Below are positions 1-64,000 of a stretch of DNA of 64,000 nucleotides, in pieces (within the stretch, counting starts at the first letter, position 1; each line of letters opens with the position of its first letter). The position numbers and the translations under genes were made by a program. The stretch comes from a virus (lineage: Duplodnaviria; Caudoviricetes). The stretch covers positions 25,319 through 89,318 of IMG/VR virus record IMGVR_UViG_3300037461_000711, one strand, 5' to 3'. The notes beneath the pieces are model-generated. The model had not been told where the DNA came from and ran no database searches. It saw nothing but the letters and a program-made list of their open reading frames with translations.

Positions 1-1029
1 CCGTTCAAACTTCAACCGTGCTGCCGACACCGTTTGCTCGTTGTAGGGGATCACGGCTTGTACTTTTTCGAACCACGTAGCCGGTTCATAGTGCTGAAAA
101 AAGTTACGGTGCTCTTTGCAGAACGTGCAGACTTTATAACGTGAATTCCTTCGTAAGTCAATAGGCTCCCCGGCTTGCCAATCAAGAGCGATGTTATTGG
201 TTCGTCTGGCAAAGGCACATTCATCCCTCTGGTTCTTGCCGCAATCGAACACCGGGTTCACAATGCCGTTTTGCTCGGTGGTTGCGGCCATGAGCCGCTT
301 GAAGATGCGCTCGTACATTCCTTTTTCGGTCATCTCAAGCGAAAAGAACGCCACGTTGAGATGAGAGAGCATACCGATTATGCCGAACTCCATAGCGCAC
401 CACGTCTTGCCGGTCTTATACGCCCCCATGATGCCGACAAGCCAGCCGCGTTCCATCAACCCAAGAAAACTGCCCAACTCACCGGGCATTTTAAAAATCA
501 GGTTTTCATTGGCTGTGAATTGTTTTTGCATAAGTGCCTCATCGAATAAATCGTGAACGTCAGAGAAGCGTTGCTCCACCTTTACGCACTCGGCCCATAC
601 TTTTTCGGCTTCGGGTACATCCCCCCTTTCAAGATGATAGAGAATATTGTGAGCGGTGATTTCGAGTTCCCTCTTCTTGAAGAATTTAATGGTTTCTTGC
701 ACAAGGTAAGGAGTGTTGCTTTCAGCCCCCTTGGTAGCGATTCGGCTGAAGATGTCATCCACCAATTGAAGGTAGTTTTCGTATTCGTCTGGTTTCAGCT
801 TGGGCTTGTGGGCTTCGATGGCAATTTTTATTCCATCGTTAATGGCCGATTCGAACCGGCTGTAGTGCTCAACGGCCCACTTGACGATCTTCTGATGAAG
901 TGGATTCTTGAAATACCCAAGGTCTATAACGTGCTGAACATCGCGGATAAATTCTGGGTTGGTCAGAGCGGCGGCAACTATCCTACTCTCTAAGGCACTA
1001 TCAATCTTCTCTATGTTGAACCGGGCCAT
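1..1029 (-). CDS. DnaB-like (SF4) replicative helicase, 3' end runs off the window
   Basis: Not in the ORF track. Manual translation from ATG at 1029 is open to base 1 (MARFNIEKIDSALESRIVAAALTNPEF...). It contains a P-loop GIMGAYKTGKT followed by VAFFSLEMT, the DnaB-type H1/H1a motifs. Confidence 0.85.
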   Translation of the reverse strand, partial: MARFNIEKIDSALESRIVAAALTNPEFIRDVQHVIDLGYFKNPLHQKIVKWAVEHYSRFESAINDGIKIAIEAHKPKLKPDEYENYLQLVDDIFSRIATKGAESNTPYLVQETIKFFKKRELEITAHNILYHLERGDVPEAEKVWAECVKVEQRFSDVHDLFDEALMQKQFTANENLIFKMPGELGSFLGLMERGWLVGIMGAYKTGKTWCAMEFGIIGMLSHLNVAFFSLEMTEKGMYERIFKRLMAATTEQNGIVNPVFDCGKNQRDECAFARRTNNIALDWQAGEPIDLRRNSRYKVCTFCKEHRNFFQHYEPATWFEKVQAVIPYNEQTVSAARLKFER

Positions 1030-1032
1030 TTT

Positions 1033-1890
1033 TTACCTGAGAGTTTCGATTTTATTCAGAGGTTTTTCGACGGTGTTAGGGGAGCGATAAAAACCCTGAT
1101 CTCTAAGCCAAACATCTAATTTTGTAAAAGTGACATCGTTCGCCAGCCAGTGAGGTTCGAATATTGCCCAATTCTTGGAGGTCTTGCAAACGCACATCAT
1201 GCCGTACACGGCACGTTCGGGGTTCTTGATGCTGAGTCGCATGGCGGGTTGAAAATATTTTTCGTGCTTGACCAAGTATTCGTGCAATCGGTTTGAGGTT
1301 TTGATGAAAGCGGCTTCGTGTTCGAGTCCTATATCTTTGTCTGATGCCGTGTGCCCCCATTTTTCTGCGGCAAAATAATTTTTTATCATGCGGGTCAGAT
1401 AGGAGTTTAATTCTTTGTAGAGGGTCTTTGGCGGGTCTTGGTAAATTTTTAGGTAACTCGTGCCGGTGTATTTATCGTAGATGAAGTGGGGGATATCGAG
1501 TGATCTTAATTTCTTTACCTGTTTGCCGCTTTTGATTGGCATGAATTCGGGGTCGTATGCAGCAAGCAGCAGATGGCTTACGGCTTTCATAATTTGGTCT
1601 GATGAATATTTTTGAACGTGAAGATGGTTCCCCTTCATGACGGCAATTAATTCAGACAAGGCTTTTTCGTGGGCATTTAATTTATTTTTTCGGCGGGGTG
1701 CTCTCAACCCTTTGCCGTCTTTGGTCTTGGTGGATTCCCAGAAATGAATTATTCGCCAAGCATATAATTCATGTCGGCTTTTTGGGGTTTCGATTATTTC
1801 ATCTTCTGGGTACAGGGTGGATTCGAATTTCGGGTGTTGAAATAAAAATAACAAATTCGGTTTCGAGGGGATCAACGGTTCGGTTTTCAT
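1033..1890 (-). CDS. hypothetical protein in the replication block (possible helicase loader or initiator)
   Basis: Long ORF between primase and helicase. ATG at 1890 overlaps the upstream stop (ATGA). Function inferred from position only. Confidence 0.6.
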   Translation of the reverse strand: MKTEPLIPSKPNLLFLFQHPKFESTLYPEDEIIETPKSRHELYAWRIIHFWESTKTKDGKGLRAPRRKNKLNAHEKALSELIAVMKGNHLHVQKYSSDQIMKAVSHLLLAAYDPEFMPIKSGKQVKKLRSLDIPHFIYDKYTGTSYLKIYQDPPKTLYKELNSYLTRMIKNYFAAEKWGHTASDKDIGLEHEAAFIKTSNRLHEYLVKHEKYFQPAMRLSIKNPERAVYGMMCVCKTSKNWAIFEPHWLANDVTFTKLDVWLRDQGFYRSPNTVEKPLNKIETLR

Positions 1891-2240
1891 ACCAATCTCC
1901 ACTCAGCGATTTTCGTGCAGAACAAGGTTTGGTTTCTGTGGAATGCTAGAGTACCTACTTCGTAGGTACTAGAATATCTAGAATATAATATAGAAAATAA
2001 TTTACGAAGTAAATTATCTAGCATTTCGAAAAACCACGAAGGACATTGATTAAGAGGGGAACCATACGACCCATATTGATGAGAAAAAGAAACCGTGGGC
2101 TTGTTGATAGAAAAAGAAAACCCCGGTCTGATCGGGGGATCAGAACCGGGGTTTGATGCTTTGGGGGGGCAAGCTGCCAGGCTTACGGGACCCGCACCCA
2201 AAGAATTAAAACGCAAATTGTCTGATGTCGTGTTATTCAT
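1887..2240 (-). CDS. hypothetical protein (may be spurious; overlaps origin-like hairpins)
   Basis: 117-aa ORF downstream of a sigma70 promoter with an ATGA overlap to the next gene; no recognisable motif. Confidence 0.35.
   Translation of the reverse strand: MNNTTSDNLRFNSLGAGPVSLAACPPKASNPGSDPPIRPGFSFSINKPTVSFSHQYGSYGSPLNQCPSWFFEMLDNLLRKLFSILYSRYSSTYEVGTLAFHRNQTLFCTKIAEWRLV
1950..2017. repeat. two 9-bp hairpins with C(GAA)G triloops on opposite strands
   Basis: AGTACCTAC-TTC-GTAGGTACT (1950-1970) and ATAATTTAC-GAA-GTAAATTAT (1997-2017). Confidence 0.8.
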
Positions 2241-2322
2241 TCTGGCAACTTTCTTGCCCGTTTGCTTAACCCAACAAGCTTTCGCTTGCCCCCAAAAAGG
2301 GTTAAGTCTTGGCTTGGTAGAG

Positions 2323-2351
2323 AATATAATTCATGCGCGTTTAAATGTCAA
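2323..2351 (-). promoter_or_regulatory. sigma70-type promoter
   Basis: Minus strand TTGACA-17 nt-TATATT. Confidence 0.7.
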
Positions 2352-2358
2352 GGGGTTT

Positions 2359-3246
2359 TTAATGACTGAAAATTTCTCGCCTGAGATGTCGCACGTCATC
2401 CAGTTTCATTTCGCCGGGGTCGCCCGATTCAAGCCGTATGACATGCGCTTCGAGATTATAGCCAGACAGTTCATAGGCCAGTTTGTCGGCTTGTTCCTGT
2501 GCTTGGGGTTCAGCGTCGAACATGACAAACACCCGCTTGTACCGTCTGAGCAACGAAAGTTGTTTGGCTGTGTAAATGACTCCATAAAGTGCCACGGCCC
2601 CAGAACCAATGCGCCATGCGTCTAACGGCCCTTCCACCACCACCACCGTATCGCTTGCCTGATCGCTGTTGTATAAAGTTTCTTTAGCAAATAGCACACT
2701 TGATTCTTTTGGCAAGTGCAAATATTTGGGAGACTTCGACACACTCACGTAGCTTCGGGTCGTAAAACTGACCACCCTGTTTTGAACCGTAATTGGAATA
2801 TACAATCTGAATTTGTATTTCGCCGTGGGGTGGAACGTCTTAACCCCATATAATTTTTCGATATACTTGTAAGCGTAGCCTCTTTCTCTCAGATACCTTG
2901 CAGCTTTGGGATTGATGAAATCTTGGGTGTTGGGTGGGTGGAATGCTGTGGTTCTCTCAGCCCCAGACCGAATGATTTTGCCGAACTCAACGGTTGAAAA
3001 CTCTGACAAAATCTGGTTTACCCGGCTCCAAGAACCCTCTACGGCAAACAGGTAATCTTTGACGCTACCTGTGGTGCCGCAGCGCCAGCAGTTGATGCCG
3101 CCGCCATCCTTAATGCCGAGGTGGTTTGAGGTGTCGTTGCAAAAGGGGCAAGCGGTTCCCACCCACCCCTGTTGCACATTCTTGCCCTCAGTCGAATATG
3201 GAATACCCCTGCTTGAGAGGTAGCCTACGATGTCAATGTTATTCAT
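2359..3246 (-). CDS. DNA primase (Zn-finger + TOPRIM)
   Basis: CPFC...H...CWRC zinc finger; TOPRIM VVVVEGPLDA and VFVMFDAE. Start placed at MNNIDIV (3246). Confidence 0.85.
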   Translation of the reverse strand: MNNIDIVGYLSSRGIPYSTEGKNVQQGWVGTACPFCNDTSNHLGIKDGGGINCWRCGTTGSVKDYLFAVEGSWSRVNQILSEFSTVEFGKIIRSGAERTTAFHPPNTQDFINPKAARYLRERGYAYKYIEKLYGVKTFHPTAKYKFRLYIPITVQNRVVSFTTRSYVSVSKSPKYLHLPKESSVLFAKETLYNSDQASDTVVVVEGPLDAWRIGSGAVALYGVIYTAKQLSLLRRYKRVFVMFDAEPQAQEQADKLAYELSGYNLEAHVIRLESGDPGEMKLDDVRHLRREIFSH

Positions 3247-3583
3247 GTTCAGGCATTCTATACACGAATCGAATATCGTTTGGACCCAACTTGTATAGCA
3301 GATCAAGCAGTGACCACGTTTTTAATTCGTCCCATGAAACTCCCCCACCGGCAGCATGAATCGCTTCGAGTAAAGAGTTCTGCATTTCAAGAATTGAGGC
3401 GATGTTTTTCTGGGTGAATTTGCCTTTGTGCTCTTCGGGGTCATATTTTGGAGTTGGCTTTTCGGCTGAGTACTTCAGTTCTTGCATTCTTTTGTAGATG
3501 GAGTCATAGCATTTCGAGCACAGGGTTATAACCGAATCGAATGACCTTTCACATTCTCGGCACATAAATTTTTTCTCTTTCAT
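3239..3583 (-). CDS. hypothetical protein with N-terminal CxxC...CxxC
   Basis: CREC...CSKC; coupled to its neighbours by short overlaps. Confidence 0.6.
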   Translation of the reverse strand: MKEKKFMCRECERSFDSVITLCSKCYDSIYKRMQELKYSAEKPTPKYDPEEHKGKFTQKNIASILEMQNSLLEAIHAAGGGVSWDELKTWSLLDLLYKLGPNDIRFVYRMPEHE

Positions 3584-3798
3584 TTTGGTCTCCTAATTAC
3601 CAATTGTTTTTTCGGTTTGCGAATGACTAAACCTCTGATCGCCAGTTTGGTGGAGTTTGCCAGTTCTTCTTTGAATAGATAGGTTTCTTGCCCCCTTTCA
3701 TCGAGCACATGCCATCCACTCATGGCTGATTTAGACAGCGTGAATATCTGGTTTTTGTACGGGCCTGAATTGACTTTTACTTTATCGCCGGGTTTCAT
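3580..3798 (-). CDS. small KOW/SH3-like protein with tandem C-terminal LVIR tags
   Basis: KPGDKVKVNSGPYKNQ resembles a KOW motif; ends GLVIRKPKKQLVIRRPK. Confidence 0.6.
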   Translation of the reverse strand: MKPGDKVKVNSGPYKNQIFTLSKSAMSGWHVLDERGQETYLFKEELANSTKLAIRGLVIRKPKKQLVIRRPK

Positions 3799-3897
3799 TA
3801 CCCTCTCCCGATATGACTAATAAACCAAAATATAATAAGAGCGACTAAGCATGTTACTAAAGAATCAAGAGTGGTTGACATTAGATGATCCCTCCTA

Positions 3898-4176
3898 TTA
3901 TTTCTCAAGTCTTTTCAGAAAAACGGTGAAGTGGGCTTTTGAAATTTCATCGGGTCTGTGGTCAAACTTTATATCACAAAGATCGGGGTATTGAGCGGTT
4001 TCATAACTCCACCCCAGAATTCTCATCATGTCATACGAAACATACCCGTACCTACAGATTATTGTTGCGGGTTTCATGGTGACTGACAGAGGGGTAACTC
4101 TATCGTTCACATAAAGTCTGTTGTCAAAGCCAAGCACCCGATCACCGGGCATAAAGGTTTCGTCTGAATTAATCAT
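3898..4176 (-). CDS. hypothetical protein
   Basis: 92-aa ORF, ATGA-coupled to the upstream gene. Confidence 0.55.
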   Translation of the reverse strand: MINSDETFMPGDRVLGFDNRLYVNDRVTPLSVTMKPATIICRYGYVSYDMMRILGWSYETAQYPDLCDIKFDHRPDEISKAHFTVFLKRLEK

Positions 4177-4463
4177 GTCTTTCTCCTAATCACCAGTTGT
4201 TTTCTTTCAGGTTGGTTGACAAGTGTGAGTTCCCCACCTTGTTTCATCATGACATAGCGATAGCCGCATTTATTGCACATAAACATTTCAATGCCGTGGA
4301 ACTGTGCGTACCGAAACAGGGTGAAATGGGTGGGGTCGTTCGGGCAGGGCACGATGCAGCTTTCGGTCATCTGAACTCCTTCGCTAATGCACTGCCTGAC
4401 CTTTCGAATTAATGCTTTTCGAATTTCAACTGGCACGTTTTCGAGAGAGGTTTTCATAACCAC
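4173..4463 (-). CDS. small Cys-containing protein with C-terminal KQLVIRRK tag
   Basis: CPND...CNKC; ends PERKQLVIRRKT. Confidence 0.6.
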   Translation of the reverse strand: MVMKTSLENVPVEIRKALIRKVRQCISEGVQMTESCIVPCPNDPTHFTLFRYAQFHGIEMFMCNKCGYRYVMMKQGGELTLVNQPERKQLVIRRKT

Positions 4464-5812
4464 CCTTCGTCTAAGTACAGACAGATTCGTTCCCCAAAGT
4501 GTTTAATGAGGTAGTTGTGGGAACTGTCGAAAAAGTCAACTATCGAAACCCGGTCTTTATCGTCGGTTCTTCGCAGTCCCCGGCCAATGTTCTGCAAGGT
4601 TACGATTTCTGATTTACCCAAGTGGGCCAGCACGATCATGTTCAGGCTCGGTATGTTGACCCCTTCTTTCCAGACCGTGGTGCAGATAGCCCCGAATAAT
4701 TTCTTTTCAATCAGCTTGGTTTTGATTTTAACCCGTTCGAGACTTGGGGTAGCACCATTGACAAAGGGTATATCCACCCCTTTCTTCATGAGTGCCGATT
4801 TAATCAGGTTGCCGTGGTCGATGCGGTTTACCATGATGAGCACGACCCGCTTGTGATGGATGTTGCTCTTAACGATAGTTGCGATTTTATCGGTTCTTTC
4901 ATCATTCTTGACGATGCCGTGTTCCACCACTTCTTCATAGCTGCGGTAGAGTTGGCGAATTCTGAAGTCCTCACTCAGCTTGATAATCTTGATCTTGGGC
5001 TTTGCAATAATGTTCAACTTGGCGGCTTCGTTGATGGTCAGTCGCGCTACGGTCGGCCCGATAAGCCCCTCTAATGCCATTTCAGCTTCTTTATTTACGG
5101 GCTTTGTGGCTGTAAAGGCCCAACGGTACGGGGCCAATAGAGTGCCCAACGCTCTGCCATAGTTGCCGTCGATGGAAGACACATGATGCCCTTCATCGAC
5201 AATGACACAATCGAAGTAGGTCATGTAGTCATCCGGGTTGTATTTGATGAAACTCTGAACGGTGGCAACCACGATGGTTTTCTTTAACGGTTGAAGGTGC
5301 CCCTCAATTATCATCTGGTGGTTCAGGTTGAATTTGTGAAGCTCCTGAGAAGTCTGCATTACAATGTCTTTGGTATGGGCAAGAATGAGGGTGCAGAAGT
5401 CTTTTGGTAGGGTGGTAATCAGGCCCATTTGCAGAATCGTTTTGCCCGACCCGGTGGGGGAAACCACCACCCCCCGCTCTGCTTTCAATGCTTGGTCGAT
5501 TAGCTTTAGTTGGTCTGGTCGAAATTCGATACCTTTCAAATCTGGGATTTTGAACTCGAACTTGGCTTTGTCAAACATGGTTGTGATCTTGGTGTTGGAG
5601 TTGGCTTTTCTCACTCGTGGAATGAACCCCGCCAAGAAATAATGATAGCCGTCTTTCTGCTTTTTGATTAGGGACTTCGAATACTCGTACCTACGCATGG
5701 CCCATTGGCCTTTGCGCCAGTACGATGCGGTGTAGCAGAGGGTGGAGGCCAGCTTCTTTGACCCCTCTTCATTCGTTCGGGCTTCGATTGGGTTTACGAT
5801 TTCTATTTTCAT
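4454..5812 (-). CDS. superfamily 2 helicase (UvsW/Res-like)
   Basis: Walker A SPTGSGKT, DEGH box, motif III TAT, motif V EGVNIPSL, motif VI QNIGRGLR. Start placed at MKIEIVNP (5812, ATGA overlap). Confidence 0.9.
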   Translation of the reverse strand: MKIEIVNPIEARTNEEGSKKLASTLCYTASYWRKGQWAMRRYEYSKSLIKKQKDGYHYFLAGFIPRVRKANSNTKITTMFDKAKFEFKIPDLKGIEFRPDQLKLIDQALKAERGVVVSPTGSGKTILQMGLITTLPKDFCTLILAHTKDIVMQTSQELHKFNLNHQMIIEGHLQPLKKTIVVATVQSFIKYNPDDYMTYFDCVIVDEGHHVSSIDGNYGRALGTLLAPYRWAFTATKPVNKEAEMALEGLIGPTVARLTINEAAKLNIIAKPKIKIIKLSEDFRIRQLYRSYEEVVEHGIVKNDERTDKIATIVKSNIHHKRVVLIMVNRIDHGNLIKSALMKKGVDIPFVNGATPSLERVKIKTKLIEKKLFGAICTTVWKEGVNIPSLNMIVLAHLGKSEIVTLQNIGRGLRRTDDKDRVSIVDFFDSSHNYLIKHFGERICLYLDEGWL

Positions 5813-6156
5813 AGTAGCTTCTTCCGAATTACGAGTTGTTTCTTCTTTTTGCGAATCACCAATTGTTTCTTTGTCTTGATCTGAATGGAGGCTGCTTGGC
5901 CCCCTACGGTGCAGTAGCAAATCTCCTTTCTCTGCCGTGCTTGGCAGACCTTGAGGTAGACCCATTGGTCCCTATCGCCACACCAGAAGATGTTAGTGGG
6001 TTCAAAGGCTTCGCAGCTTTCGTCTCCCTCATTGACGATGCTTTCTTTTACCGGGCAAACTCGGTTGATGATGATGGTCTGTTTGCCCCCGCCGATATTG
6101 ACTTTCTCTTCGACACGTTCCGCACCGTGGTACTTCAGGCACAGTTGGCAAAACAT
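5809..6156 (-). CDS. Cys-rich protein with duplicated KQLVIRKK tag
   Basis: Multiple Cys pairs; ends KTKKQLVIRKKKKQLVIRKKLL. Confidence 0.65.
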   Translation of the reverse strand: MFCQLCLKYHGAERVEEKVNIGGGKQTIIINRVCPVKESIVNEGDESCEAFEPTNIFWCGDRDQWVYLKVCQARQRKEICYCTVGGQAASIQIKTKKQLVIRKKKKQLVIRKKLL

Positions 6157-6160
6157 GGCT

Positions 6161-6394
6161 TCACCTTATGGTTTTGTGTGCGATGTTTTTCTCAAGCCAC
6201 TCTTTGTTTCTGCGTTCCTTCAAGAGGTGAGTAACCAACCACGAGAAAGAACGCTCCCTTCGAGCGGCATACTCTTTTGCCCATTCGATTAATTTAGCGT
6301 CGGATGAAAAGCTGGCTATCACCTTGCTCGATTTTGCCGATATGGTCTGGTAAATGTTCGCGTTCTTTTCTTTCTGAATGCCTTTTTTTCTCAC
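6161..6394 (-). CDS. ribbon-helix-helix (Arc/CopG-like) DNA-binding protein
   Basis: KVIASFSSDAKLIEWAKEYAARRERSFSWLVTHLLKE has the RHH strand-helix-helix pattern. GTG start at 6394 after SD GAAGGGGGAG. Confidence 0.6.
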   Translation of the reverse strand: MRKKGIQKEKNANIYQTISAKSSKVIASFSSDAKLIEWAKEYAARRERSFSWLVTHLLKERRNKEWLEKNIAHKTIR

Positions 6395-6414
6395 AGATAG
6401 CTCCCCCTTCAAAT

Positions 6415-6474
6415 AAATATTTTCTCGTGAAACAAATATTTTCTCGTTAAAATTTTCTCGTAAAATTTTCTCGT
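6415..6474. repeat. four tandem AAA(T)ATTTTCTCGT-type direct repeats, candidate operator
   Basis: Copies at 6415-6428, 6434-6447, 6449-6461 and 6462-6474, directly upstream of the RHH gene. Confidence 0.85.
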
Positions 6475-6537
6475 TGAAAATCTGAAGACCCTTATGTTTC
6501 GGGTTTTACGCAATCTTAATAATGATTAATAGAAATG

Positions 6538-6897
6538 TCAAGGGGCTAATTTTTGCAGGGTGGTGAGGGTTTTTCTGAGGGCTTCGAGAAACCTGATTTC
6601 TTCTTCTATCCATTCAACGGTTTTGGGCTGGTCAGAAAATATTTCTATCGTGTCGTTCTCAAGGTGGATTTTTCTGAGGTTGATATCCGATACGGCATCG
6701 GCAATTCTGCGGTTTTCAGAAACCATTTTCTGAAAGCGGGTGGTGGGTTCTTTCGTTTCGGGTTCCAGGTTGATGGGGGCAATGCTGTTTTGAATTCTGT
6801 CGATGTTGCTTGAGATGATTCGAACTTCGTGATCCTGTAATGGTCTGTCAATCGGTACTACCATGTTCAGGTTGATCTTGATTTCGGGGTTCGTCAT
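6538..6897 (-). CDS. hypothetical protein
   Basis: 119-aa ORF with SD AGGAGG. Confidence 0.6.
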   Translation of the reverse strand: MTNPEIKINLNMVVPIDRPLQDHEVRIISSNIDRIQNSIAPINLEPETKEPTTRFQKMVSENRRIADAVSDINLRKIHLENDTIEIFSDQPKTVEWIEEEIRFLEALRKTLTTLQKLAP

Positions 6898-7249
6898 TTT
6901 CAGCCTCCTTCAATAGGTTGATTGTGCTGGTTCTGATCTGCCAGACTTCGGCCCAACGATTATCACAAAAGCAGAAGCGTATGCCGGTATCCACAAACAG
7001 TTCGGTCTTTCTCAGGTCTTCAATCGTGCTTCTCATTCTGCCGCATGAGCATACGACAAACTGGTTCTTTTGAAGACAAATTCTGTCATAGCCTGAAATC
7101 TCATAGTTGCTGTCGATTCTGGTATAGGGATGACCCTTACCCTGGATGCCGACCCCTACTATGGATGACGTGTCGCCTGTATATAGTACGTGAAGCTCTA
7201 CGGGCTGCTGCTGGAGAACGATTTGGCCGATGGCTCTTTTTATGGACAT
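6848..7249 (-). CDS. hypothetical protein
   Basis: Start placed at MSIKRAIGQ (7249) after a GGGGG SD, just downstream of the sRNA. Confidence 0.45.
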   Translation of the reverse strand: MSIKRAIGQIVLQQQPVELHVLYTGDTSSIVGVGIQGKGHPYTRIDSNYEISGYDRICLQKNQFVVCSCGRMRSTIEDLRKTELFVDTGIRFCFCDNRWAEVWQIRTSTINLLKEAENDEPRNQDQPEHGSTD

Positions 7250-7261
7250 GGATTTGCCCCC

Positions 7262-7370
7262 TAAAAAGTGAATTGTCGCGGGGCTTCGAAACCGGGGACC
7301 ACCCCCGGTAAGGGAGGTACATCGTGGGCTAACGCACGATGGAAGCCCCGCGACAAACCTTGGATTTGTA
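7262..7370 (-). ncRNA. candidate three-way-junction small antisense RNA
   Basis: Perfect 15-bp closing stem (7273-7287/7342-7356) and two 7-bp inner hairpins (7291-7309, 7320-7341). Minus-strand unpaired segments are CGUUAGCC (loop) and UACCUCCCUU (junction). A promoter lies immediately upstream and a UUCACUUUUU tail follows. Ends are estimated. Confidence 0.75.
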
Positions 7371-7376
7371 ATGGCA

Positions 7377-7406
7377 ATTATACGGCACCAGAGCATCCAA
7401 AGTCAA
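7377..7406 (-). promoter_or_regulatory. sigma70-type promoter for the sRNA
   Basis: Minus strand TTGACT (7401-7406)-18 nt-TATAAT (7377-7382); predicted start site near 7370. Confidence 0.75.
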
Positions 7407-7487
7407 CGATTCATAGCTACCACCAAATTGAGTAACCCATTAATCCCGACCACGAACTCCTTCTTATTCGTGATCGGTGTTGATGGG

Positions 7488-7655
7488 TTAATCCGTTGCT
7501 TCGACGAAAAACTCGCATAGGTGCTCCTCAAACATATTGCATTCGAGCGAGCATTCAATGCAAGCTTCGTCCATGAGGGTTTTGGCTTCTGGGTCCGCAT
7601 TGTCGATGTAGTTTGCACAGTTGATGCATTGTTCCGAGTAGCGGCTGAATGTCAT
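7488..7655 (-). CDS. small Cys-rich protein (55 aa)
   Basis: MTFSRYSEQCINCANY...CIECSLECNMFEEHLCEFF; ATGA-coupled to the upstream gene. Confidence 0.55.
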   Translation of the reverse strand: MTFSRYSEQCINCANYIDNADPEAKTLMDEACIECSLECNMFEEHLCEFFVEATD

Positions 7656-7930
7656 GAGCATCTCCATTTCTTGACGGTGCCGATGATTTGGTCTCCATCC
7701 ATTAGAAGGGTGCTGCTGCCGATTGCCCTGGTATTGTGCATGAGAAGAAAGCAGGGCTTCCAACCCGTTGTTACCCCCACGTATCCACGCTTTGTTTCAC
7801 CGTATCTTGTTTTGACGATAATGCGCTGTCCACTACAGAAGTAGGGTATGAATTGCTTTGACAGGTCTGAATCGTCAAAATTGGGGATACGGCTTTTTTT
7901 CTCCCTCAACCAATCTTCAAAATTTCTCAT
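7652..7930 (-). CDS. hypothetical protein
   Basis: 92-aa ORF, ATGA-coupled on both sides. Confidence 0.6.
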   Translation of the reverse strand: MRNFEDWLREKKSRIPNFDDSDLSKQFIPYFCSGQRIIVKTRYGETKRGYVGVTTGWKPCFLLMHNTRAIGSSTLLMDGDQIIGTVKKWRCS

Positions 7931-8208
7931 GAGTCACCTCCAACGGCTTCTCTTACTGCAATTTCGCAGTATTCAGCGATGCCGTCTTCCCCTTTCGCTC
8001 GCAGGGCTTCACATGCGAGCATGAGGCGCTCCAGAAGTTTGGGGCTTGCGGCGATCAGTTGAGCGTTTCTGTCCAACTCACAGAAATCTTTGAAGTTGGG
8101 GTTTCCATACTTGTCTTGCCCGTAAGTGAGATAGAACGCCCCACTTGGAGTGACAATGCTTCTGCCAGCTTGCAACTTCCATGGCCCAGGCGTGTGTTTG
8201 GTTCTCAT
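7927..8208 (-). CDS. hypothetical early protein
   Basis: MRTKHTPGPWK..., an N-terminus type common in small phage proteins; preceded by the conserved leader. Confidence 0.7.
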   Translation of the reverse strand: MRTKHTPGPWKLQAGRSIVTPSGAFYLTYGQDKYGNPNFKDFCELDRNAQLIAASPKLLERLMLACEALRAKGEDGIAEYCEIAVREAVGGDS

Positions 8209-8291
8209 AGCTACCTCCCTTGGTTAGTGGTTATCCAAGGCTAATGCCTTGTGTCTATGCTCAAAGTTTCCCTTGAGCATAGGGCAAAACA

Positions 8292-8705
8292 TTACCAATT
8301 GGTTATGCGTTTTCCGGTTGCCGTACAACGCATGGGGGATGCACAAACCTTACATATTTCATTTAATCTGCAAACTAATTCGTCAAATGGTTTAAGATAG
8401 GTTTTATCGGAAAGCTGCACAACACGATTTTGTTTGTCAAGAAAAAAAGCGGAACCCATTGCCATAACAAATTCATTCAGGTTTGGATGTTTCGATAAAA
8501 TTTTTCTAGCTTCTGATTCGATCAATTTGTAGGAAATAATGTCGATCTGTTGACAATGAAAGTCGATAGTTTCCAGGGCTTTTATTTTGTTTTCTACATT
8601 GGGTTCTAAAATTGAGAGAATAAGCTCCCTATTGTCTTCAAAAAAATCTCTGTCGCTATCATAATATCCAGAAAAATCTGAGTCTTTTCTCTTTTTAATT
8701 TTCAT
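8292..8705 (-). CDS. hypothetical early protein
   Basis: 137-aa ORF with the conserved leader. Confidence 0.7.
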   Translation of the reverse strand: MKIKKRKDSDFSGYYDSDRDFFEDNRELILSILEPNVENKIKALETIDFHCQQIDIISYKLIESEARKILSKHPNLNEFVMAMGSAFFLDKQNRVVQLSDKTYLKPFDELVCRLNEICKVCASPMRCTATGKRITNW

Positions 8706-8815
8706 AGCTACCTCCCTTGTTTGTTGTTAGCTGCATTAGGGGCGTTTTATCGTGCCCTTTATCGTAAGGCATGATTACCCATGCCTTACTGTAAAAAACA
8801 CGCATACAAGCCCTC

Positions 8816-9526
8816 TCAGTCGTCCTTTTTGCCTAATTTAATCAACATTTCGGGTTCAAATTTTGAAACATGGGCAATAATGTTTTCTGGTTTGTCTTGC
8901 GACTTGAACGACCAATCACATCCATGAATTACATTGCCTTTACAATTCAGATATAATTCTCCCTCGTTGAATGAAATCACGTCTTCTTCCCAAATATTAT
9001 AAAGAAACGGTGTTTTTTCGACAACTTTTTTACCCCAATTTTCAGCCCGTCCTTCAGAGATACAATGCTCATAATCGGGTTTCCATTTATCGTATTTGTA
9101 GTGTACTGTCAGATTATTTTCTTCGGCAAAATCTAAAAGCTTATGGGCGTCCGGGTTGCCACAGTGAAATTGATCGTTCGAAATATCCACGCTTGAAATT
9201 TCGTTATCATCACACCAAGCATGTAGACGTTCCCAAACATTTAAGAATTTTCTTGTGATCCGTTCAGCATTGGTTGCAATGTAATAATTGCCAACTCCTA
9301 CGCTGTGATTTCTGCAAGCGCCAATGAACAGACCAATAATTTCCGGTGCAAGAGTGGGTTCCCCACCAGTGAATGTGACAGTATCCACGTACTTGAAGTG
9401 CCCAAGAAGTGTAGATATATTCTCGTAGGTCTGTCTCATCCGTTGTCGTTGACCTCTAAGACAATGGTAGCACTCCAGGTTGCACCATCTTGTGACCTCA
9501 ATGATTACGCTCCCTTGTAATTTCAT
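8816..9526 (-). CDS. radical SAM protein
   Basis: CxxxCxxC (CNLECYHC), GGEP motif, IATNA strand; conserved leader. Confidence 0.85.
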   Translation of the reverse strand: MKLQGSVIIEVTRWCNLECYHCLRGQRQRMRQTYENISTLLGHFKYVDTVTFTGGEPTLAPEIIGLFIGACRNHSVGVGNYYIATNAERITRKFLNVWERLHAWCDDNEISSVDISNDQFHCGNPDAHKLLDFAEENNLTVHYKYDKWKPDYEHCISEGRAENWGKKVVEKTPFLYNIWEEDVISFNEGELYLNCKGNVIHGCDWSFKSQDKPENIIAHVSKFEPEMLIKLGKKDD

Positions 9527-9638
9527 AGCTACCTCCCTTGTTTGATTGTGATTGTTAGCCCAGATTCAATTAGAATCCGTGACCGGGCAAAAATATTTTC
9601 TCGTTGTTTTTGCCCGGTGGCTGATCCTAATTCTCGAC

Positions 9639-10574
9639 TTATTCTTCCACTTCAACTTTTCTCACAGACATGGCCCAATGGATGTCGAACTGTCCAACAT
9701 CAGTGAGCAAAAACAGGTGATCGAATTTGTACGGCAGAATTTCCTTTGCCAGTTTCAGGCATTTTTTGGGGGTATCATCCTGACCCCGGTGAAATCCATT
9801 TTCGAACCGGGTGCAGTATGACTCTTCGCTTTCCAGACACTTGAACCCGGCAGCTTCGACGTGTTCTTGCATCCAGTATGGTAGTGCTTTGTTAAGCGAA
9901 TTCAGGTAATGCTCGATCACGTCATCTGCTCCATCCTTTTTCACGCATTCGTGACAGAGTATTTCGCAGTCCGAAACCCATACCCATGAAGTTTGCCAAC
10001 CGTAGCTGTCGGCGGAAGTTCTGACGGCTTTGTAACAATTACAGCAACCAGTCCATTCGTCTGACCATTCAATCGAAATATTGCCTTGAAAGAATTTGTC
10101 GATCCAATCGCAAAGCTTCTTCATTTTGGGTGGGTTCCAGTTGGCGGCGATTGTGGGTATGTCGTCATAGCCCATTTCCGAAACACCATTGTAGAAGTCT
10201 GCATATTCGCCAATCCGGTCGATGTATTCGAGAATGTCTGAAATCGAAACTTTCTCCCACCTGCGGCGTATTCTTTTCTCGTACTCCATACGAGCAGTAT
10301 TGGATGCCGCTTTCAAAAATTCTATCTGCATGGGGGTGAGATCCTCTACTGGCACGAACTCCCGAATGCCGGGCAATTCGATTTGAACTTCTTTCCAGAG
10401 CAGTTCGGCGGTTGTTTTTTCGGCTTGAGCAAATCGGAAAAGCTCAAGAGGGTTGTTATGAACATAATATTGACGTCCATCTCTGCCGATAATAACCACC
10501 TTTCCCGGCAAATTTGCATACCGCAAAGCGATAGCAAACTCTCCATCGGTTTTCACCTTGAAGTCTTCGTACAT
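9639..10574 (-). CDS. hypothetical early protein (Cys motifs CCNC, CHEC)
   Basis: 311-aa ORF with the conserved leader. Confidence 0.7.
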   Translation of the reverse strand: MYEDFKVKTDGEFAIALRYANLPGKVVIIGRDGRQYYVHNNPLELFRFAQAEKTTAELLWKEVQIELPGIREFVPVEDLTPMQIEFLKAASNTARMEYEKRIRRRWEKVSISDILEYIDRIGEYADFYNGVSEMGYDDIPTIAANWNPPKMKKLCDWIDKFFQGNISIEWSDEWTGCCNCYKAVRTSADSYGWQTSWVWVSDCEILCHECVKKDGADDVIEHYLNSLNKALPYWMQEHVEAAGFKCLESEESYCTRFENGFHRGQDDTPKKCLKLAKEILPYKFDHLFLLTDVGQFDIHWAMSVRKVEVEE

Positions 10575-10667
10575 AGCTACCTCCCTTAGTTAGATGGTTG
10601 AATGTTAGCCCAAGGGTTAATCCCTTGCGTTTGCCCATAGCTCCTTGTCTATGGGCAAGACAAAAGA

Positions 10668-10868
10668 TTAAAGACTTGTCACGAATTCGTATCCTATGCC
10701 GTCGATTTCAACGACATACCCCGCGAAGTCTTCCCTCTGAACCCAGAGTTCTTTCTTCTCCGATTCGTCGATGAGAATGATTTCTCCATCTTCGTTCGGC
10801 CCTTGGTAGACTTCGTACTCGGTGTCTTCCAATGGTTCCCTGGCCTGACTGCCAATCTGCCGAATCAT
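10668..10868 (-). CDS. small acidic protein
   Basis: 66 aa, SD AGGAG, rich in Glu/Asp. Confidence 0.6.
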   Translation of the reverse strand: MIRQIGSQAREPLEDTEYEVYQGPNEDGEIILIDESEKKELWVQREDFAGYVVEIDGIGYEFVTSL

Positions 10869-10879
10869 TTTTGATCTCC

Positions 10880-11074
10880 TCAGTCGTTAAAGATTTGCAT
10901 GAATGCTCCGCATGCCTTGCACTTGTAAGTCCATTTAATAATCTCGCCAGACTTGTCCCGAAGGGGCTGATCTAACGTGAAGAATGTCTGACATACGGCA
11001 CACTTCATCCCGGTGTGTTCGAGTGTTGACATTTCGGTGACGTATCCGTTGTCGGTCTTTGTCCAGATGGTCAT
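10880..11074 (-). CDS. small Zn-ribbon protein
   Basis: CAVC...CKAC; conserved leader. Confidence 0.7.
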   Translation of the reverse strand: MTIWTKTDNGYVTEMSTLEHTGMKCAVCQTFFTLDQPLRDKSGEIIKWTYKCKACGAFMQIFND

Positions 11075-11172
11075 AGCTACCTCCCTTGGTTGGTGTTATC
11101 CCCCTCTTGTTTTGGGGGTAAAGTCTCAAGTCTGTCCACGAGATAAAAATTTCTCGTGAACAGGTTCAGGCT

Positions 11173-11769
11173 TTACTCCTTTTCATCGGGCAGAACAAGT
11201 TCGCCGGTTTCCACAGAGAATACGGGGTACGGGGCTTTGCCATCCTCAAACCAATCGTGGCTGAAGCAATAGCCCTTGGCGTATCCAGCGTTTTCGGCGT
11301 GTGATTTGTACGCTTCTCCATAAGCATTGGGTGCTATCTCAGAAACAGTTTTCAACTGCTCCTTGACTTCACCCACCGGCTTGAACGGATTCATGAGGTA
11401 AACAGCACCCGGCGCACACGGAGAGCAGAACTGTGCATAGGTGAAATATAGCGACTTTGTAATAAATATGTCGCCGTCATCCCCGCATTCTGCCGTGTAC
11501 TCACCATCGTCCACGTACCACGAAACAGGTTCGAGCATGTCAAAGTCTCCATCGTCGAATTCGTGCCCACAATCGGGGCAAGTCTCCGGCACTTCTTGGC
11601 CGATTTCCCGCTCGCATTCGGGGCAGTAGTAGACGTAGTTGGGTTCCGAACTGTCGGCCCACGCTTGGAGAACCTCATTCTGGCTGATTACCCCATACCG
11701 AATGTTTTTCTCGTGGTCGATGTTGGAAATACCTCTGCCATAGTCGATACCAGCATACGGTTCCTTCAT
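11173..11769 (-). CDS. hypothetical early protein with Zn ribbon
   Basis: CPEC...CPDC and later CSPC; conserved leader. Confidence 0.7.
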   Translation of the reverse strand: MKEPYAGIDYGRGISNIDHEKNIRYGVISQNEVLQAWADSSEPNYVYYCPECEREIGQEVPETCPDCGHEFDDGDFDMLEPVSWYVDDGEYTAECGDDGDIFITKSLYFTYAQFCSPCAPGAVYLMNPFKPVGEVKEQLKTVSEIAPNAYGEAYKSHAENAGYAKGYCFSHDWFEDGKAPYPVFSVETGELVLPDEKE

Positions 11770-11876
11770 AGCTACCTCCCTTGTTGGTTGTTGTTGTTAG
11801 CCTAAGAGCGTATCCTTAGCTCTTAATCCAAGGCTGTCATGCCTCTATATACGGGATGACAGCCTTGTGTTAAAAA

Positions 11877-12134
11877 CTAAGCGTGAGCGGCGCGGGCAAC
11901 GATCCAGAGGTCGAGAACCTCTTCCAGAGATTTGCCGTGGCGCATGGTGCCGGGGTGATCCGTAGTGTAGCGGGTCAAGTGACTGAGAATAGAAGTCCTC
12001 AGAAAACCTCCCGGCTCGACTTTCGACGTATCGAATCCACCAAAGTCGGTGATGAAATCCAGGTAATCGAAGATCGCATCGAGACTGTAGGGATTCGACG
12101 TGAAAAGCCTGGGCATTCCATACACGTTTAACAT
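11877..12134 (-). CDS. hypothetical early protein
   Basis: 85-aa ORF with the conserved leader. Confidence 0.65.
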   Translation of the reverse strand: MLNVYGMPRLFTSNPYSLDAIFDYLDFITDFGGFDTSKVEPGGFLRTSILSHLTRYTTDHPGTMRHGKSLEEVLDLWIVARAAHA

Positions 12135-12208
12135 AGCTACCTCCCTTGGTTAGTTGTTAGCACTCCATTCAGCCCATGACTTCCCATCATGGGCTGTAGC
12201 AATGCTAA

Positions 12209-12295
12209 CTAAAAGGAAAACATAAATACAACCATGAAAAAGATACAGACAAAAATCAGAATCCCACCGATGATGTCCTTGGCTTCTTGTGTCAT
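12209..12295 (-). CDS. 28-aa single-pass membrane peptide
   Basis: Manual translation MTQEAKDIIGGILIFVCIFFMVVFMFSF*; ATGA-coupled to 12292..12510; below the ORF-track cutoff. Confidence 0.55.
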   Translation of the reverse strand: MTQEAKDIIGGILIFVCIFFMVVFMFSF

Positions 12296-12510
12296 GCCGT
12301 CCTCACAAAAGAGATTGATTTGTGATTGCCAACGCGGTCGATCCAGTGAACATCGACCGCATCCCCAATTTCGGCCATGTCAAAGACCGGATCATACGTG
12401 ACGTGCTTATAGCCCAAGCACTTGACCAGTCCTTTGATGTAAGTGTAGACCTGACCGATTTCAATTTCCCCGAAGATGGCACTCCAGAATTTCATGGGTC
12501 TGTTTTTCAT
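12292..12510 (-). CDS. hypothetical early protein
   Basis: 72-aa ORF with the conserved leader. Confidence 0.65.
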   Translation of the reverse strand: MKNRPMKFWSAIFGEIEIGQVYTYIKGLVKCLGYKHVTYDPVFDMAEIGDAVDVHWIDRVGNHKSISFVRTA

Positions 12511-12581
12511 AGCTACCTCCCTTTGTTAGTGGTTAGCGTTCAAGTCCGTGCTCAAAGTTTCTCTTGAGCACAGGTTCAACA

Positions 12582-12842
12582 CTAACTTTCCCGGCGTTTG
12601 ACAAGATAATACTTGCAATCGCACATGATAGCCTGATGTCCACAGATTGGGCATCGCTCGTTATCACAGCCGGGATGATGAGGCTTGCCGAGTTTTGCTC
12701 TACAGTCATGGCAGCGTTCCTGATCGCAGAGGTTAGAAGTGTCCCTTTTGTAAAGCTTTTTGCCTTTGATTTTCTTGGCATGAGTCCAGATACAACCATC
12801 TGAAGTCAACATTTCCTGCTTGCAAAAATCGCAAATTGCCAT
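12582..12842 (-). CDS. Cys-rich small protein
   Basis: The leader places the start at MAICDFC (12842); CDFC, CHDC, CPIC and CDC motifs. Confidence 0.7.
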   Translation of the reverse strand: MAICDFCKQEMLTSDGCIWTHAKKIKGKKLYKRDTSNLCDQERCHDCRAKLGKPHHPGCDNERCPICGHQAIMCDCKYYLVKRRES

Positions 12843-13007
12843 AGCTACCTCCCTTGGTTGGTGTTTACTGAATCGTTCCATCTGCTCTGTGCAGGAGGGT
12901 CGCGCCATTACCACTTCTCCCTGCACAGGCACATCTAACGATTCATAATGATTACCTCTCTTTCCCAAGAAATTTCTCGTGGCAGAGCCTTCCAAGAAAC
13001 TTCTCGA

Positions 13008-13916
13008 TTAGTTCCGCAGATGGTCGAAATGCCTTGCAAGCACAAACGCCATCTGCTCTTCCCGCTCTTTTCTGCCCGATGAGTCCTTGACTTCGTGGGT
13101 GATCCACTGAGTCAAGATGCTATTCATCGTCCAGGCAGAAACAGGTTTGCCGGTGTTGAACATGCTCTCCAGGGTGATGCCGGTTCCGGTTTCGGGCAAG
13201 GCCAAAATCTTTTCGGTCTGCTTTTCCGAAATCGGCAGCGCCTCAAAGATTTCCTCGGCCTGGGCCTTTTCGATCATGAGCTTGGTCCATGAGCGCCACA
13301 GTTCGTGCTCTTCTTCCATGGTCTTGATGCAAGTGTTCAACTGCTTGACCACGGCGTCCATACTCAGACCTTGCCGATGCTTCCGTTTGAAATGCTGGAG
13401 AACCTTGGTCGATACCATGCCGTTTGAACAGCGGAAGACCACTGCCCCGCCCGTCCCGGTCAATTGGGTCTGCGAGTCATACGAATTTTTGAATCCGATG
13501 AAAGGCTCGATGACGTCCTTGCCGATCTTCAACTTCTTGGCTTCCTTCATCTCGGGGAAGAACGCCCGAACGAATGCCTTGGCTCCCTGGTCGTACAGGT
13601 TCACCTTGAATTCAGGCACTCCCCAATGCGACCAGTTCGAAGTGACTTCCCGCATGAGCATGTGCGTTACCACCTCATGCGGGACGAGCTTGTAGTGATC
13701 GGTCACGAAGTTGGGGAAGACCATGCCCTCATCTCCGTTGTCGATCACGACCGCGTTCCACTTCTCGGCCAAGTGCTCGGCACCGTTCCCGATCCAGACC
13801 GCATCGAGATAGGCATTGGGCCATTTGACGTCCTTAAATTGGGCGTGCATTTTGGCTTTGATGTCCTCCACGTGAGCGGCATCTTCCAGAAGCTTGCTGA
13901 GTTCTTCCTGTGTCAT
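13008..13916 (-). CDS. DUF932-like protein
   Basis: The leader places the start at MTQEELS (13916); FKNSYD...VFRCSNGMV is the DUF932-type signature. Confidence 0.7.
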   Translation of the reverse strand: MTQEELSKLLEDAAHVEDIKAKMHAQFKDVKWPNAYLDAVWIGNGAEHLAEKWNAVVIDNGDEGMVFPNFVTDHYKLVPHEVVTHMLMREVTSNWSHWGVPEFKVNLYDQGAKAFVRAFFPEMKEAKKLKIGKDVIEPFIGFKNSYDSQTQLTGTGGAVVFRCSNGMVSTKVLQHFKRKHRQGLSMDAVVKQLNTCIKTMEEEHELWRSWTKLMIEKAQAEEIFEALPISEKQTEKILALPETGTGITLESMFNTGKPVSAWTMNSILTQWITHEVKDSSGRKEREEQMAFVLARHFDHLRN

Positions 13917-14026
13917 AGCTACCTCCCTTGGTTTGGTGTTATGAGGTGGGCAAATCCCCCTCGGTGAAAGCACGAGAATCCAGAGAAATATTTTCTCGTA
14001 AAAATTTTCTCGTGCTTCCAACGAAA

Positions 14027-14728
14027 CTAATTTGCCGATATGCGACTTCTTCCAGAGGCAAGGTTCAAATTGTTTCCATCAGCATAACCACGTGCAAGCG
14101 CAGAATTGTCCCCAACAGAGCGGGGTCGCATCTTCCCAAGCTTGGGGTAAACTTCATTTATTTTTGCTTGCACCAAAGCTTTAGAAATTACGACCAAATC
14201 CCGGCACGTGTTGTCTAAGGCATCGTTCACTTTTTTGTACAAATCCTCAAGACGCTCGTTCACGCGACAAACCATTCCGTAGGCATAGGCGCGTTGCTTC
14301 CTGATGCCTTTGGGGTAGGCTTCCTCGGCCCATGAGCCTATCTCTAATCGCAAACGCGAAAAGAAATAGTCGATCATCTCCAAATCATCTTTAGAACCGA
14401 AGAAACGCAGACTGCTCCGATGATTATGAACGATGATTTTTGAATTGAAGCACCGGGCAATCCCTGAACCGAGGTGAATCTCCCAATCGGCTTCCTTGTC
14501 GAACAAGTCTTCAAAGGTGTCCTTGACCTGATCGGTAGCCTTTTGGGGTTTCGGTTCCTTTGACCGCATCTCCAGCGAACTGATTTGCCATTTGAGCATG
14601 AGCTTTTCCGCTGCAAACTGTGCAGCATTGCGCTCACCTTCCGTAGCAGCCGGGTCCGCAGCCAATTGCATACACTTCAAAATCTTCTCCATGGCTTGCT
14701 CTCTTAATACGTGATGAGATGAGTCCAT
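14027..14728 (-). CDS. DUF2786-like protein
   Basis: EKILKCMQLAADPAATEGERNAAQFAAEKLMLKW matches the DUF2786-type N-terminus; leader-defined start at 14728. Confidence 0.7.
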   Translation of the reverse strand: MDSSHHVLREQAMEKILKCMQLAADPAATEGERNAAQFAAEKLMLKWQISSLEMRSKEPKPQKATDQVKDTFEDLFDKEADWEIHLGSGIARCFNSKIIVHNHRSSLRFFGSKDDLEMIDYFFSRLRLEIGSWAEEAYPKGIRKQRAYAYGMVCRVNERLEDLYKKVNDALDNTCRDLVVISKALVQAKINEVYPKLGKMRPRSVGDNSALARGYADGNNLNLASGRSRISAN

Positions 14729-14780
14729 ACTAGCTACCTCCCTTGTTGGTTGTGGGTTTCTCTCAGTAGACCATGGCGGG

Positions 14781-14888
14781 GTGAACGGCATTCAGTGAGT
14801 GAACGACATTCAGTGAATGAGGTAAATTCACTAACTGAATCTGATTCAGTGAATGAACGATATTCACAGAATGAACGATATTCAGTGA
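14781..14888. repeat. six tandem 18-bp units built on TGAA-N5-TTCA
   Basis: Units start at 14781, 14799, 14817, 14835, 14853 and 14871; consensus RTGAACGAYATTCAGTGA. Confidence 0.85.
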
Positions 14889-15040
14889 ACGAAATTTCAT
14901 TCACTAAATACAATTCATTTTTGCCATAGTCTACTATCACCTTGTTAGCCATTTTATAGGTTTTAACCTATACGTTGGCGCACTATCAAGCGAGTCGTGG
15001 TCGTGCCGTGATAATGCGCCAGATATAGCTTAAAACTGTT

Positions 15041-15517
15041 TTATGCCGCTTTTTTGTCTACTGCCTTGCTTGACCTTGCGATTTTTGCGGCCGGTGTCAG
15101 TTGGCCTTGTAGGCTATGGCCTTTCGGCCATACTCGCATGTATATCTGATGATTCTCGAAAACGGCCAAATTTTCAGAAATCAACCGTGCTTTACATTTC
15201 GAGTGTGGGCCGATCGGTTGACCATCAGGTGCAATAATTGCGGCCGCTTGATTCATGGTAAGGGGTTTTTCGCATATTGCATTACAGAAAATATCAGTAT
15301 AACTGCCTTGAGCATAGCCCCAAAAACCCTTGGCTTTCGTCACTTTCGGTTGGGAATTCTTTTTTGCTTTTTTGGCAGTTTGAACTGCCTCAACGCAAGC
15401 TTTGAATTGTGCGTTGAATTTGTTTTTACAGTCAACGCAAGCTTTATGCTCAATAGTGCGTTTACCAGTACCAAAAAGCTTGCAATCAAAAAGCAAATTG
15501 TTTTTGTCGATAGCCAT
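15041..15517 (-). CDS. basic, Cys-containing hypothetical protein
   Basis: 158 aa, SD AGAGGT, Lys/Ala-rich. Confidence 0.65.
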   Translation of the reverse strand: MAIDKNNLLFDCKLFGTGKRTIEHKACVDCKNKFNAQFKACVEAVQTAKKAKKNSQPKVTKAKGFWGYAQGSYTDIFCNAICEKPLTMNQAAAIIAPDGQPIGPHSKCKARLISENLAVFENHQIYMRVWPKGHSLQGQLTPAAKIARSSKAVDKKAA

Positions 15518-15699
15518 GTTTTTACCTCTCTTTTAGTGTTAGTTTAAGGTTATTTAGCAAAAATTAACAGAATGCCGAAAACAATAGACAATAGCCAAAA
15601 AACCAAGTCTACTTTAATCAATAATACCTCTCTTTCGTTATAGGGTTTTTGGGAATTCTTTAGGTAATAGCATGTAATAAAGACTAGGCCAACATAAAG

Positions 15700-15999
15700 T
15701 TAAATACAGTAAAATGTATTATTACAATCGTGGCCAAAAACTTGTTTAACTCTTGCATTTATAACTTCGTCAACATCAACATCAATCTCATTATTCAAGT
15801 TCGAAAGTTCACATAAAGTATTGTCTAAAATGCCTTGATTCAATTCAAGTATAGTTGAAATTTCATAAAGTAAATCGTTCGGTAGATTTTCGGCATTATT
15901 AGTTGAATCATTATCAATTAAAATTTGTTGAAGAGTAGACAAGGCAAAAAACATTAAATCACCGGCAAGCTTAACTTTATCGCTTATAGGTTTTCGCAT
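15700..15999 (-). CDS. AT-rich hypothetical protein
   Basis: 99 aa; preceded by the second leader class ending TAGGTGAT. Confidence 0.55.
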   Translation of the reverse strand: MRKPISDKVKLAGDLMFFALSTLQQILIDNDSTNNAENLPNDLLYEISTILELNQGILDNTLCELSNLNNEIDVDVDEVINARVKQVFGHDCNNTFYCI

Positions 16000-16027
16000 T
16001 TTATCACCTATTTTTAGTTGGGAATTT

Positions 16028-16282
16028 TTATTTGTTTTCGTAATACTTCAAAAATTTTTGAATTTCATTTTTTGAATTATTGGGCATTAAATTTATATCT
16101 GAATTCAAAATCATATCAGCGAAAGTCAACAACATTTCATTCAAATTTGCATTTTTGTTTTTGCCTTCGAGAATGTCAATTATTAGGTTTTTGCAAAGCT
16201 TAGAATAGTCTGAAATATGGGTAAACATATTATCATATTTTTTCAAAACGTCGTTTAATTCATCTGCTATTGTTTTCGGCAT
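16028..16282 (-). CDS. AT-rich hypothetical protein
   Basis: 84 aa; same 30-nt leader as 15700..15999. Confidence 0.55.
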   Translation of the reverse strand: MPKTIADELNDVLKKYDNMFTHISDYSKLCKNLIIDILEGKNKNANLNEMLLTFADMILNSDINLMPNNSKNEIQKFLKYYENK

Positions 16283-16382
16283 TTAATCACCTATTTTTAG
16301 TTGGGAATTTTTATTGCCTAGTCTTTATTACATGCTACCACCTAACCATATTTAGTGTCTTTTTAGTATCAAGCGATTAAGG

Positions 16383-16565
16383 TTATTTTGAAAAGTAAAA
16401 TTTACGTTTCAACTCTCGATCATAGCAAATACATTCTATTCTGTGACACAAAAAACAAGCTTTTTTAGTTGGGAATTTTTTAAATTTAAAATAAGGTTTT
16501 TTGCTTGGTTTTTTAGGTAAAAATTTAAGAAAAGTCGAATTCGGCATATTGTAAGCGATAGGCAT
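16383..16565 (-). CDS. small basic hypothetical protein
   Basis: 60 aa, SD TAGGTGAT, flanked by a 24-bp inverted repeat pair. Confidence 0.4.
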   Translation of the reverse strand: MPIAYNMPNSTFLKFLPKKPSKKPYFKFKKFPTKKACFLCHRIECICYDRELKRKFYFSK

Positions 16566-16600
16566 AAAATCACCTATAAGCTTGATACTAAATAGACACT

Positions 16601-16653
16601 AAAAAAAACATAGCCCACTATCAAACCGAAATAAAAGCTTGATAGTGGGCTAT
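16601..16653 (-). terminator. intrinsic terminator
   Basis: 15-bp stem ATAGCCCACTATCAA/TTGATAGTGGGCTAT (16610-16653) followed on the minus strand by G and a run of T. Confidence 0.7.
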
Positions 16654-17226
16654 TTGGCTAACACCATAAGGTAGGTAGTAGCTATGATGCCTAGCGAAAA
16701 TTCCCAAAGTCAATTAAACGGGTTTTTAAACCTAGCCTTATGATGCGGCATATTGCATTGCCTATTGTCACGATTTTACATGCTCAATTAGGCAATTACC
16801 AAACGTACAGAATAGCAGTGCAGTGCTAGGTAACCGTTTGACTTTGGCCTAGGCTATGTAGAATCACTTTTCACCCTGTACCACTGAAGCACAAAAAAGC
16901 TTTACCGACCTATCGAACTGTTGCCCGTAGGCAACTAGGCAAGTAAATCAAGCTTTAGGTGATCGGCTTTTCGTCGGGAATTTTTTTCGGCTTTACCATC
17001 GGCATTTAGCGGCCAGCTCTCAGATAATCATTGTGCTGGTATTGCTTCGGCTAATTTCTTCGATCAATTAGGCAAGTCAATTAGAAAAAAACCGCGCCGC
17101 ATGCCTACTCTATGCCTACTCAAAAGCCCTATGTCAAGCGATAGTTGCGTGTTACGGGTTTTCAAACCGTTTGCCGTTATTGGCCTATCGACTCAGCCGA
17201 AAACATACAATTTCAGCCTTACCTAT

Positions 17227-17254
17227 AGACTATCAAAAAAAAACAGAATGTCAA
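17227..17254 (-). promoter_or_regulatory. sigma70-type promoter (leftward)
   Basis: Minus strand TTGACA-16 nt-TAGTCT with an extended TG. Confidence 0.5.
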
Positions 17255-17259
17255 GAGAA

Positions 17260-18370
17260 AAAAACATTTTTTTAAAATATTTATTTTTATAAAAAAATAA
17301 ATTTCGGCATGTTTTTTGACTATTTCAAATTTAATGCCAAAAAATCAAAAAAAGCGAAAAACGACGATCTATTTTTTTGAATAGTAGGGTATGGCTAAAA
17401 AACAAAGTGTCATAAAACGCTTCTAATTGCGTTTAAAACGATTTTTGATTATGGCATGATACTTGCTAACTACATGAATTTACAAGCAAATAAATAAATC
17501 AAATTAATTTAATGAATTTCATTCAGTGGCATACTCTATGCAATTGGCAGATAACATGCCGAATTAAATAAATCGAATTCATACTATGAATCCTATTCAG
17601 TATATGAATCCCCTTCATTAATTAATTCTGATTAAATAAATAATCATGCCAAATAAATTAATTCTCATTCAAAGATTAAACCAGATTCAAATTCTAAATT
17701 AAATTCGTTTTCTAATTTTCATTTATTTTATTTTTCAAATTCAAAAATTAATTCCACCTCATTCTCTAAACGTAATTCAGAAATTAATAATAATTCATTT
17801 TCTGATTCCACTTCATTTCTTAAATCAGATTCAGATTATTAATAAAAATTATAACTTGATTCCACTTCACAAAATTAATAAGATTCACAATCTAAATCTG
17901 ATTCAGAATATAAATGTGAATTATAATCTGAAAGCAATTTATAAAATAAATCACAGTCAATTTCTAAATTGATCTAAGACACTATCTATGGTTCACCTAC
18001 TAAATACCATTCACTAACTAAATAAACCCCATAAAACAAACGAGATTCAGTCAGTATAGCCAGAGTCAGATACTATATGTGGGTCATTAATTAAATAGGG
18101 TTCTATTTATTGAATGAGAGAAGAGAGAATGAATGAGGTTCATTTAATTAATAGACTTCTATGGGATGACGATACGTTTTATTTATATATAAATAATATT
18201 TTATGAATGATATTCATTCGTTAGATACCATAGTATATAGTGAATAGCATTCATTAAATAAATAAGACCAATAATATGAATTATGTAAACTAATTAAATG
18301 AATGATATTCAGTAACCATCAGCCAATTATTGAATATCATTCAGTAAATAAATGAATGTCATTCAATAAA
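17260..18370. other. very AT-rich noncoding region with nine TGAAT-N4-TTCA palindromes (candidate origin, operator field or genome end)
   Basis: No ORF-track entry starts inside it. Palindromes at 17513, 17587, 17605, 18130, 18204, 18241, 18299, 18331 and 18353. Confidence 0.7.
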
Positions 18371-18757
18371 TAGCCCCGCCTCAGTCCATCTCGCAAGGGG
18401 GGTCCAGGCATCGCGCAATAGGGCCAACACCACAATTTTTTTTAGCTATAGAAATTTCAAGGTACTCATTATTCTCCTCAGCCCCCCATCTCACCACAAT
18501 TTTTTTCTGTCTAAAAATTCTATAGAACCCTTTTGTTTTAATTAACCCCAGGAACCCCCATAAATAGAATCTACCCCTATACGTGCCCGAAGCTTAATTT
18601 AATTTAATGAGAACCGAATAAAAGGAACCGGACTATAGAAATTAAATCAGGCAGACCCCCCCTCTTTGATCTGGCGTTCTATATAATAAGGTAGGGGTTA
18701 GGGTTTCGGAGTGTAAAAATTAATCAGGTTGGTCGAAAAATAATTTTACGATTTTTC

Positions 18758-18786
18758 TTGATTTTTGATTATTCGTGATTTATTCT
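18758..18786 (+). promoter_or_regulatory. sigma70-type promoter (rightward; probably leaderless first gene)
   Basis: TTGATT-17 nt-TATTCT, with ATG at 18794 seven nt after the -10 box. Confidence 0.55.
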
Positions 18787-18793
18787 CTACGAC

Positions 18794-19090
18794 ATGAAAA
18801 TCATTTATGGCAAAAACAAATCGCTTATGGCTTCTGTCAACTGGTCGCCGGTTGAGTCGATAATCTACACGAAGGGAGTTCTCACTGCTTTTACCGGCAA
18901 ACCCCCCACCTATTTATATTTGAGTTTGGATGCTCTGAAAGTCATTGAGGCTGAATTGTCATGGATTCATGGTGAAACCGTGACCAAGTTAGATAAAATT
19001 GTTGAAATGAAGGTGATGAAGCTGCCGGAGTGCCAAGGCATCATTATTTTAGCCTATGAAGAATTCGAGATGGAGGTAAAAAATGATTAA
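18794..19090 (+). CDS. hypothetical protein
   Basis: 98-aa ORF, first gene of the rightward arm. Confidence 0.6.
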   Translation: MKIIYGKNKSLMASVNWSPVESIIYTKGVLTAFTGKPPTYLYLSLDALKVIEAELSWIHGETVTKLDKIVEMKVMKLPECQGIIILAYEEFEMEVKND

Positions 19091-19355
19091 AGAAAAAGAT
19101 TTTGATAAGGAGTCGTGTCTTGGTTTTATTTATAGCAACTTCGATCATGTGCTTGAGGAAGAAAAGGTGCCCCTTCTCGAAACCTTGGGTTCTTGGGCTG
19201 AACACGGGGCTTATAATTTTTATGGTATAATCTGGTTTGAGAACAATAAATATAAGGAGGAAGTGTTTCAATACCAGATGAGTCAGGGGGTTTTCGAAGC
19301 CGATTCGATAGAAGACCTCATTAAAAAGGTTATAGAGATTTTTGGGAGCGAATAA
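19083..19355 (+). CDS. hypothetical protein
   Basis: 90 aa, SD GGAGGT. Confidence 0.65.
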   Translation: MIKEKDFDKESCLGFIYSNFDHVLEEEKVPLLETLGSWAEHGAYNFYGIIWFENNKYKEEVFQYQMSQGVFEADSIEDLIKKVIEIFGSE

Positions 19356-19376
19356 TAAATAAAGAAAGGTGGTAAA

Positions 19377-19682
19377 ATGGATGAGAGAATAAAGAACACG
19401 GTGGTTACTGCCCAGAATATTTTGAAAATCAGTTATGAGCAGTGCCCCGATTCTGAAGAAAAAACAACCTACCTTAATTTAATGGCTTTGCTGCAATTTA
19501 TTCTGAAAGTGGAAGTCTCGCCTGAAATAACCCTGATCTTGACGAATTTGGCTGTGCTGGCTGCATGTGATGCAGCAAAAGAGGTTCGGGCCTTGCGCCA
19601 GGTAGTCAATACGGTTTGCGACATGGTACTTAATAGAGAGAAGGAACAATTCAAACAATTTCTTAAAGAAAGGGGGCTGTGA
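19377..19682 (+). CDS. hypothetical protein
   Basis: 101 aa, SD AAAGGTGG. Confidence 0.65.
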   Translation: MDERIKNTVVTAQNILKISYEQCPDSEEKTTYLNLMALLQFILKVEVSPEITLILTNLAVLAACDAAKEVRALRQVVNTVCDMVLNREKEQFKQFLKERGL

Positions 19683-19834
19683 TGTCATTTCATCAAAGAT
19701 GGGGTCTGGCGTTGATTATCATTTCTGCTGCATCGTTGAACGTGACGGCATGGGTGGTGCTGCCGTTGATATTGGGGTGTGGGTTGTTTCTATACGAACC
19801 CAAGAAAAAATGGTGGATGAGAGACTATGAATAA
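19682..19834 (+). CDS. 50-aa hydrophobic membrane peptide
   Basis: Manual translation MSFHQRWGLALIIISAASLNVTAWVVLPLILGCGLFLYEPKKKWWMRDYE*; TGATG-coupled. Confidence 0.5.
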   Translation: MSFHQRWGLALIIISAASLNVTAWVVLPLILGCGLFLYEPKKKWWMRDYE

Positions 19835-20150
19835 ACTATCGGCAGGGTTTCTTTCGAAGCCAGAAAAAGACAGCTTATTTGACGAAATCTTGGCAATGGT
19901 CATTGTGGGTTTTTCATTGGTTGGGATGGCCGTGGCGATTTACCTACCTGTGACGTGGTATTTTGCTGATGAGAAGCCAGTAGCGATTCTGGAAGAAAAG
20001 AAAGAAACTGTGACAGAAGAGTTCATGCGGCGGTGGCAGATCATACCAGAACCGCCGGTAATAAAACCGTATGAAGACGAAGAAAATTCAGATGGCGATA
20101 AAACTTGGAAGTTTGACCCCGCAAACAAACCGAAAGAATGGTCGATATAG
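19827..20150 (+). CDS. single-pass membrane protein
   Basis: Hydrophobic segment ILAMVIVGFSLVGMAVAIYLPVTWYF. Confidence 0.65.
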   Translation: MNKLSAGFLSKPEKDSLFDEILAMVIVGFSLVGMAVAIYLPVTWYFADEKPVAILEEKKETVTEEFMRRWQIIPEPPVIKPYEDEENSDGDKTWKFDPANKPKEWSI

Positions 20151-20166
20151 ACTTTAACAGGAGGGA

Positions 20167-20535
20167 GTGATGGTAGACCGATACGATATAGAAAATGACT
20201 TTGCCGCTCAAAAAGAATTTGACGCAACACAAGAAGGAAGAATACTTAGTCTGGCCTCGCAAAACGCCGCCCTTGAGCAGCGCCTCAAGGAGCTGGAGGA
20301 AGAAATAGTCCTATTGGAAGGCGAAGTGGAAGCCTATCAGCGATCGGGCGATTTTAAGCTCGACGACGACACGGCCGAGAATAAAAGACTCCGCGCCGAG
20401 AACGAGCGGCTCCAGACCCGCCTCAAGGAGCAGGCCGAGCAGTACCAGGAGTTGATCGCAAGCCTGCACCGGCAGATAGCATTGGCGCAGAAGATGTATC
20501 CGTTCCTGCGTGATGAGGGGGGAGGTGCGGAATGA
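20167..20535 (+). CDS. coiled-coil protein
   Basis: Heptad-like LEQRLKELEEEIVLLE... pattern; SD GGAGG. Confidence 0.65.
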   Translation: MMVDRYDIENDFAAQKEFDATQEGRILSLASQNAALEQRLKELEEEIVLLEGEVEAYQRSGDFKLDDDTAENKRLRAENERLQTRLKEQAEQYQELIASLHRQIALAQKMYPFLRDEGGGAE

Positions 20536-20786
20536 AGGAGATATGGCTATGGGTGCAAGAAGTTGGTAATGCCCCCACAGATTCAGTGCCACACCCGGCC
20601 ACGTTTCATGGGTGGTACTACCCCGCCGCCGAAGTTGAGCGGCTGGTGGAGGCGGCTATATTCGCCAAAGTAGGGATTGACAACTATATCCACGGCGAAT
20701 GGGGTCTGAGTACGCTCCAAGAAGCCTATGACAAACTCTCAGCCGCCATCGCAGCGGTGGAGGGGGATGGAAATGACACTGCCTGA
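20532..20786 (+). CDS. hypothetical protein
   Basis: 84 aa, ATGA overlap, SD GGAGGT. Confidence 0.6.
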   Translation: MKEIWLWVQEVGNAPTDSVPHPATFHGWYYPAAEVERLVEAAIFAKVGIDNYIHGEWGLSTLQEAYDKLSAAIAAVEGDGNDTA

Positions 20787-21015
20787 AAAAGTAACCCTGT
20801 CATGTTTAAAAAAGGGTTGCCCACGAAAATTAAAAATACCGAGAACAAATCTTGAATCATACGTTCCTGCGGATACAGTAGAGATTAAGTCGTTCTGCCC
20901 GTGGCATGAGCAGCACGGTCATAAAGACGCTGGTGAGCGGTATTACAACACTGAAGGGATAGAACTCGCAGCGGTGGAGACCGAAGATGGTTCACAAAAT
21001 AAAGGAAAATTGTAG
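20773..21015 (+). CDS. small Cys/His protein
   Basis: Start placed at MTLPEKV; CLKKGC...CPWH. Confidence 0.55.
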   Translation: MTLPEKVTLSCLKKGCPRKLKIPRTNLESYVPADTVEIKSFCPWHEQHGHKDAGERYYNTEGIELAAVETEDGSQNKGKL

Positions 21016-21169
21016 AACATTCTATTGTGATATATGTGGTAAAAAGATTTTGTTAGATATAGAGGATGAGGAAATTTTAGTTAGCGGCTTTCTTGTAGTT
21101 TGCAACAGTTGCATACCTCAGTCAGAAGTCATATCAGAGGTAGAAAATAGTTGTGTAAAAAAGACTTGA
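20987..21169 (+). CDS. small Zn-finger protein
   Basis: CDIC...CNSC. Confidence 0.55.
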   Translation: MVHKIKENCRTFYCDICGKKILLDIEDEEILVSGFLVVCNSCIPQSEVISEVENSCVKKT

Positions 21170-21194
21170 CAAACGATTTTATTTTTGTTATCTT
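21166..21194 (+). promoter_or_regulatory. sigma70-type promoter
   Basis: TTGACA-17 nt-TATCTT with an extended TG. Confidence 0.7.
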
Positions 21195-21216
21195 ATTAGA
21201 AAAGGGGGGTGAGATA

Positions 21217-21438
21217 GTGAGTAGACAGTCAAGTGACAGCAGCTACCAGACAAAGCACGAAATTAAATTTATCAACCATCTTGGCGATCACAGGTCTACG
21301 GGCCGTTCTGGACTATCGAAGAAAGAAAACCTCATTCGGTATAGGGACATTCTACAGAATCGCCACGATTGGAACAACGGCCAGATTGACAAAGATGTGG
21401 TGATGAATCACATAGAAAGGCTAATTCAGAAACTATGA
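21217..21438 (+). CDS. hypothetical protein
   Basis: GTG start after SD GGGGGGTGA, downstream of the promoter. Confidence 0.6.
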   Translation: MSRQSSDSSYQTKHEIKFINHLGDHRSTGRSGLSKKENLIRYRDILQNRHDWNNGQIDKDVVMNHIERLIQKL

Positions 21439-21665
21439 AAACCCCAAGTGGTAGATTCTGTTATGTCTGCGGGTGCAAGATAACGAAGAAAAACACAGCC
21501 GGTTTCACCTCTCGTGGGGAACCGAATTCGCTCTGTAGGAGTTGTGGCAAAGAAGTGTCATACTGCCGCAAGTGGACAAAAGAGTCGAAACGGGCGATTC
21601 AGAAGAAACTGTATAAGATGTTTCGGCAGAGGTTGATACTTGAAAACCTTTTGCGATCCAAGTGA
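21435..21665 (+). CDS. small Zn-finger protein
   Basis: CYVC...CRSC; ATGA overlap. Confidence 0.6.
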   Translation: MKTPSGRFCYVCGCKITKKNTAGFTSRGEPNSLCRSCGKEVSYCRKWTKESKRAIQKKLYKMFRQRLILENLLRSK

Positions 21666-21834
21666 GCTTTACCGATTGGTGGAAGAATACTTCAGGTGGT
21701 TAGACGTACCCCTTGGTTGGGGGTTTGCCAAAAAGAAACATGAAACAGAAAGGAGGCTTCGGAAATACCTACTCACACACAAACCCGGCAAGAGATTGGT
21801 TGTTCGGCATAAACCCTTTTCCCGAAAGGTTTGA
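21640..21834 (+). CDS. small protein with C-terminal KRLVVRHK tag
   Basis: Ends HKPGKRLVVRHKPFSRKV. Confidence 0.5.
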   Translation: MKTFCDPSELYRLVEEYFRWLDVPLGWGFAKKKHETERRLRKYLLTHKPGKRLVVRHKPFSRKV

Positions 21835-21835
21835 A

Positions 21836-22114
21836 ATGAACGTCAAGCTGAGATTCAAGTTCAAGAACGGCTGCTCGGTGGCAATGCTTTACAACATCGG
21901 TGATCCCCCCAAAGGTACTCCCCCTGATGCTCATTATCTTCTGGAATCCGTCAGTCTGGTAGAAAAGATTCAGCACAACGGCGTGTGTTTGCAAATTTCG
22001 CCTGAGAATATAGGCAGCATATTTGTCCAACCGCCTGAGGAGCTTCGTCAGGCTCATAAGGAGATGAGTTATGGGTCTACAAGAAATTCTCGCCAGATCA
22101 GGCAAGCTTTGTAA
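21836..22114 (+). CDS. hypothetical protein
   Basis: Start placed at MNVKLRF. Confidence 0.55.
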   Translation: MNVKLRFKFKNGCSVAMLYNIGDPPKGTPPDAHYLLESVSLVEKIQHNGVCLQISPENIGSIFVQPPEELRQAHKEMSYGSTRNSRQIRQAL

Positions 22115-22304
22115 GATTCAAGGGTGTTGGCAGCACCGAAGAGTTCGACCCTGTGAGTCTTACGGCACTTGCCGGTTGCCTATATTCTCTGAGAAAGGCG
22201 AAGATTGTTTCATTTGTGGGGCTGTGGCGTTGAAACTTGAAGAGTTTTGTTACTATCACACTAAATTTGGAGCAAACGGCAATGGGAACGACAAAGAATG
22301 TTGA
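22071..22304 (+). CDS. Cys-rich small protein
   Basis: 77 aa with several Cys; SD AAGGAG. Confidence 0.55.
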   Translation: MGLQEILARSGKLCKIQGCWQHRRVRPCESYGTCRLPIFSEKGEDCFICGAVALKLEEFCYYHTKFGANGNGNDKEC

Positions 22305-22521
22305 GTTCTGCGCTGTTTGTGGATCAGAAAGCCAGAAAATCATTCTGACGATGCCTGAATCGTGTGGATATTCACGATTGGGGGCATACATTTGCCTTGA
22401 ATGTTGCCGAGAATGCTCATTTTTTGATGGTTGTGCCGAAATTCTATCCCTTTTTGACGCATTTTTGGCTAAAAAATCGGTGAAAGTTCGGCCTGTTGAG
22501 GGCATTTTGAGCCGAATTTAA
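22282..22521 (+). CDS. Cys-rich small protein
   Basis: CAVC...CLECCREC; start placed at MGTTKN. Confidence 0.5.
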   Translation: MGTTKNVEFCAVCGSESQKIILTMPESCGYSRLGAYICLECCRECSFFDGCAEILSLFDAFLAKKSVKVRPVEGILSRI

Positions 22522-22569
22522 GTGATTTTTGGGTAGGTTACACTGGCCAAATCTAACCCGGAAAGTGAG

Positions 22570-22842
22570 GTGATGCCCATGATGAGGTGCGCTAATAACG
22601 GGCTGGTGGTGCTGCTTGTGGCTATGGTGGCTATTTTGCCGATGCAGTTTCCATCCGCAGCCGTGAGTGCCGGTAGTTCCCCTGATTGGCGGTGGGATGA
22701 ACAAGGCCGAGTGTATGACGCAAGCGGTCAGTACAGAGTATTAACTCGGGAAGAGACTTGCAAGCTCTTTCAGCTAAAGTGTGATGATCTGCCAAAGATT
22801 AGTTCTGAACTATTTGCCGGTGACGGCGGTGGTAGTAAATAG
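22570..22842 (+). CDS. protein with signal peptide or membrane anchor
   Basis: Hydrophobic N-terminus GLVVLLVAMVAILPM; SD GAGGTGA. Confidence 0.55.
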   Translation: MMPMMRCANNGLVVLLVAMVAILPMQFPSAAVSAGSSPDWRWDEQGRVYDASGQYRVLTREETCKLFQLKCDDLPKISSELFAGDGGGSK

Positions 22843-22942
22843 GGGGTCGCATCCTATAAAACACGCTTTGATTTGAACCCTGAATTTGTGCCGTGGTTGG
22901 TAAATGCGACCACGGCACAAAACTCTACTATTAGAGGTGGAA

Positions 22943-23251
22943 ATGAAAAACATTCTTTTCTTTGTTTTGCTGATTGCCGGGGTTGCTTTGGTTATTTTGC
23001 AAACCGCTTCGAATATTGCCGCTTCAAAGGAAATGCAATTATTGATAACCTATAATATGGAACTTACCGAAACTCTTGAGCGATGCCAGAAAACGTATTT
23101 GACTTGTTCTGAGGATTTCGGTATAAGTAAGGAAATCAATTTGCGTCTTGTAGAAAAAAATCAAGAACTAATGGGACAAAATAAAATGCTGCGGGGTTTG
23201 GTCTATCAGGTCATACCAAACGCAAAAAAGAAAGCGAAAAGAGGCCAATGA
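22943..23251 (+). CDS. membrane-anchored coiled-coil protein (possible spanin-like lysis accessory)
   Basis: N-terminal hydrophobic segment MKNILFFVLLIAGVALVIL, near the NlpC/P60 gene. Spanin role is inference. Confidence 0.5.
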   Translation: MKNILFFVLLIAGVALVILQTASNIAASKEMQLLITYNMELTETLERCQKTYLTCSEDFGISKEINLRLVEKNQELMGQNKMLRGLVYQVIPNAKKKAKRGQ

Positions 23252-23445
23252 CTCCAATTTGTATAGTTTGCAACAAAACAAATGATCCCCTCATCCCGAT
23301 AAATGTGAGGCACGAGGGTCGTTTGCTTTTTGTGAAACACGTTCACCCCGGCTGCTACGAACAAAATAAGGAATGGGTCAAGAAAAAAGTTCATGGCAAG
23401 AACCCAAAATACTTCGTAATGGGGAGACGTTATGAACAACCGTGA
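23248..23445 (+). CDS. small Cys/His protein
   Basis: CIVC...HPGC; ATGA overlap. Confidence 0.55.
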   Translation: MTPICIVCNKTNDPLIPINVRHEGRLLFVKHVHPGCYEQNKEWVKKKVHGKNPKYFVMGRRYEQP

Positions 23446-23857
23446 TGTGGTTCTGCAAGTAGCTTGGTATTATCTTGGCAAGCCTTATATTTGGGGAGGC
23501 GACAACCCCCAAGGCTTTGATTGTTCCGGTTTGGTGATCGAATGCTTAAAGTCAATTGGCAGATTGCCTAGAAAGGGAGATTGGTCTGCTGATGGTCTTT
23601 ACAAGCTGTTTGCCCCAAAGATTCAGGCTCAAGATGTCGAACCGGGGGATTTAGTATTCTGGTATGATTCGACGGCTGAGAAATACGTTCATGTAGAGAT
23701 TGTCGTTTCGAAGGGGCTTTCGATAGGGGCTTCTGGTGGGGGTTCTTGGGCCACTGACGCGCAGTTGGCTTTCGTGCGGGGGGCATATATCAAGGTGCGC
23801 CCCTATGCGACCAGAGGCGGCGAGATGAGCTTTATTAACCCGTACAAAGGTGGTTGA
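23432..23857 (+). CDS. NlpC/P60 cell-wall peptidase (candidate endolysin)
   Basis: GKPYIWGG...FDCSGLV (catalytic Cys), PGDLVF, HVEI (His). Confidence 0.85.
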   Translation: MNNRDVVLQVAWYYLGKPYIWGGDNPQGFDCSGLVIECLKSIGRLPRKGDWSADGLYKLFAPKIQAQDVEPGDLVFWYDSTAEKYVHVEIVVSKGLSIGASGGGSWATDAQLAFVRGAYIKVRPYATRGGEMSFINPYKGG

Positions 23858-23858
23858 A

Positions 23859-24521
23859 ATGCCAACATTTGACGAAGAACCAGAAGAAGAGATTGAGGAT
23901 GTCGGGGTTAAAAGTACCCTGCCCACATCTTGGAAAAGTTCTGAGCGTCTTCGGGTTCGAACATCCAAAAACCCCACCAAAGATTTGCTGAAGCTCTATG
24001 TTTGGAATACCCTCTCGCCTTGCCACAAAGAAGAGTGCCCGATTCATGACCGTTGTCCCCACGCTACTGAGGATATTTCTGTCTGCAAGATTGAAAAGTT
24101 CTATATCGACAAAGTGGCAGAAATGGCGTGGAACAACTTCAATAAGAAATTCACTGAAGATCAGTTTTTTATGGTGGGTATGCACATTCTGCCCATGTAC
24201 CGGCACTTGTGCCGGTTGAAACTTTGGGAATGGTCTGTGCTTCACGTCATGTACGAAGACGAAAGGGGCAAGCGGCATATCAACCCCATTTATAAAGAGA
24301 TCAGAGAGCAGATCAAGGCAATCTCCGCACAATGGAAAGGTCTTGGTGTCGGCAACTTTCAAATTGTCGAACCGAGAAACCCTTGGGGTACGAGAGGCAA
24401 GCCCGACCCCAACTATGTCGATGATATGGAAAATCCCACCGAGTATTACGAGAAAATGCTTGAGGGTAAAATTCAAATACAATCCCCCCGCAGGGTGGTG
24501 CCGCTTAAACGGGCTAAATGA
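23859..24521 (+). CDS. putative terminase small subunit
   Basis: Immediately upstream of and ATGA-coupled to the large terminase; call is positional. Confidence 0.5.
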   Translation: MPTFDEEPEEEIEDVGVKSTLPTSWKSSERLRVRTSKNPTKDLLKLYVWNTLSPCHKEECPIHDRCPHATEDISVCKIEKFYIDKVAEMAWNNFNKKFTEDQFFMVGMHILPMYRHLCRLKLWEWSVLHVMYEDERGKRHINPIYKEIREQIKAISAQWKGLGVGNFQIVEPRNPWGTRGKPDPNYVDDMENPTEYYEKMLEGKIQIQSPRRVVPLKRAK

Positions 24522-26395
24522 AAAAACAATTGGTCATTAGAAAAAAGCCGGAGCCAAAACCCCCCAAGATCACAAGTTACAGAGAAGGGGCCGAGGGCTT
24601 TATTCTTTGGTGTGAGCACAAGGTTTGCATACCTGTTTACCCTCCTGATAGTGACGTGGCGGTTTATCTGCCGATTCACTCCTTGCCTGATTCTTTAGAC
24701 CCAGAAACAAATAGAAGCCCCGCCACATTTTGGGAAGAGCTAAAAGGTGTCGCTCGTCAATGCCTGAAGATGGAAAACAATCGTTTCGTTTTCAATCTTC
24801 TCGTTTTCTGTTGGATGCGCGGCGAAGCCAAGTCTCTCTTTGTCTGTCTCATTCAGCTTTGGAAGTTCTTTAACTGGCCCAGACAAAACATAGTCTTGGG
24901 GGCAAACAGTAAAGATCAGGTTAAGTTTGTCCACTTTGACATCATGGTTGAAATCATTCAGAACAGCCCCCGGCTTTTGTCGGCTGTGGGGGCAAAGAAC
25001 ATAAAAGAAAAAGAGATACGCTTAAAAGACCGTGAGGGCATTGTAAGGTCGATCATACGGCCCATATCGTCGTTTACGGGCATTGTTTCGAACATCACCG
25101 GCTACACCTTTTCAGAAATCTTTGCGATGAAGAACCCCAAATTCTTTACTCAGTTGGATGGTTCCATTCGTAACATACCGAACGCATTGGGGTGCATTGA
25201 TTCCACTGTTTCTGATAAAAACCATGTTCTCTATCAGTTGTATGTCAACACCCTGATTGAGCGCAAAACCAAAAGGGTCTTTTTCAGTTACCGGCATTCC
25301 AGACCACCAGATGGAGACCCCAAAGACTTCTGGCACCCCTACATGACAAGCGTTCAATTGGCGGACTACAAAGCCAAGTTCGTGTTTGGCGAGTTCGAAC
25401 GGTACTTTCTCAATTTGTGGGAAGCCGGTGTGGTCAACATCTTCAAAGACCCCATGATTGAAGAAATCTACTGTCTCGGCTTTGACAATGGCATTTTGAA
25501 TCATGAACCGTTGAAAGAAGCTCTTGGTAAAAAATGGGAATATATCGAAGCGATCAAATCGGTTGCCGAAAAGGGCTTAGATGGAGCCGTTGTCAACATC
25601 AATCAGAAGATAGACACGATTATGGGGAGAATTACGCCTGTCGATTCTCTCTATTCTCTTTTTGATAAGTATGGTTCACCACAACACATCACACTCGACA
25701 AGCTGAACGAAATTGGGGAAAGACTCGACACCGATTGGGCCATTCTTTCAGGAGCAGACTTTGGCGACCCTTACGCTCAGAGTGGCAGAGCAAGAACGAT
25801 TTTGACGATTGTGGCAAAGGGCTTACCCGGCAGCAGAAGCAACCCCGAAATATGGCTGCAACAGGTAGCCGACCCCAAGTATGTCTATTTTATCATTGGC
25901 TTTTACCACATCAAGGATCATTCTCTCGATGCTGTCAAAAAGATACTCGATTCGACCCATCTCGAATATGAGGGGCTTGATACGTATTGCAGCGAGCGGT
26001 TTGGTAACTGGGACGTTGCCGGTTGGTGTGAGGAGCGTGGTATTGCCTTTGAGCCTGTCTTTGCCAGTTATGACCGGCAGAAAGAGTGCTTCAAGGCCAT
26101 GTTTGAAATCATCAGCAAGGGGCTTCTCAAGTCCCCGAACATCGTAATACCGGGGGTGAAGGGCAAGAACCTGTTGAATGAAGAGCTTTCGGTGTTCATG
26201 CACGATTCGGTAAAGCGGTGGTTTGGTAGCCCAAGCAAAGGGGATAGATTAGGAGAACAAGACGATTCTATCTTTTCTTTGGGGTGGACTTTGTATGGTG
26301 GCAGAACCTTGACATCCGATCATTTTAGGATACGCCGCTCTTACGGCAACTTTGGTTGGGCGGGGGTTAATAATGCTCTTTTGGGGAGGTATTAA
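24518..26395 (+). CDS. terL: terminase large subunit
   Basis: ATPase half with variant motifs MRGEAKS and GYTFSE; LGANSKDQ; nuclease half GADFGD...QDDSIFSLG; sits upstream of portal and head genes. Confidence 0.8.
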   Translation: MKKQLVIRKKPEPKPPKITSYREGAEGFILWCEHKVCIPVYPPDSDVAVYLPIHSLPDSLDPETNRSPATFWEELKGVARQCLKMENNRFVFNLLVFCWMRGEAKSLFVCLIQLWKFFNWPRQNIVLGANSKDQVKFVHFDIMVEIIQNSPRLLSAVGAKNIKEKEIRLKDREGIVRSIIRPISSFTGIVSNITGYTFSEIFAMKNPKFFTQLDGSIRNIPNALGCIDSTVSDKNHVLYQLYVNTLIERKTKRVFFSYRHSRPPDGDPKDFWHPYMTSVQLADYKAKFVFGEFERYFLNLWEAGVVNIFKDPMIEEIYCLGFDNGILNHEPLKEALGKKWEYIEAIKSVAEKGLDGAVVNINQKIDTIMGRITPVDSLYSLFDKYGSPQHITLDKLNEIGERLDTDWAILSGADFGDPYAQSGRARTILTIVAKGLPGSRSNPEIWLQQVADPKYVYFIIGFYHIKDHSLDAVKKILDSTHLEYEGLDTYCSERFGNWDVAGWCEERGIAFEPVFASYDRQKECFKAMFEIISKGLLKSPNIVIPGVKGKNLLNEELSVFMHDSVKRWFGSPSKGDRLGEQDDSIFSLGWTLYGGRTLTSDHFRIRRSYGNFGWAGVNNALLGRY

Positions 26396-26482
26396 ACCGT
26401 ATTAATAACTGAATCTTGACAAGTATTTTTGGTTCGTGTAAGGATAGTCTCACTTAGGCTATCCTTTTTTATTGGCGAGCGA

Positions 26483-36217: not shown

Positions 36218-36712
36218 ATGTCAGAAGAAAAAGAACTTGATCGAGAAATGAATGCGAATATGAATCCGAGGGTGCGAGTAGTCGATGTTGGCACTCGCAC
36301 CCTTCGGAAGATCACCCTCTACCCCCTTTCTCTCAGCGACCAGTTGAAGTTGAAAGAAATTGTCATTCACAACATTCAGCTTTATTTGGCCCAAACCGAC
36401 ACTGAGTTTTCACCGAAAGCGGTTGTGGCTATGGCCGAGTTGGTTCAAGAAAATCTACCCAAGGTGTTGGCCATATTGTTCCCAGACGAAAATGTGGAAA
36501 AACTTATTTCAGAGCTTGACAACCATCAGCTTTCGAAAATCATCGAGTTCGTTTATGAGGACAACTACCGAGGACCGGCAAAAAATCTCTCAAGCCTCTT
36601 CAATCCAGCGACGAACGCATCGGGCATGGAGAGGCTGTCGCAACTGTCTGCCGGGTCTATGGGTATCGAATTGAACACTTCTTCAGACTCAGCTACAAAG
36701 ATGGAGGGCTAA
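36218..36712 (+). CDS. tail assembly chaperone (gpG-like)
   Basis: Start MSEEKEL after SD AAGGAG; lies between tail tube and tape measure. Confidence 0.7.
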   Translation: MSEEKELDREMNANMNPRVRVVDVGTRTLRKITLYPLSLSDQLKLKEIVIHNIQLYLAQTDTEFSPKAVVAMAELVQENLPKVLAILFPDENVEKLISELDNHQLSKIIEFVYEDNYRGPAKNLSSLFNPATNASGMERLSQLSAGSMGIELNTSSDSATKMEG

Positions 36713-36978
36713 CTCAAGGTCAGTTAGAAGCTTTACTATACTTCTACTACAAAAGTCGATCAGAGGATGTGAAGATTCAGGCGGCTTTGCATGGTGCTAC
36801 GATTAACAAGGGTGAATCGAAGCCCGGCGAGGACGACTCAATCATATTCAAAGATCCTAAAGAGTATGAAAAACTCTCACCCGAAGAACGAAAAACGCTC
36901 ACTCAGAAGATGATGGGAAGATTAGCTGGTTCTAAATTCCCCGGCATGGGTGGGCCTAAGAAAAAGGGTGAAAAATAA
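36218..36978 (+). CDS. tail assembly chaperone, -1 frameshifted long form (gpGT-like)
   Basis: In-frame slippery heptamer A AAA AAT at 36580-36586. The -1 frame is open from there to the stop at 36978 and includes track ORF 36769..36978. Confidence 0.75.
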
Positions 36979-39900
36979 ATGGCTGATCGCACTTTAAATC
37001 TGGGGACTCTTTTCACCGCAGAGGTTGGTGATTTTTTAAGCAAGACCGATCAAATCATCAACCGTCTAAGAACCATGCACACCGCTATGAATCAAGCCTT
37101 CGGCAAAACCGGAGGCTTCGGTGCTGCAACCTCCGGCATGAACCAAGTCACAACGGCTGCGAATAAGACCACTCAAGCCGTACAAGCTCAAGCCAAAAAT
37201 CTGACATTGCTCGAACGGGGCTGGCTCAATCTTCGCAAAGCCTTGAGCATTGTTACGACCTATGGTTTGGCTTTTAGGGTGATTCAGGGGGTTACGGAAG
37301 CTTTCAAAGCTGGTGGGCAAGCCATTGCGAATTACGATCAGTCTTTGAAGTCATTGCAAGCGGTCACTCAGGCAACCGATACTGAAGTCACAAAGATGGG
37401 GGAGGCAATTAAATCAGTATCGAAAGACACCCGCCTGAGTGTTACCGATGTGTCTGAGGGTATGCAGCTTTTGGGGCAAGCGGGGTTTGATGCAACACAG
37501 TCCATTCAAACGATTCAGGCGGCGGCGAATCTTTCAGTTGGCACTCTGGAAGATATGTTCATGTCTGTTGATCTTTTGTCTTCTGCTATTTTCGCCTTTC
37601 AGCTAAGAGCCTTTGAGTCGGCGCGGGTTGCTGATGTCATGGCAAATGCGATCAACCGATCCAAACTCGATGTTGAAAAACTTCGTGTGGCTTTTAACTA
37701 TGTGGGTGCGGTGGCGAAAGACGCTGGTATGTCGTTGGAGCAAACCGCAGCTTCAATGATGCTGCTCTCGAATGCTGGTATCAGGGCTTCCACAATCGGT
37801 ACGGGTTTGAGACAGGTTGTTTCGAGATTGCTCTCGCCTAACCGCGCATTGCGGGAAGAATTTGAAGCTCTCGGCATCAGCCTTGAAGAAATGAACCCCG
37901 CCACTCAAGGCTTCGAGAAAGTTCTCGAACGCCTTTCAAAAGTCTTGGTCGATCAAAATACCAAAGTTGTGGATATTGCTAAGGCATACCGTCTGTTTGG
38001 GCTTCGTGGTGCTCAGACGGCGGCCATTCTCACGAGAAGTTTTGCTACCGGCGCTTATCAGGATATGCTCGAAAAGACATACGAGGTCGGTAGCGCAAAC
38101 GAAATGGCCGCAAAACAGATGGAAGGTCTTGTTGCCAAAATCGAAAACTTGGGTACTCGTGCTCAACTACTCGCCATTGCTTTTGGTGAGGCTGGCATTA
38201 CACGAGCGGTTAAAGTCTTCATAGATATTTTAAGAACGGCAGTTCAGGTTCTTACCGATTTTGCAAATTCCATAGTGGGCAAGGCACTCATAAACTTTGT
38301 GGTGTGGACTGCCGCTATTTATGCGTTTGTAAAATCCGTCGATTTGGCTGTGAAGGGCTTAAAATATCTGGCTGCGGCGATGACAGCCACTTCTAAGTAC
38401 ATGACGGTGCTGACAACCACCACGGTTGTTTCGGGAGATAAACTCACCCGGTTTGGAGTCGTACTTCTGGCAGCAAAGCAATACCTGATTGATTTTGGCC
38501 GGTTCTTGGTCGAGATGGCTAAAAGAATGACCGGGTTTGGAACAGCCACAACTCAAGTCGTTACAAGCGTTTCGGTAGTTCAACAAAAGGTGGCTGCTTG
38601 GTATGCCGGTCTTGGCAAGATTGGCCCCTTGCTGAAAGTCGCCGCTGTCGTGGCGGGTATTACGATGGTGGTAGACTATTGGGCGAAATCCACCGAACGG
38701 GCTATTAAAAAACAGACAGAAATTACCGATGCTGCTAAAGACGCTCACGAAGCCCTTGAGACATACCGGGGGGCACTTATAACAATCGGCCAAAATATGG
38801 AGAAGGGCCGGAATGTTAATGCTGAGTACAAGGCGACCCTTCAAAGATTGATTGAAGCCTACCCCACCCTGAAAGGCAAGATTGTTGAAACCACTGCGGC
38901 GTTGAAGGATAATTTAGCAACCATCAAAGAATACGAGCGATTAGAACTTACCAAATATATTTCGGGGTTGATGAAGGAACTTGATCTATACAAGAAGAAA
39001 ATTGCTGAAGCAGAGTTTTTCACAGGTTTGGGCAAGTTGGTTGAGAGTTTTATTAGTAAGGTAAACGATTCGCTTGTGCGGTTTTTGATGGCTATTCCTA
39101 ATTTGCTTATGGATTTGAATAACCTTTTACTTTATATTTCATCGAAGGGTTTGACTGTTCTTGCAAATGCTCTGAAAGCCATAGGTGTTGGGGGCAAGGT
39201 TTTTGAAACCCTCACTGGTTGGGCTAATACGCTTGAGGGGAGTATATACAATTTAACCGACAGAATAAGAACATACGGCAAAGATTCAAAACAAGCTAAA
39301 GACGCTACAGAGGAGTTTACCAAAAAGCTTATTGAAACTGGTTTGGCAATAAAGAAGATGAGGCCGGATATTGGTACTGAGGTAATGCTCTCTGAAATGA
39401 AAAAGCAGTATGGGGCAACAGAAGAGCAAATTCAGAGAGTACGTCGAGCAGTTGCCGATATGGGATTTAGCTTTAAGGAAGCAGTAGAAAAATCGGATCA
39501 AGAACTTAGCAAGCTGCCAGCCTCATTTAAAAAATTCTACGATTCGTTAGCCCCTCTTGAAAAGGTGGCTTTTGCTGAGACACGAGCGCAGATTGATAAA
39601 GAGGTGGCGGCTTTTAGAGATAAGCACAATCTTATTAGCGAGGATAAAAAAGCTCTCTATGAGGGCATCGCAGCGATAGAGGCGGAACATTTAACCAAAT
39701 TCATGAAGAACCAAACTAAGGAAGAGATGTCGGTCAGAGAATCGACTGAAAAGCAATTGCAGTTGATTGAAGAAATGTTGAAAAGTAAGGAAGAAGCGAT
39801 TATCGAATCCGCTCGAAGACAACGAGCAGCTCTAGCTATTGAATATGATCGTGCGGCAGCTAAAGGTGACACCCAACAGATGGAACAAATTAGAAGAGAA

Positions 39901-41193
39901 GCCGTAGCTGCTACAAAACAACTTGAAGAGGAACTTGCCGGGGTGCGAGCAGGGTATAGAGCGCAAGCATCAAGGGTGTTGTTGAACCAAGAGCGTGAAC
40001 TGAATAATGAAATAAAGAAGCTTTACAAAGAACAAACGGATTCATTTCTGACCGAGGCTCGCAACCGCTATAAAGAATATCTTGATTTGGCGAAGAAAGC
40101 CGAAGACGATATTAAAAAAATGCGGGAAAGCCGAGAAGATATTATCAGAAGAATCCGCCAGAAGGGTATGACAGAAGAGCAACGGTACAATGATGATATT
40201 AAAGCCTACCATGAGGCTATGAACAAAGCCCGGTCTACGGGGGATGCTGAGTACTACAAAAAAGCTATAGACTTGGCAGAGGGTCTTGCCAAAGAGGTTA
40301 AAACGGGTACTGGAGATCAAGAACAAACCATCATTTCTCTCGGTGAAGCCGTTCGTCGGTCGGAGGCTATGGCAGAGGAGGCTATACAGGGGTATATTCG
40401 AGCGAAGGAAAAAGAAAAGCAAACCAATGAAGTTGCAGCTTATAATATCAATAAGTCGATCACTGATGTTGAGAACAAAGTCAGAGAGTACATGAAAACG
40501 GTGGATGAGGCTTCTCAGAAAGCTTTAGAGCTAAACACCACTCACGCTATTGAAAGCATGGAACAAACCTATGATATAGTTGCCAAGTTCAAAGAAAAAT
40601 GGGATGATATTAAGTCGAAAACCATCACTTTGAATGTGGTTTACAATTACCCTAAAGGTGGGGCGGATGGTGGGGGAAAAGACTCTGAGAGTGTAAAGGT
40701 AGAGACTGAAGGGGGGGCTTCATCTGATAGTGGGAATTCGGCTAACAAGTATCGTTGGGGGGGCATGGTGGTTGACCGGGCGAAAGAAGCCGTTCGTAAT
40801 TTTTTTACCTATGCCAAGAGGGGTTTGAAACTGCCGGGGTATGGTGGTGGAGATCGTGTGCCGGTCATGGCTGAGTCTGGCGAGTATATTATAAACAAAG
40901 AATCAACCAAGAAGTTTCTGCCGTTCATTGAGGCAATCAACCAAGACACCATCAGCAGCTTCGGTAAGCGGTTTGGTGGCTTTGTAAACTCAATCAAGCT
41001 GCCCAAGGTGCCCAACTACCAAAAGTTCGCTATGGGGGGTGCTGTAGCGTCTGGTGGTGGGGGGAATTCGACTCTCAACCTTTCGATTAAAATAAAACCC
41101 ACGTATATGTCTGGCGATAGGGCTTCTGCTCGCCGCCTTGCGTCTGATATTTACCGAGAACTTGAGGAACTTGGCATTCGGAGAGGGGTGTAA
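36979..41193 (+). CDS. tape measure protein (TP901-type core)
   Basis: 1404 aa, helical; SLEQTAA...GIRASTIGTGLRQV core; C-terminal GYGGGDRVPVMAESGEYII. Confidence 0.9.
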   Translation: MADRTLNLGTLFTAEVGDFLSKTDQIINRLRTMHTAMNQAFGKTGGFGAATSGMNQVTTAANKTTQAVQAQAKNLTLLERGWLNLRKALSIVTTYGLAFRVIQGVTEAFKAGGQAIANYDQSLKSLQAVTQATDTEVTKMGEAIKSVSKDTRLSVTDVSEGMQLLGQAGFDATQSIQTIQAAANLSVGTLEDMFMSVDLLSSAIFAFQLRAFESARVADVMANAINRSKLDVEKLRVAFNYVGAVAKDAGMSLEQTAASMMLLSNAGIRASTIGTGLRQVVSRLLSPNRALREEFEALGISLEEMNPATQGFEKVLERLSKVLVDQNTKVVDIAKAYRLFGLRGAQTAAILTRSFATGAYQDMLEKTYEVGSANEMAAKQMEGLVAKIENLGTRAQLLAIAFGEAGITRAVKVFIDILRTAVQVLTDFANSIVGKALINFVVWTAAIYAFVKSVDLAVKGLKYLAAAMTATSKYMTVLTTTTVVSGDKLTRFGVVLLAAKQYLIDFGRFLVEMAKRMTGFGTATTQVVTSVSVVQQKVAAWYAGLGKIGPLLKVAAVVAGITMVVDYWAKSTERAIKKQTEITDAAKDAHEALETYRGALITIGQNMEKGRNVNAEYKATLQRLIEAYPTLKGKIVETTAALKDNLATIKEYERLELTKYISGLMKELDLYKKKIAEAEFFTGLGKLVESFISKVNDSLVRFLMAIPNLLMDLNNLLLYISSKGLTVLANALKAIGVGGKVFETLTGWANTLEGSIYNLTDRIRTYGKDSKQAKDATEEFTKKLIETGLAIKKMRPDIGTEVMLSEMKKQYGATEEQIQRVRRAVADMGFSFKEAVEKSDQELSKLPASFKKFYDSLAPLEKVAFAETRAQIDKEVAAFRDKHNLISEDKKALYEGIAAIEAEHLTKFMKNQTKEEMSVRESTEKQLQLIEEMLKSKEEAIIESARRQRAALAIEYDRAAAKGDTQQMEQIRREAVAATKQLEEELAGVRAGYRAQASRVLLNQERELNNEIKKLYKEQTDSFLTEARNRYKEYLDLAKKAEDDIKKMRESREDIIRRIRQKGMTEEQRYNDDIKAYHEAMNKARSTGDAEYYKKAIDLAEGLAKEVKTGTGDQEQTIISLGEAVRRSEAMAEEAIQGYIRAKEKEKQTNEVAAYNINKSITDVENKVREYMKTVDEASQKALELNTTHAIESMEQTYDIVAKFKEKWDDIKSKTITLNVVYNYPKGGADGGGKDSESVKVETEGGASSDSGNSANKYRWGGMVVDRAKEAVRNFFTYAKRGLKLPGYGGGDRVPVMAESGEYIINKESTKKFLPFIEAINQDTISSFGKRFGGFVNSIKLPKVPNYQKFAMGGAVASGGGGNSTLNLSIKIKPTYMSGDRASARRLASDIYRELEELGIRRGV

Positions 41194-41199
41194 CATAAA

Positions 41200-41940
41200 A
41201 TGGGGCAGATAATTCTTTACCCTTTTAATTTGTTAGGCGAGTCTGGGGTGACGGTCACGGCAAATGCCGATAGCGCATACCCAAAAACCCGCTTATACGA
41301 CCGCTCATTGAATTATTATTGGCAATACACCCAAACGGGTGCCTTTACAATTACCGTCGATCAGGGGGCTTCTTATAGCCTCTACGTCGATTTTTTGGCT
41401 GTCGGTATTCACAATTTTATTAATGCGACGATAGCTTGGCAATATTCAAGCAACGGTTCTTCGTGGACAAACGCTGTCGATTCATGGTATCAGACCAGTG
41501 GTGCCCAAATAGTTAAAACTCTAACAACTCCTCTTCTGTATCGGTATTGGCGGCTGTCGGTGGGGTCGGTGGCTTCGCCCCGGTGTGTTGAGGTTTATAT
41601 GTCTTTGGGGCATTCGTTCAGAATAGTTTGGGATAGCACACCTACGGGTTCGGAAGAAGACAGCGTAGAGTGGATTAAGACGGTGGGTAATTTAGAAAGG
41701 TCAATTAAGACCGGCGATGCTCGCAAGATGAGAGACTACCCCATCTTTCATCACACTTCGACCTCCACTCTGACAAGCTTCAGGTCGGCCATGAGTTATC
41801 TTGACGGTTACTCGAAACCGTTCTTTGTGAAAGACCACGAAAGCGGGTATTGGCTTGCCCGAATGACCTCTGTTTCTAAAGAGGACTACAATTCTGAAGG
41901 GGTGGCGTTTCGAACCCTCAGTTTGGTGGAAATGATATGA
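41200..41940 (+). CDS. putative distal tail protein
   Basis: First gene after the tape measure; beta-rich with YWRL motif. Confidence 0.55.
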   Translation: MGQIILYPFNLLGESGVTVTANADSAYPKTRLYDRSLNYYWQYTQTGAFTITVDQGASYSLYVDFLAVGIHNFINATIAWQYSSNGSSWTNAVDSWYQTSGAQIVKTLTTPLLYRYWRLSVGSVASPRCVEVYMSLGHSFRIVWDSTPTGSEEDSVEWIKTVGNLERSIKTGDARKMRDYPIFHHTSTSTLTSFRSAMSYLDGYSKPFFVKDHESGYWLARMTSVSKEDYNSEGVAFRTLSLVEMI

Positions 41941-44900
41941 AATCTCTTAGTGCTTTTACATCTACTGCGATAGATTCCCCCCATGTCGGGTTCTCCCGAG
42001 TTTTTGAGTTTGCAATGGGTTCTTACTTATTTTACTTCTGTTCCAGAAAATTCAAATCTTCCACCCCATATCAGTTTGACGGCAAGATTTATGAACCGTT
42101 AGTGGTGGAATATAGTGACATCAATTATGGGGATATTCGGTTTGATGGTTCTGTGCAGGAAGGCTCTGAGACTTCATTCACGATTGACAACACCGTACCC
42201 GTAGGGGGTTTTGATCGGTTCTCCCAAGTTCTTGCCAACCCGTTCTTTTACGTTCAAGTAAATATTTATGACATCTTTGATGGGGCCACATCGAGTGATG
42301 ATAAAGTATTTGTATTTTGTGGAACAATCGAAGACGTTGACATATCTGAAAGCAGCCGGGTTAAATTCTATTGTACTGGGTATGAGTTGGACATTCTGAA
42401 TAAATTTCAAACTGAAATTGTTGATAGTTCAATTTATCCTGGGGCAGACCCAGACGAAATTGGCAGACTTTTGCCTATCGTATATGGTTCTGCTGAGAAA
42501 GTGCCCTTCTTGGCGGTTGATGCGGGGTCTATTTCAACTCTGGCTCAAGCTTGTGGGGCAACAGATACATCCATCACCTTGAGTAATACCACAAGCTTTA
42601 ATATGGGTGGAGGTTTGATACAAATAGATTTTGAACAGATTCTTTATTCTTATGTTTCTGGTAGTCAACTACGGGGGTGTGTGAGAGCGTATGACGGCAC
42701 CACGGCAGAAGAACATCAAGCGGGGGCAATAGTAGCCGAAGTTCAAACTGCTTATGCTTACATAATCGGGCACCCGGTTCTTTCCATAGATGCTGTGTAT
42801 GCAGAAAATAAAGAAGCTGGTCAGCATATACTACAATCAGGGAATTACACGGCTTACACAGGTAGAGCTGGCGATGAACATCCAGATTACCCCGGCAAAG
42901 CCTGTATCGTTTTTAACACGTTGCCTTCCATTTCAAGACAAGTGAATATCGAGGCTGTTGATACGATTGATGTGGATGATAGTATTAATGTTAATGACCG
43001 GGGGCATGAGCATTCAGGGGAAGAACGATATGAAGTTTACCGATTTGATTATGGGACTGCCGCTGGTTACATTTATGGGGATCAGCCAAGTGATGTGTAC
43101 GATGCCGCTCAAGGGTCAAATATAAAAAATGCAATTGATGGCTCGATTGCTTCAGCGGCGGGACTTTATGGGCAGGGTAACATAGCCACATTTGGTAAAG
43201 CTCAAGTAGAAGATATGACCGGCACACCTTATCAGTATAGGGTTTGCATGGCGATTGGTCTTTGTGATGCCTATACAGGTTTGACAGCAACATGGAATTA
43301 TCGAAGTGTCAGTTTTTCAACAACCGTTTTTCTTACAGATGACAATTCAAGAATAAGCAAAACAGCTTGGTATACTCTCGACTCAAATCAAAGAAATTGG
43401 GAATTTTTTTATACGAGAAATGCAACGGTTCAAAGAACTGGCACAAACCCGATAGGGTATGCCTTTTTGAAAGAGGTTTGGATTGAGGTTATTGTAACGG
43501 ACGTTGGCGGTACAACCGAAGACCTTGCAGATGTTGATAAAACCGGACAAGCTTCAAAGGTTGGTACGGTAACTCTTACAGGCAATAGCGTAGCAGATAC
43601 GGTCATTGGTGGAGCAGTTTCAGCCGATGTTCGTGGTTGGATGGCAGATAGCAGTGGTAATTATGGAGGAGAAGGGTTTGTTATAGAGCGCCCTCATTTG
43701 ATTGCAAAGCATTTCTTAGTTAATTATTGTGGGTGGGGAGTAGCCAACTTTGGCACTTCTTATACTTCGGTAGAATCCACTTATGAAGAAAACGGGCTGG
43801 TCTTATCTGTTGTTCTGCTTGAGCGCCCGGCTTCACCTAATGAGTTTTTGTCTGAGTTGGCTTTTCAAGCGAAGTCAACTCAGTTTTTTGATGAGGGTAA
43901 ACATCAGATAGTTTACTTGCCTGATTATTCTACCGTTTCTTTGGTGATGCCTGAATCAAGATTAGATATGGACTCTGTGAAGGTTTGGTATTCAAAAAGA
44001 GCAGAGTTAAAAAATAAAGTTTCTGCCACGTATAAAAAGTATTGGGTAGAGCAAAATTCTAAAGATGAACTCTCCACAATGAAAAGTGTTGTGGTGGGGG
44101 AAAGCACTGAGAGTCAAGCCGTATATGGGGTTCTTGAGGGTAGTCCTATAACCCTGAATTTCTTAACAGGGGAATTTCAGGTAAGAGGCTTTTTGTCTTG
44201 GTATTTGGGAGAGTTTCATGCTCCGACTTTGTATGTTGAATTTACAGGGGGGCAGTATCTTCTTGGTTTGCAGAAAGCCGATATAATTCAATTTGATTTT
44301 GAATCTGGTGGGTATCTCGATAATTTATTTTTGGGGTTGATTACTGCAAATTCAAGTAAGTTTAGGGTTATTCAGATTACAAATACGGGGGGCCAGGGGG
44401 TAAAAGTGTTGGCTCGATCTGAGTCTTCTGAAGTGCCCCTTTTACAGGAACTTGGGGATAGACCTATTAGCGGGATTACCAGAGTTAATTCTCAGTATTC
44501 ATGGTTACACAGCCCCATCTATGTTTTATCTGGCAGGCAAAATACTACCACTTCTATTTTGTCTTACGATGTTTTTAATGAGGCCCATTTGAGTTTTGAA
44601 AATGTGACTATACCATTTGGAGAGACTATAAATTCTGCTTATATTAGTTTTCAAGGTATGTTTGATGGAACTCATTCTGGCAATTTAAGCATTCGATTGG
44701 CTCAAGGCAGTAATGTTCAAGCCGCTACGGACTATTTTGAGTCTATAGCAATATTGTGGGGTAGCTCAGTTTCGTGGGCTATTGGCAATAGTGAATCGAG
44801 CTACACTTCAAAGACTTCCCCAAATTTGGCTTCAATTTTACAAACGATTGTGAACACTGCGGGGTGGTCATCTGGCAATTCTGTTTTGTTTGGTATAACT

Positions 44901-46901
44901 TGCCCATCAGTTGGAACTAACGAACAGGTGTCAGCAGCTTTTCTTTCGTATAATTATTATTCAGCTTATGGGGGTTTGAGCAATATCCCAACCCTGGTTG
45001 TTAATTATGGCTCTGGTACTGAAGTTACAATTAGAATAGCTAATGGAGCTAAAGATTATTATTTTGATGGTGAGGAAGAAGTCAGCATTGCCACTTTGAT
45101 TGAAGGTGGGGAATATGATCCAGGGTATTATTATGGTAGTGTTCGAGTTCTTAACGATTATGGCCCAGGTAGCCCCCCTTCCCAAACCTACTATTGGAGT
45201 GAATTTGCAATTCGTGTAACTAACTTGACAATACCTGTTGGGGCAACCATAAAAACTTTCAAATTTGCTTTACCTCTTGATTCCGCTTCGGTCACTACAG
45301 ACGCAATCAGTTATAGAATATATGGGCATGATGTTGACAATTCTTCCGGCTTCTTGAGTTTTGTTGATTATGATAGTTTGCCTCTAACTTCTGCATATAG
45401 AGATTGGCAAAATTTGGTATATTATGTTCCTTATGGTTCTTCGACTGCCTTAATGTCCCCGAATCTCTCCAACATTTTACAGGAAATTATTGACCGACCT
45501 GGGTGGGCATCTGGCAATTCGGTTACTATTGTTTTCAGGTTGAGTAGCCGAAGACTTGCTAATTACGAGTATCAATTTTTGCACTCTTATAAATTCGACC
45601 CCGATGATAATATTGTTTATTTGACCTACCAAGCAGAGTGGTTGTCTATATTTAATAATTTGAAGTGGGAACCAGATCAACTCGATACAAGTGATGCTGT
45701 AGAGGCTGCCTGGGATTCTGGTAACAACAGATGGCGGTTTAATATTCATGCTACCGCAGATGGAGGCAAGCTGCGAGCGTTGGGGGATTGGTTTCGGGGG
45801 TTTAGGCCGGAAAAAGTTAGAATATCTCATAATCATGTTGGTACAAATCCGGTGCTTACGATTAAAGACGTTAATGGTTCAAACCTTTATGTTTCCACGA
45901 GTTATTCTTCAGACACAGAGGTTTCTCTAAACTGGCAGGGTCGAAATAATCTTTATTCCATACAGTTGGAAGTTGGTAGTTCTGATAATACGGAATTCAA
46001 TGTTACCAATATTGAGTTTTTGAATTCCGGTGTCAGTTCTCAACAAACCAGCACGTCAACCACTTCAACTTCGACCACAACTTCGACCAGCAGTACGACT
46101 TCGACCACTCGCACAGGTTGGACATCTTCTTCTACCACCACGACAAGCACTACAACCACGACAAGCTCTTCATCGAGTTCCACTTCGTCAATTTCAACCA
46201 CAAGTTCTTCGACGTGCTCTACCACCACGACCACGCTTTCAACTTACAGCACTACGACTTCTACACGACCAGGGTGGACATCTTCTTCCACTACGTCGAG
46301 TTCAAGCACCACGAGTTCGACGGCATCGACTATAAGCACGTCAAGTATTTCGACTACCTCTTCAACAGCAAGCACCACGAGTTCTACGGCATCAACTTCA
46401 AGTAGTTCATCTACTTTGACAACTACAAGTTCTTCCACCACCACATCGAGTAGTTCAAGTACAACCACTACCACCAGAGAACTTATGTGGGAGCAGAAAC
46501 TTCACGACGATGGATCGAACGATTATTGGTTTGTAGGGAGTGGCACTTGGGATTCAGGCAATAGTGAATGGGATAGTCAATACTCGTATGGTACTATTAG
46601 TTTATACTCAGATCACGCAGATTTTACTGGCTATCGCCCAACCAAGATAAAATTTACTCTTTATTGTTCGTCTGACATTTCATCTCTTGATTTTGCTATT
46701 TATAATAGAAACCCAGAATCCCCATTTAATATGGTTCATTTGCTTTCTACAGGTGACGGTTACAATTCTTCATATAGTGCTGGCGAAACCACAAAAACTT
46801 TGGATTTAATTTTTAATAATAATTGGGATATATATCTTCTTGAGTGGGGTTCAAATATTGAGGCCAGTTTTTCAATTCGAGATATTCAGTTCTTGGTTTA
46901 G
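41937..46901 (+). CDS. tail tip/baseplate hub protein with duplicated modules and a Ser/Thr linker
   Basis: 1654 aa; LPIVYGS hub motif; duplicated SPNL..ILQ.I...GW.SGNS modules; S/T tract near 46045-46475. Confidence 0.7.
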   Translation: MKSLSAFTSTAIDSPHVGFSRVFEFAMGSYLFYFCSRKFKSSTPYQFDGKIYEPLVVEYSDINYGDIRFDGSVQEGSETSFTIDNTVPVGGFDRFSQVLANPFFYVQVNIYDIFDGATSSDDKVFVFCGTIEDVDISESSRVKFYCTGYELDILNKFQTEIVDSSIYPGADPDEIGRLLPIVYGSAEKVPFLAVDAGSISTLAQACGATDTSITLSNTTSFNMGGGLIQIDFEQILYSYVSGSQLRGCVRAYDGTTAEEHQAGAIVAEVQTAYAYIIGHPVLSIDAVYAENKEAGQHILQSGNYTAYTGRAGDEHPDYPGKACIVFNTLPSISRQVNIEAVDTIDVDDSINVNDRGHEHSGEERYEVYRFDYGTAAGYIYGDQPSDVYDAAQGSNIKNAIDGSIASAAGLYGQGNIATFGKAQVEDMTGTPYQYRVCMAIGLCDAYTGLTATWNYRSVSFSTTVFLTDDNSRISKTAWYTLDSNQRNWEFFYTRNATVQRTGTNPIGYAFLKEVWIEVIVTDVGGTTEDLADVDKTGQASKVGTVTLTGNSVADTVIGGAVSADVRGWMADSSGNYGGEGFVIERPHLIAKHFLVNYCGWGVANFGTSYTSVESTYEENGLVLSVVLLERPASPNEFLSELAFQAKSTQFFDEGKHQIVYLPDYSTVSLVMPESRLDMDSVKVWYSKRAELKNKVSATYKKYWVEQNSKDELSTMKSVVVGESTESQAVYGVLEGSPITLNFLTGEFQVRGFLSWYLGEFHAPTLYVEFTGGQYLLGLQKADIIQFDFESGGYLDNLFLGLITANSSKFRVIQITNTGGQGVKVLARSESSEVPLLQELGDRPISGITRVNSQYSWLHSPIYVLSGRQNTTTSILSYDVFNEAHLSFENVTIPFGETINSAYISFQGMFDGTHSGNLSIRLAQGSNVQAATDYFESIAILWGSSVSWAIGNSESSYTSKTSPNLASILQTIVNTAGWSSGNSVLFGITCPSVGTNEQVSAAFLSYNYYSAYGGLSNIPTLVVNYGSGTEVTIRIANGAKDYYFDGEEEVSIATLIEGGEYDPGYYYGSVRVLNDYGPGSPPSQTYYWSEFAIRVTNLTIPVGATIKTFKFALPLDSASVTTDAISYRIYGHDVDNSSGFLSFVDYDSLPLTSAYRDWQNLVYYVPYGSSTALMSPNLSNILQEIIDRPGWASGNSVTIVFRLSSRRLANYEYQFLHSYKFDPDDNIVYLTYQAEWLSIFNNLKWEPDQLDTSDAVEAAWDSGNNRWRFNIHATADGGKLRALGDWFRGFRPEKVRISHNHVGTNPVLTIKDVNGSNLYVSTSYSSDTEVSLNWQGRNNLYSIQLEVGSSDNTEFNVTNIEFLNSGVSSQQTSTSTTSTSTTTSTSSTTSTTRTGWTSSSTTTTSTTTTTSSSSSSTSSISTTSSSTCSTTTTTLSTYSTTTSTRPGWTSSSTTSSSSTTSSTASTISTSSISTTSSTASTTSSTASTSSSSSTLTTTSSSTTTSSSSSTTTTTRELMWEQKLHDDGSNDYWFVGSGTWDSGNSEWDSQYSYGTISLYSDHADFTGYRPTKIKFTLYCSSDISSLDFAIYNRNPESPFNMVHLLSTGDGYNSSYSAGETTKTLDLIFNNNWDIYLLEWGSNIEASFSIRDIQFLV

Positions 46902-46904
46902 AAC

Positions 46905-46933
46905 TTGACTATTTCAAAAAAGTATAGGATACT
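46905..46933 (+). promoter_or_regulatory. putative promoter of the glycosyltransferase cluster
   Basis: TTGACT-17 nt-GATACT in the only sizeable intergenic gap between the tail-tip gene and the cluster. Confidence 0.4.
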
Positions 46934-46974
46934 CTACCCCACAATCGGCAGAAAGAAAGGAGACCGAATCGACC

Positions 46975-55630: not shown

Positions 55631-57463
55631 ATGAAAACTTCTAAAATAATATTCCTCCTTGTGTTGCTATGCGGTTTATTGCCGCAAATATCTGAAGCGG
55701 GATGCACCGGAAGCAGCCCGTCATGGACTTGCACACCTGATTACACTTCCTTAAACAATCTGATAAACAACGATAATCCAGGCACGGTTCAAAATGGGGA
55801 TGTTATTAATGTTGGTGCTGGAACTGAAAGCTGGCCTGACCAATTATTAATAACAAAACCGATAAATATAGTAGGTTCTGGTGCTGGCACAACTATAATA
55901 AACGGAGGATACATCGGCAGTGGTGATAGAAGCGGGACATCATATTATTTAGTTGTTTTTCAGCCAGCATCTCCCGGTACAACCGGATTTAGTTTGAGTG
56001 GGTTCACTTTTAATTTAGGCTGGAACTCAGGTTGGCTGATGCTGCGTAATAGTTCATCGACATATCAAACAAATGTTAAAATATTCGACAACGCTGTTAA
56101 CAACGCAGACCAATCAATACATACATACGGCCATTTTTACGGAGTTGTCTACAAGAACATTATTACCCAAGAAAACAGGCCGTCATTGTGTATCAGTAAT
56201 TACGGCAACAACGCTACAACATGGGATAATTATAGTTTTGTATTCGGCTCTGCTAATAATATGTATTACGAGGACAACATAATTACTATGTGGGACTATA
56301 ATGACCACGGTTTAGGTGGTCGGTCTGCATTTAGATATAATACAATATATTACACCAATAGTAGTGCTGGTGCATATCCGCTATTTGACGCTCATGGCAA
56401 TATGGGGTCGGGTGGAAATTATGGTAGTATGGGGTTTGAACTCTATGGCAATAAAATCGTATCGACACACAATATTGGTATGAGGGTCATAGATCAGCGC
56501 GGTGGAAAGTCATTATTTTTTTATAACAATATAACATCATCGGGTGCTGTTTCCATGCAGAGCCGTGAGGAGGTTGGCGACCATTATAACCCAACTGATA
56601 ATGCCCAACCGCAGCACGTTTCTAGCACATATTATTTCCGCAACTTGAAAAACAACACAACGGAGACTGTAGCCTCAATATCACAAAACGTATGTGCGGA
56701 TTCTGTTGGAGAATCAACTCCAGTTTGTCCAACAGCTAATGACCAATACAGCGTCGACCTAGATGACGAGGTATATAATTATAACGCATCATATAATGGT
56801 AGCGGCGGCATAGGGTGTGGGACTTTGGGGAACCGACCACCAACGTGTACTGCCGGAACAGCATATTGGGCTACTAGTCAAGGGTGCTCAGATTTGAGCA
56901 ACCTAACAGGCGCTAGTAGTAATGTTAGTGGTGGTGATAGAAACCCATCAACGTATATAATCGGGACTCTGTATATATGTGGCAGTAATAATTGGAATGA
57001 TGCAACAGAGATAGTTCCCTACGAATACCCCCACCCGCTGCGAGGTGAGAGCACCCCCACCCTCACGATCCCTGCGGGCGTGGTGATCGGCGGGGGCGGG
57101 AATACCATATCTGTTTCATTTGACACCGAAGCACAAATCGGCACTGGCGGCAGTGGTGGGTGGGTGCTGAGTGCTTCAGGCGGTGCTGTGACAATGACCT
57201 ATGCTTCCGGCACTGGCACGACTACATTGGTTTATAGCCTGTCGAGAACTATATATTCAGGTGAGACAGCTACATTGGCATATACTCAGCCTTTAGGTGG
57301 TGACGGTATTGAAGCTGTGACAGGCGGCGATGATCTTGATAGCTTTTCCGGATTGTCTGTGACAAATAGCAGCACCCAAACGCTATCTGTAGCTGTACCT
57401 ACTGGAGTTTCGGTAACTAGTGGGGGCGGGGTTGCTTCAGGCATGTCGATTGGTGGTATGTAA
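55631..57463 (+). CDS. exported beta-helix (pectin lyase-like) protein with C-terminal Ig-like domain
   Basis: Signal peptide; GDVINVGAGT...ITKPINIVGSG N-terminus; Asn/Gly-rich repeats (YEDN, FRYNTI, ELYGNKI, FFYNNI). Confidence 0.7.
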   Translation: MKTSKIIFLLVLLCGLLPQISEAGCTGSSPSWTCTPDYTSLNNLINNDNPGTVQNGDVINVGAGTESWPDQLLITKPINIVGSGAGTTIINGGYIGSGDRSGTSYYLVVFQPASPGTTGFSLSGFTFNLGWNSGWLMLRNSSSTYQTNVKIFDNAVNNADQSIHTYGHFYGVVYKNIITQENRPSLCISNYGNNATTWDNYSFVFGSANNMYYEDNIITMWDYNDHGLGGRSAFRYNTIYYTNSSAGAYPLFDAHGNMGSGGNYGSMGFELYGNKIVSTHNIGMRVIDQRGGKSLFFYNNITSSGAVSMQSREEVGDHYNPTDNAQPQHVSSTYYFRNLKNNTTETVASISQNVCADSVGESTPVCPTANDQYSVDLDDEVYNYNASYNGSGGIGCGTLGNRPPTCTAGTAYWATSQGCSDLSNLTGASSNVSGGDRNPSTYIIGTLYICGSNNWNDATEIVPYEYPHPLRGESTPTLTIPAGVVIGGGGNTISVSFDTEAQIGTGGSGGWVLSASGGAVTMTYASGTGTTTLVYSLSRTIYSGETATLAYTQPLGGDGIEAVTGGDDLDSFSGLSVTNSSTQTLSVAVPTGVSVTSGGGVASGMSIGGM

Positions 57464-57503
57464 TTTGAAATTTAATCAGAGGTGATGGAAGGTGATATGA
57501 AAC

Positions 57504-59447
57504 ATGACAATATCATTTATAAACTTCACCTCTGGAGGTAGCACTGCCGCAGCATCCATAACCATCAATAAGCCCACCAGCACCCAACAAGGCGATTTGA
57601 TGGTTGCTTTAATTATTGTAGAAGACGCAACAGATCGAATCAACATAGCTCCTGGTGCCGCACCTTCGGGGTGGTCACTTCTTCTTAACACTGCTCTTTC
57701 TACCAGAATCCATCGACAATATGTTTACAGCAAAGTTGCCGGGGCTTCAGAACCGGCTTCGTATACGTGGTCGCTCAATTCGTCTGATGAGGTTTGTGGA
57801 GGCATTTCTACCTTTCGTGGTGATGGCAGTTTATCAGTTACAGCCAACCTTGCCCAAGTAAACAACTCAACTACGGCAAACTGCACGGCCCCAAGTGTTT
57901 CTGTTTTAATTGGGGATATGGTCATTCATTGTGCCAGTTCGATGTATGGCACAACTTGGTCTCCCCCGACAAATTACACCGAATGTTTAGACTATCGCAC
58001 AGGTACGGGTTCGGGTAATATAAGTTGTTCCATGCACCGAAGAGTTTGGCCCTCATCCGGCACAACGGGTACTCAAATAGCTGTTGCGGCCAATGCTGAT
58101 TACAATGTGGGGTCACACATAGTTTTGCATGAAACCCCTCTACCTACGACTTCCACCACAACATCATCATCGTCTTCCACCACGACTACAACAGTTGATC
58201 TTGGGGCTGCCAGTAGTATCCCATTCAAAGATGACCCTACTGAGTTCAGGTCTGATGGGGCTACGTTTTACCCTCATATACCTTCAAATGCTACGACCAG
58301 CACCACCACAAGCTCCACTACTACGAGTACCACTACCACAAGCTCATCAACCAGCAGCACGACAAGTTCAACGTCAACGTCATCTTCCACGTCATCTTCC
58401 ACAACCATAACCATTGGTGTAACTCAAACAATCGACATATTTTTTAAGGACACCGTTGATGAACGCTGGCAGGATGAAGATGTTCAATTTGTACCTCATG
58501 AAGGTATAGGGGTTTGCACGACAAGTTCCACTACTACTACCTCTTCGAGCACGAGTTCATCCAGCACCACGTCTTGTACTACAACGAGTTCATCGTCTTC
58601 GACCACTACAACTTGTTCCACTACCAGTTCATCGTCTTCGACCACTACGAGTTCAAGCAGCAGTACCACAACGAGTTCCACCACTACAACGAGTTCAAGT
58701 TCGTCTACAACGAGTTCCACTACTTTTTCGACTTCATCGACCACGAGTAGTTCCACCACTACGTCGAGTTCATCATCTTCGACGATTACCCCCTTAACCA
58801 CTCATAGCACGGTCAGCAGCACTTCGTCTTCCACCACAACTTGTTCGACCACAACCTCAAGCAGCACGAGTAGTTCCACAACGCTATCGAGCACTTCAAC
58901 TTCTACGAGTTCGAGTACCACCACGTCGAGTTCGACAACAACCACGAGTTCGAGCACGAGTTCTACCACCACAACGAGTTCGACAACGTGCAGTTCAACT
59001 ACAACCTCCACTACTTCATCGTCAAGTACGTCAAGTTCGAGCACGAGTTCGAGCACCACAACGTCTTCAACAATGTCCACCACCACAACGACCTATCCAG
59101 GGTTGTATATGGGGTCGGTGTGTTTTGGTCATGTAACGGCGATTGAAGAGCTTTGGTCTAAACCGTTTGCCGGTAATTGGTCTGGTTCTGGCACAATTCG
59201 GGGGTCTGGCGATTCTGAAGAGATCGGGCTTCATACCGGCGACAGTATGGAAATGAACGCGCCTTGGCGAATTGGTGATACTCGAAAACGGGTTGTGCTG
59301 AAGTTGAATAAGTATGGTTCCGGCGATGATTTCGTGATAAAATACAAGAAAGGAACAACGATAGCAGAGTGCAATGGCAGCGAGTGGTTGCTTTACACAG
59401 GCCCGTTTACCCACGTAGGGTATATTCGGGTAAGAGTGGAAAAGTAA
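57504..59447 (+). CDS. mucin-like Ser/Thr-rich protein with globular N- and C-terminal domains
   Basis: N-terminal beta domain (TINKPTSTQQGDLMVAL...PSGW), three S/T tracts separated by acidic spacers, globular C-terminus; no signal peptide. Confidence 0.8.
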   Translation: MTISFINFTSGGSTAAASITINKPTSTQQGDLMVALIIVEDATDRINIAPGAAPSGWSLLLNTALSTRIHRQYVYSKVAGASEPASYTWSLNSSDEVCGGISTFRGDGSLSVTANLAQVNNSTTANCTAPSVSVLIGDMVIHCASSMYGTTWSPPTNYTECLDYRTGTGSGNISCSMHRRVWPSSGTTGTQIAVAANADYNVGSHIVLHETPLPTTSTTTSSSSSTTTTTVDLGAASSIPFKDDPTEFRSDGATFYPHIPSNATTSTTTSSTTTSTTTTSSSTSSTTSSTSTSSSTSSSTTITIGVTQTIDIFFKDTVDERWQDEDVQFVPHEGIGVCTTSSTTTTSSSTSSSSTTSCTTTSSSSSTTTTCSTTSSSSSTTTSSSSSTTTSSTTTTSSSSSTTSSTTFSTSSTTSSSTTTSSSSSSTITPLTTHSTVSSTSSSTTTCSTTTSSSTSSSTTLSSTSTSTSSSTTTSSSTTTTSSSTSSTTTTSSTTCSSTTTSTTSSSSTSSSSTSSSTTTSSTMSTTTTTYPGLYMGSVCFGHVTAIEELWSKPFAGNWSGSGTIRGSGDSEEIGLHTGDSMEMNAPWRIGDTRKRVVLKLNKYGSGDDFVIKYKKGTTIAECNGSEWLLYTGPFTHVGYIRVRVEK

Positions 59448-59448
59448 G

Positions 59449-62400
59449 ATGGCAACCGTTACCTACGAATTTAATGCGTGGGACTCAGGCAACCCAGGTG
59501 CTTGGGATACTGATGGTGCCAAAATAGTAGATGGAGACAATGGTACTTATGGCAGAGATAATGATAATGGGAGTTACGCTCAACTAACAGGTAATTCTTG
59601 TGCGGGTACGAACTTAGGCACGATTACCGGGGTTTCGCTTGCAGCTATATGGTCAAGCAACAGTACCATAGCAAATATTAAATTTAGACTGACTCCCTAT
59701 TTTGGTGGGAGCAGCGTTGGTGACAACCACGATGCTACCACAGCCATAGCAGAGGGTTCTCAGAACTGGTCTGAAGAGTTTTCAATTTATTCAGATACAA
59801 ATGCTCCAGGTACGTGGAGCTGGTCTGATGTTCAAAATCTCGATTGTCGTGTTACGGTAGTTCGGGGTGCCACTGGTAGAGTAAATATTTATGTAGTTAG
59901 AATAACAGTTACATACACCCCGGCAGCAACCACTTCTTCCACTACAAGTTCCTCTTCCACTACAAGCAGCACCACCACGAGTTCATCTACGACAACCTTT
60001 TCGAGCACCACGAGTTCTTCGTCAACATCTTTTTCCACCACTTCGAGCACAGCAAGCACTCTTTCTACCACTACGAGTTCAACCACGACTTCTACCATGT
60101 CAACGGTTACGATTTCGGCTTCGTATGAAGCTGACGTAACCTTTGCCGATGGAGATGTTGAATTTCAACCGACTGAAGATGTCAGTTTCGAAAAGCATAG
60201 TTCTAGCTCTTCTACCACGACTTCAACCACAAGCCCTTCGGTAACTTTGTCAAGCACCACCAGTTCGAGTACCACTTTATCCACAACGAGTTCTTCTACT
60301 TTATCCACCACTACGTCTGGCAGCACCACTTGTTCGAGTACGACAACATCTTCCACCAGTTTCAGCACAACCACCAGTTCGAGTACCACATTCAGTTCCA
60401 CTTGTTCGAGTACATCGACTATTTCTACCATATCCACCACAAGTACGACTGAACCGGGCGAAACGAGTTCCAGTACTACTTCGACTTCGAGCACTTGCAG
60501 CACCACGGCTTCTACCCTGTCAACGTCATCGACAGCCCCGATTGAGGTTGTGACTGAGGCAGAAGTCACGTTTGCCGATGGTGACGTAGAGTTTCAGCCG
60601 ACAGAAGATGTGATCTTTGAGAAGCATCTTTCCACCTCTTCAACTACTTCCACCACTCATACGACAACGAGTTCTACCACCACGAGTTCAAGTTCGACAA
60701 CCGGCTCTACCACCACAAGCAGCACCACGACCACCCACACCAGCACAACGAGTTCGAGTTCGACTACCACGAGTTCTTCCACTACTGTTTCAAGCTCAAG
60801 CAGCAGTAGTTCCACCACGCTATCAAGTACCACGAGTTCATCGACCACTTTTTCTTCAACCACCACCTCTTTAACAACCACGTCAAGCAGCACGACCACA
60901 AGCACGTCTGCTACGAGCACAAGTTCGAGCACACAGTCTTCCACCTCAACCTTTTCGACCACCACGAGTTCGAGTTCGACCAGTAGTTCCAGCACAACTT
61001 ACTCAAGCACCACAACCACATTCACGAGTACCACGAGTTCATCGACCACTTCTTCAAGTTCGAGTTCGAGTAGTACCACTACACTTTCCACCACGACCAT
61101 CAGCACCACCACGTCAAGCACGAGCAGCACGAGTGTATCCACCACTACTCTGAGTTCAACCAGTTCGAGCACTACGACATCCAGCACGTTCTCAAGCAGT
61201 ACCACGACTTGTTCGACTCTTTCCACTACCAGTTCGAGTACAACTACTTTTTCTTCGACCACGAGCAGTTCCAGTACTTGTAGCACCACGGCTTCAACAG
61301 TTTCGACTTCTTCAACATCCCCCATTGATGTTGTGACCGAGGCTGAAGTTACATTCGTTGATGGTGACGTAGAATTTCAACCGACAGAAGATGTTATTTT
61401 TGAAAAGCATTTATCAACATCTTCCACCACCAGCACCACGATTACAACCACGAGTTCGAGCACATCGAGTTCTACCACCACACTTTCAAGCACCACCACC
61501 CATACGACTGTCAGCACAAGTTCGTCTTCCACCACAACGAGTTCGAGCACATTCTCAAGTACCACTTCAAGCAGCACCACCTATAGTTCCACTACCAGTT
61601 CGAGCACCACCGTAACAAGCTCTTCGAGTTCGACCACGACCACAGGCTCTACGGGTAGTACGACTACAAGTTCCACTACCAGTTCGAGCACCACTCATAG
61701 TTCCACCACGTCGAGCAGTTCAAGCACTACGGTTTCAACAATTTCGACGACGTCCACCACTAAGCCAGTTTCAGTAGTTACCAAAGCAGAAACCACCTTT
61801 GTTGATGGGGACGTGGAGTTTCAACCCACTGAAGACGTAATTTTCGAACAGCATCTATCAAGCAGTTCGACCACAACGAGTTCCACTACCACAAGCAGCA
61901 CGACTACAAGTTCTTCCACTTCGACGGTTAGCACAACGTCGAGTTCATCATCCACCACAACCACAACGATTGTTACCACTACTTCAAGCACGGTCAGCAC
62001 GAGTTCATCGAGCAGCACAACGAGTTCGACCACCAGCAGCAGCACTCATACAACACTTTCGACCACAACGAGTTCCACTTTATCGAGCACGAGTTCGAGT
62101 AGTACGACTTCAACCACATCGAGTTCGAGTTCTACCACCACGAGCAGTTTTTCCACCACTACCAGCAGCACCGGCACTTCGAGTTCAAGTTCAACAAGCA
62201 CCACATCGAGTTCGACTTCGACAACGAGTTCAAGTTCTTCCAGCACTACCATTTCAACCACGACCAGTTCCTATTCTACTACCACAACTACATCAAGCAC
62301 CACCACGAGCACAAGCACGAGTTCGTCAAGCAGCAGTAGCTCCACCACGACGATTTCAAGCACTTCCACCAGCACGATTTCATCGACAAGTTCCAGCAGC

Positions 62401-64000
62401 ACAGCTTCTACAATCAGCACGATCAGCACCACGAGCACGAGTTCGACAACGAGTTCCACCACAACTTCAAGCAGCACCAGCACCTATTCGACTTCATCAA
62501 CCTTTTTACCCGCCGAGTTTATTCTGGATGATATTGTCATTGGTCTTTCGTCAACCAGCACGACCACGACAACCAGCACCACGACAACTACAAGTTCGTC
62601 AAGCAGTACCACGAGTAGTTCCACCACTACGTCGAGTTCAAGCACCACGAGCACGAGTTCGTCAAGCTCTTCGAGCACTTGTTCCACTCTGTCTACGACT
62701 TCGAGTTCAAGCGTCACGTCAAGTTCTTCGAGCACGAGTTCGACAACGAGTTCGAGTTCTTCCACCTGTACCAGTACGTCAACCACGAGTTCGAGCACAA
62801 CCAGTTCGTGTTCGAGCAGTTCCACCATTTCAACGATCAGCACCACGTCAAGCACCACAACCACAAGCTCATCGACCACCAGTACCACACAACTGACCAC
62901 CACTTCGAGCACCACGAGTAGTTCGAGCTCCACTACTCACACGACAACGAGCAGTTCCACTACTTCAAGTTCGAGTTCGTCTTCGAGCACGACTTTCTCT
63001 ACCCTATCGACCACGAGCAGTTCCACAACAAGTTCAAGTTCGACCACTACGAGTTCCACCACGGTTTCTTCGAGTTCAAGCACAACCAGCAGCAGCACAA
63101 CTCTTTCAACCACAACCAGCAGCACTACGAGTTCGAGTTTCACCACAAGTTCAAGTTCGACTTCAAGCAGCAGCAGCAGCACTACCCACACAACCGTCAG
63201 CACGACTTCAAGCAGTACGAGCACGAGTTCCACCACTACTACGAGTTCGACTTCAACAAGTTCAAGCACTACGACCAGTTCGTGTTCCACAACCACGACT
63301 ACTCGCAGCGGGTGGACTTCATCGTCTTCAACCACGTCGAGTTCCACAACCACGAGTTCGACTTCGACATCGAGCACGACCCACTCATCGACTTCCACAT
63401 ATTCGTCAACCTCAACTTTGTCGAGTACAAGCACGAGTTCTAGTACCAGCACGACTTCATCGACAAGCTCTACCTCCACTACCTTTGCCCCGACAGCTTG
63501 GGTATGGGGTGAAGCTGAAGCCAACACCACGCTTCAGATAGCCGACCTTAGAACCTATCGAATTGTCATACCGGCTGAGTACATTCGACGCTCTGGCAAC
63601 TTCATTCAGCTATACATTCGAGGGTCGGCAGCAGCAGATTCTCCATTCACGATTCAGAAAATGTACGTGGGTCATGCCTCACAATCTCCAGGGGCAGACC
63701 AGTACGATTTCGACCTAACCCGCAAACAGGTAAAGTTCAATGGGTCAGCGAGCATCACACTTGACTATAACGAGTCCACTCTTTCTGACACAATTTTCTA
63801 TGACGTTACAGCCGATAGACCACTGGTTGTATCGGCCTATATTCGGTGTTCGGCAGTAAGAACAGTTTATGCTTCGCTTCGTGCGCAATCTGGGGCATTT
63901 CATTATTACAAGCGCACGGTTGATGACGCGGCTACCTACGATGCGTTTGGTTATATTGGACCGATCAACAGCGCCCCGTTCGTGTTTGGAGTTTGGGGGG
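59449..64000 (+). CDS. giant mucin-like Ser/Thr-rich protein (>1517 aa), runs off the right edge
   Basis: Not in the track because there is no stop in the window. ATG at 59449 (MATVTYEFNAWDSG...); S/T tracts from about 59925 to 63485 broken by repeated FxDGDVEFQPTEDVxFExH modules; globular domain open at 64000. Frame was spot-checked, not read codon by codon. Confidence 0.85.
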   Translation, partial: MATVTYEFNAWDSGNPGAWDTDGAKIVDGDNGTYGRDNDNGSYAQLTGNSCAGTNLGTITGVSLAAIWSSNSTIANIKFRLTPYFGGSSVGDNHDATTAIAEGSQNWSEEFSIYSDTNAPGTWSWSDVQNLDCRVTVVRGATGRVNIYVVRITVTYTPAATTSSTTSSSSTTSSTTTSSSTTTFSSTTSSSSTSFSTTSSTASTLSTTTSSTTTSTMSTVTISASYEADVTFADGDVEFQPTEDVSFEKHSSSSSTTTSTTSPSVTLSSTTSSSTTLSTTSSSTLSTTTSGSTTCSSTTTSSTSFSTTTSSSTTFSSTCSSTSTISTISTTSTTEPGETSSSTTSTSSTCSTTASTLSTSSTAPIEVVTEAEVTFADGDVEFQPTEDVIFEKHLSTSSTTSTTHTTTSSTTTSSSSTTGSTTTSSTTTTHTSTTSSSSTTTSSSTTVSSSSSSSSTTLSSTTSSSTTFSSTTTSLTTTSSSTTTSTSATSTSSSTQSSTSTFSTTTSSSSTSSSSTTYSSTTTTFTSTTSSSTTSSSSSSSSTTTLSTTTISTTTSSTSSTSVSTTTLSSTSSSTTTSSTFSSSTTTCSTLSTTSSSTTTFSSTTSSSSTCSTTASTVSTSSTSPIDVVTEAEVTFVDGDVEFQPTEDVIFEKHLSTSSTTSTTITTTSSSTSSSTTTLSSTTTHTTVSTSSSSTTTSSSTFSSTTSSSTTYSSTTSSSTTVTSSSSSTTTTGSTGSTTTSSTTSSSTTHSSTTSSSSSTTVSTISTTSTTKPVSVVTKAETTFVDGDVEFQPTEDVIFEQHLSSSSTTTSSTTTSSTTTSSSTSTVSTTSSSSSTTTTTIVTTTSSTVSTSSSSSTTSSTTSSSTHTTLSTTTSSTLSSTSSSSTTSTTSSSSSTTTSSFSTTTSSTGTSSSSSTSTTSSSTSTTSSSSSSTTISTTTSSYSTTTTTSSTTTSTSTSSSSSSSSTTTISSTSTSTISSTSSSSTASTISTISTTSTSSTTSSTTTSSSTSTYSTSSTFLPAEFILDDIVIGLSSTSTTTTTSTTTTTSSSSSTTSSSTTTSSSSTTSTSSSSSSSTCSTLSTTSSSSVTSSSSSTSSTTSSSSSTCTSTSTTSSSTTSSCSSSSTISTISTTSSTTTTSSSTTSTTQLTTTSSTTSSSSSTTHTTTSSSTTSSSSSSSSTTFSTLSTTSSSTTSSSSTTTSSTTVSSSSSTTSSSTTLSTTTSSTTSSSFTTSSSSTSSSSSSTTHTTVSTTSSSTSTSSTTTTSSTSTSSSTTTSSCSTTTTTRSGWTSSSSTTSSSTTTSSTSTSSTTHSSTSTYSSTSTLSSTSTSSSTSTTSSTSSTSTTFAPTAWVWGEAEANTTLQIADLRTYRIVIPAEYIRRSGNFIQLYIRGSAAADSPFTIQKMYVGHASQSPGADQYDFDLTRKQVKFNGSASITLDYNESTLSDTIFYDVTADRPLVVSAYIRCSAVRTVYASLRAQSGAFHYYKRTVDDAATYDAFGYIGPINSAPFVFGVWG

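What the first reader, a model, noticed from the sequence alone, without database searches (positions are those of the whole stretch)
7249..7406. Promoter-driven sRNA whose two unpaired segments are exact complements of the leader shared by 11 early genes
Seen: a near-consensus promoter (TTGACT-18-TATAAT) faces a perfect three-way junction (15-bp closing stem, two 7-bp hairpins) followed by a U-rich tail; TGGATTTG flanks it at 7249 and 7361. On the transcribed minus strand the junction reads UACCUCCCUU, the exact 10-nt complement of AAGGGAGGUA in all 11 leaders at 8.2-14.7 kb. One hairpin loop reads CGUUAGCC, complementary to the second leader element GGCUAAC/GCUAAC found in 6 of 11. The capsid-region and tail-tube genes instead use AAGGAGGTGA (29890, 30611, 35550), which lacks the extra G and would pair less well. 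Established: the phage P1/P7 c4 and P4 CI RNAs are structured antisense RNAs that use two single-stranded segments against targets in their own operon. Inference: one sRNA acts as a translational off-switch for a whole early-gene regulon through an address built into the ribosome-binding site. The two segments are in the same 5'-3' order as their targets, so a double contact would need a non-colinear, kissing-type geometry.
Basis: partly seen in the sequence, partly recalled or inferred. Interest (0 to 1): 0.92.

Follow-up and report, generated by a model that had tools for sequence, protein, structure and literature searches.

The report
Phage RNA mirroring its early-gene leaders
An uncultured 89-kb wetland phage carries a conserved, promoter-fed, three-armed RNA whose open junction is the exact mirror image of the ribosome-binding leader shared by 11 early genes, so one RNA probably throttles that whole gene set, though no transcript or effect has been measured.

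Summary
AAGGGAGGTA occurs 12 times in the whole 89,318-bp phage genome. Eleven copies are the fixed leader AAGGGAGGTAGCTATG of early genes; the twelfth is inverted, in the unpaired junction of a very stable three-way RNA (window 7273-7356, minus strand). That RNA lies behind the best sigma-70-like promoter of the region.

New here: five homologous RNAs in related uncultured phages. All sit upstream of the same small gene. All six fold into the same three-way junction with different, compensated stems. All keep CCUCCCU unpaired in the junction and UAGCC in the first hairpin. A second complete genome repeats the count: 10 leaders plus one inverted copy, in the RNA.

Most likely this is a trans-acting anti-leader RNA that blocks ribosome binding on the early gene set. 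It sits at the head of the replication operon and has no conserved terminator, so it may be a 5' leader, perhaps processed, rather than a free sRNA. The second contact (GGCUAAC) is favourable in only 3 of 11 leaders. No RNA data exist.

The closest parallel is the unexplained start-associated sequences of Cluster K mycobacteriophages. Their single reverse copy also lies in a hairpin loop, in the gap where late transcription starts. The scan has noted similar anti-leader RNA candidates in other phages.

The parts
7377..7406 (-). Sigma-70-like promoter: -35 TTGACT (7406-7401), 18-nt spacer, -10 TATAAT (7382-7377). The inferred start is near 7370, about 14 nt before P1.
   Evidence: 11 of 12, best in 5.5-16.5 kb. 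Relatives have a -10-like hexamer 13-19 nt before P1.
7273..7356 (-). Three-way-junction RNA core (84 nt).
   Evidence: Homologues in L029, L030, L111, L340 and L341.
7342..7356 (-). P1, 5' strand (UUGUCGCGGGGCUUC).
   Evidence: Compensatory changes across homologues.
7273..7287 (-). P1, 3' strand (GAAGCCCCGCGACAA).
7320..7341 (-). Hairpin P2: stems 7335-7341 and 7320-7326, loop CGUUAGCC at 7327-7334. The UAGCC core is conserved in all six homologues.
   Evidence: Loop unpaired probability 0.83.
7310..7319 (-). Junction J2/3, UACCUCCCUU: the exact complement of the leader core. CCUCCCU is invariant in six homologues.
   Evidence: Opening energy 0.01 kcal/mol.
7291..7309 (-). Hairpin P3 (ACCGGGG-GUGGU-CCCCGGU).
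   Evidence: Four different P3 sequences among the homologues.
7250..7272 (-). 3' flank: UUCACUUUUUA, then the AGGGGG Shine-Dalgarno site of the next gene. Not a canonical terminator.
6848..7249 (-). Downstream gene (133 aa, P0005) of no known family. It keeps the same position next to the RNA in all six phages.
7412..7424 (-). Decayed leader copy (GGTGGTAGCTATG) just before the -35. Related remnants (GGTTTAGCTAT) are seen in relatives.
7434..7489 (-). Long hairpin ending the leader-bearing gene block, upstream of the promoter. Equivalent hairpins occur in relatives.
   Evidence: (the stem is seen as a weak RybB-like match on the other strand).
8206..8221 (-). Leader 1, AAGGGAGGTAGCTATG.
8703..8718 (-). 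Leader 2 (GCTAAC box at 8726-8731).
9524..9539 (-). Leader 3 (GGCTAAC box at 9554-9560).
10572..10587 (-). Leader 4 (GGCTAAC box at 10604-10610).
11072..11087 (-). Leader 5.
11767..11782 (-). Leader 6 (GGCTAAC box at 11796-11802).
12132..12147 (-). Leader 7 (GCTAAC box at 12156-12161).
12508..12523 (-). Leader 8 (GCTAAC box at 12532-12537).
12840..12855 (-). Leader 9.
13914..13929 (-). Leader 10.
14726..14744 (-). Leader 11 (AAGGGAGGTAGCTAGTATG), the first of the block.

Best explanation
The element is a conserved structured RNA made from the minus strand, starting a few bases before the closing stem. It lies at the boundary between the leader-bearing early gene block (14.7-7.5 kb) and the replication module.

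Its three-way junction holds UACCUCCCUU permanently single-stranded. This segment pairs with the AAGGGAGGUA start-associated leader of the 11 early genes and covers their Shine-Dalgarno site. That keeps ribosomes off, and the duplex may also be a substrate for a double-strand RNase. In a subset of leaders the hairpin loop GUUAGCC can make a first contact with the upstream GGCUAAC box.

Late genes, with the canonical AAGGAGGUGA, escape. The extra G in the early leader is in effect an address read by this RNA.

No terminator is conserved, so the active form is probably the 5' end of the replication-operon transcript, possibly cut free. Switching on the next gene class would then deliver the brake on the previous one.

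Shown: the sequence complementarity, the structure, its accessibility, its conservation and its uniqueness in two genomes. Inferred: transcription, pairing in the cell, repression, and the hand-over logic.
For: - The 11 leaders plus one inverted copy are the only AAGGGAGGTA sites in 89 kb.
- The same holds in a second complete genome, whose helicase is 62% identical: 10 forward copies plus 1 reverse, in the RNA.
- The promoter is the best in the region.
- The fold has z = -5.5, and the junction is unpaired with p = 1.00 and zero opening cost.
- Six homologues share the architecture. P1 has at least four different sequences, P2 six and P3 four. CCUCCCU is invariant in J2/3 and UAGCC in the first hairpin.
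- RNAalifold finds 19 of 25 pairs with a compensated double change.
- G-U pairs in P1 of L030 and L111 fit the promoter strand.
- The 11 leaders are 11 of the 12 best predicted duplexes genome-wide.
- The net junction-leader energy is -7 to -14 kcal/mol for all 11.
- Early leaders prefer the RNA over a generic 16S tail, and late sites the reverse.
- GCTAAC is present in 6 of 11 leaders against about 0.04 expected from its genome frequency.
- The Shine-Dalgarno sites of the downstream gene vary among the six phages while CCUCCCU does not. This ties the conservation to the leaders rather than to the RNA's own gene.
- Parallel case: in Cluster K phage Anaya the single reverse start-associated sequence sits in a hairpin loop. 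That intergenic gap is where Adephagia late transcription starts (PMC11373665).
Against: - No RNA data: no RNA run holds this phage.
- There is no conserved terminator, so a free sRNA is not shown.
- The leader core and the junction core are both invariant in the three phages where both are known. There is co-conservation but no true covariation between RNA and target.
- A CCUCC-type sequence could be kept for another reason.
- The loop contact is favourable in only 3 of 11 leaders, and in L340 the UAGCC is partly paired.
- One RNA must titrate 11 sites per early transcript.
- A sigma-70-type promoter could fire at the same time as the early genes, so the timing is unknown.
- The Cluster K parallel is only partial. 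In Syra333 the loop is only partly complementary to an unchanged start-associated sequence, and Hurricane and SirPhilip lack it.
Confidence: 0.55

Rival explanations
1. A purely cis-acting 5' untranslated region. The three-way junction stabilises the replication-operon mRNA or controls translation of the small gene right behind it, for example by pairing CCUCCCU with that gene's own Shine-Dalgarno site or by binding a protein. The match to the early leaders would be a by-product of both being Shine-Dalgarno-related.
For: There is no conserved terminator, and the RNA always sits 25-70 nt before the same gene family. Every downstream Shine-Dalgarno site can form 4-6 bp with CCUCCCU. 5' stem-loops are known mRNA stabilisers (general knowledge).
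Against: - The minimum-energy fold of the whole leader keeps the junction free and does not pair it with the downstream Shine-Dalgarno site.
- The downstream sites differ among the six phages (AGGGGG, GAGGUA, GUGAGGG, GGGGUA) while CCUCCCU, with its unusual extra C, stays fixed and matches the early AGGGAGG.
- This reading does not explain the conserved UAGCC loop or the enriched GGCUAAC boxes.
Confidence: 0.2
2. Reversed logic. The many early leaders act on the one RNA. Abundant early mRNA pairs with the 5' leader of the replication operon and so times or tunes replication-gene expression; the early leaders act as a sponge or activator.
For: The complementarity is the same as in the best explanation. 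The stoichiometry of 11 leaders per early transcript to one anti-leader favours leaders titrating the RNA. The RNA is physically part of the replication-operon 5' end.
Against: The junction lies 60 nt or more from the downstream start, and pairing there has no obvious effect on that start. A fixed leader on 11 unrelated genes is more simply read as a shared control site on those genes.
Confidence: 0.1
3. A general mimic of the 16S rRNA 3' end. The exposed CCUCC soaks up Shine-Dalgarno sites in general, including host messages, or binds a ribosome-related factor, without specific addressing of the early set.
For: UACCUCCCUU resembles the anti-Shine-Dalgarno tail. It still forms about -11.5 kcal/mol with canonical sites. 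C-rich-loop sRNAs that hit many Shine-Dalgarno sites are known in Firmicutes (from memory).
Against: The extra C gives a 6 kcal/mol preference for the phage's own unusual leader over canonical sites. The top genome-wide targets are precisely the 11 leaders. The host is unknown, so host targets could not be scanned.
Confidence: 0.1
4. A DNA-level element (cruciform, origin, or recombination or insertion scar flanked by TGGATTTG), or a chance inverted copy with no RNA role.
For: An 8-bp direct repeat flanks the element in the window. The antisense strand folds about as well in two of four cases.
Against: The flanking repeat is absent in relatives. Stems are kept through compensatory change, with G-U pairs on the gene-sense strand in L030 and L111. 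The single-stranded parts are the conserved parts, which is the opposite of what a cruciform would show. The single inverted copy recurs in a second genome.
Confidence: 0.05

Closest known systems
c4 antisense RNA of phages P1 and P7 (77 nt; review PMC12197685; two-segment detail from memory of Citron & Schuster 1990)
   Same: A structured phage RNA. Its short complementary sequences are displayed in unpaired regions and pair around a ribosome-binding site of the phage's own mRNA to block translation.
   Different: c4 has one target (the icd/ant message) in its own operon and serves lysogenic immunity. It is released by RNase P. Here there are 11 dispersed targets with a standardised leader, in an apparently lytic 89-kb phage, and a three-way junction rather than c4's fold. 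Rfam gave no match to C4.
Start-associated sequences (SAS/ESAS) of Cluster K mycobacteriophages (Pope 2011, PMC3203893; role still unknown in PMC11373665 and PMC12699233)
   Same: - A fixed motif spans the Shine-Dalgarno site and extends beyond it, a few bases before the ATG of 11-19 non-structural genes.
- These genes have long intergenic gaps, and about half have an upstream inverted repeat.
- The spacers are A/C-rich.
- A single copy lies in the opposite orientation, not at a gene start.
- In Anaya that copy reads as anti-SAS in a 10-nt hairpin loop on the gene-sense strand. It lies in the gap where late transcription of Adephagia starts.
   Different: The motif is different (GGGATAGGAGCCC) and the phages and hosts are unrelated. 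There is no sequence or structural homology between the RNAs. The anti-SAS loop is exact only in K1-type phages and is degenerate or missing in others. No one has proposed or tested an RNA partner there, as far as the library searched shows.
C-rich-motif sRNAs of Firmicutes (S. aureus RNAIII and Rsa RNAs with UCCC loops; RsaE/RoxS), from memory
   Same: Unpaired C-rich segments in structured RNAs pair with the G-rich Shine-Dalgarno sites of several mRNAs and block initiation.
   Different: Those are host-encoded, and their targets are ordinary sites recognised by 4-7 nt seeds. Here the target set carries a dedicated 10-16-nt address and the regulator is phage-encoded.
T4 RegB endoribonuclease and RegA translational repressor (from memory)
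   Same: A phage device that shuts down translation of many early messages through a signal placed in their ribosome-binding sites (GGAG cleavage by RegB; binding of the ribosome-binding site by RegA).
   Different: Those are proteins. Here the proposed effector is an RNA acting by base pairing.

Membership tests
C4 antisense RNA family (Rfam C4, P1/P7 c4 and relatives) | Match to the family covariance model. | tested here: not met
   cmscan of 6000-9000 on both strands at E up to 10 returned only three chance-level matches, none to C4 and none on the element.
C4 antisense RNA family (Rfam C4, P1/P7 c4 and relatives) | Two unpaired segments complementary to two sites at the target's ribosome-binding site. 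| tested here: inconclusive
   The junction site is met for 11 of 11 targets. The loop site is favourable in only 3 of 11 and lies 15-25 nt upstream of the Shine-Dalgarno site.
C4 antisense RNA family (Rfam C4, P1/P7 c4 and relatives) | Released from a longer transcript by RNase P. | not testable with these tools
   No RNA data. ARAGORN finds no tRNA-like element.
Cluster K start-associated sequence system | The 13-bp motif GGGATAGGAGCCC, 3-9 bp before start codons. | tested here: not met
   The leader here is AAGGGAGGTAGCTATG. This is an analogue, not a member.
Cluster K start-associated sequence system | Many forward copies at the starts of non-structural genes plus a single reverse copy away from a start. 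| tested here: met
   11 plus 1 here, 10 plus 1 in G001, and 16 plus 1 in Anaya.
Stand-alone bacterial-type sRNA gene (promoter plus intrinsic terminator) | Own promoter. | tested here: met
   Consensus-like site. This is a sequence prediction only.
Stand-alone bacterial-type sRNA gene (promoter plus intrinsic terminator) | An intrinsic terminator directly after the RNA. | tested here: not met
   No terminator was scored at the element. The U-run is displaced by 7-36 nt and is not conserved in position.
Riboswitch or other known structured RNA class | Rfam match, or junction strands conserved so as to form a ligand pocket. | tested here: not met
   No Rfam match. J1/2 is 0-2 nt, and J3/1 varies in both length and sequence.

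The most novel reading that the evidence does not exclude
A general principle of phage timing. The 5' end of the transcript of the next temporal class carries, unpaired in a stable scaffold, the mirror image of a private ribosome-binding 'address' shared by the previous class. Starting the next class would then switch off translation of the previous one by RNA-RNA pairing. The same logic would explain the start-associated sequences of Cluster K mycobacteriophages, unexplained since 2011: their single reverse copy lies in a hairpin loop in the region where late transcription begins. It would also cover the similar candidates this scan has noted in unrelated phages.
Probability: 0.3. Interest if true: 0.9.

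Novelty: new variant of a known kind. Interest (0 to 1): 0.75.

Why it matters
Phage temporal programmes are usually explained by transcription factors, sigma factors and a few RNA-binding proteins. An RNA that reads an address built into the ribosome-binding sites of a whole gene class would be a simple, evolvable, portable way to end early expression.

It would also give a concrete, testable answer to what start-associated sequences are for. That question has been open for Cluster K mycobacteriophages, which are used in TB genetics and phage therapy, since 2011.

The leader and RNA pair could also serve as an orthogonal translational switch in synthetic biology.

Tried and rejected
- Rfam at E up to 10 gave nothing on the element. 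ARAGORN found no tRNA or tmRNA.
- INPHARED blastn of the region and of the capsid region gave no match.
- A single-protein locus search with the helicase found nothing. The profile search of IMG/VR found only helicases of 40% identity or less, with no RNA of this kind.
- Exact-leader scans of IMG/VR gave only single chance hits.
- Structure-pattern scans found only G001 in IMG/VR.
- More distant relatives (L233, L234/L235, helicase about 45% identical) have ordinary Shine-Dalgarno sites and no anti-leader upstream.
- No RNA holder is listed among public runs.
- Laying four DNA runs gave only one near-identical partial contig. It had no change inside 7291-7360 and three changes at 7368-7370.
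- P0127, the closest homologue of the downstream gene (84% identical), and P0012 had no retrievable DNA. P0021 and P0133 were not on record.
- L112 (helicase 58% identical) shows no such RNA in its short upstream part.
- The downstream protein has no Pfam or PHROG family. Its AlphaFold model has pLDDT 69, and Foldseek found no PDB match at E <= 0.001. So there is no hint that it is an RNA chaperone or nuclease.
- A 12th leader serving a plus-strand gene is rejected. The GTG mini-ORF after the plus-strand copy is not conserved in relatives.
- Flanking direct repeats as a mobile-element scar are rejected, because they are not conserved.
- Thermodynamics alone does not tell the strands apart.

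Full report
**1. Setting**

The window is bases 25319-89318 of a complete 89,318-bp IMG/VR phage genome with 127-bp terminal repeats. It comes from a wetland metagenome. It has no DNA relative among 50,697 deposited phage genomes.

Genes from about 16.5 kb down to base 1 run on the minus strand. They fall into three groups:
- an AT-rich block at 16.5-15 kb;
- a block of small, mostly unknown genes at 14.7-7.5 kb;
- from 7.25 kb leftwards, the replication module. It holds an SF2 helicase at 4454-5965. In relatives the same module holds primase, a DnaB-like protein and a UDG-PolA fusion.

**2. The observation**

AAGGGAGGTA occurs 12 times in the window against 0.14 expected, and nowhere else in the genome. 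Eleven copies are on the minus strand. Ten of them form AAGGGAGGTAGCTATG and the eleventh AAGGGAGGTAGCTAGTATG, so each is a Shine-Dalgarno site plus a fixed spacer plus a start codon. Each is preceded by an A/C-rich spacer of about 10 nt. Six are also preceded by (G)GCTAAC, and further upstream lies a hairpin.

The twelfth copy is on the plus strand at 7310-7319. Read on the minus strand, the surrounding sequence is:
- TTGACT-18-TATAAT, the best promoter-like site in 11 kb;
- about 19 nt of spacer;
- a 14-15-bp stem P1;
- hairpin P2 (7 bp, loop CGUUAGCC);
- 10 unpaired bases, UACCUCCCUU;
- hairpin P3 (7 bp);
- 3 unpaired bases;
- the P1 return strand.

The fold has dG = -59.5 kcal/mol and z = -5.5. 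The junction is unpaired with probability 1.00 and the loop motif with 0.83.

Two details are weaker than stated. The 'U-rich tail' does not abut the stem and scores as no terminator. GGCTAAC proper occurs in three leaders and GCTAAC in three more.

**3. Relatives**

The helicase has relatives of 62-66% identity on metagenomic contigs. Five further loci carry a homologous RNA:
- L029, which equals L114 and complete genome G001 of 89,207 bp;
- L030;
- L111;
- L340 and L341, found through a profile of the downstream protein.

In all six the RNA lies just upstream of a homologue of the 133-aa gene 6848-7249 (about 30% identity).

Each sequence folds on its own into the same three-way junction. 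The stems differ:
- P1 has at least four distinct sequences (UGUCGCGGGGCUUC, GGGCUGGGGAUUC, GGGCUGGAAAGUCUGG, GGGCUGGGGACUC).
- P2 has six distinct sequences.
- P3 has four.

On a plain MAFFT alignment RNAalifold recovers P1 and P3, and 19 of 25 pairs show a compensated double change. P2 is misaligned there and rests on the single-sequence folds.

The unpaired parts are the conserved parts. CCUCCCU is in J2/3 of all six. UAGCC is in the first hairpin of all six (GUUAGCC three times, then AGUAGCC, CAUAGCC and CUAGCC), although in L340 it is partly paired. J3/1 and the P3 loop are free to vary.

G-U pairs in P1 of L030 and L111 would be A-C mismatches on the other strand. This fits, weakly, transcription in the direction of the genes. 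Every locus with upstream sequence has a -10-like hexamer 13-19 nt before P1.

**4. Leaders in relatives**

L029 and L030 use the same kind of leader: (G)GCTAAC, an A/C-rich spacer, then (C)AAGGGAGGTA, 3-6 nt ending in GCT (or CCACC at one gene), then ATG. It heads about ten genes in L029 and six or seven in L030.

In complete genome G001, AGGGAGGTA occurs 10 times forward and once in reverse, and the reverse copy is the RNA junction. The pattern 'all copies are leaders, except one inverted copy displayed in a structured RNA' is therefore seen independently twice.

On the gene-sense strand of L029, L030 and L111, CCTCCCT occurs only in the RNA.

More distant relatives (helicase about 45% identical) have ordinary strong Shine-Dalgarno sites and no such RNA upstream.

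**5. Energetics**

| Pairing | Energy (kcal/mol) |
|---|---|
| Cost of opening the junction | 0.01 |
| Junction-leader duplex | -15.8 |
| Net, after opening each leader (all 11) | -7 to -14 |
| Early leader with a generic 16S tail | -13.2 |
| Early leader with the RNA junction | -17.4 |
| Late AAGGAGGUGA with a generic 16S tail | -18.4 |
| Late AAGGAGGUGA with the RNA junction | -11.5 |

The 11 leaders are 11 of the 12 best predicted duplexes genome-wide. The extra G thus weakens ribosome pairing and strengthens RNA pairing. The 16S tail used is generic, because the host is unknown.

The loop-GGCUAAC contact is net favourable (-7 to -8) only for the leaders at 9539, 10587 and 11782. It is therefore an option for a subset, not a general second anchor.

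**6. What it most likely is**

The simplest reading is an anti-leader RNA that occludes the Shine-Dalgarno sites of the early block. No terminator is conserved. The next start codon follows within 25-70 nt, and that gene keeps its position next to the RNA in all six phages. The RNA is therefore probably the 5' leader of the replication-operon transcript.

A conserved A/U-rich ACAYUUUUA motif lies between P1 and the next Shine-Dalgarno site. It could be a processing site; this is inference only. On this reading, firing of the replication promoter delivers the brake on the preceding gene class.

Rivals are a purely cis-acting leader, the reverse logic (leaders titrating the 5' UTR), a general anti-Shine-Dalgarno decoy, and a DNA-level element. 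The first is disfavoured for two reasons. The downstream Shine-Dalgarno sites vary while CCUCCCU does not. And the whole-leader fold leaves the junction free.

The main gap is the absence of any RNA evidence. There is also no true RNA-target covariation, because both cores are invariant in the three phages where both are known.

**7. Comparison with known systems**

P1/P7 c4 is the nearest characterised mechanism (review PMC12197685), but the element is not a family member.

The nearest described sequence pattern is the SAS/ESAS system of Cluster K mycobacteriophages. There a 13-bp motif over the Shine-Dalgarno site precedes 11-19 non-structural genes, half of them with an upstream inverted repeat. 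[quoted passage not shown] It was still unknown in 2024-25.

I checked Anaya:
- It has 16 forward copies and one reverse copy.
- The reverse copy lies in the 385-nt gap between gp96 and gp97.
- On the gene-sense strand it reads CCUCCUAUCC in the 10-nt loop of a GC-rich hairpin, within a strongly structured region (z = -4.7).
- The region is conserved in 182 Cluster K genomes and is mostly unannotated.

The parallel is only partial. Ekdilam keeps a CCUCC-rich loop, but Syra333 and Bryler have a loop only partly complementary to an unchanged SAS. Hurricane and SirPhilip lack it.

**8. Relation to the rest of the scan**

Notes from this scan describe anti-leader RNA candidates in at least seven other, unrelated phages. 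I did not test those. They suggest a recurring theme rather than a one-off, and none has experimental support for regulation.

**9. Verdict**

This is a real, conserved, structured RNA element with a specific, statistically unlikely and twice-replicated complementarity to a private ribosome-binding leader. The mechanism is plausible but untested. It is a new variant of antisense control of ribosome-binding sites: regulon-wide, addressed through the Shine-Dalgarno site, and placed at a boundary between temporal gene classes.

Noticed in passing
window 15990-16480, minus strand: The AT-rich block upstream of the leader regulon has its own repeated leader, AAAAATTCCCAACTAAAAATAGGTGAT(T/A)AAATG. 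It appears twice before ATG starts (near 16320-16280 and 16030-15998), with a partial copy near 16478. Partial AATTCCCAA copies lie near 15650 and 15350. This may be a separate immediate-early class.
   Followed up: no
window 14755-14925, minus strand: There are five or more direct and inverted copies of TTCACTGAAT(G/A)(T/C)CGTTCA immediately upstream of the first leader-bearing gene. They look like an operator or iteron array controlling entry into the leader regulon.
   Followed up: no
window 8230-14000, intergenic gaps on the minus strand: Each leader is preceded by a hairpin. Several share the form CAAGGnATTAnCCTTGG, and the same form appears in L029 and L030. This is analogous to the ESAS inverted repeats of Cluster K phages. 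They may be processing sites, attenuators or protein sites.
   Followed up: partly
L331 (Mycobacterium phage Anaya JF704106) 47780-47980; also L332-L338: The single reverse start-associated sequence of Cluster K1 phages lies in the loop of a GC hairpin on the gene-sense strand. It sits in a conserved, unannotated, highly structured gap where Adephagia late transcription is reported to start. The loop is degenerate in K6-type phages and absent in Hurricane and SirPhilip.
   Followed up: partly
window 7250-7272, and the equivalent flanks in L029, L030, L111, L340 and L341: The gene after the RNA has its own conserved start region, GAGG(G/T)(C/A)ATCCA(N0-3)ATG. It is preceded by an ACAYTTTTA motif. 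The TGGATTTG repeat of the window overlaps this ATCCA motif.
   Followed up: partly
window 7412-7424, and upstream of the RNA in L029, L030, L111 and L340: Remnants of a leader (GGTGGTAGCTATG; GGTTTAGCTAT) sit just before or within the promoter of the RNA. This suggests the module arose in, or replaced, a former leader-type intergenic region.
   Followed up: no
genome position about 402-425 (24.9 kb before the window), plus strand: GGAGGGAGGUGG is the only non-leader site predicted to pair with the junction as well as the leaders do (-17.1 kcal/mol, using G-U pairs). Whether it is a gene start was not checked.
   Followed up: no
L234 13650-14230: A more distant relative (helicase about 44% identical) has a 572-nt non-coding gap in its replication module. 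The gap contains a TTGACA-type promoter, terminator-like hairpins and a CCUCCUU segment. It is not homologous to the RNA studied here.
   Followed up: no

Follow-up and report, generated by a model that had tools for sequence, protein, structure and literature searches.

Why should eleven unrelated genes of one phage all begin behind the same short sequence? The locus lies in the window, a stretch of 64,000 nucleotides that was analysed here and that forms part of a complete 89,318-bp phage genome. A preliminary description of this DNA had reported a common leader, preceded by an A/C-rich, unstructured stretch, in front of 11 genes with unrelated products. It suggested that the leader provides coordinated control, that it could also serve as a site for gene shuffling, that the cargo might act in host takeover or anti-defence, and that start-associated sequences of mycobacteriophages are a precedent.

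A common leader before eleven genes

The 13-mer AAGGGAGGTAGCT was found in 11 exact copies, every one of them on the minus strand and within 8209-14744; no further copy was detected anywhere in the complete genome of 89,318 bp, even with one mismatch. When up to two mismatches were allowed, shuffled controls gave a mean of 1.05 matches, and none of 100 shuffles reached 12. No start-adjacent 10-mer occurred more than 2-3 times in any of 73 unrelated viral and 69 prokaryotic loci, as compared to 11 for the leader. The copies, in window coordinates, and the genes that follow them are:

14732..14744, minus strand: leader copy 1, AAGGGAGGTAGCT then AGT-ATG, before the DUF7168/DUF2786 gene 14027-14728
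13917..13929, minus: leader copy 2, before the DUF932 gene 13008-13916
12843..12855, minus: leader copy 3, before the Cys-rich 86-aa gene 12582-12842
12511..12523, minus: leader copy 4, before the 72-aa gene 12292-12510
12209-12295, minus: 28-aa hydrophobic ORF, no leader, overlapping the stop of the 72-aa gene
12135..12147, minus: leader copy 5, before the 85-aa gene 11877-12134
11770..11782, minus: leader copy 6, before the 198-aa Zn-ribbon-like gene 11173-11769
11075..11087, minus: leader copy 7, before the 64-aa Cys-rich gene 10880-11074
10668-10868, minus: 66-aa gene after the 64-aa gene, with its own Shine-Dalgarno (SD) sequence
10575..10587, minus: leader copy 8, before the 311-aa gene 9639-10574 (phrog_35561)
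9527..9539, minus: leader copy 9, before the radical SAM gene 8816-9526
8706..8718, minus: leader copy 10, before the 137-aa gene 8292-8705
8209..8221, minus: leader copy 11, before the 93-aa gene 7927-8208 (phrog_1273)

In 10 of the 11 copies ATG follows the leader directly, and AGT intervenes only at 14732, the first copy; the invariant block is therefore AAGGGAGGTAGCTA, and the general "(xx)" spacer before ATG that had been described is wrong. The leader measures 14-16 bases, with identity ending sharply at the edges of the block and flanks that diverge. Within it, a core of 10 nt, AAGGGAGGTA, is invariant across all 11 leaders.

Conservation of the leader appears to exceed what ribosome binding would need, as had been proposed, since GCT occupies positions -3 to -1 in only 4 of 120 other genes and the start codon lies 5 nt after GAGG, closer than the 6-8 nt most common in the genome. 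Neither the AGCTA of the leader nor its first A could form pairs with the canonical 16S tail. Predicted in a 140-nt context, the SD region of the leaders was no more open than the ribosome-binding sites of other genes (0.49 vs 0.47, p=0.42). The motif, which might have been equally common before late genes, occurs neither in the block of terminase, head and tail genes nor in the replication block.

Annotations of the cargo as DUF7168 plus DUF2786, DUF932 and radical SAM proteins held. For the supposed Zn-ribbon proteins, Cys motifs are present and the family matches are weak. No family was assigned to the remaining array proteins, the radical SAM protein matched no NCBIfam subfamily, and the literature on DUF932 or DUF2786 ties no function to either domain. 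Protein-atlas searches with two cargo proteins gave scores of at most 0.84, with low-confidence models. These results speak neither for nor against a role of the cargo in host takeover or anti-defence. Genes downstream of the 93-aa gene overlap one another and have no leader.

Linkers and a candidate anti-leader RNA

The gaps between the genes share an architecture of their own, and a repeat field precedes the first leader:

14781..14920, minus strand: TGAA-N5-TTCA repeat field, directly upstream of the first leader
13930-14026, 12856-13007, 12524-12581, 12148-12230, 11783-11876, minus: intergenic linkers 1-5
11088-11172, 10588-10667, 9540-9638, 8719-8815, 8222-8291, minus: intergenic linkers 6-10

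Each linker begins with one or two strong hairpins, continues with an A/C-rich tract that is unpaired, in many cases has a G(G)CTAAC box as well, and is followed by the leader. All 10 linkers fold strongly (z -3.7 to -6.7), and none of 200 shuffles folded as well. Positions -32 to -17 are 74% A+C, compared to 56% in 119 other genes (p=0.0008), and the tract is predicted to be unpaired in 10 of 10 locally folded gaps, in agreement with the stretch noted earlier. The hairpins lack U-tracts. No sigma-70 promoter and no terminator was detected in any gap by a scan that did find an 11/12 promoter at 7406-7377, and the array thus reads as one operon. The TGAA-N5-TTCA field, whose homologue in a close relative lies at 8880-9052 (matching 14925-14782 of the window), is likely to be the operator or entry region of this operon.

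Just downstream of the array we identified a putative RNA gene:

7412..7424, minus strand: decayed leader GGTGGTAGCTATG, just before the -35 box of the RNA
7377..7406, minus: promoter of the anti-leader RNA, TTGACT-N18-TATAAT, 11/12 matches
7255..7372, minus: candidate anti-leader RNA, three-way junction, 3' limit provisional

The leader core AAGGGAGGTA is the exact complement of a segment of this RNA, UACCUCCCUU, that lies unpaired in the junction of the predicted fold (z -4.6). A hairpin loop of the same RNA holds GUUAGCC, the complement of the GGCUAAC box. The box is located 5' of the core and the matching loop is also 5' of the junction strand, so that no single continuous helix could form; the invariant GCT(A) beside ATG falls outside the pairing. 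Predicted duplexes between RNA and leader range from -17.4 to -18.7 kcal/mol for all 11 leaders, as against a mean of -8.5 for 119 other ribosome-binding sites, and pairing of the canonical anti-SD with the leader, at -12.7 kcal/mol, is predicted to be weaker. About one 10-nt complement is expected by chance in 89 kb, and one unrelated match was found, so that structure, position and co-variation have to carry the argument. The promoter is the best sigma-70 match between 6000 and 19000, a region in which Rfam gave no match at E<=1, C4 included. The decayed leader, together with GGGTTTAGCTAT and GGTTTTAGCTAT at the matching place in relatives, indicates that the RNA gene occupies a cassette slot. 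A terminator is missing after the homologues in relatives, and the anti-leader RNA may thus be the 5' part of a downstream mRNA.

Co-variation in relatives and mosaic junctions

An exact 16-mer scan of IMG/VR returned single, chance-level matches, megablast of the array region against phage records gave no match, and single-protein searches with the DUF932 and helicase proteins found nothing. The DUF932 alignment recovered the one close relative as sole relative. A scan of prokaryote genomes provided neither a prophage relative nor a clue to the host, and the window has no tRNA genes. The closest relative by helicase is P0002, a 31-kb contig (66% identical), and the close relative used for comparison, L293, is 89,207 bp long with a helicase 62% identical.

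The close relative carries AAGGGAGGTA nine times, always forward, always within its array and nowhere else. It keeps the core and GCTATG, and the 0-4 nt between them vary; the part that is fixed in both genomes is thus exactly the part that would pair with the anti-leader RNA. All 11 spacers of the present phage have one short form, and those of the close relative differ, a pattern that suggests concerted evolution. In which direction the spacers changed is read from outgroups only.

In each of four relatives whose leaders differ, an anti-leader RNA that fits the leader of that genome was found at the equivalent position. The leader is GGAGGTAAGA and the loop UCUUACCUCC in L157, the leader GGGGACTTAAAC and the unpaired segment GUUUAAGUCCCC in L040, and the leader AACGGAGGT and the loop ACCUCCGUU in L130, and in these three genomes the anti-leader is flanked by the array on one side and by the helicase gene on the other. 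In a cross-matrix, the best or equal-best match of each RNA was the leader of its own genome. Homologues of the RNA occur in L196 and L118, where the three helices survive because both of their strands have changed, and where the GUUAGCC loop and the CCUCCC strand are also retained; these compensatory changes were read directly from the sequences of the three homologues. The predicted fold of the L157 RNA is weak (z -1.6), and the full-length predicted fold of L040 pairs part of the complement. In L140 a leader array is present, and no anti-leader was detected within the 21 kb examined. Taken with the exact complement and the duplex energies, the cognate anti-leaders lend comparative support to the proposal of coordinated control.

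Gene order and content differ between the phage and its close relative, as a comparison suggested in the preliminary description brought out: the leader core is conserved and gene order is not fixed. The Cys-rich 86-aa gene is in the last position of the relative's array, the 64-aa gene of leader copy 7 is missing there, and an unrelated 242-aa gene takes the radical SAM slot. Similarity at the DNA level begins or ends at 12854, 11071, 8722/8701 and 8206, and all four of these rearrangement junctions are at most 4 nt from a leader or an ATG. Linker modules have been re-assorted relative to genes between the two genomes. A role for the leader in gene shuffling, proposed earlier, is consistent with these positions.

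We regard it as rather probable that the array is a single early operon of standardised translation units, controlled by RNA at the leader, with the leaders serving as crossover points. A unit would consist of a structured linker with one or two hairpins, an unpaired A/C-rich tract, and an extended SD leader fused to ATG. The hairpins probably insulate adjacent cistrons and protect 3' ends. We infer that a promoter of its own, immediately beyond the downstream end of the array, drives the RNA, and that AAGGGAGGTA is the docking site of this RNA: the open junction would display the perfect complement and bind the leader more strongly than a canonical 16S tail would. As the RNA accumulated, the ribosome-binding sites of all 11 cistrons would be masked at once. 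Translation of the early set would then be shut off in a coordinated manner, and the set might also decay. The genome encodes a RecA-like protein, and the leaders would be long enough for this recombinase to pair. Copies that must all match one RNA, and that can be paired in this way, would evolve in concert and act as crossover points, at which genes may be inserted, lost, moved or replaced as cassettes.

Alternative readings and known systems

The leader could instead be merely a strong ribosome-binding site on a repeated intergenic element that spreads and that recombination homogenises, the RNA complement being a by-product, such as an inverted leader relic, with no partner acting in trans. 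Recombination alone can keep copies identical, and the uniform, derived spacer, the re-assorted linkers and the junctions at leaders would all fit, as would the decayed leader adjoining the RNA gene, the ~95-nt linker that is repeated in its entirety in L040, and the array of L140 with no detectable anti-leader. However, a homogenised element does not account for the sharp edge of identity at a 14-16-nt block with diverging flanks, nor for the conserved part being the RNA-paired part across two genomes. Nor does it explain why the complement is unpaired among helices kept by compensatory change and co-varies in four lineages. We consider this reading unlikely.

Recognition of the leader by a protein, either a translational repressor or activator like RegA of T4 or a nuclease like RegB that cleaves within early SD sequences, appears quite unlikely as well. 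It has a precedent in these two T4 proteins (PMC3014915), would leave room for the invariant GCT(A) that RNA pairing does not explain, and could draw on the many array proteins of no known function. No RegA, RegB or other RNA-binding family was found by Pfam and PHROG in the ~35 proteins scanned, however, and a protein would leave the co-varying complementary RNA segments unexplained.

The block resembles superficially the 3' half of T3/T7 promoters, which have GGGAG at the start site, and a hairpin precedes every copy. It is nevertheless very improbable that the block (...AAGGGAG...) is the promoter of a phage RNA polymerase, each gene being a unit ended by the upstream hairpin: the hairpins have no U-tracts, and the best conserved positions follow the supposed start, with little conservation before it, whereas T7-type promoters show the opposite pattern. 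We rejected this reading. The ORFs above 800 aa encode only DNA polymerase, tape measure, tail or Ser/Thr-rich proteins, with no candidate single-subunit RNA polymerase (a PF00940 search gave no match, and its control was likewise silent). An integron-like array of promoterless cassettes with folded recombination sites and a site-specific recombinase, suggested by unrelated genes in one orientation, imperfect hairpins, cassette turnover and the resemblance of the GGCTAAC/GTTAGCC box to attC core sites (RYYYAAC/GTTRRRY), was likewise rejected and is scarcely credible, since the complete genome lacks a PF00589 (IntI-type) tyrosine recombinase (control positive in 14/14 genomes), in most gaps the box does not form the base of a stem, and the junctions are at the leader or ATG and not at the box.

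The masking RNA and crossover leaders of our preferred reading can be set beside several known systems. The start-associated sequences (SAS/ESAS) of Cluster K mycobacteriophages, rightly cited as a precedent, are 13-bp asymmetric sequences including the SD, present in 11-19 copies of one orientation a few bases from mostly ATG starts, in the non-structural half only; some positions are conserved beyond rRNA pairing, and inverted repeats lie upstream of about half of the sites (Pope et al. 2011, PMC3203893). The array leader is likewise a ~13-bp asymmetric sequence, in 11 copies of one orientation, 0 nt (10 copies) or 3 nt (one copy) from ATG and restricted to the non-structural part of the genome. 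Its sequence is unrelated to the consensus GGGATAGGAGCCC, and the phages are unrelated; the leader, judged by these features, is an analogue of the SAS and not a member. The current interpretation of ESAS is that of SigA-like promoters combined with an operator (PMC11373665), unlike the promoterless linkers described here, and a cognate candidate RNA partner and junction evidence further distinguish the present array. We reproduced the SAS pattern in Adephagia (16 forward sites); within a non-coding gap of this phage, the one copy in reverse orientation occupies the apical loop of a conserved hairpin. Strict co-variation of this anti-SAS loop failed in DarthP and SirPhilip. By analogy, a masking RNA and crossover sites may also explain the SAS.

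PeSL cassettes of T4-like phages, composite terminator/promoter elements with a stem-loop between variable early genes, act as homologous exchange points leading to indels and replacements (PMC2839356, PMC4122927). Stem-loops are similarly found in 10 of 10 linkers here, and the module marks the four junctions, but the conserved part is a ribosome-binding leader and no early promoter was found in the linkers. The c4 RNA of P1/P7 and the sar RNA of P22 are small structured phage RNAs that pair around a ribosome-binding site and block translation of one gene, ant (PMC12197685). The predicted anti-leader RNA also exposes segments complementary to ribosome-binding sites, but would address 11 identical sites and has no Rfam C4 homology. 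In T4, RegB cuts GGAG in early intergenic regions (extended consensus GGAGRAYARAA), and RegA represses ~30 early mRNAs at start sites (PMC3014915). A shared feature of early translation-initiation regions serves to switch off the early class together in T4, through proteins on loosely conserved sites, and may do so here through an exact site and a candidate RNA effector.

The leader thus seems to act at once as a common handle for control and as a joint for recombination. Tentatively, and with somewhat less assurance than for the single operon, we propose that a clade of ~90-kb uncultured phages carries riboregulated cassettes, in which one RNA masks all leaders, the leader is the crossover site, and leader and RNA co-evolve as a lineage-specific address. 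If so, gene acquisition and regulation would become a single act. The SAS were described in 2011 and their role was still called unknown in papers of 2024 and 2025; the present phages offer a cleaner case, owing to the exact leader, the co-variation of a candidate partner RNA with it from lineage to lineage, and recombination junctions that have been mapped, and the RNA-partner model is a concrete, testable hypothesis for the mycobacteriophage SAS. The design resembles the standard parts of synthetic biology (insulator, standard ribosome-binding site, riboregulator) and could be borrowed directly. If confirmed, a single small phage RNA would silence an entire gene class by way of the ribosome-binding site that its members share, and the same site would turn the early region into a plug-in rack for new genes.

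Leaders, linkers and cargo of the array

The record, which comes from wetland samples, is a complete virus genome of 89,318 bp with direct terminal repeats of 127 bp, and the window is its right-hand 64 kb. The ribosome-binding leader AAGGGAGGTAGCT was present in 11 copies, all on the minus strand and confined to positions 8209-14744 (copies numbered 1 to 11 from 14732 down to 8209). Twelve matches to the leader were detected at up to two mismatches, against 1.05 expected from shuffled sequences, and no further copy was found outside the array in the whole genome with up to one mismatch allowed. The preliminary description had placed a two-base spacer, '(xx)', between the leader and the start codon, which proved to be wrong: 10 copies abut the ATG and AGT is inserted in copy 1 alone, and the invariant block is therefore AAGGGAGGTAGCTA. 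Other genes of the genome are preceded by ordinary, varied SD sequences, with the start mostly 6-8 nt away, and GCT lies immediately before the start in 4 of 120 of them. Repetition of such a start-adjacent sequence is rare, since start-adjacent 10-mers reached at most three copies in 73 unrelated viral and 69 prokaryotic loci. The predicted openness of the leaders did not exceed that of other ribosome-binding sites.

The genes behind the leaders are mutually unrelated. No leader was found before the structural genes of the plus-strand block (terminase, major head protein and tape measure) or before the replication genes on the minus strand downstream of the array (helicase, primase, DNA polymerase, clamp, clamp loader and RecA-like protein).

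Products of the leader-bearing genes
DUF7168 and DUF2786 protein
DUF932 protein
Generic radical SAM protein
Cys-rich proteins (three)
Proteins without informative match (five)

Some small genes in and near the array lack this leader. An ORF for a hydrophobic peptide of 28 aa (12209-12295, minus strand) shares an ATGA overlap with the stop codon of the 72-aa gene; the small ORF at about 11224-11313 in L293, a locus of the close relative, resembles it and has an IIGG motif and then a hydrophobic run. Another leaderless ORF (about 140 aa; L293 14890-15340, plus strand) is coupled to the end of the homologue of the 137-aa gene and has no counterpart in this phage. Two neighbouring small genes (15700-15999 and 16028-16282, minus strand) share a near-identical upstream sequence of about 30 nt (AAAAATTCCCAACTAAAAATAGGTGAT.AA before the ATG), a second shared leader present in two copies in an AT-rich segment.

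The ten internal gaps of the array measure 58-152 nt excluding the leader, and one or two long hairpins were predicted in each (z -3.7 to -6.7; 0 of 200 shuffles folded equally well). The last 14-25 nt of each gap form an A/C-rich tract, often opened by GGCTAAC or GCTAAC, which is unpaired in 10 of 10 gaps and has an A+C share of 74%, compared to 56% before other genes. No U-run follows the gap hairpins, and no sigma-70-like promoter was found in the gaps by a scan that did detect an 11/12 promoter at 7406-7377. The lack of both suggests that the array reads as a single operon. No Rfam family matched in positions 6000-19000. Two further elements were seen on the minus strand:

14781-14920, minus strand: TGAA-N5-TTCA repeat field with a period of about 18 bp, adjoining the first leader upstream; conserved in the close relative (L293 8880-9052)
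6451-6473, 11147-11156, 12970-12979 and 14003-14012, and also 2370-2379, minus strand: CGAGAAAWWT box

The repeat field, in which no clear promoter was detected, probably serves the array operon as its operator or entry region. The CGAGAAAWWT box occurs in six copies against one expected, all in minus orientation, three of them within array hairpins and two in tandem upstream of a gene for an Arc-like repressor (6161-6412, phrog_3180); the close relative has seven copies of CGAGAAATTT. This box may be a second control layer at the level of transcription, or an RNA motif.

A candidate partner RNA and its counterparts in relatives

The candidate anti-leader RNA (7255-7372, minus strand; 3' limit provisional) directly follows the 11/12 promoter, and was predicted to fold into a three-way junction (-53.9 kcal/mol, z -4.6). 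Unpaired in this fold is UACCUCCCUU, which is exactly complementary to the leader core AAGGGAGGTA, and one hairpin loop, CGUUAGCC, is complementary to the GGCUAAC box found in the gaps; one continuous helix comprising both contacts is impossible. The predicted duplex of the junction strand with the leader reached -17.4 to -18.7 kcal/mol for 11 of 11 leaders, compared to a mean of -8.5 kcal/mol for 119 other translation-start regions, and the canonical 16S tail was predicted to pair with the leader at -12.7 kcal/mol. A degenerate leader lies next to the promoter of this RNA:

7412-7424, minus strand: decayed leader GGTGGTAGCTATG with a following ORF of three codons, immediately next to the -35 box of the promoter for the anti-leader RNA

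Counterparts are GGGTTTAGCTAT in L196, the other locus of the close relative (about 8339-8350), and GGTTTTAGCTAT in the short contig L118 (about 511-522). A decayed leader before the promoter, with counterparts in two relatives, suggests that the RNA gene itself sits in a cassette slot.

Relatives were delimited by helicase homologues, on contigs of roughly 88-92 kb. IMG/VR held only one close complete relative (89,207 bp, helicase 62% identical), which has ten leaders; AAGGGAGGTA is exact in nine, all forward and all within the array. This genome keeps GCTATG, separated from the core by 0-4 nt of variable sequence, and the piece conserved across both genomes is thus exactly the one predicted to pair with the RNA. 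A homologous RNA is present in the close relative (z -5.6) and in L118; all three helices have changed in sequence with pairing kept, and neither the GUUAGCC loop nor the CCUCCC strand has been lost. GCT(A) before the ATG is invariant in both genomes despite the variable insert just upstream in the relative, and forms with the end of the core the palindrome TAGCTA (leader positions -3 to -1 are GCT). Neither rRNA pairing nor anti-leader RNA pairing explains this invariance.

More distant relatives (helicase 35-43% identical) have the same array design with other leaders, and three of them carry an anti-leader of their own in the interval from array to helicase gene.

Leaders and anti-leaders of distant relatives
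L157: leader TAAAGGAGGTAAGAAATTATG; anti-leader, 14-nt loop UCUUACCUCCAAUU
L040: leader AAAGGGGGACTTAAAC; anti-leader, unpaired GUUUAAGUCCCC flanked by two hairpins
L130: leader AACGGAGGTAAGAAA; anti-leader, loop UUUCACCUCCGUU

When all leaders were matched with all RNAs, the leader of the same genome was the best or equal-best match for every RNA, with longest perfect matches of 10, 9-10, 10, 12 and 9 nt versus 4-8 nt off the diagonal, apart from L157 and L130, which have a leader sequence in common. Paralogous copies of the L040 linker hairpin, which has 11 bp and a UUCG loop, differ by compensatory changes at three pairs. The arrays of L157, L130 and L134 again contain DUF2786 and DUF932, and the remaining cargo is all different. 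In L140 a leader array is present and no anti-leader was found in the 21-kb locus. Its six linkers (297-6611, plus strand) consist of a GNRA- or UUCG-capped hairpin, a second hairpin and then AAAGGAGAAAGAG-ATG; the loop region GTCCCAAGTC of the second hairpin is invariant, the invariant element here being the loop and not the SD. No RNA complementary to this loop was found in the locus.

Probable exchange at the leaders

Gene shuffling at the leader had been proposed in the preliminary description, and comparison with the close relative agrees with it: gene order, slots and linkers differ, and the DNA similarity map has mosaic edges at four points, each within 4 nt of a leader or its ATG. The Cys-rich 86-aa gene is third in this array and last in that of the relative, where an unrelated gene of 242 aa takes the place of the radical SAM gene and the genes of 64 and 93 aa are missing; the 66-aa gene has a leader in the relative and its own SD in this phage. 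The combination of linker modules with genes also differs between the two genomes: linker 8803-8701 has 82% identity to one located between two different genes in the relative, and is more conserved than its flanking genes.

Mosaic edges against the close relative
12854: first bases of leader 3
11071: one base beyond the ATG after leader 7
8722/8701: two different homology blocks that overlap solely in leader 10
8206: ATG after leader 11

Spacers in this phage have one short form (11 of 11), those of the close relative vary among themselves, and those of distant relatives measure 6-8 nt. Uniform spacers here against differing ones in relatives suggest that the leader copies of this genome evolved in concert. 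Homologous exchange between short identical leaders would be the simplest mechanism, and a RecA-like protein is encoded. That the leader is a strong ribosome-binding site homogenised purely by recombination is an unlikely explanation of the array as a whole.

Known systems and the proposed role of the leader

T4 RegB/RegA bring about class-wide early shut-off via start regions (PMC3014915), as proposed here, but their effectors are proteins whereas the candidate effector here is an RNA; a protein partner of this kind is marginally less likely still. The c4 and sar RNAs are structured phage RNAs that mask ribosome-binding sites (PMC12197685), as proposed here, although each has one target and not 11. 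T4-type PeSL resemble the linkers in combining a stem-loop with a role as exchange point (PMC2839356, PMC4122927), but are promoter-terminator modules. Nearly every descriptive feature of the array leader is in common with the start-associated sequences (SAS) of Cluster K mycobacteriophages (PMC3203893), although both the sequences and the phages are unrelated. The role of SAS was given as unknown as late as 2024 (PMC11373665) and again in a paper of 2025. The ESAS upstream of SAS are now read as promoters (PMC11373665), unlike the linkers here, which are without one. A phage-polymerase promoter is a very improbable reading of the leader. An integron-like system is the least probable of all; no tyrosine recombinase is present in the genome.

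K1 phages have a single SAS in opposite orientation (PMC3203893, the 2011 paper), which in Adephagia lies between genes 92 and 93, in a non-coding gap of 430 nt:

L384 (Adephagia, JF704105) 38600-38730, record 58599-58729: reverse-SAS hairpin element

In the direction of transcription, a long hairpin presents CCUCCUAUCC in its apical loop, within a two-hairpin element (z -7.2), and ten contiguous bases of the loop are complementary to SAS. Such an element is present in 131 mycobacteriophage (Cluster K) records; seven sampled elements showed seven compensatory pairs, with the loop kept in five. DarthP has 15 exact standard SAS and three with one or two deviating bases, and its loop is changed at two positions; the SirPhilip loop has no complementarity to SAS. 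The Adephagia hairpin is possibly an anti-SAS RNA, which is a testable lead and not a result.

For the phage described here, the reading that we consider reasonably probable is that of an operon whose translation units follow one standard design. On this reading the leader core would be the address recognised by one phage RNA, which, if expressed, would block the ribosome-binding sites of all 11 genes at the same time. The linker hairpins may act as insulators or stabilisers, and the identical leader sequence would double as a crossover point for cassette exchange.
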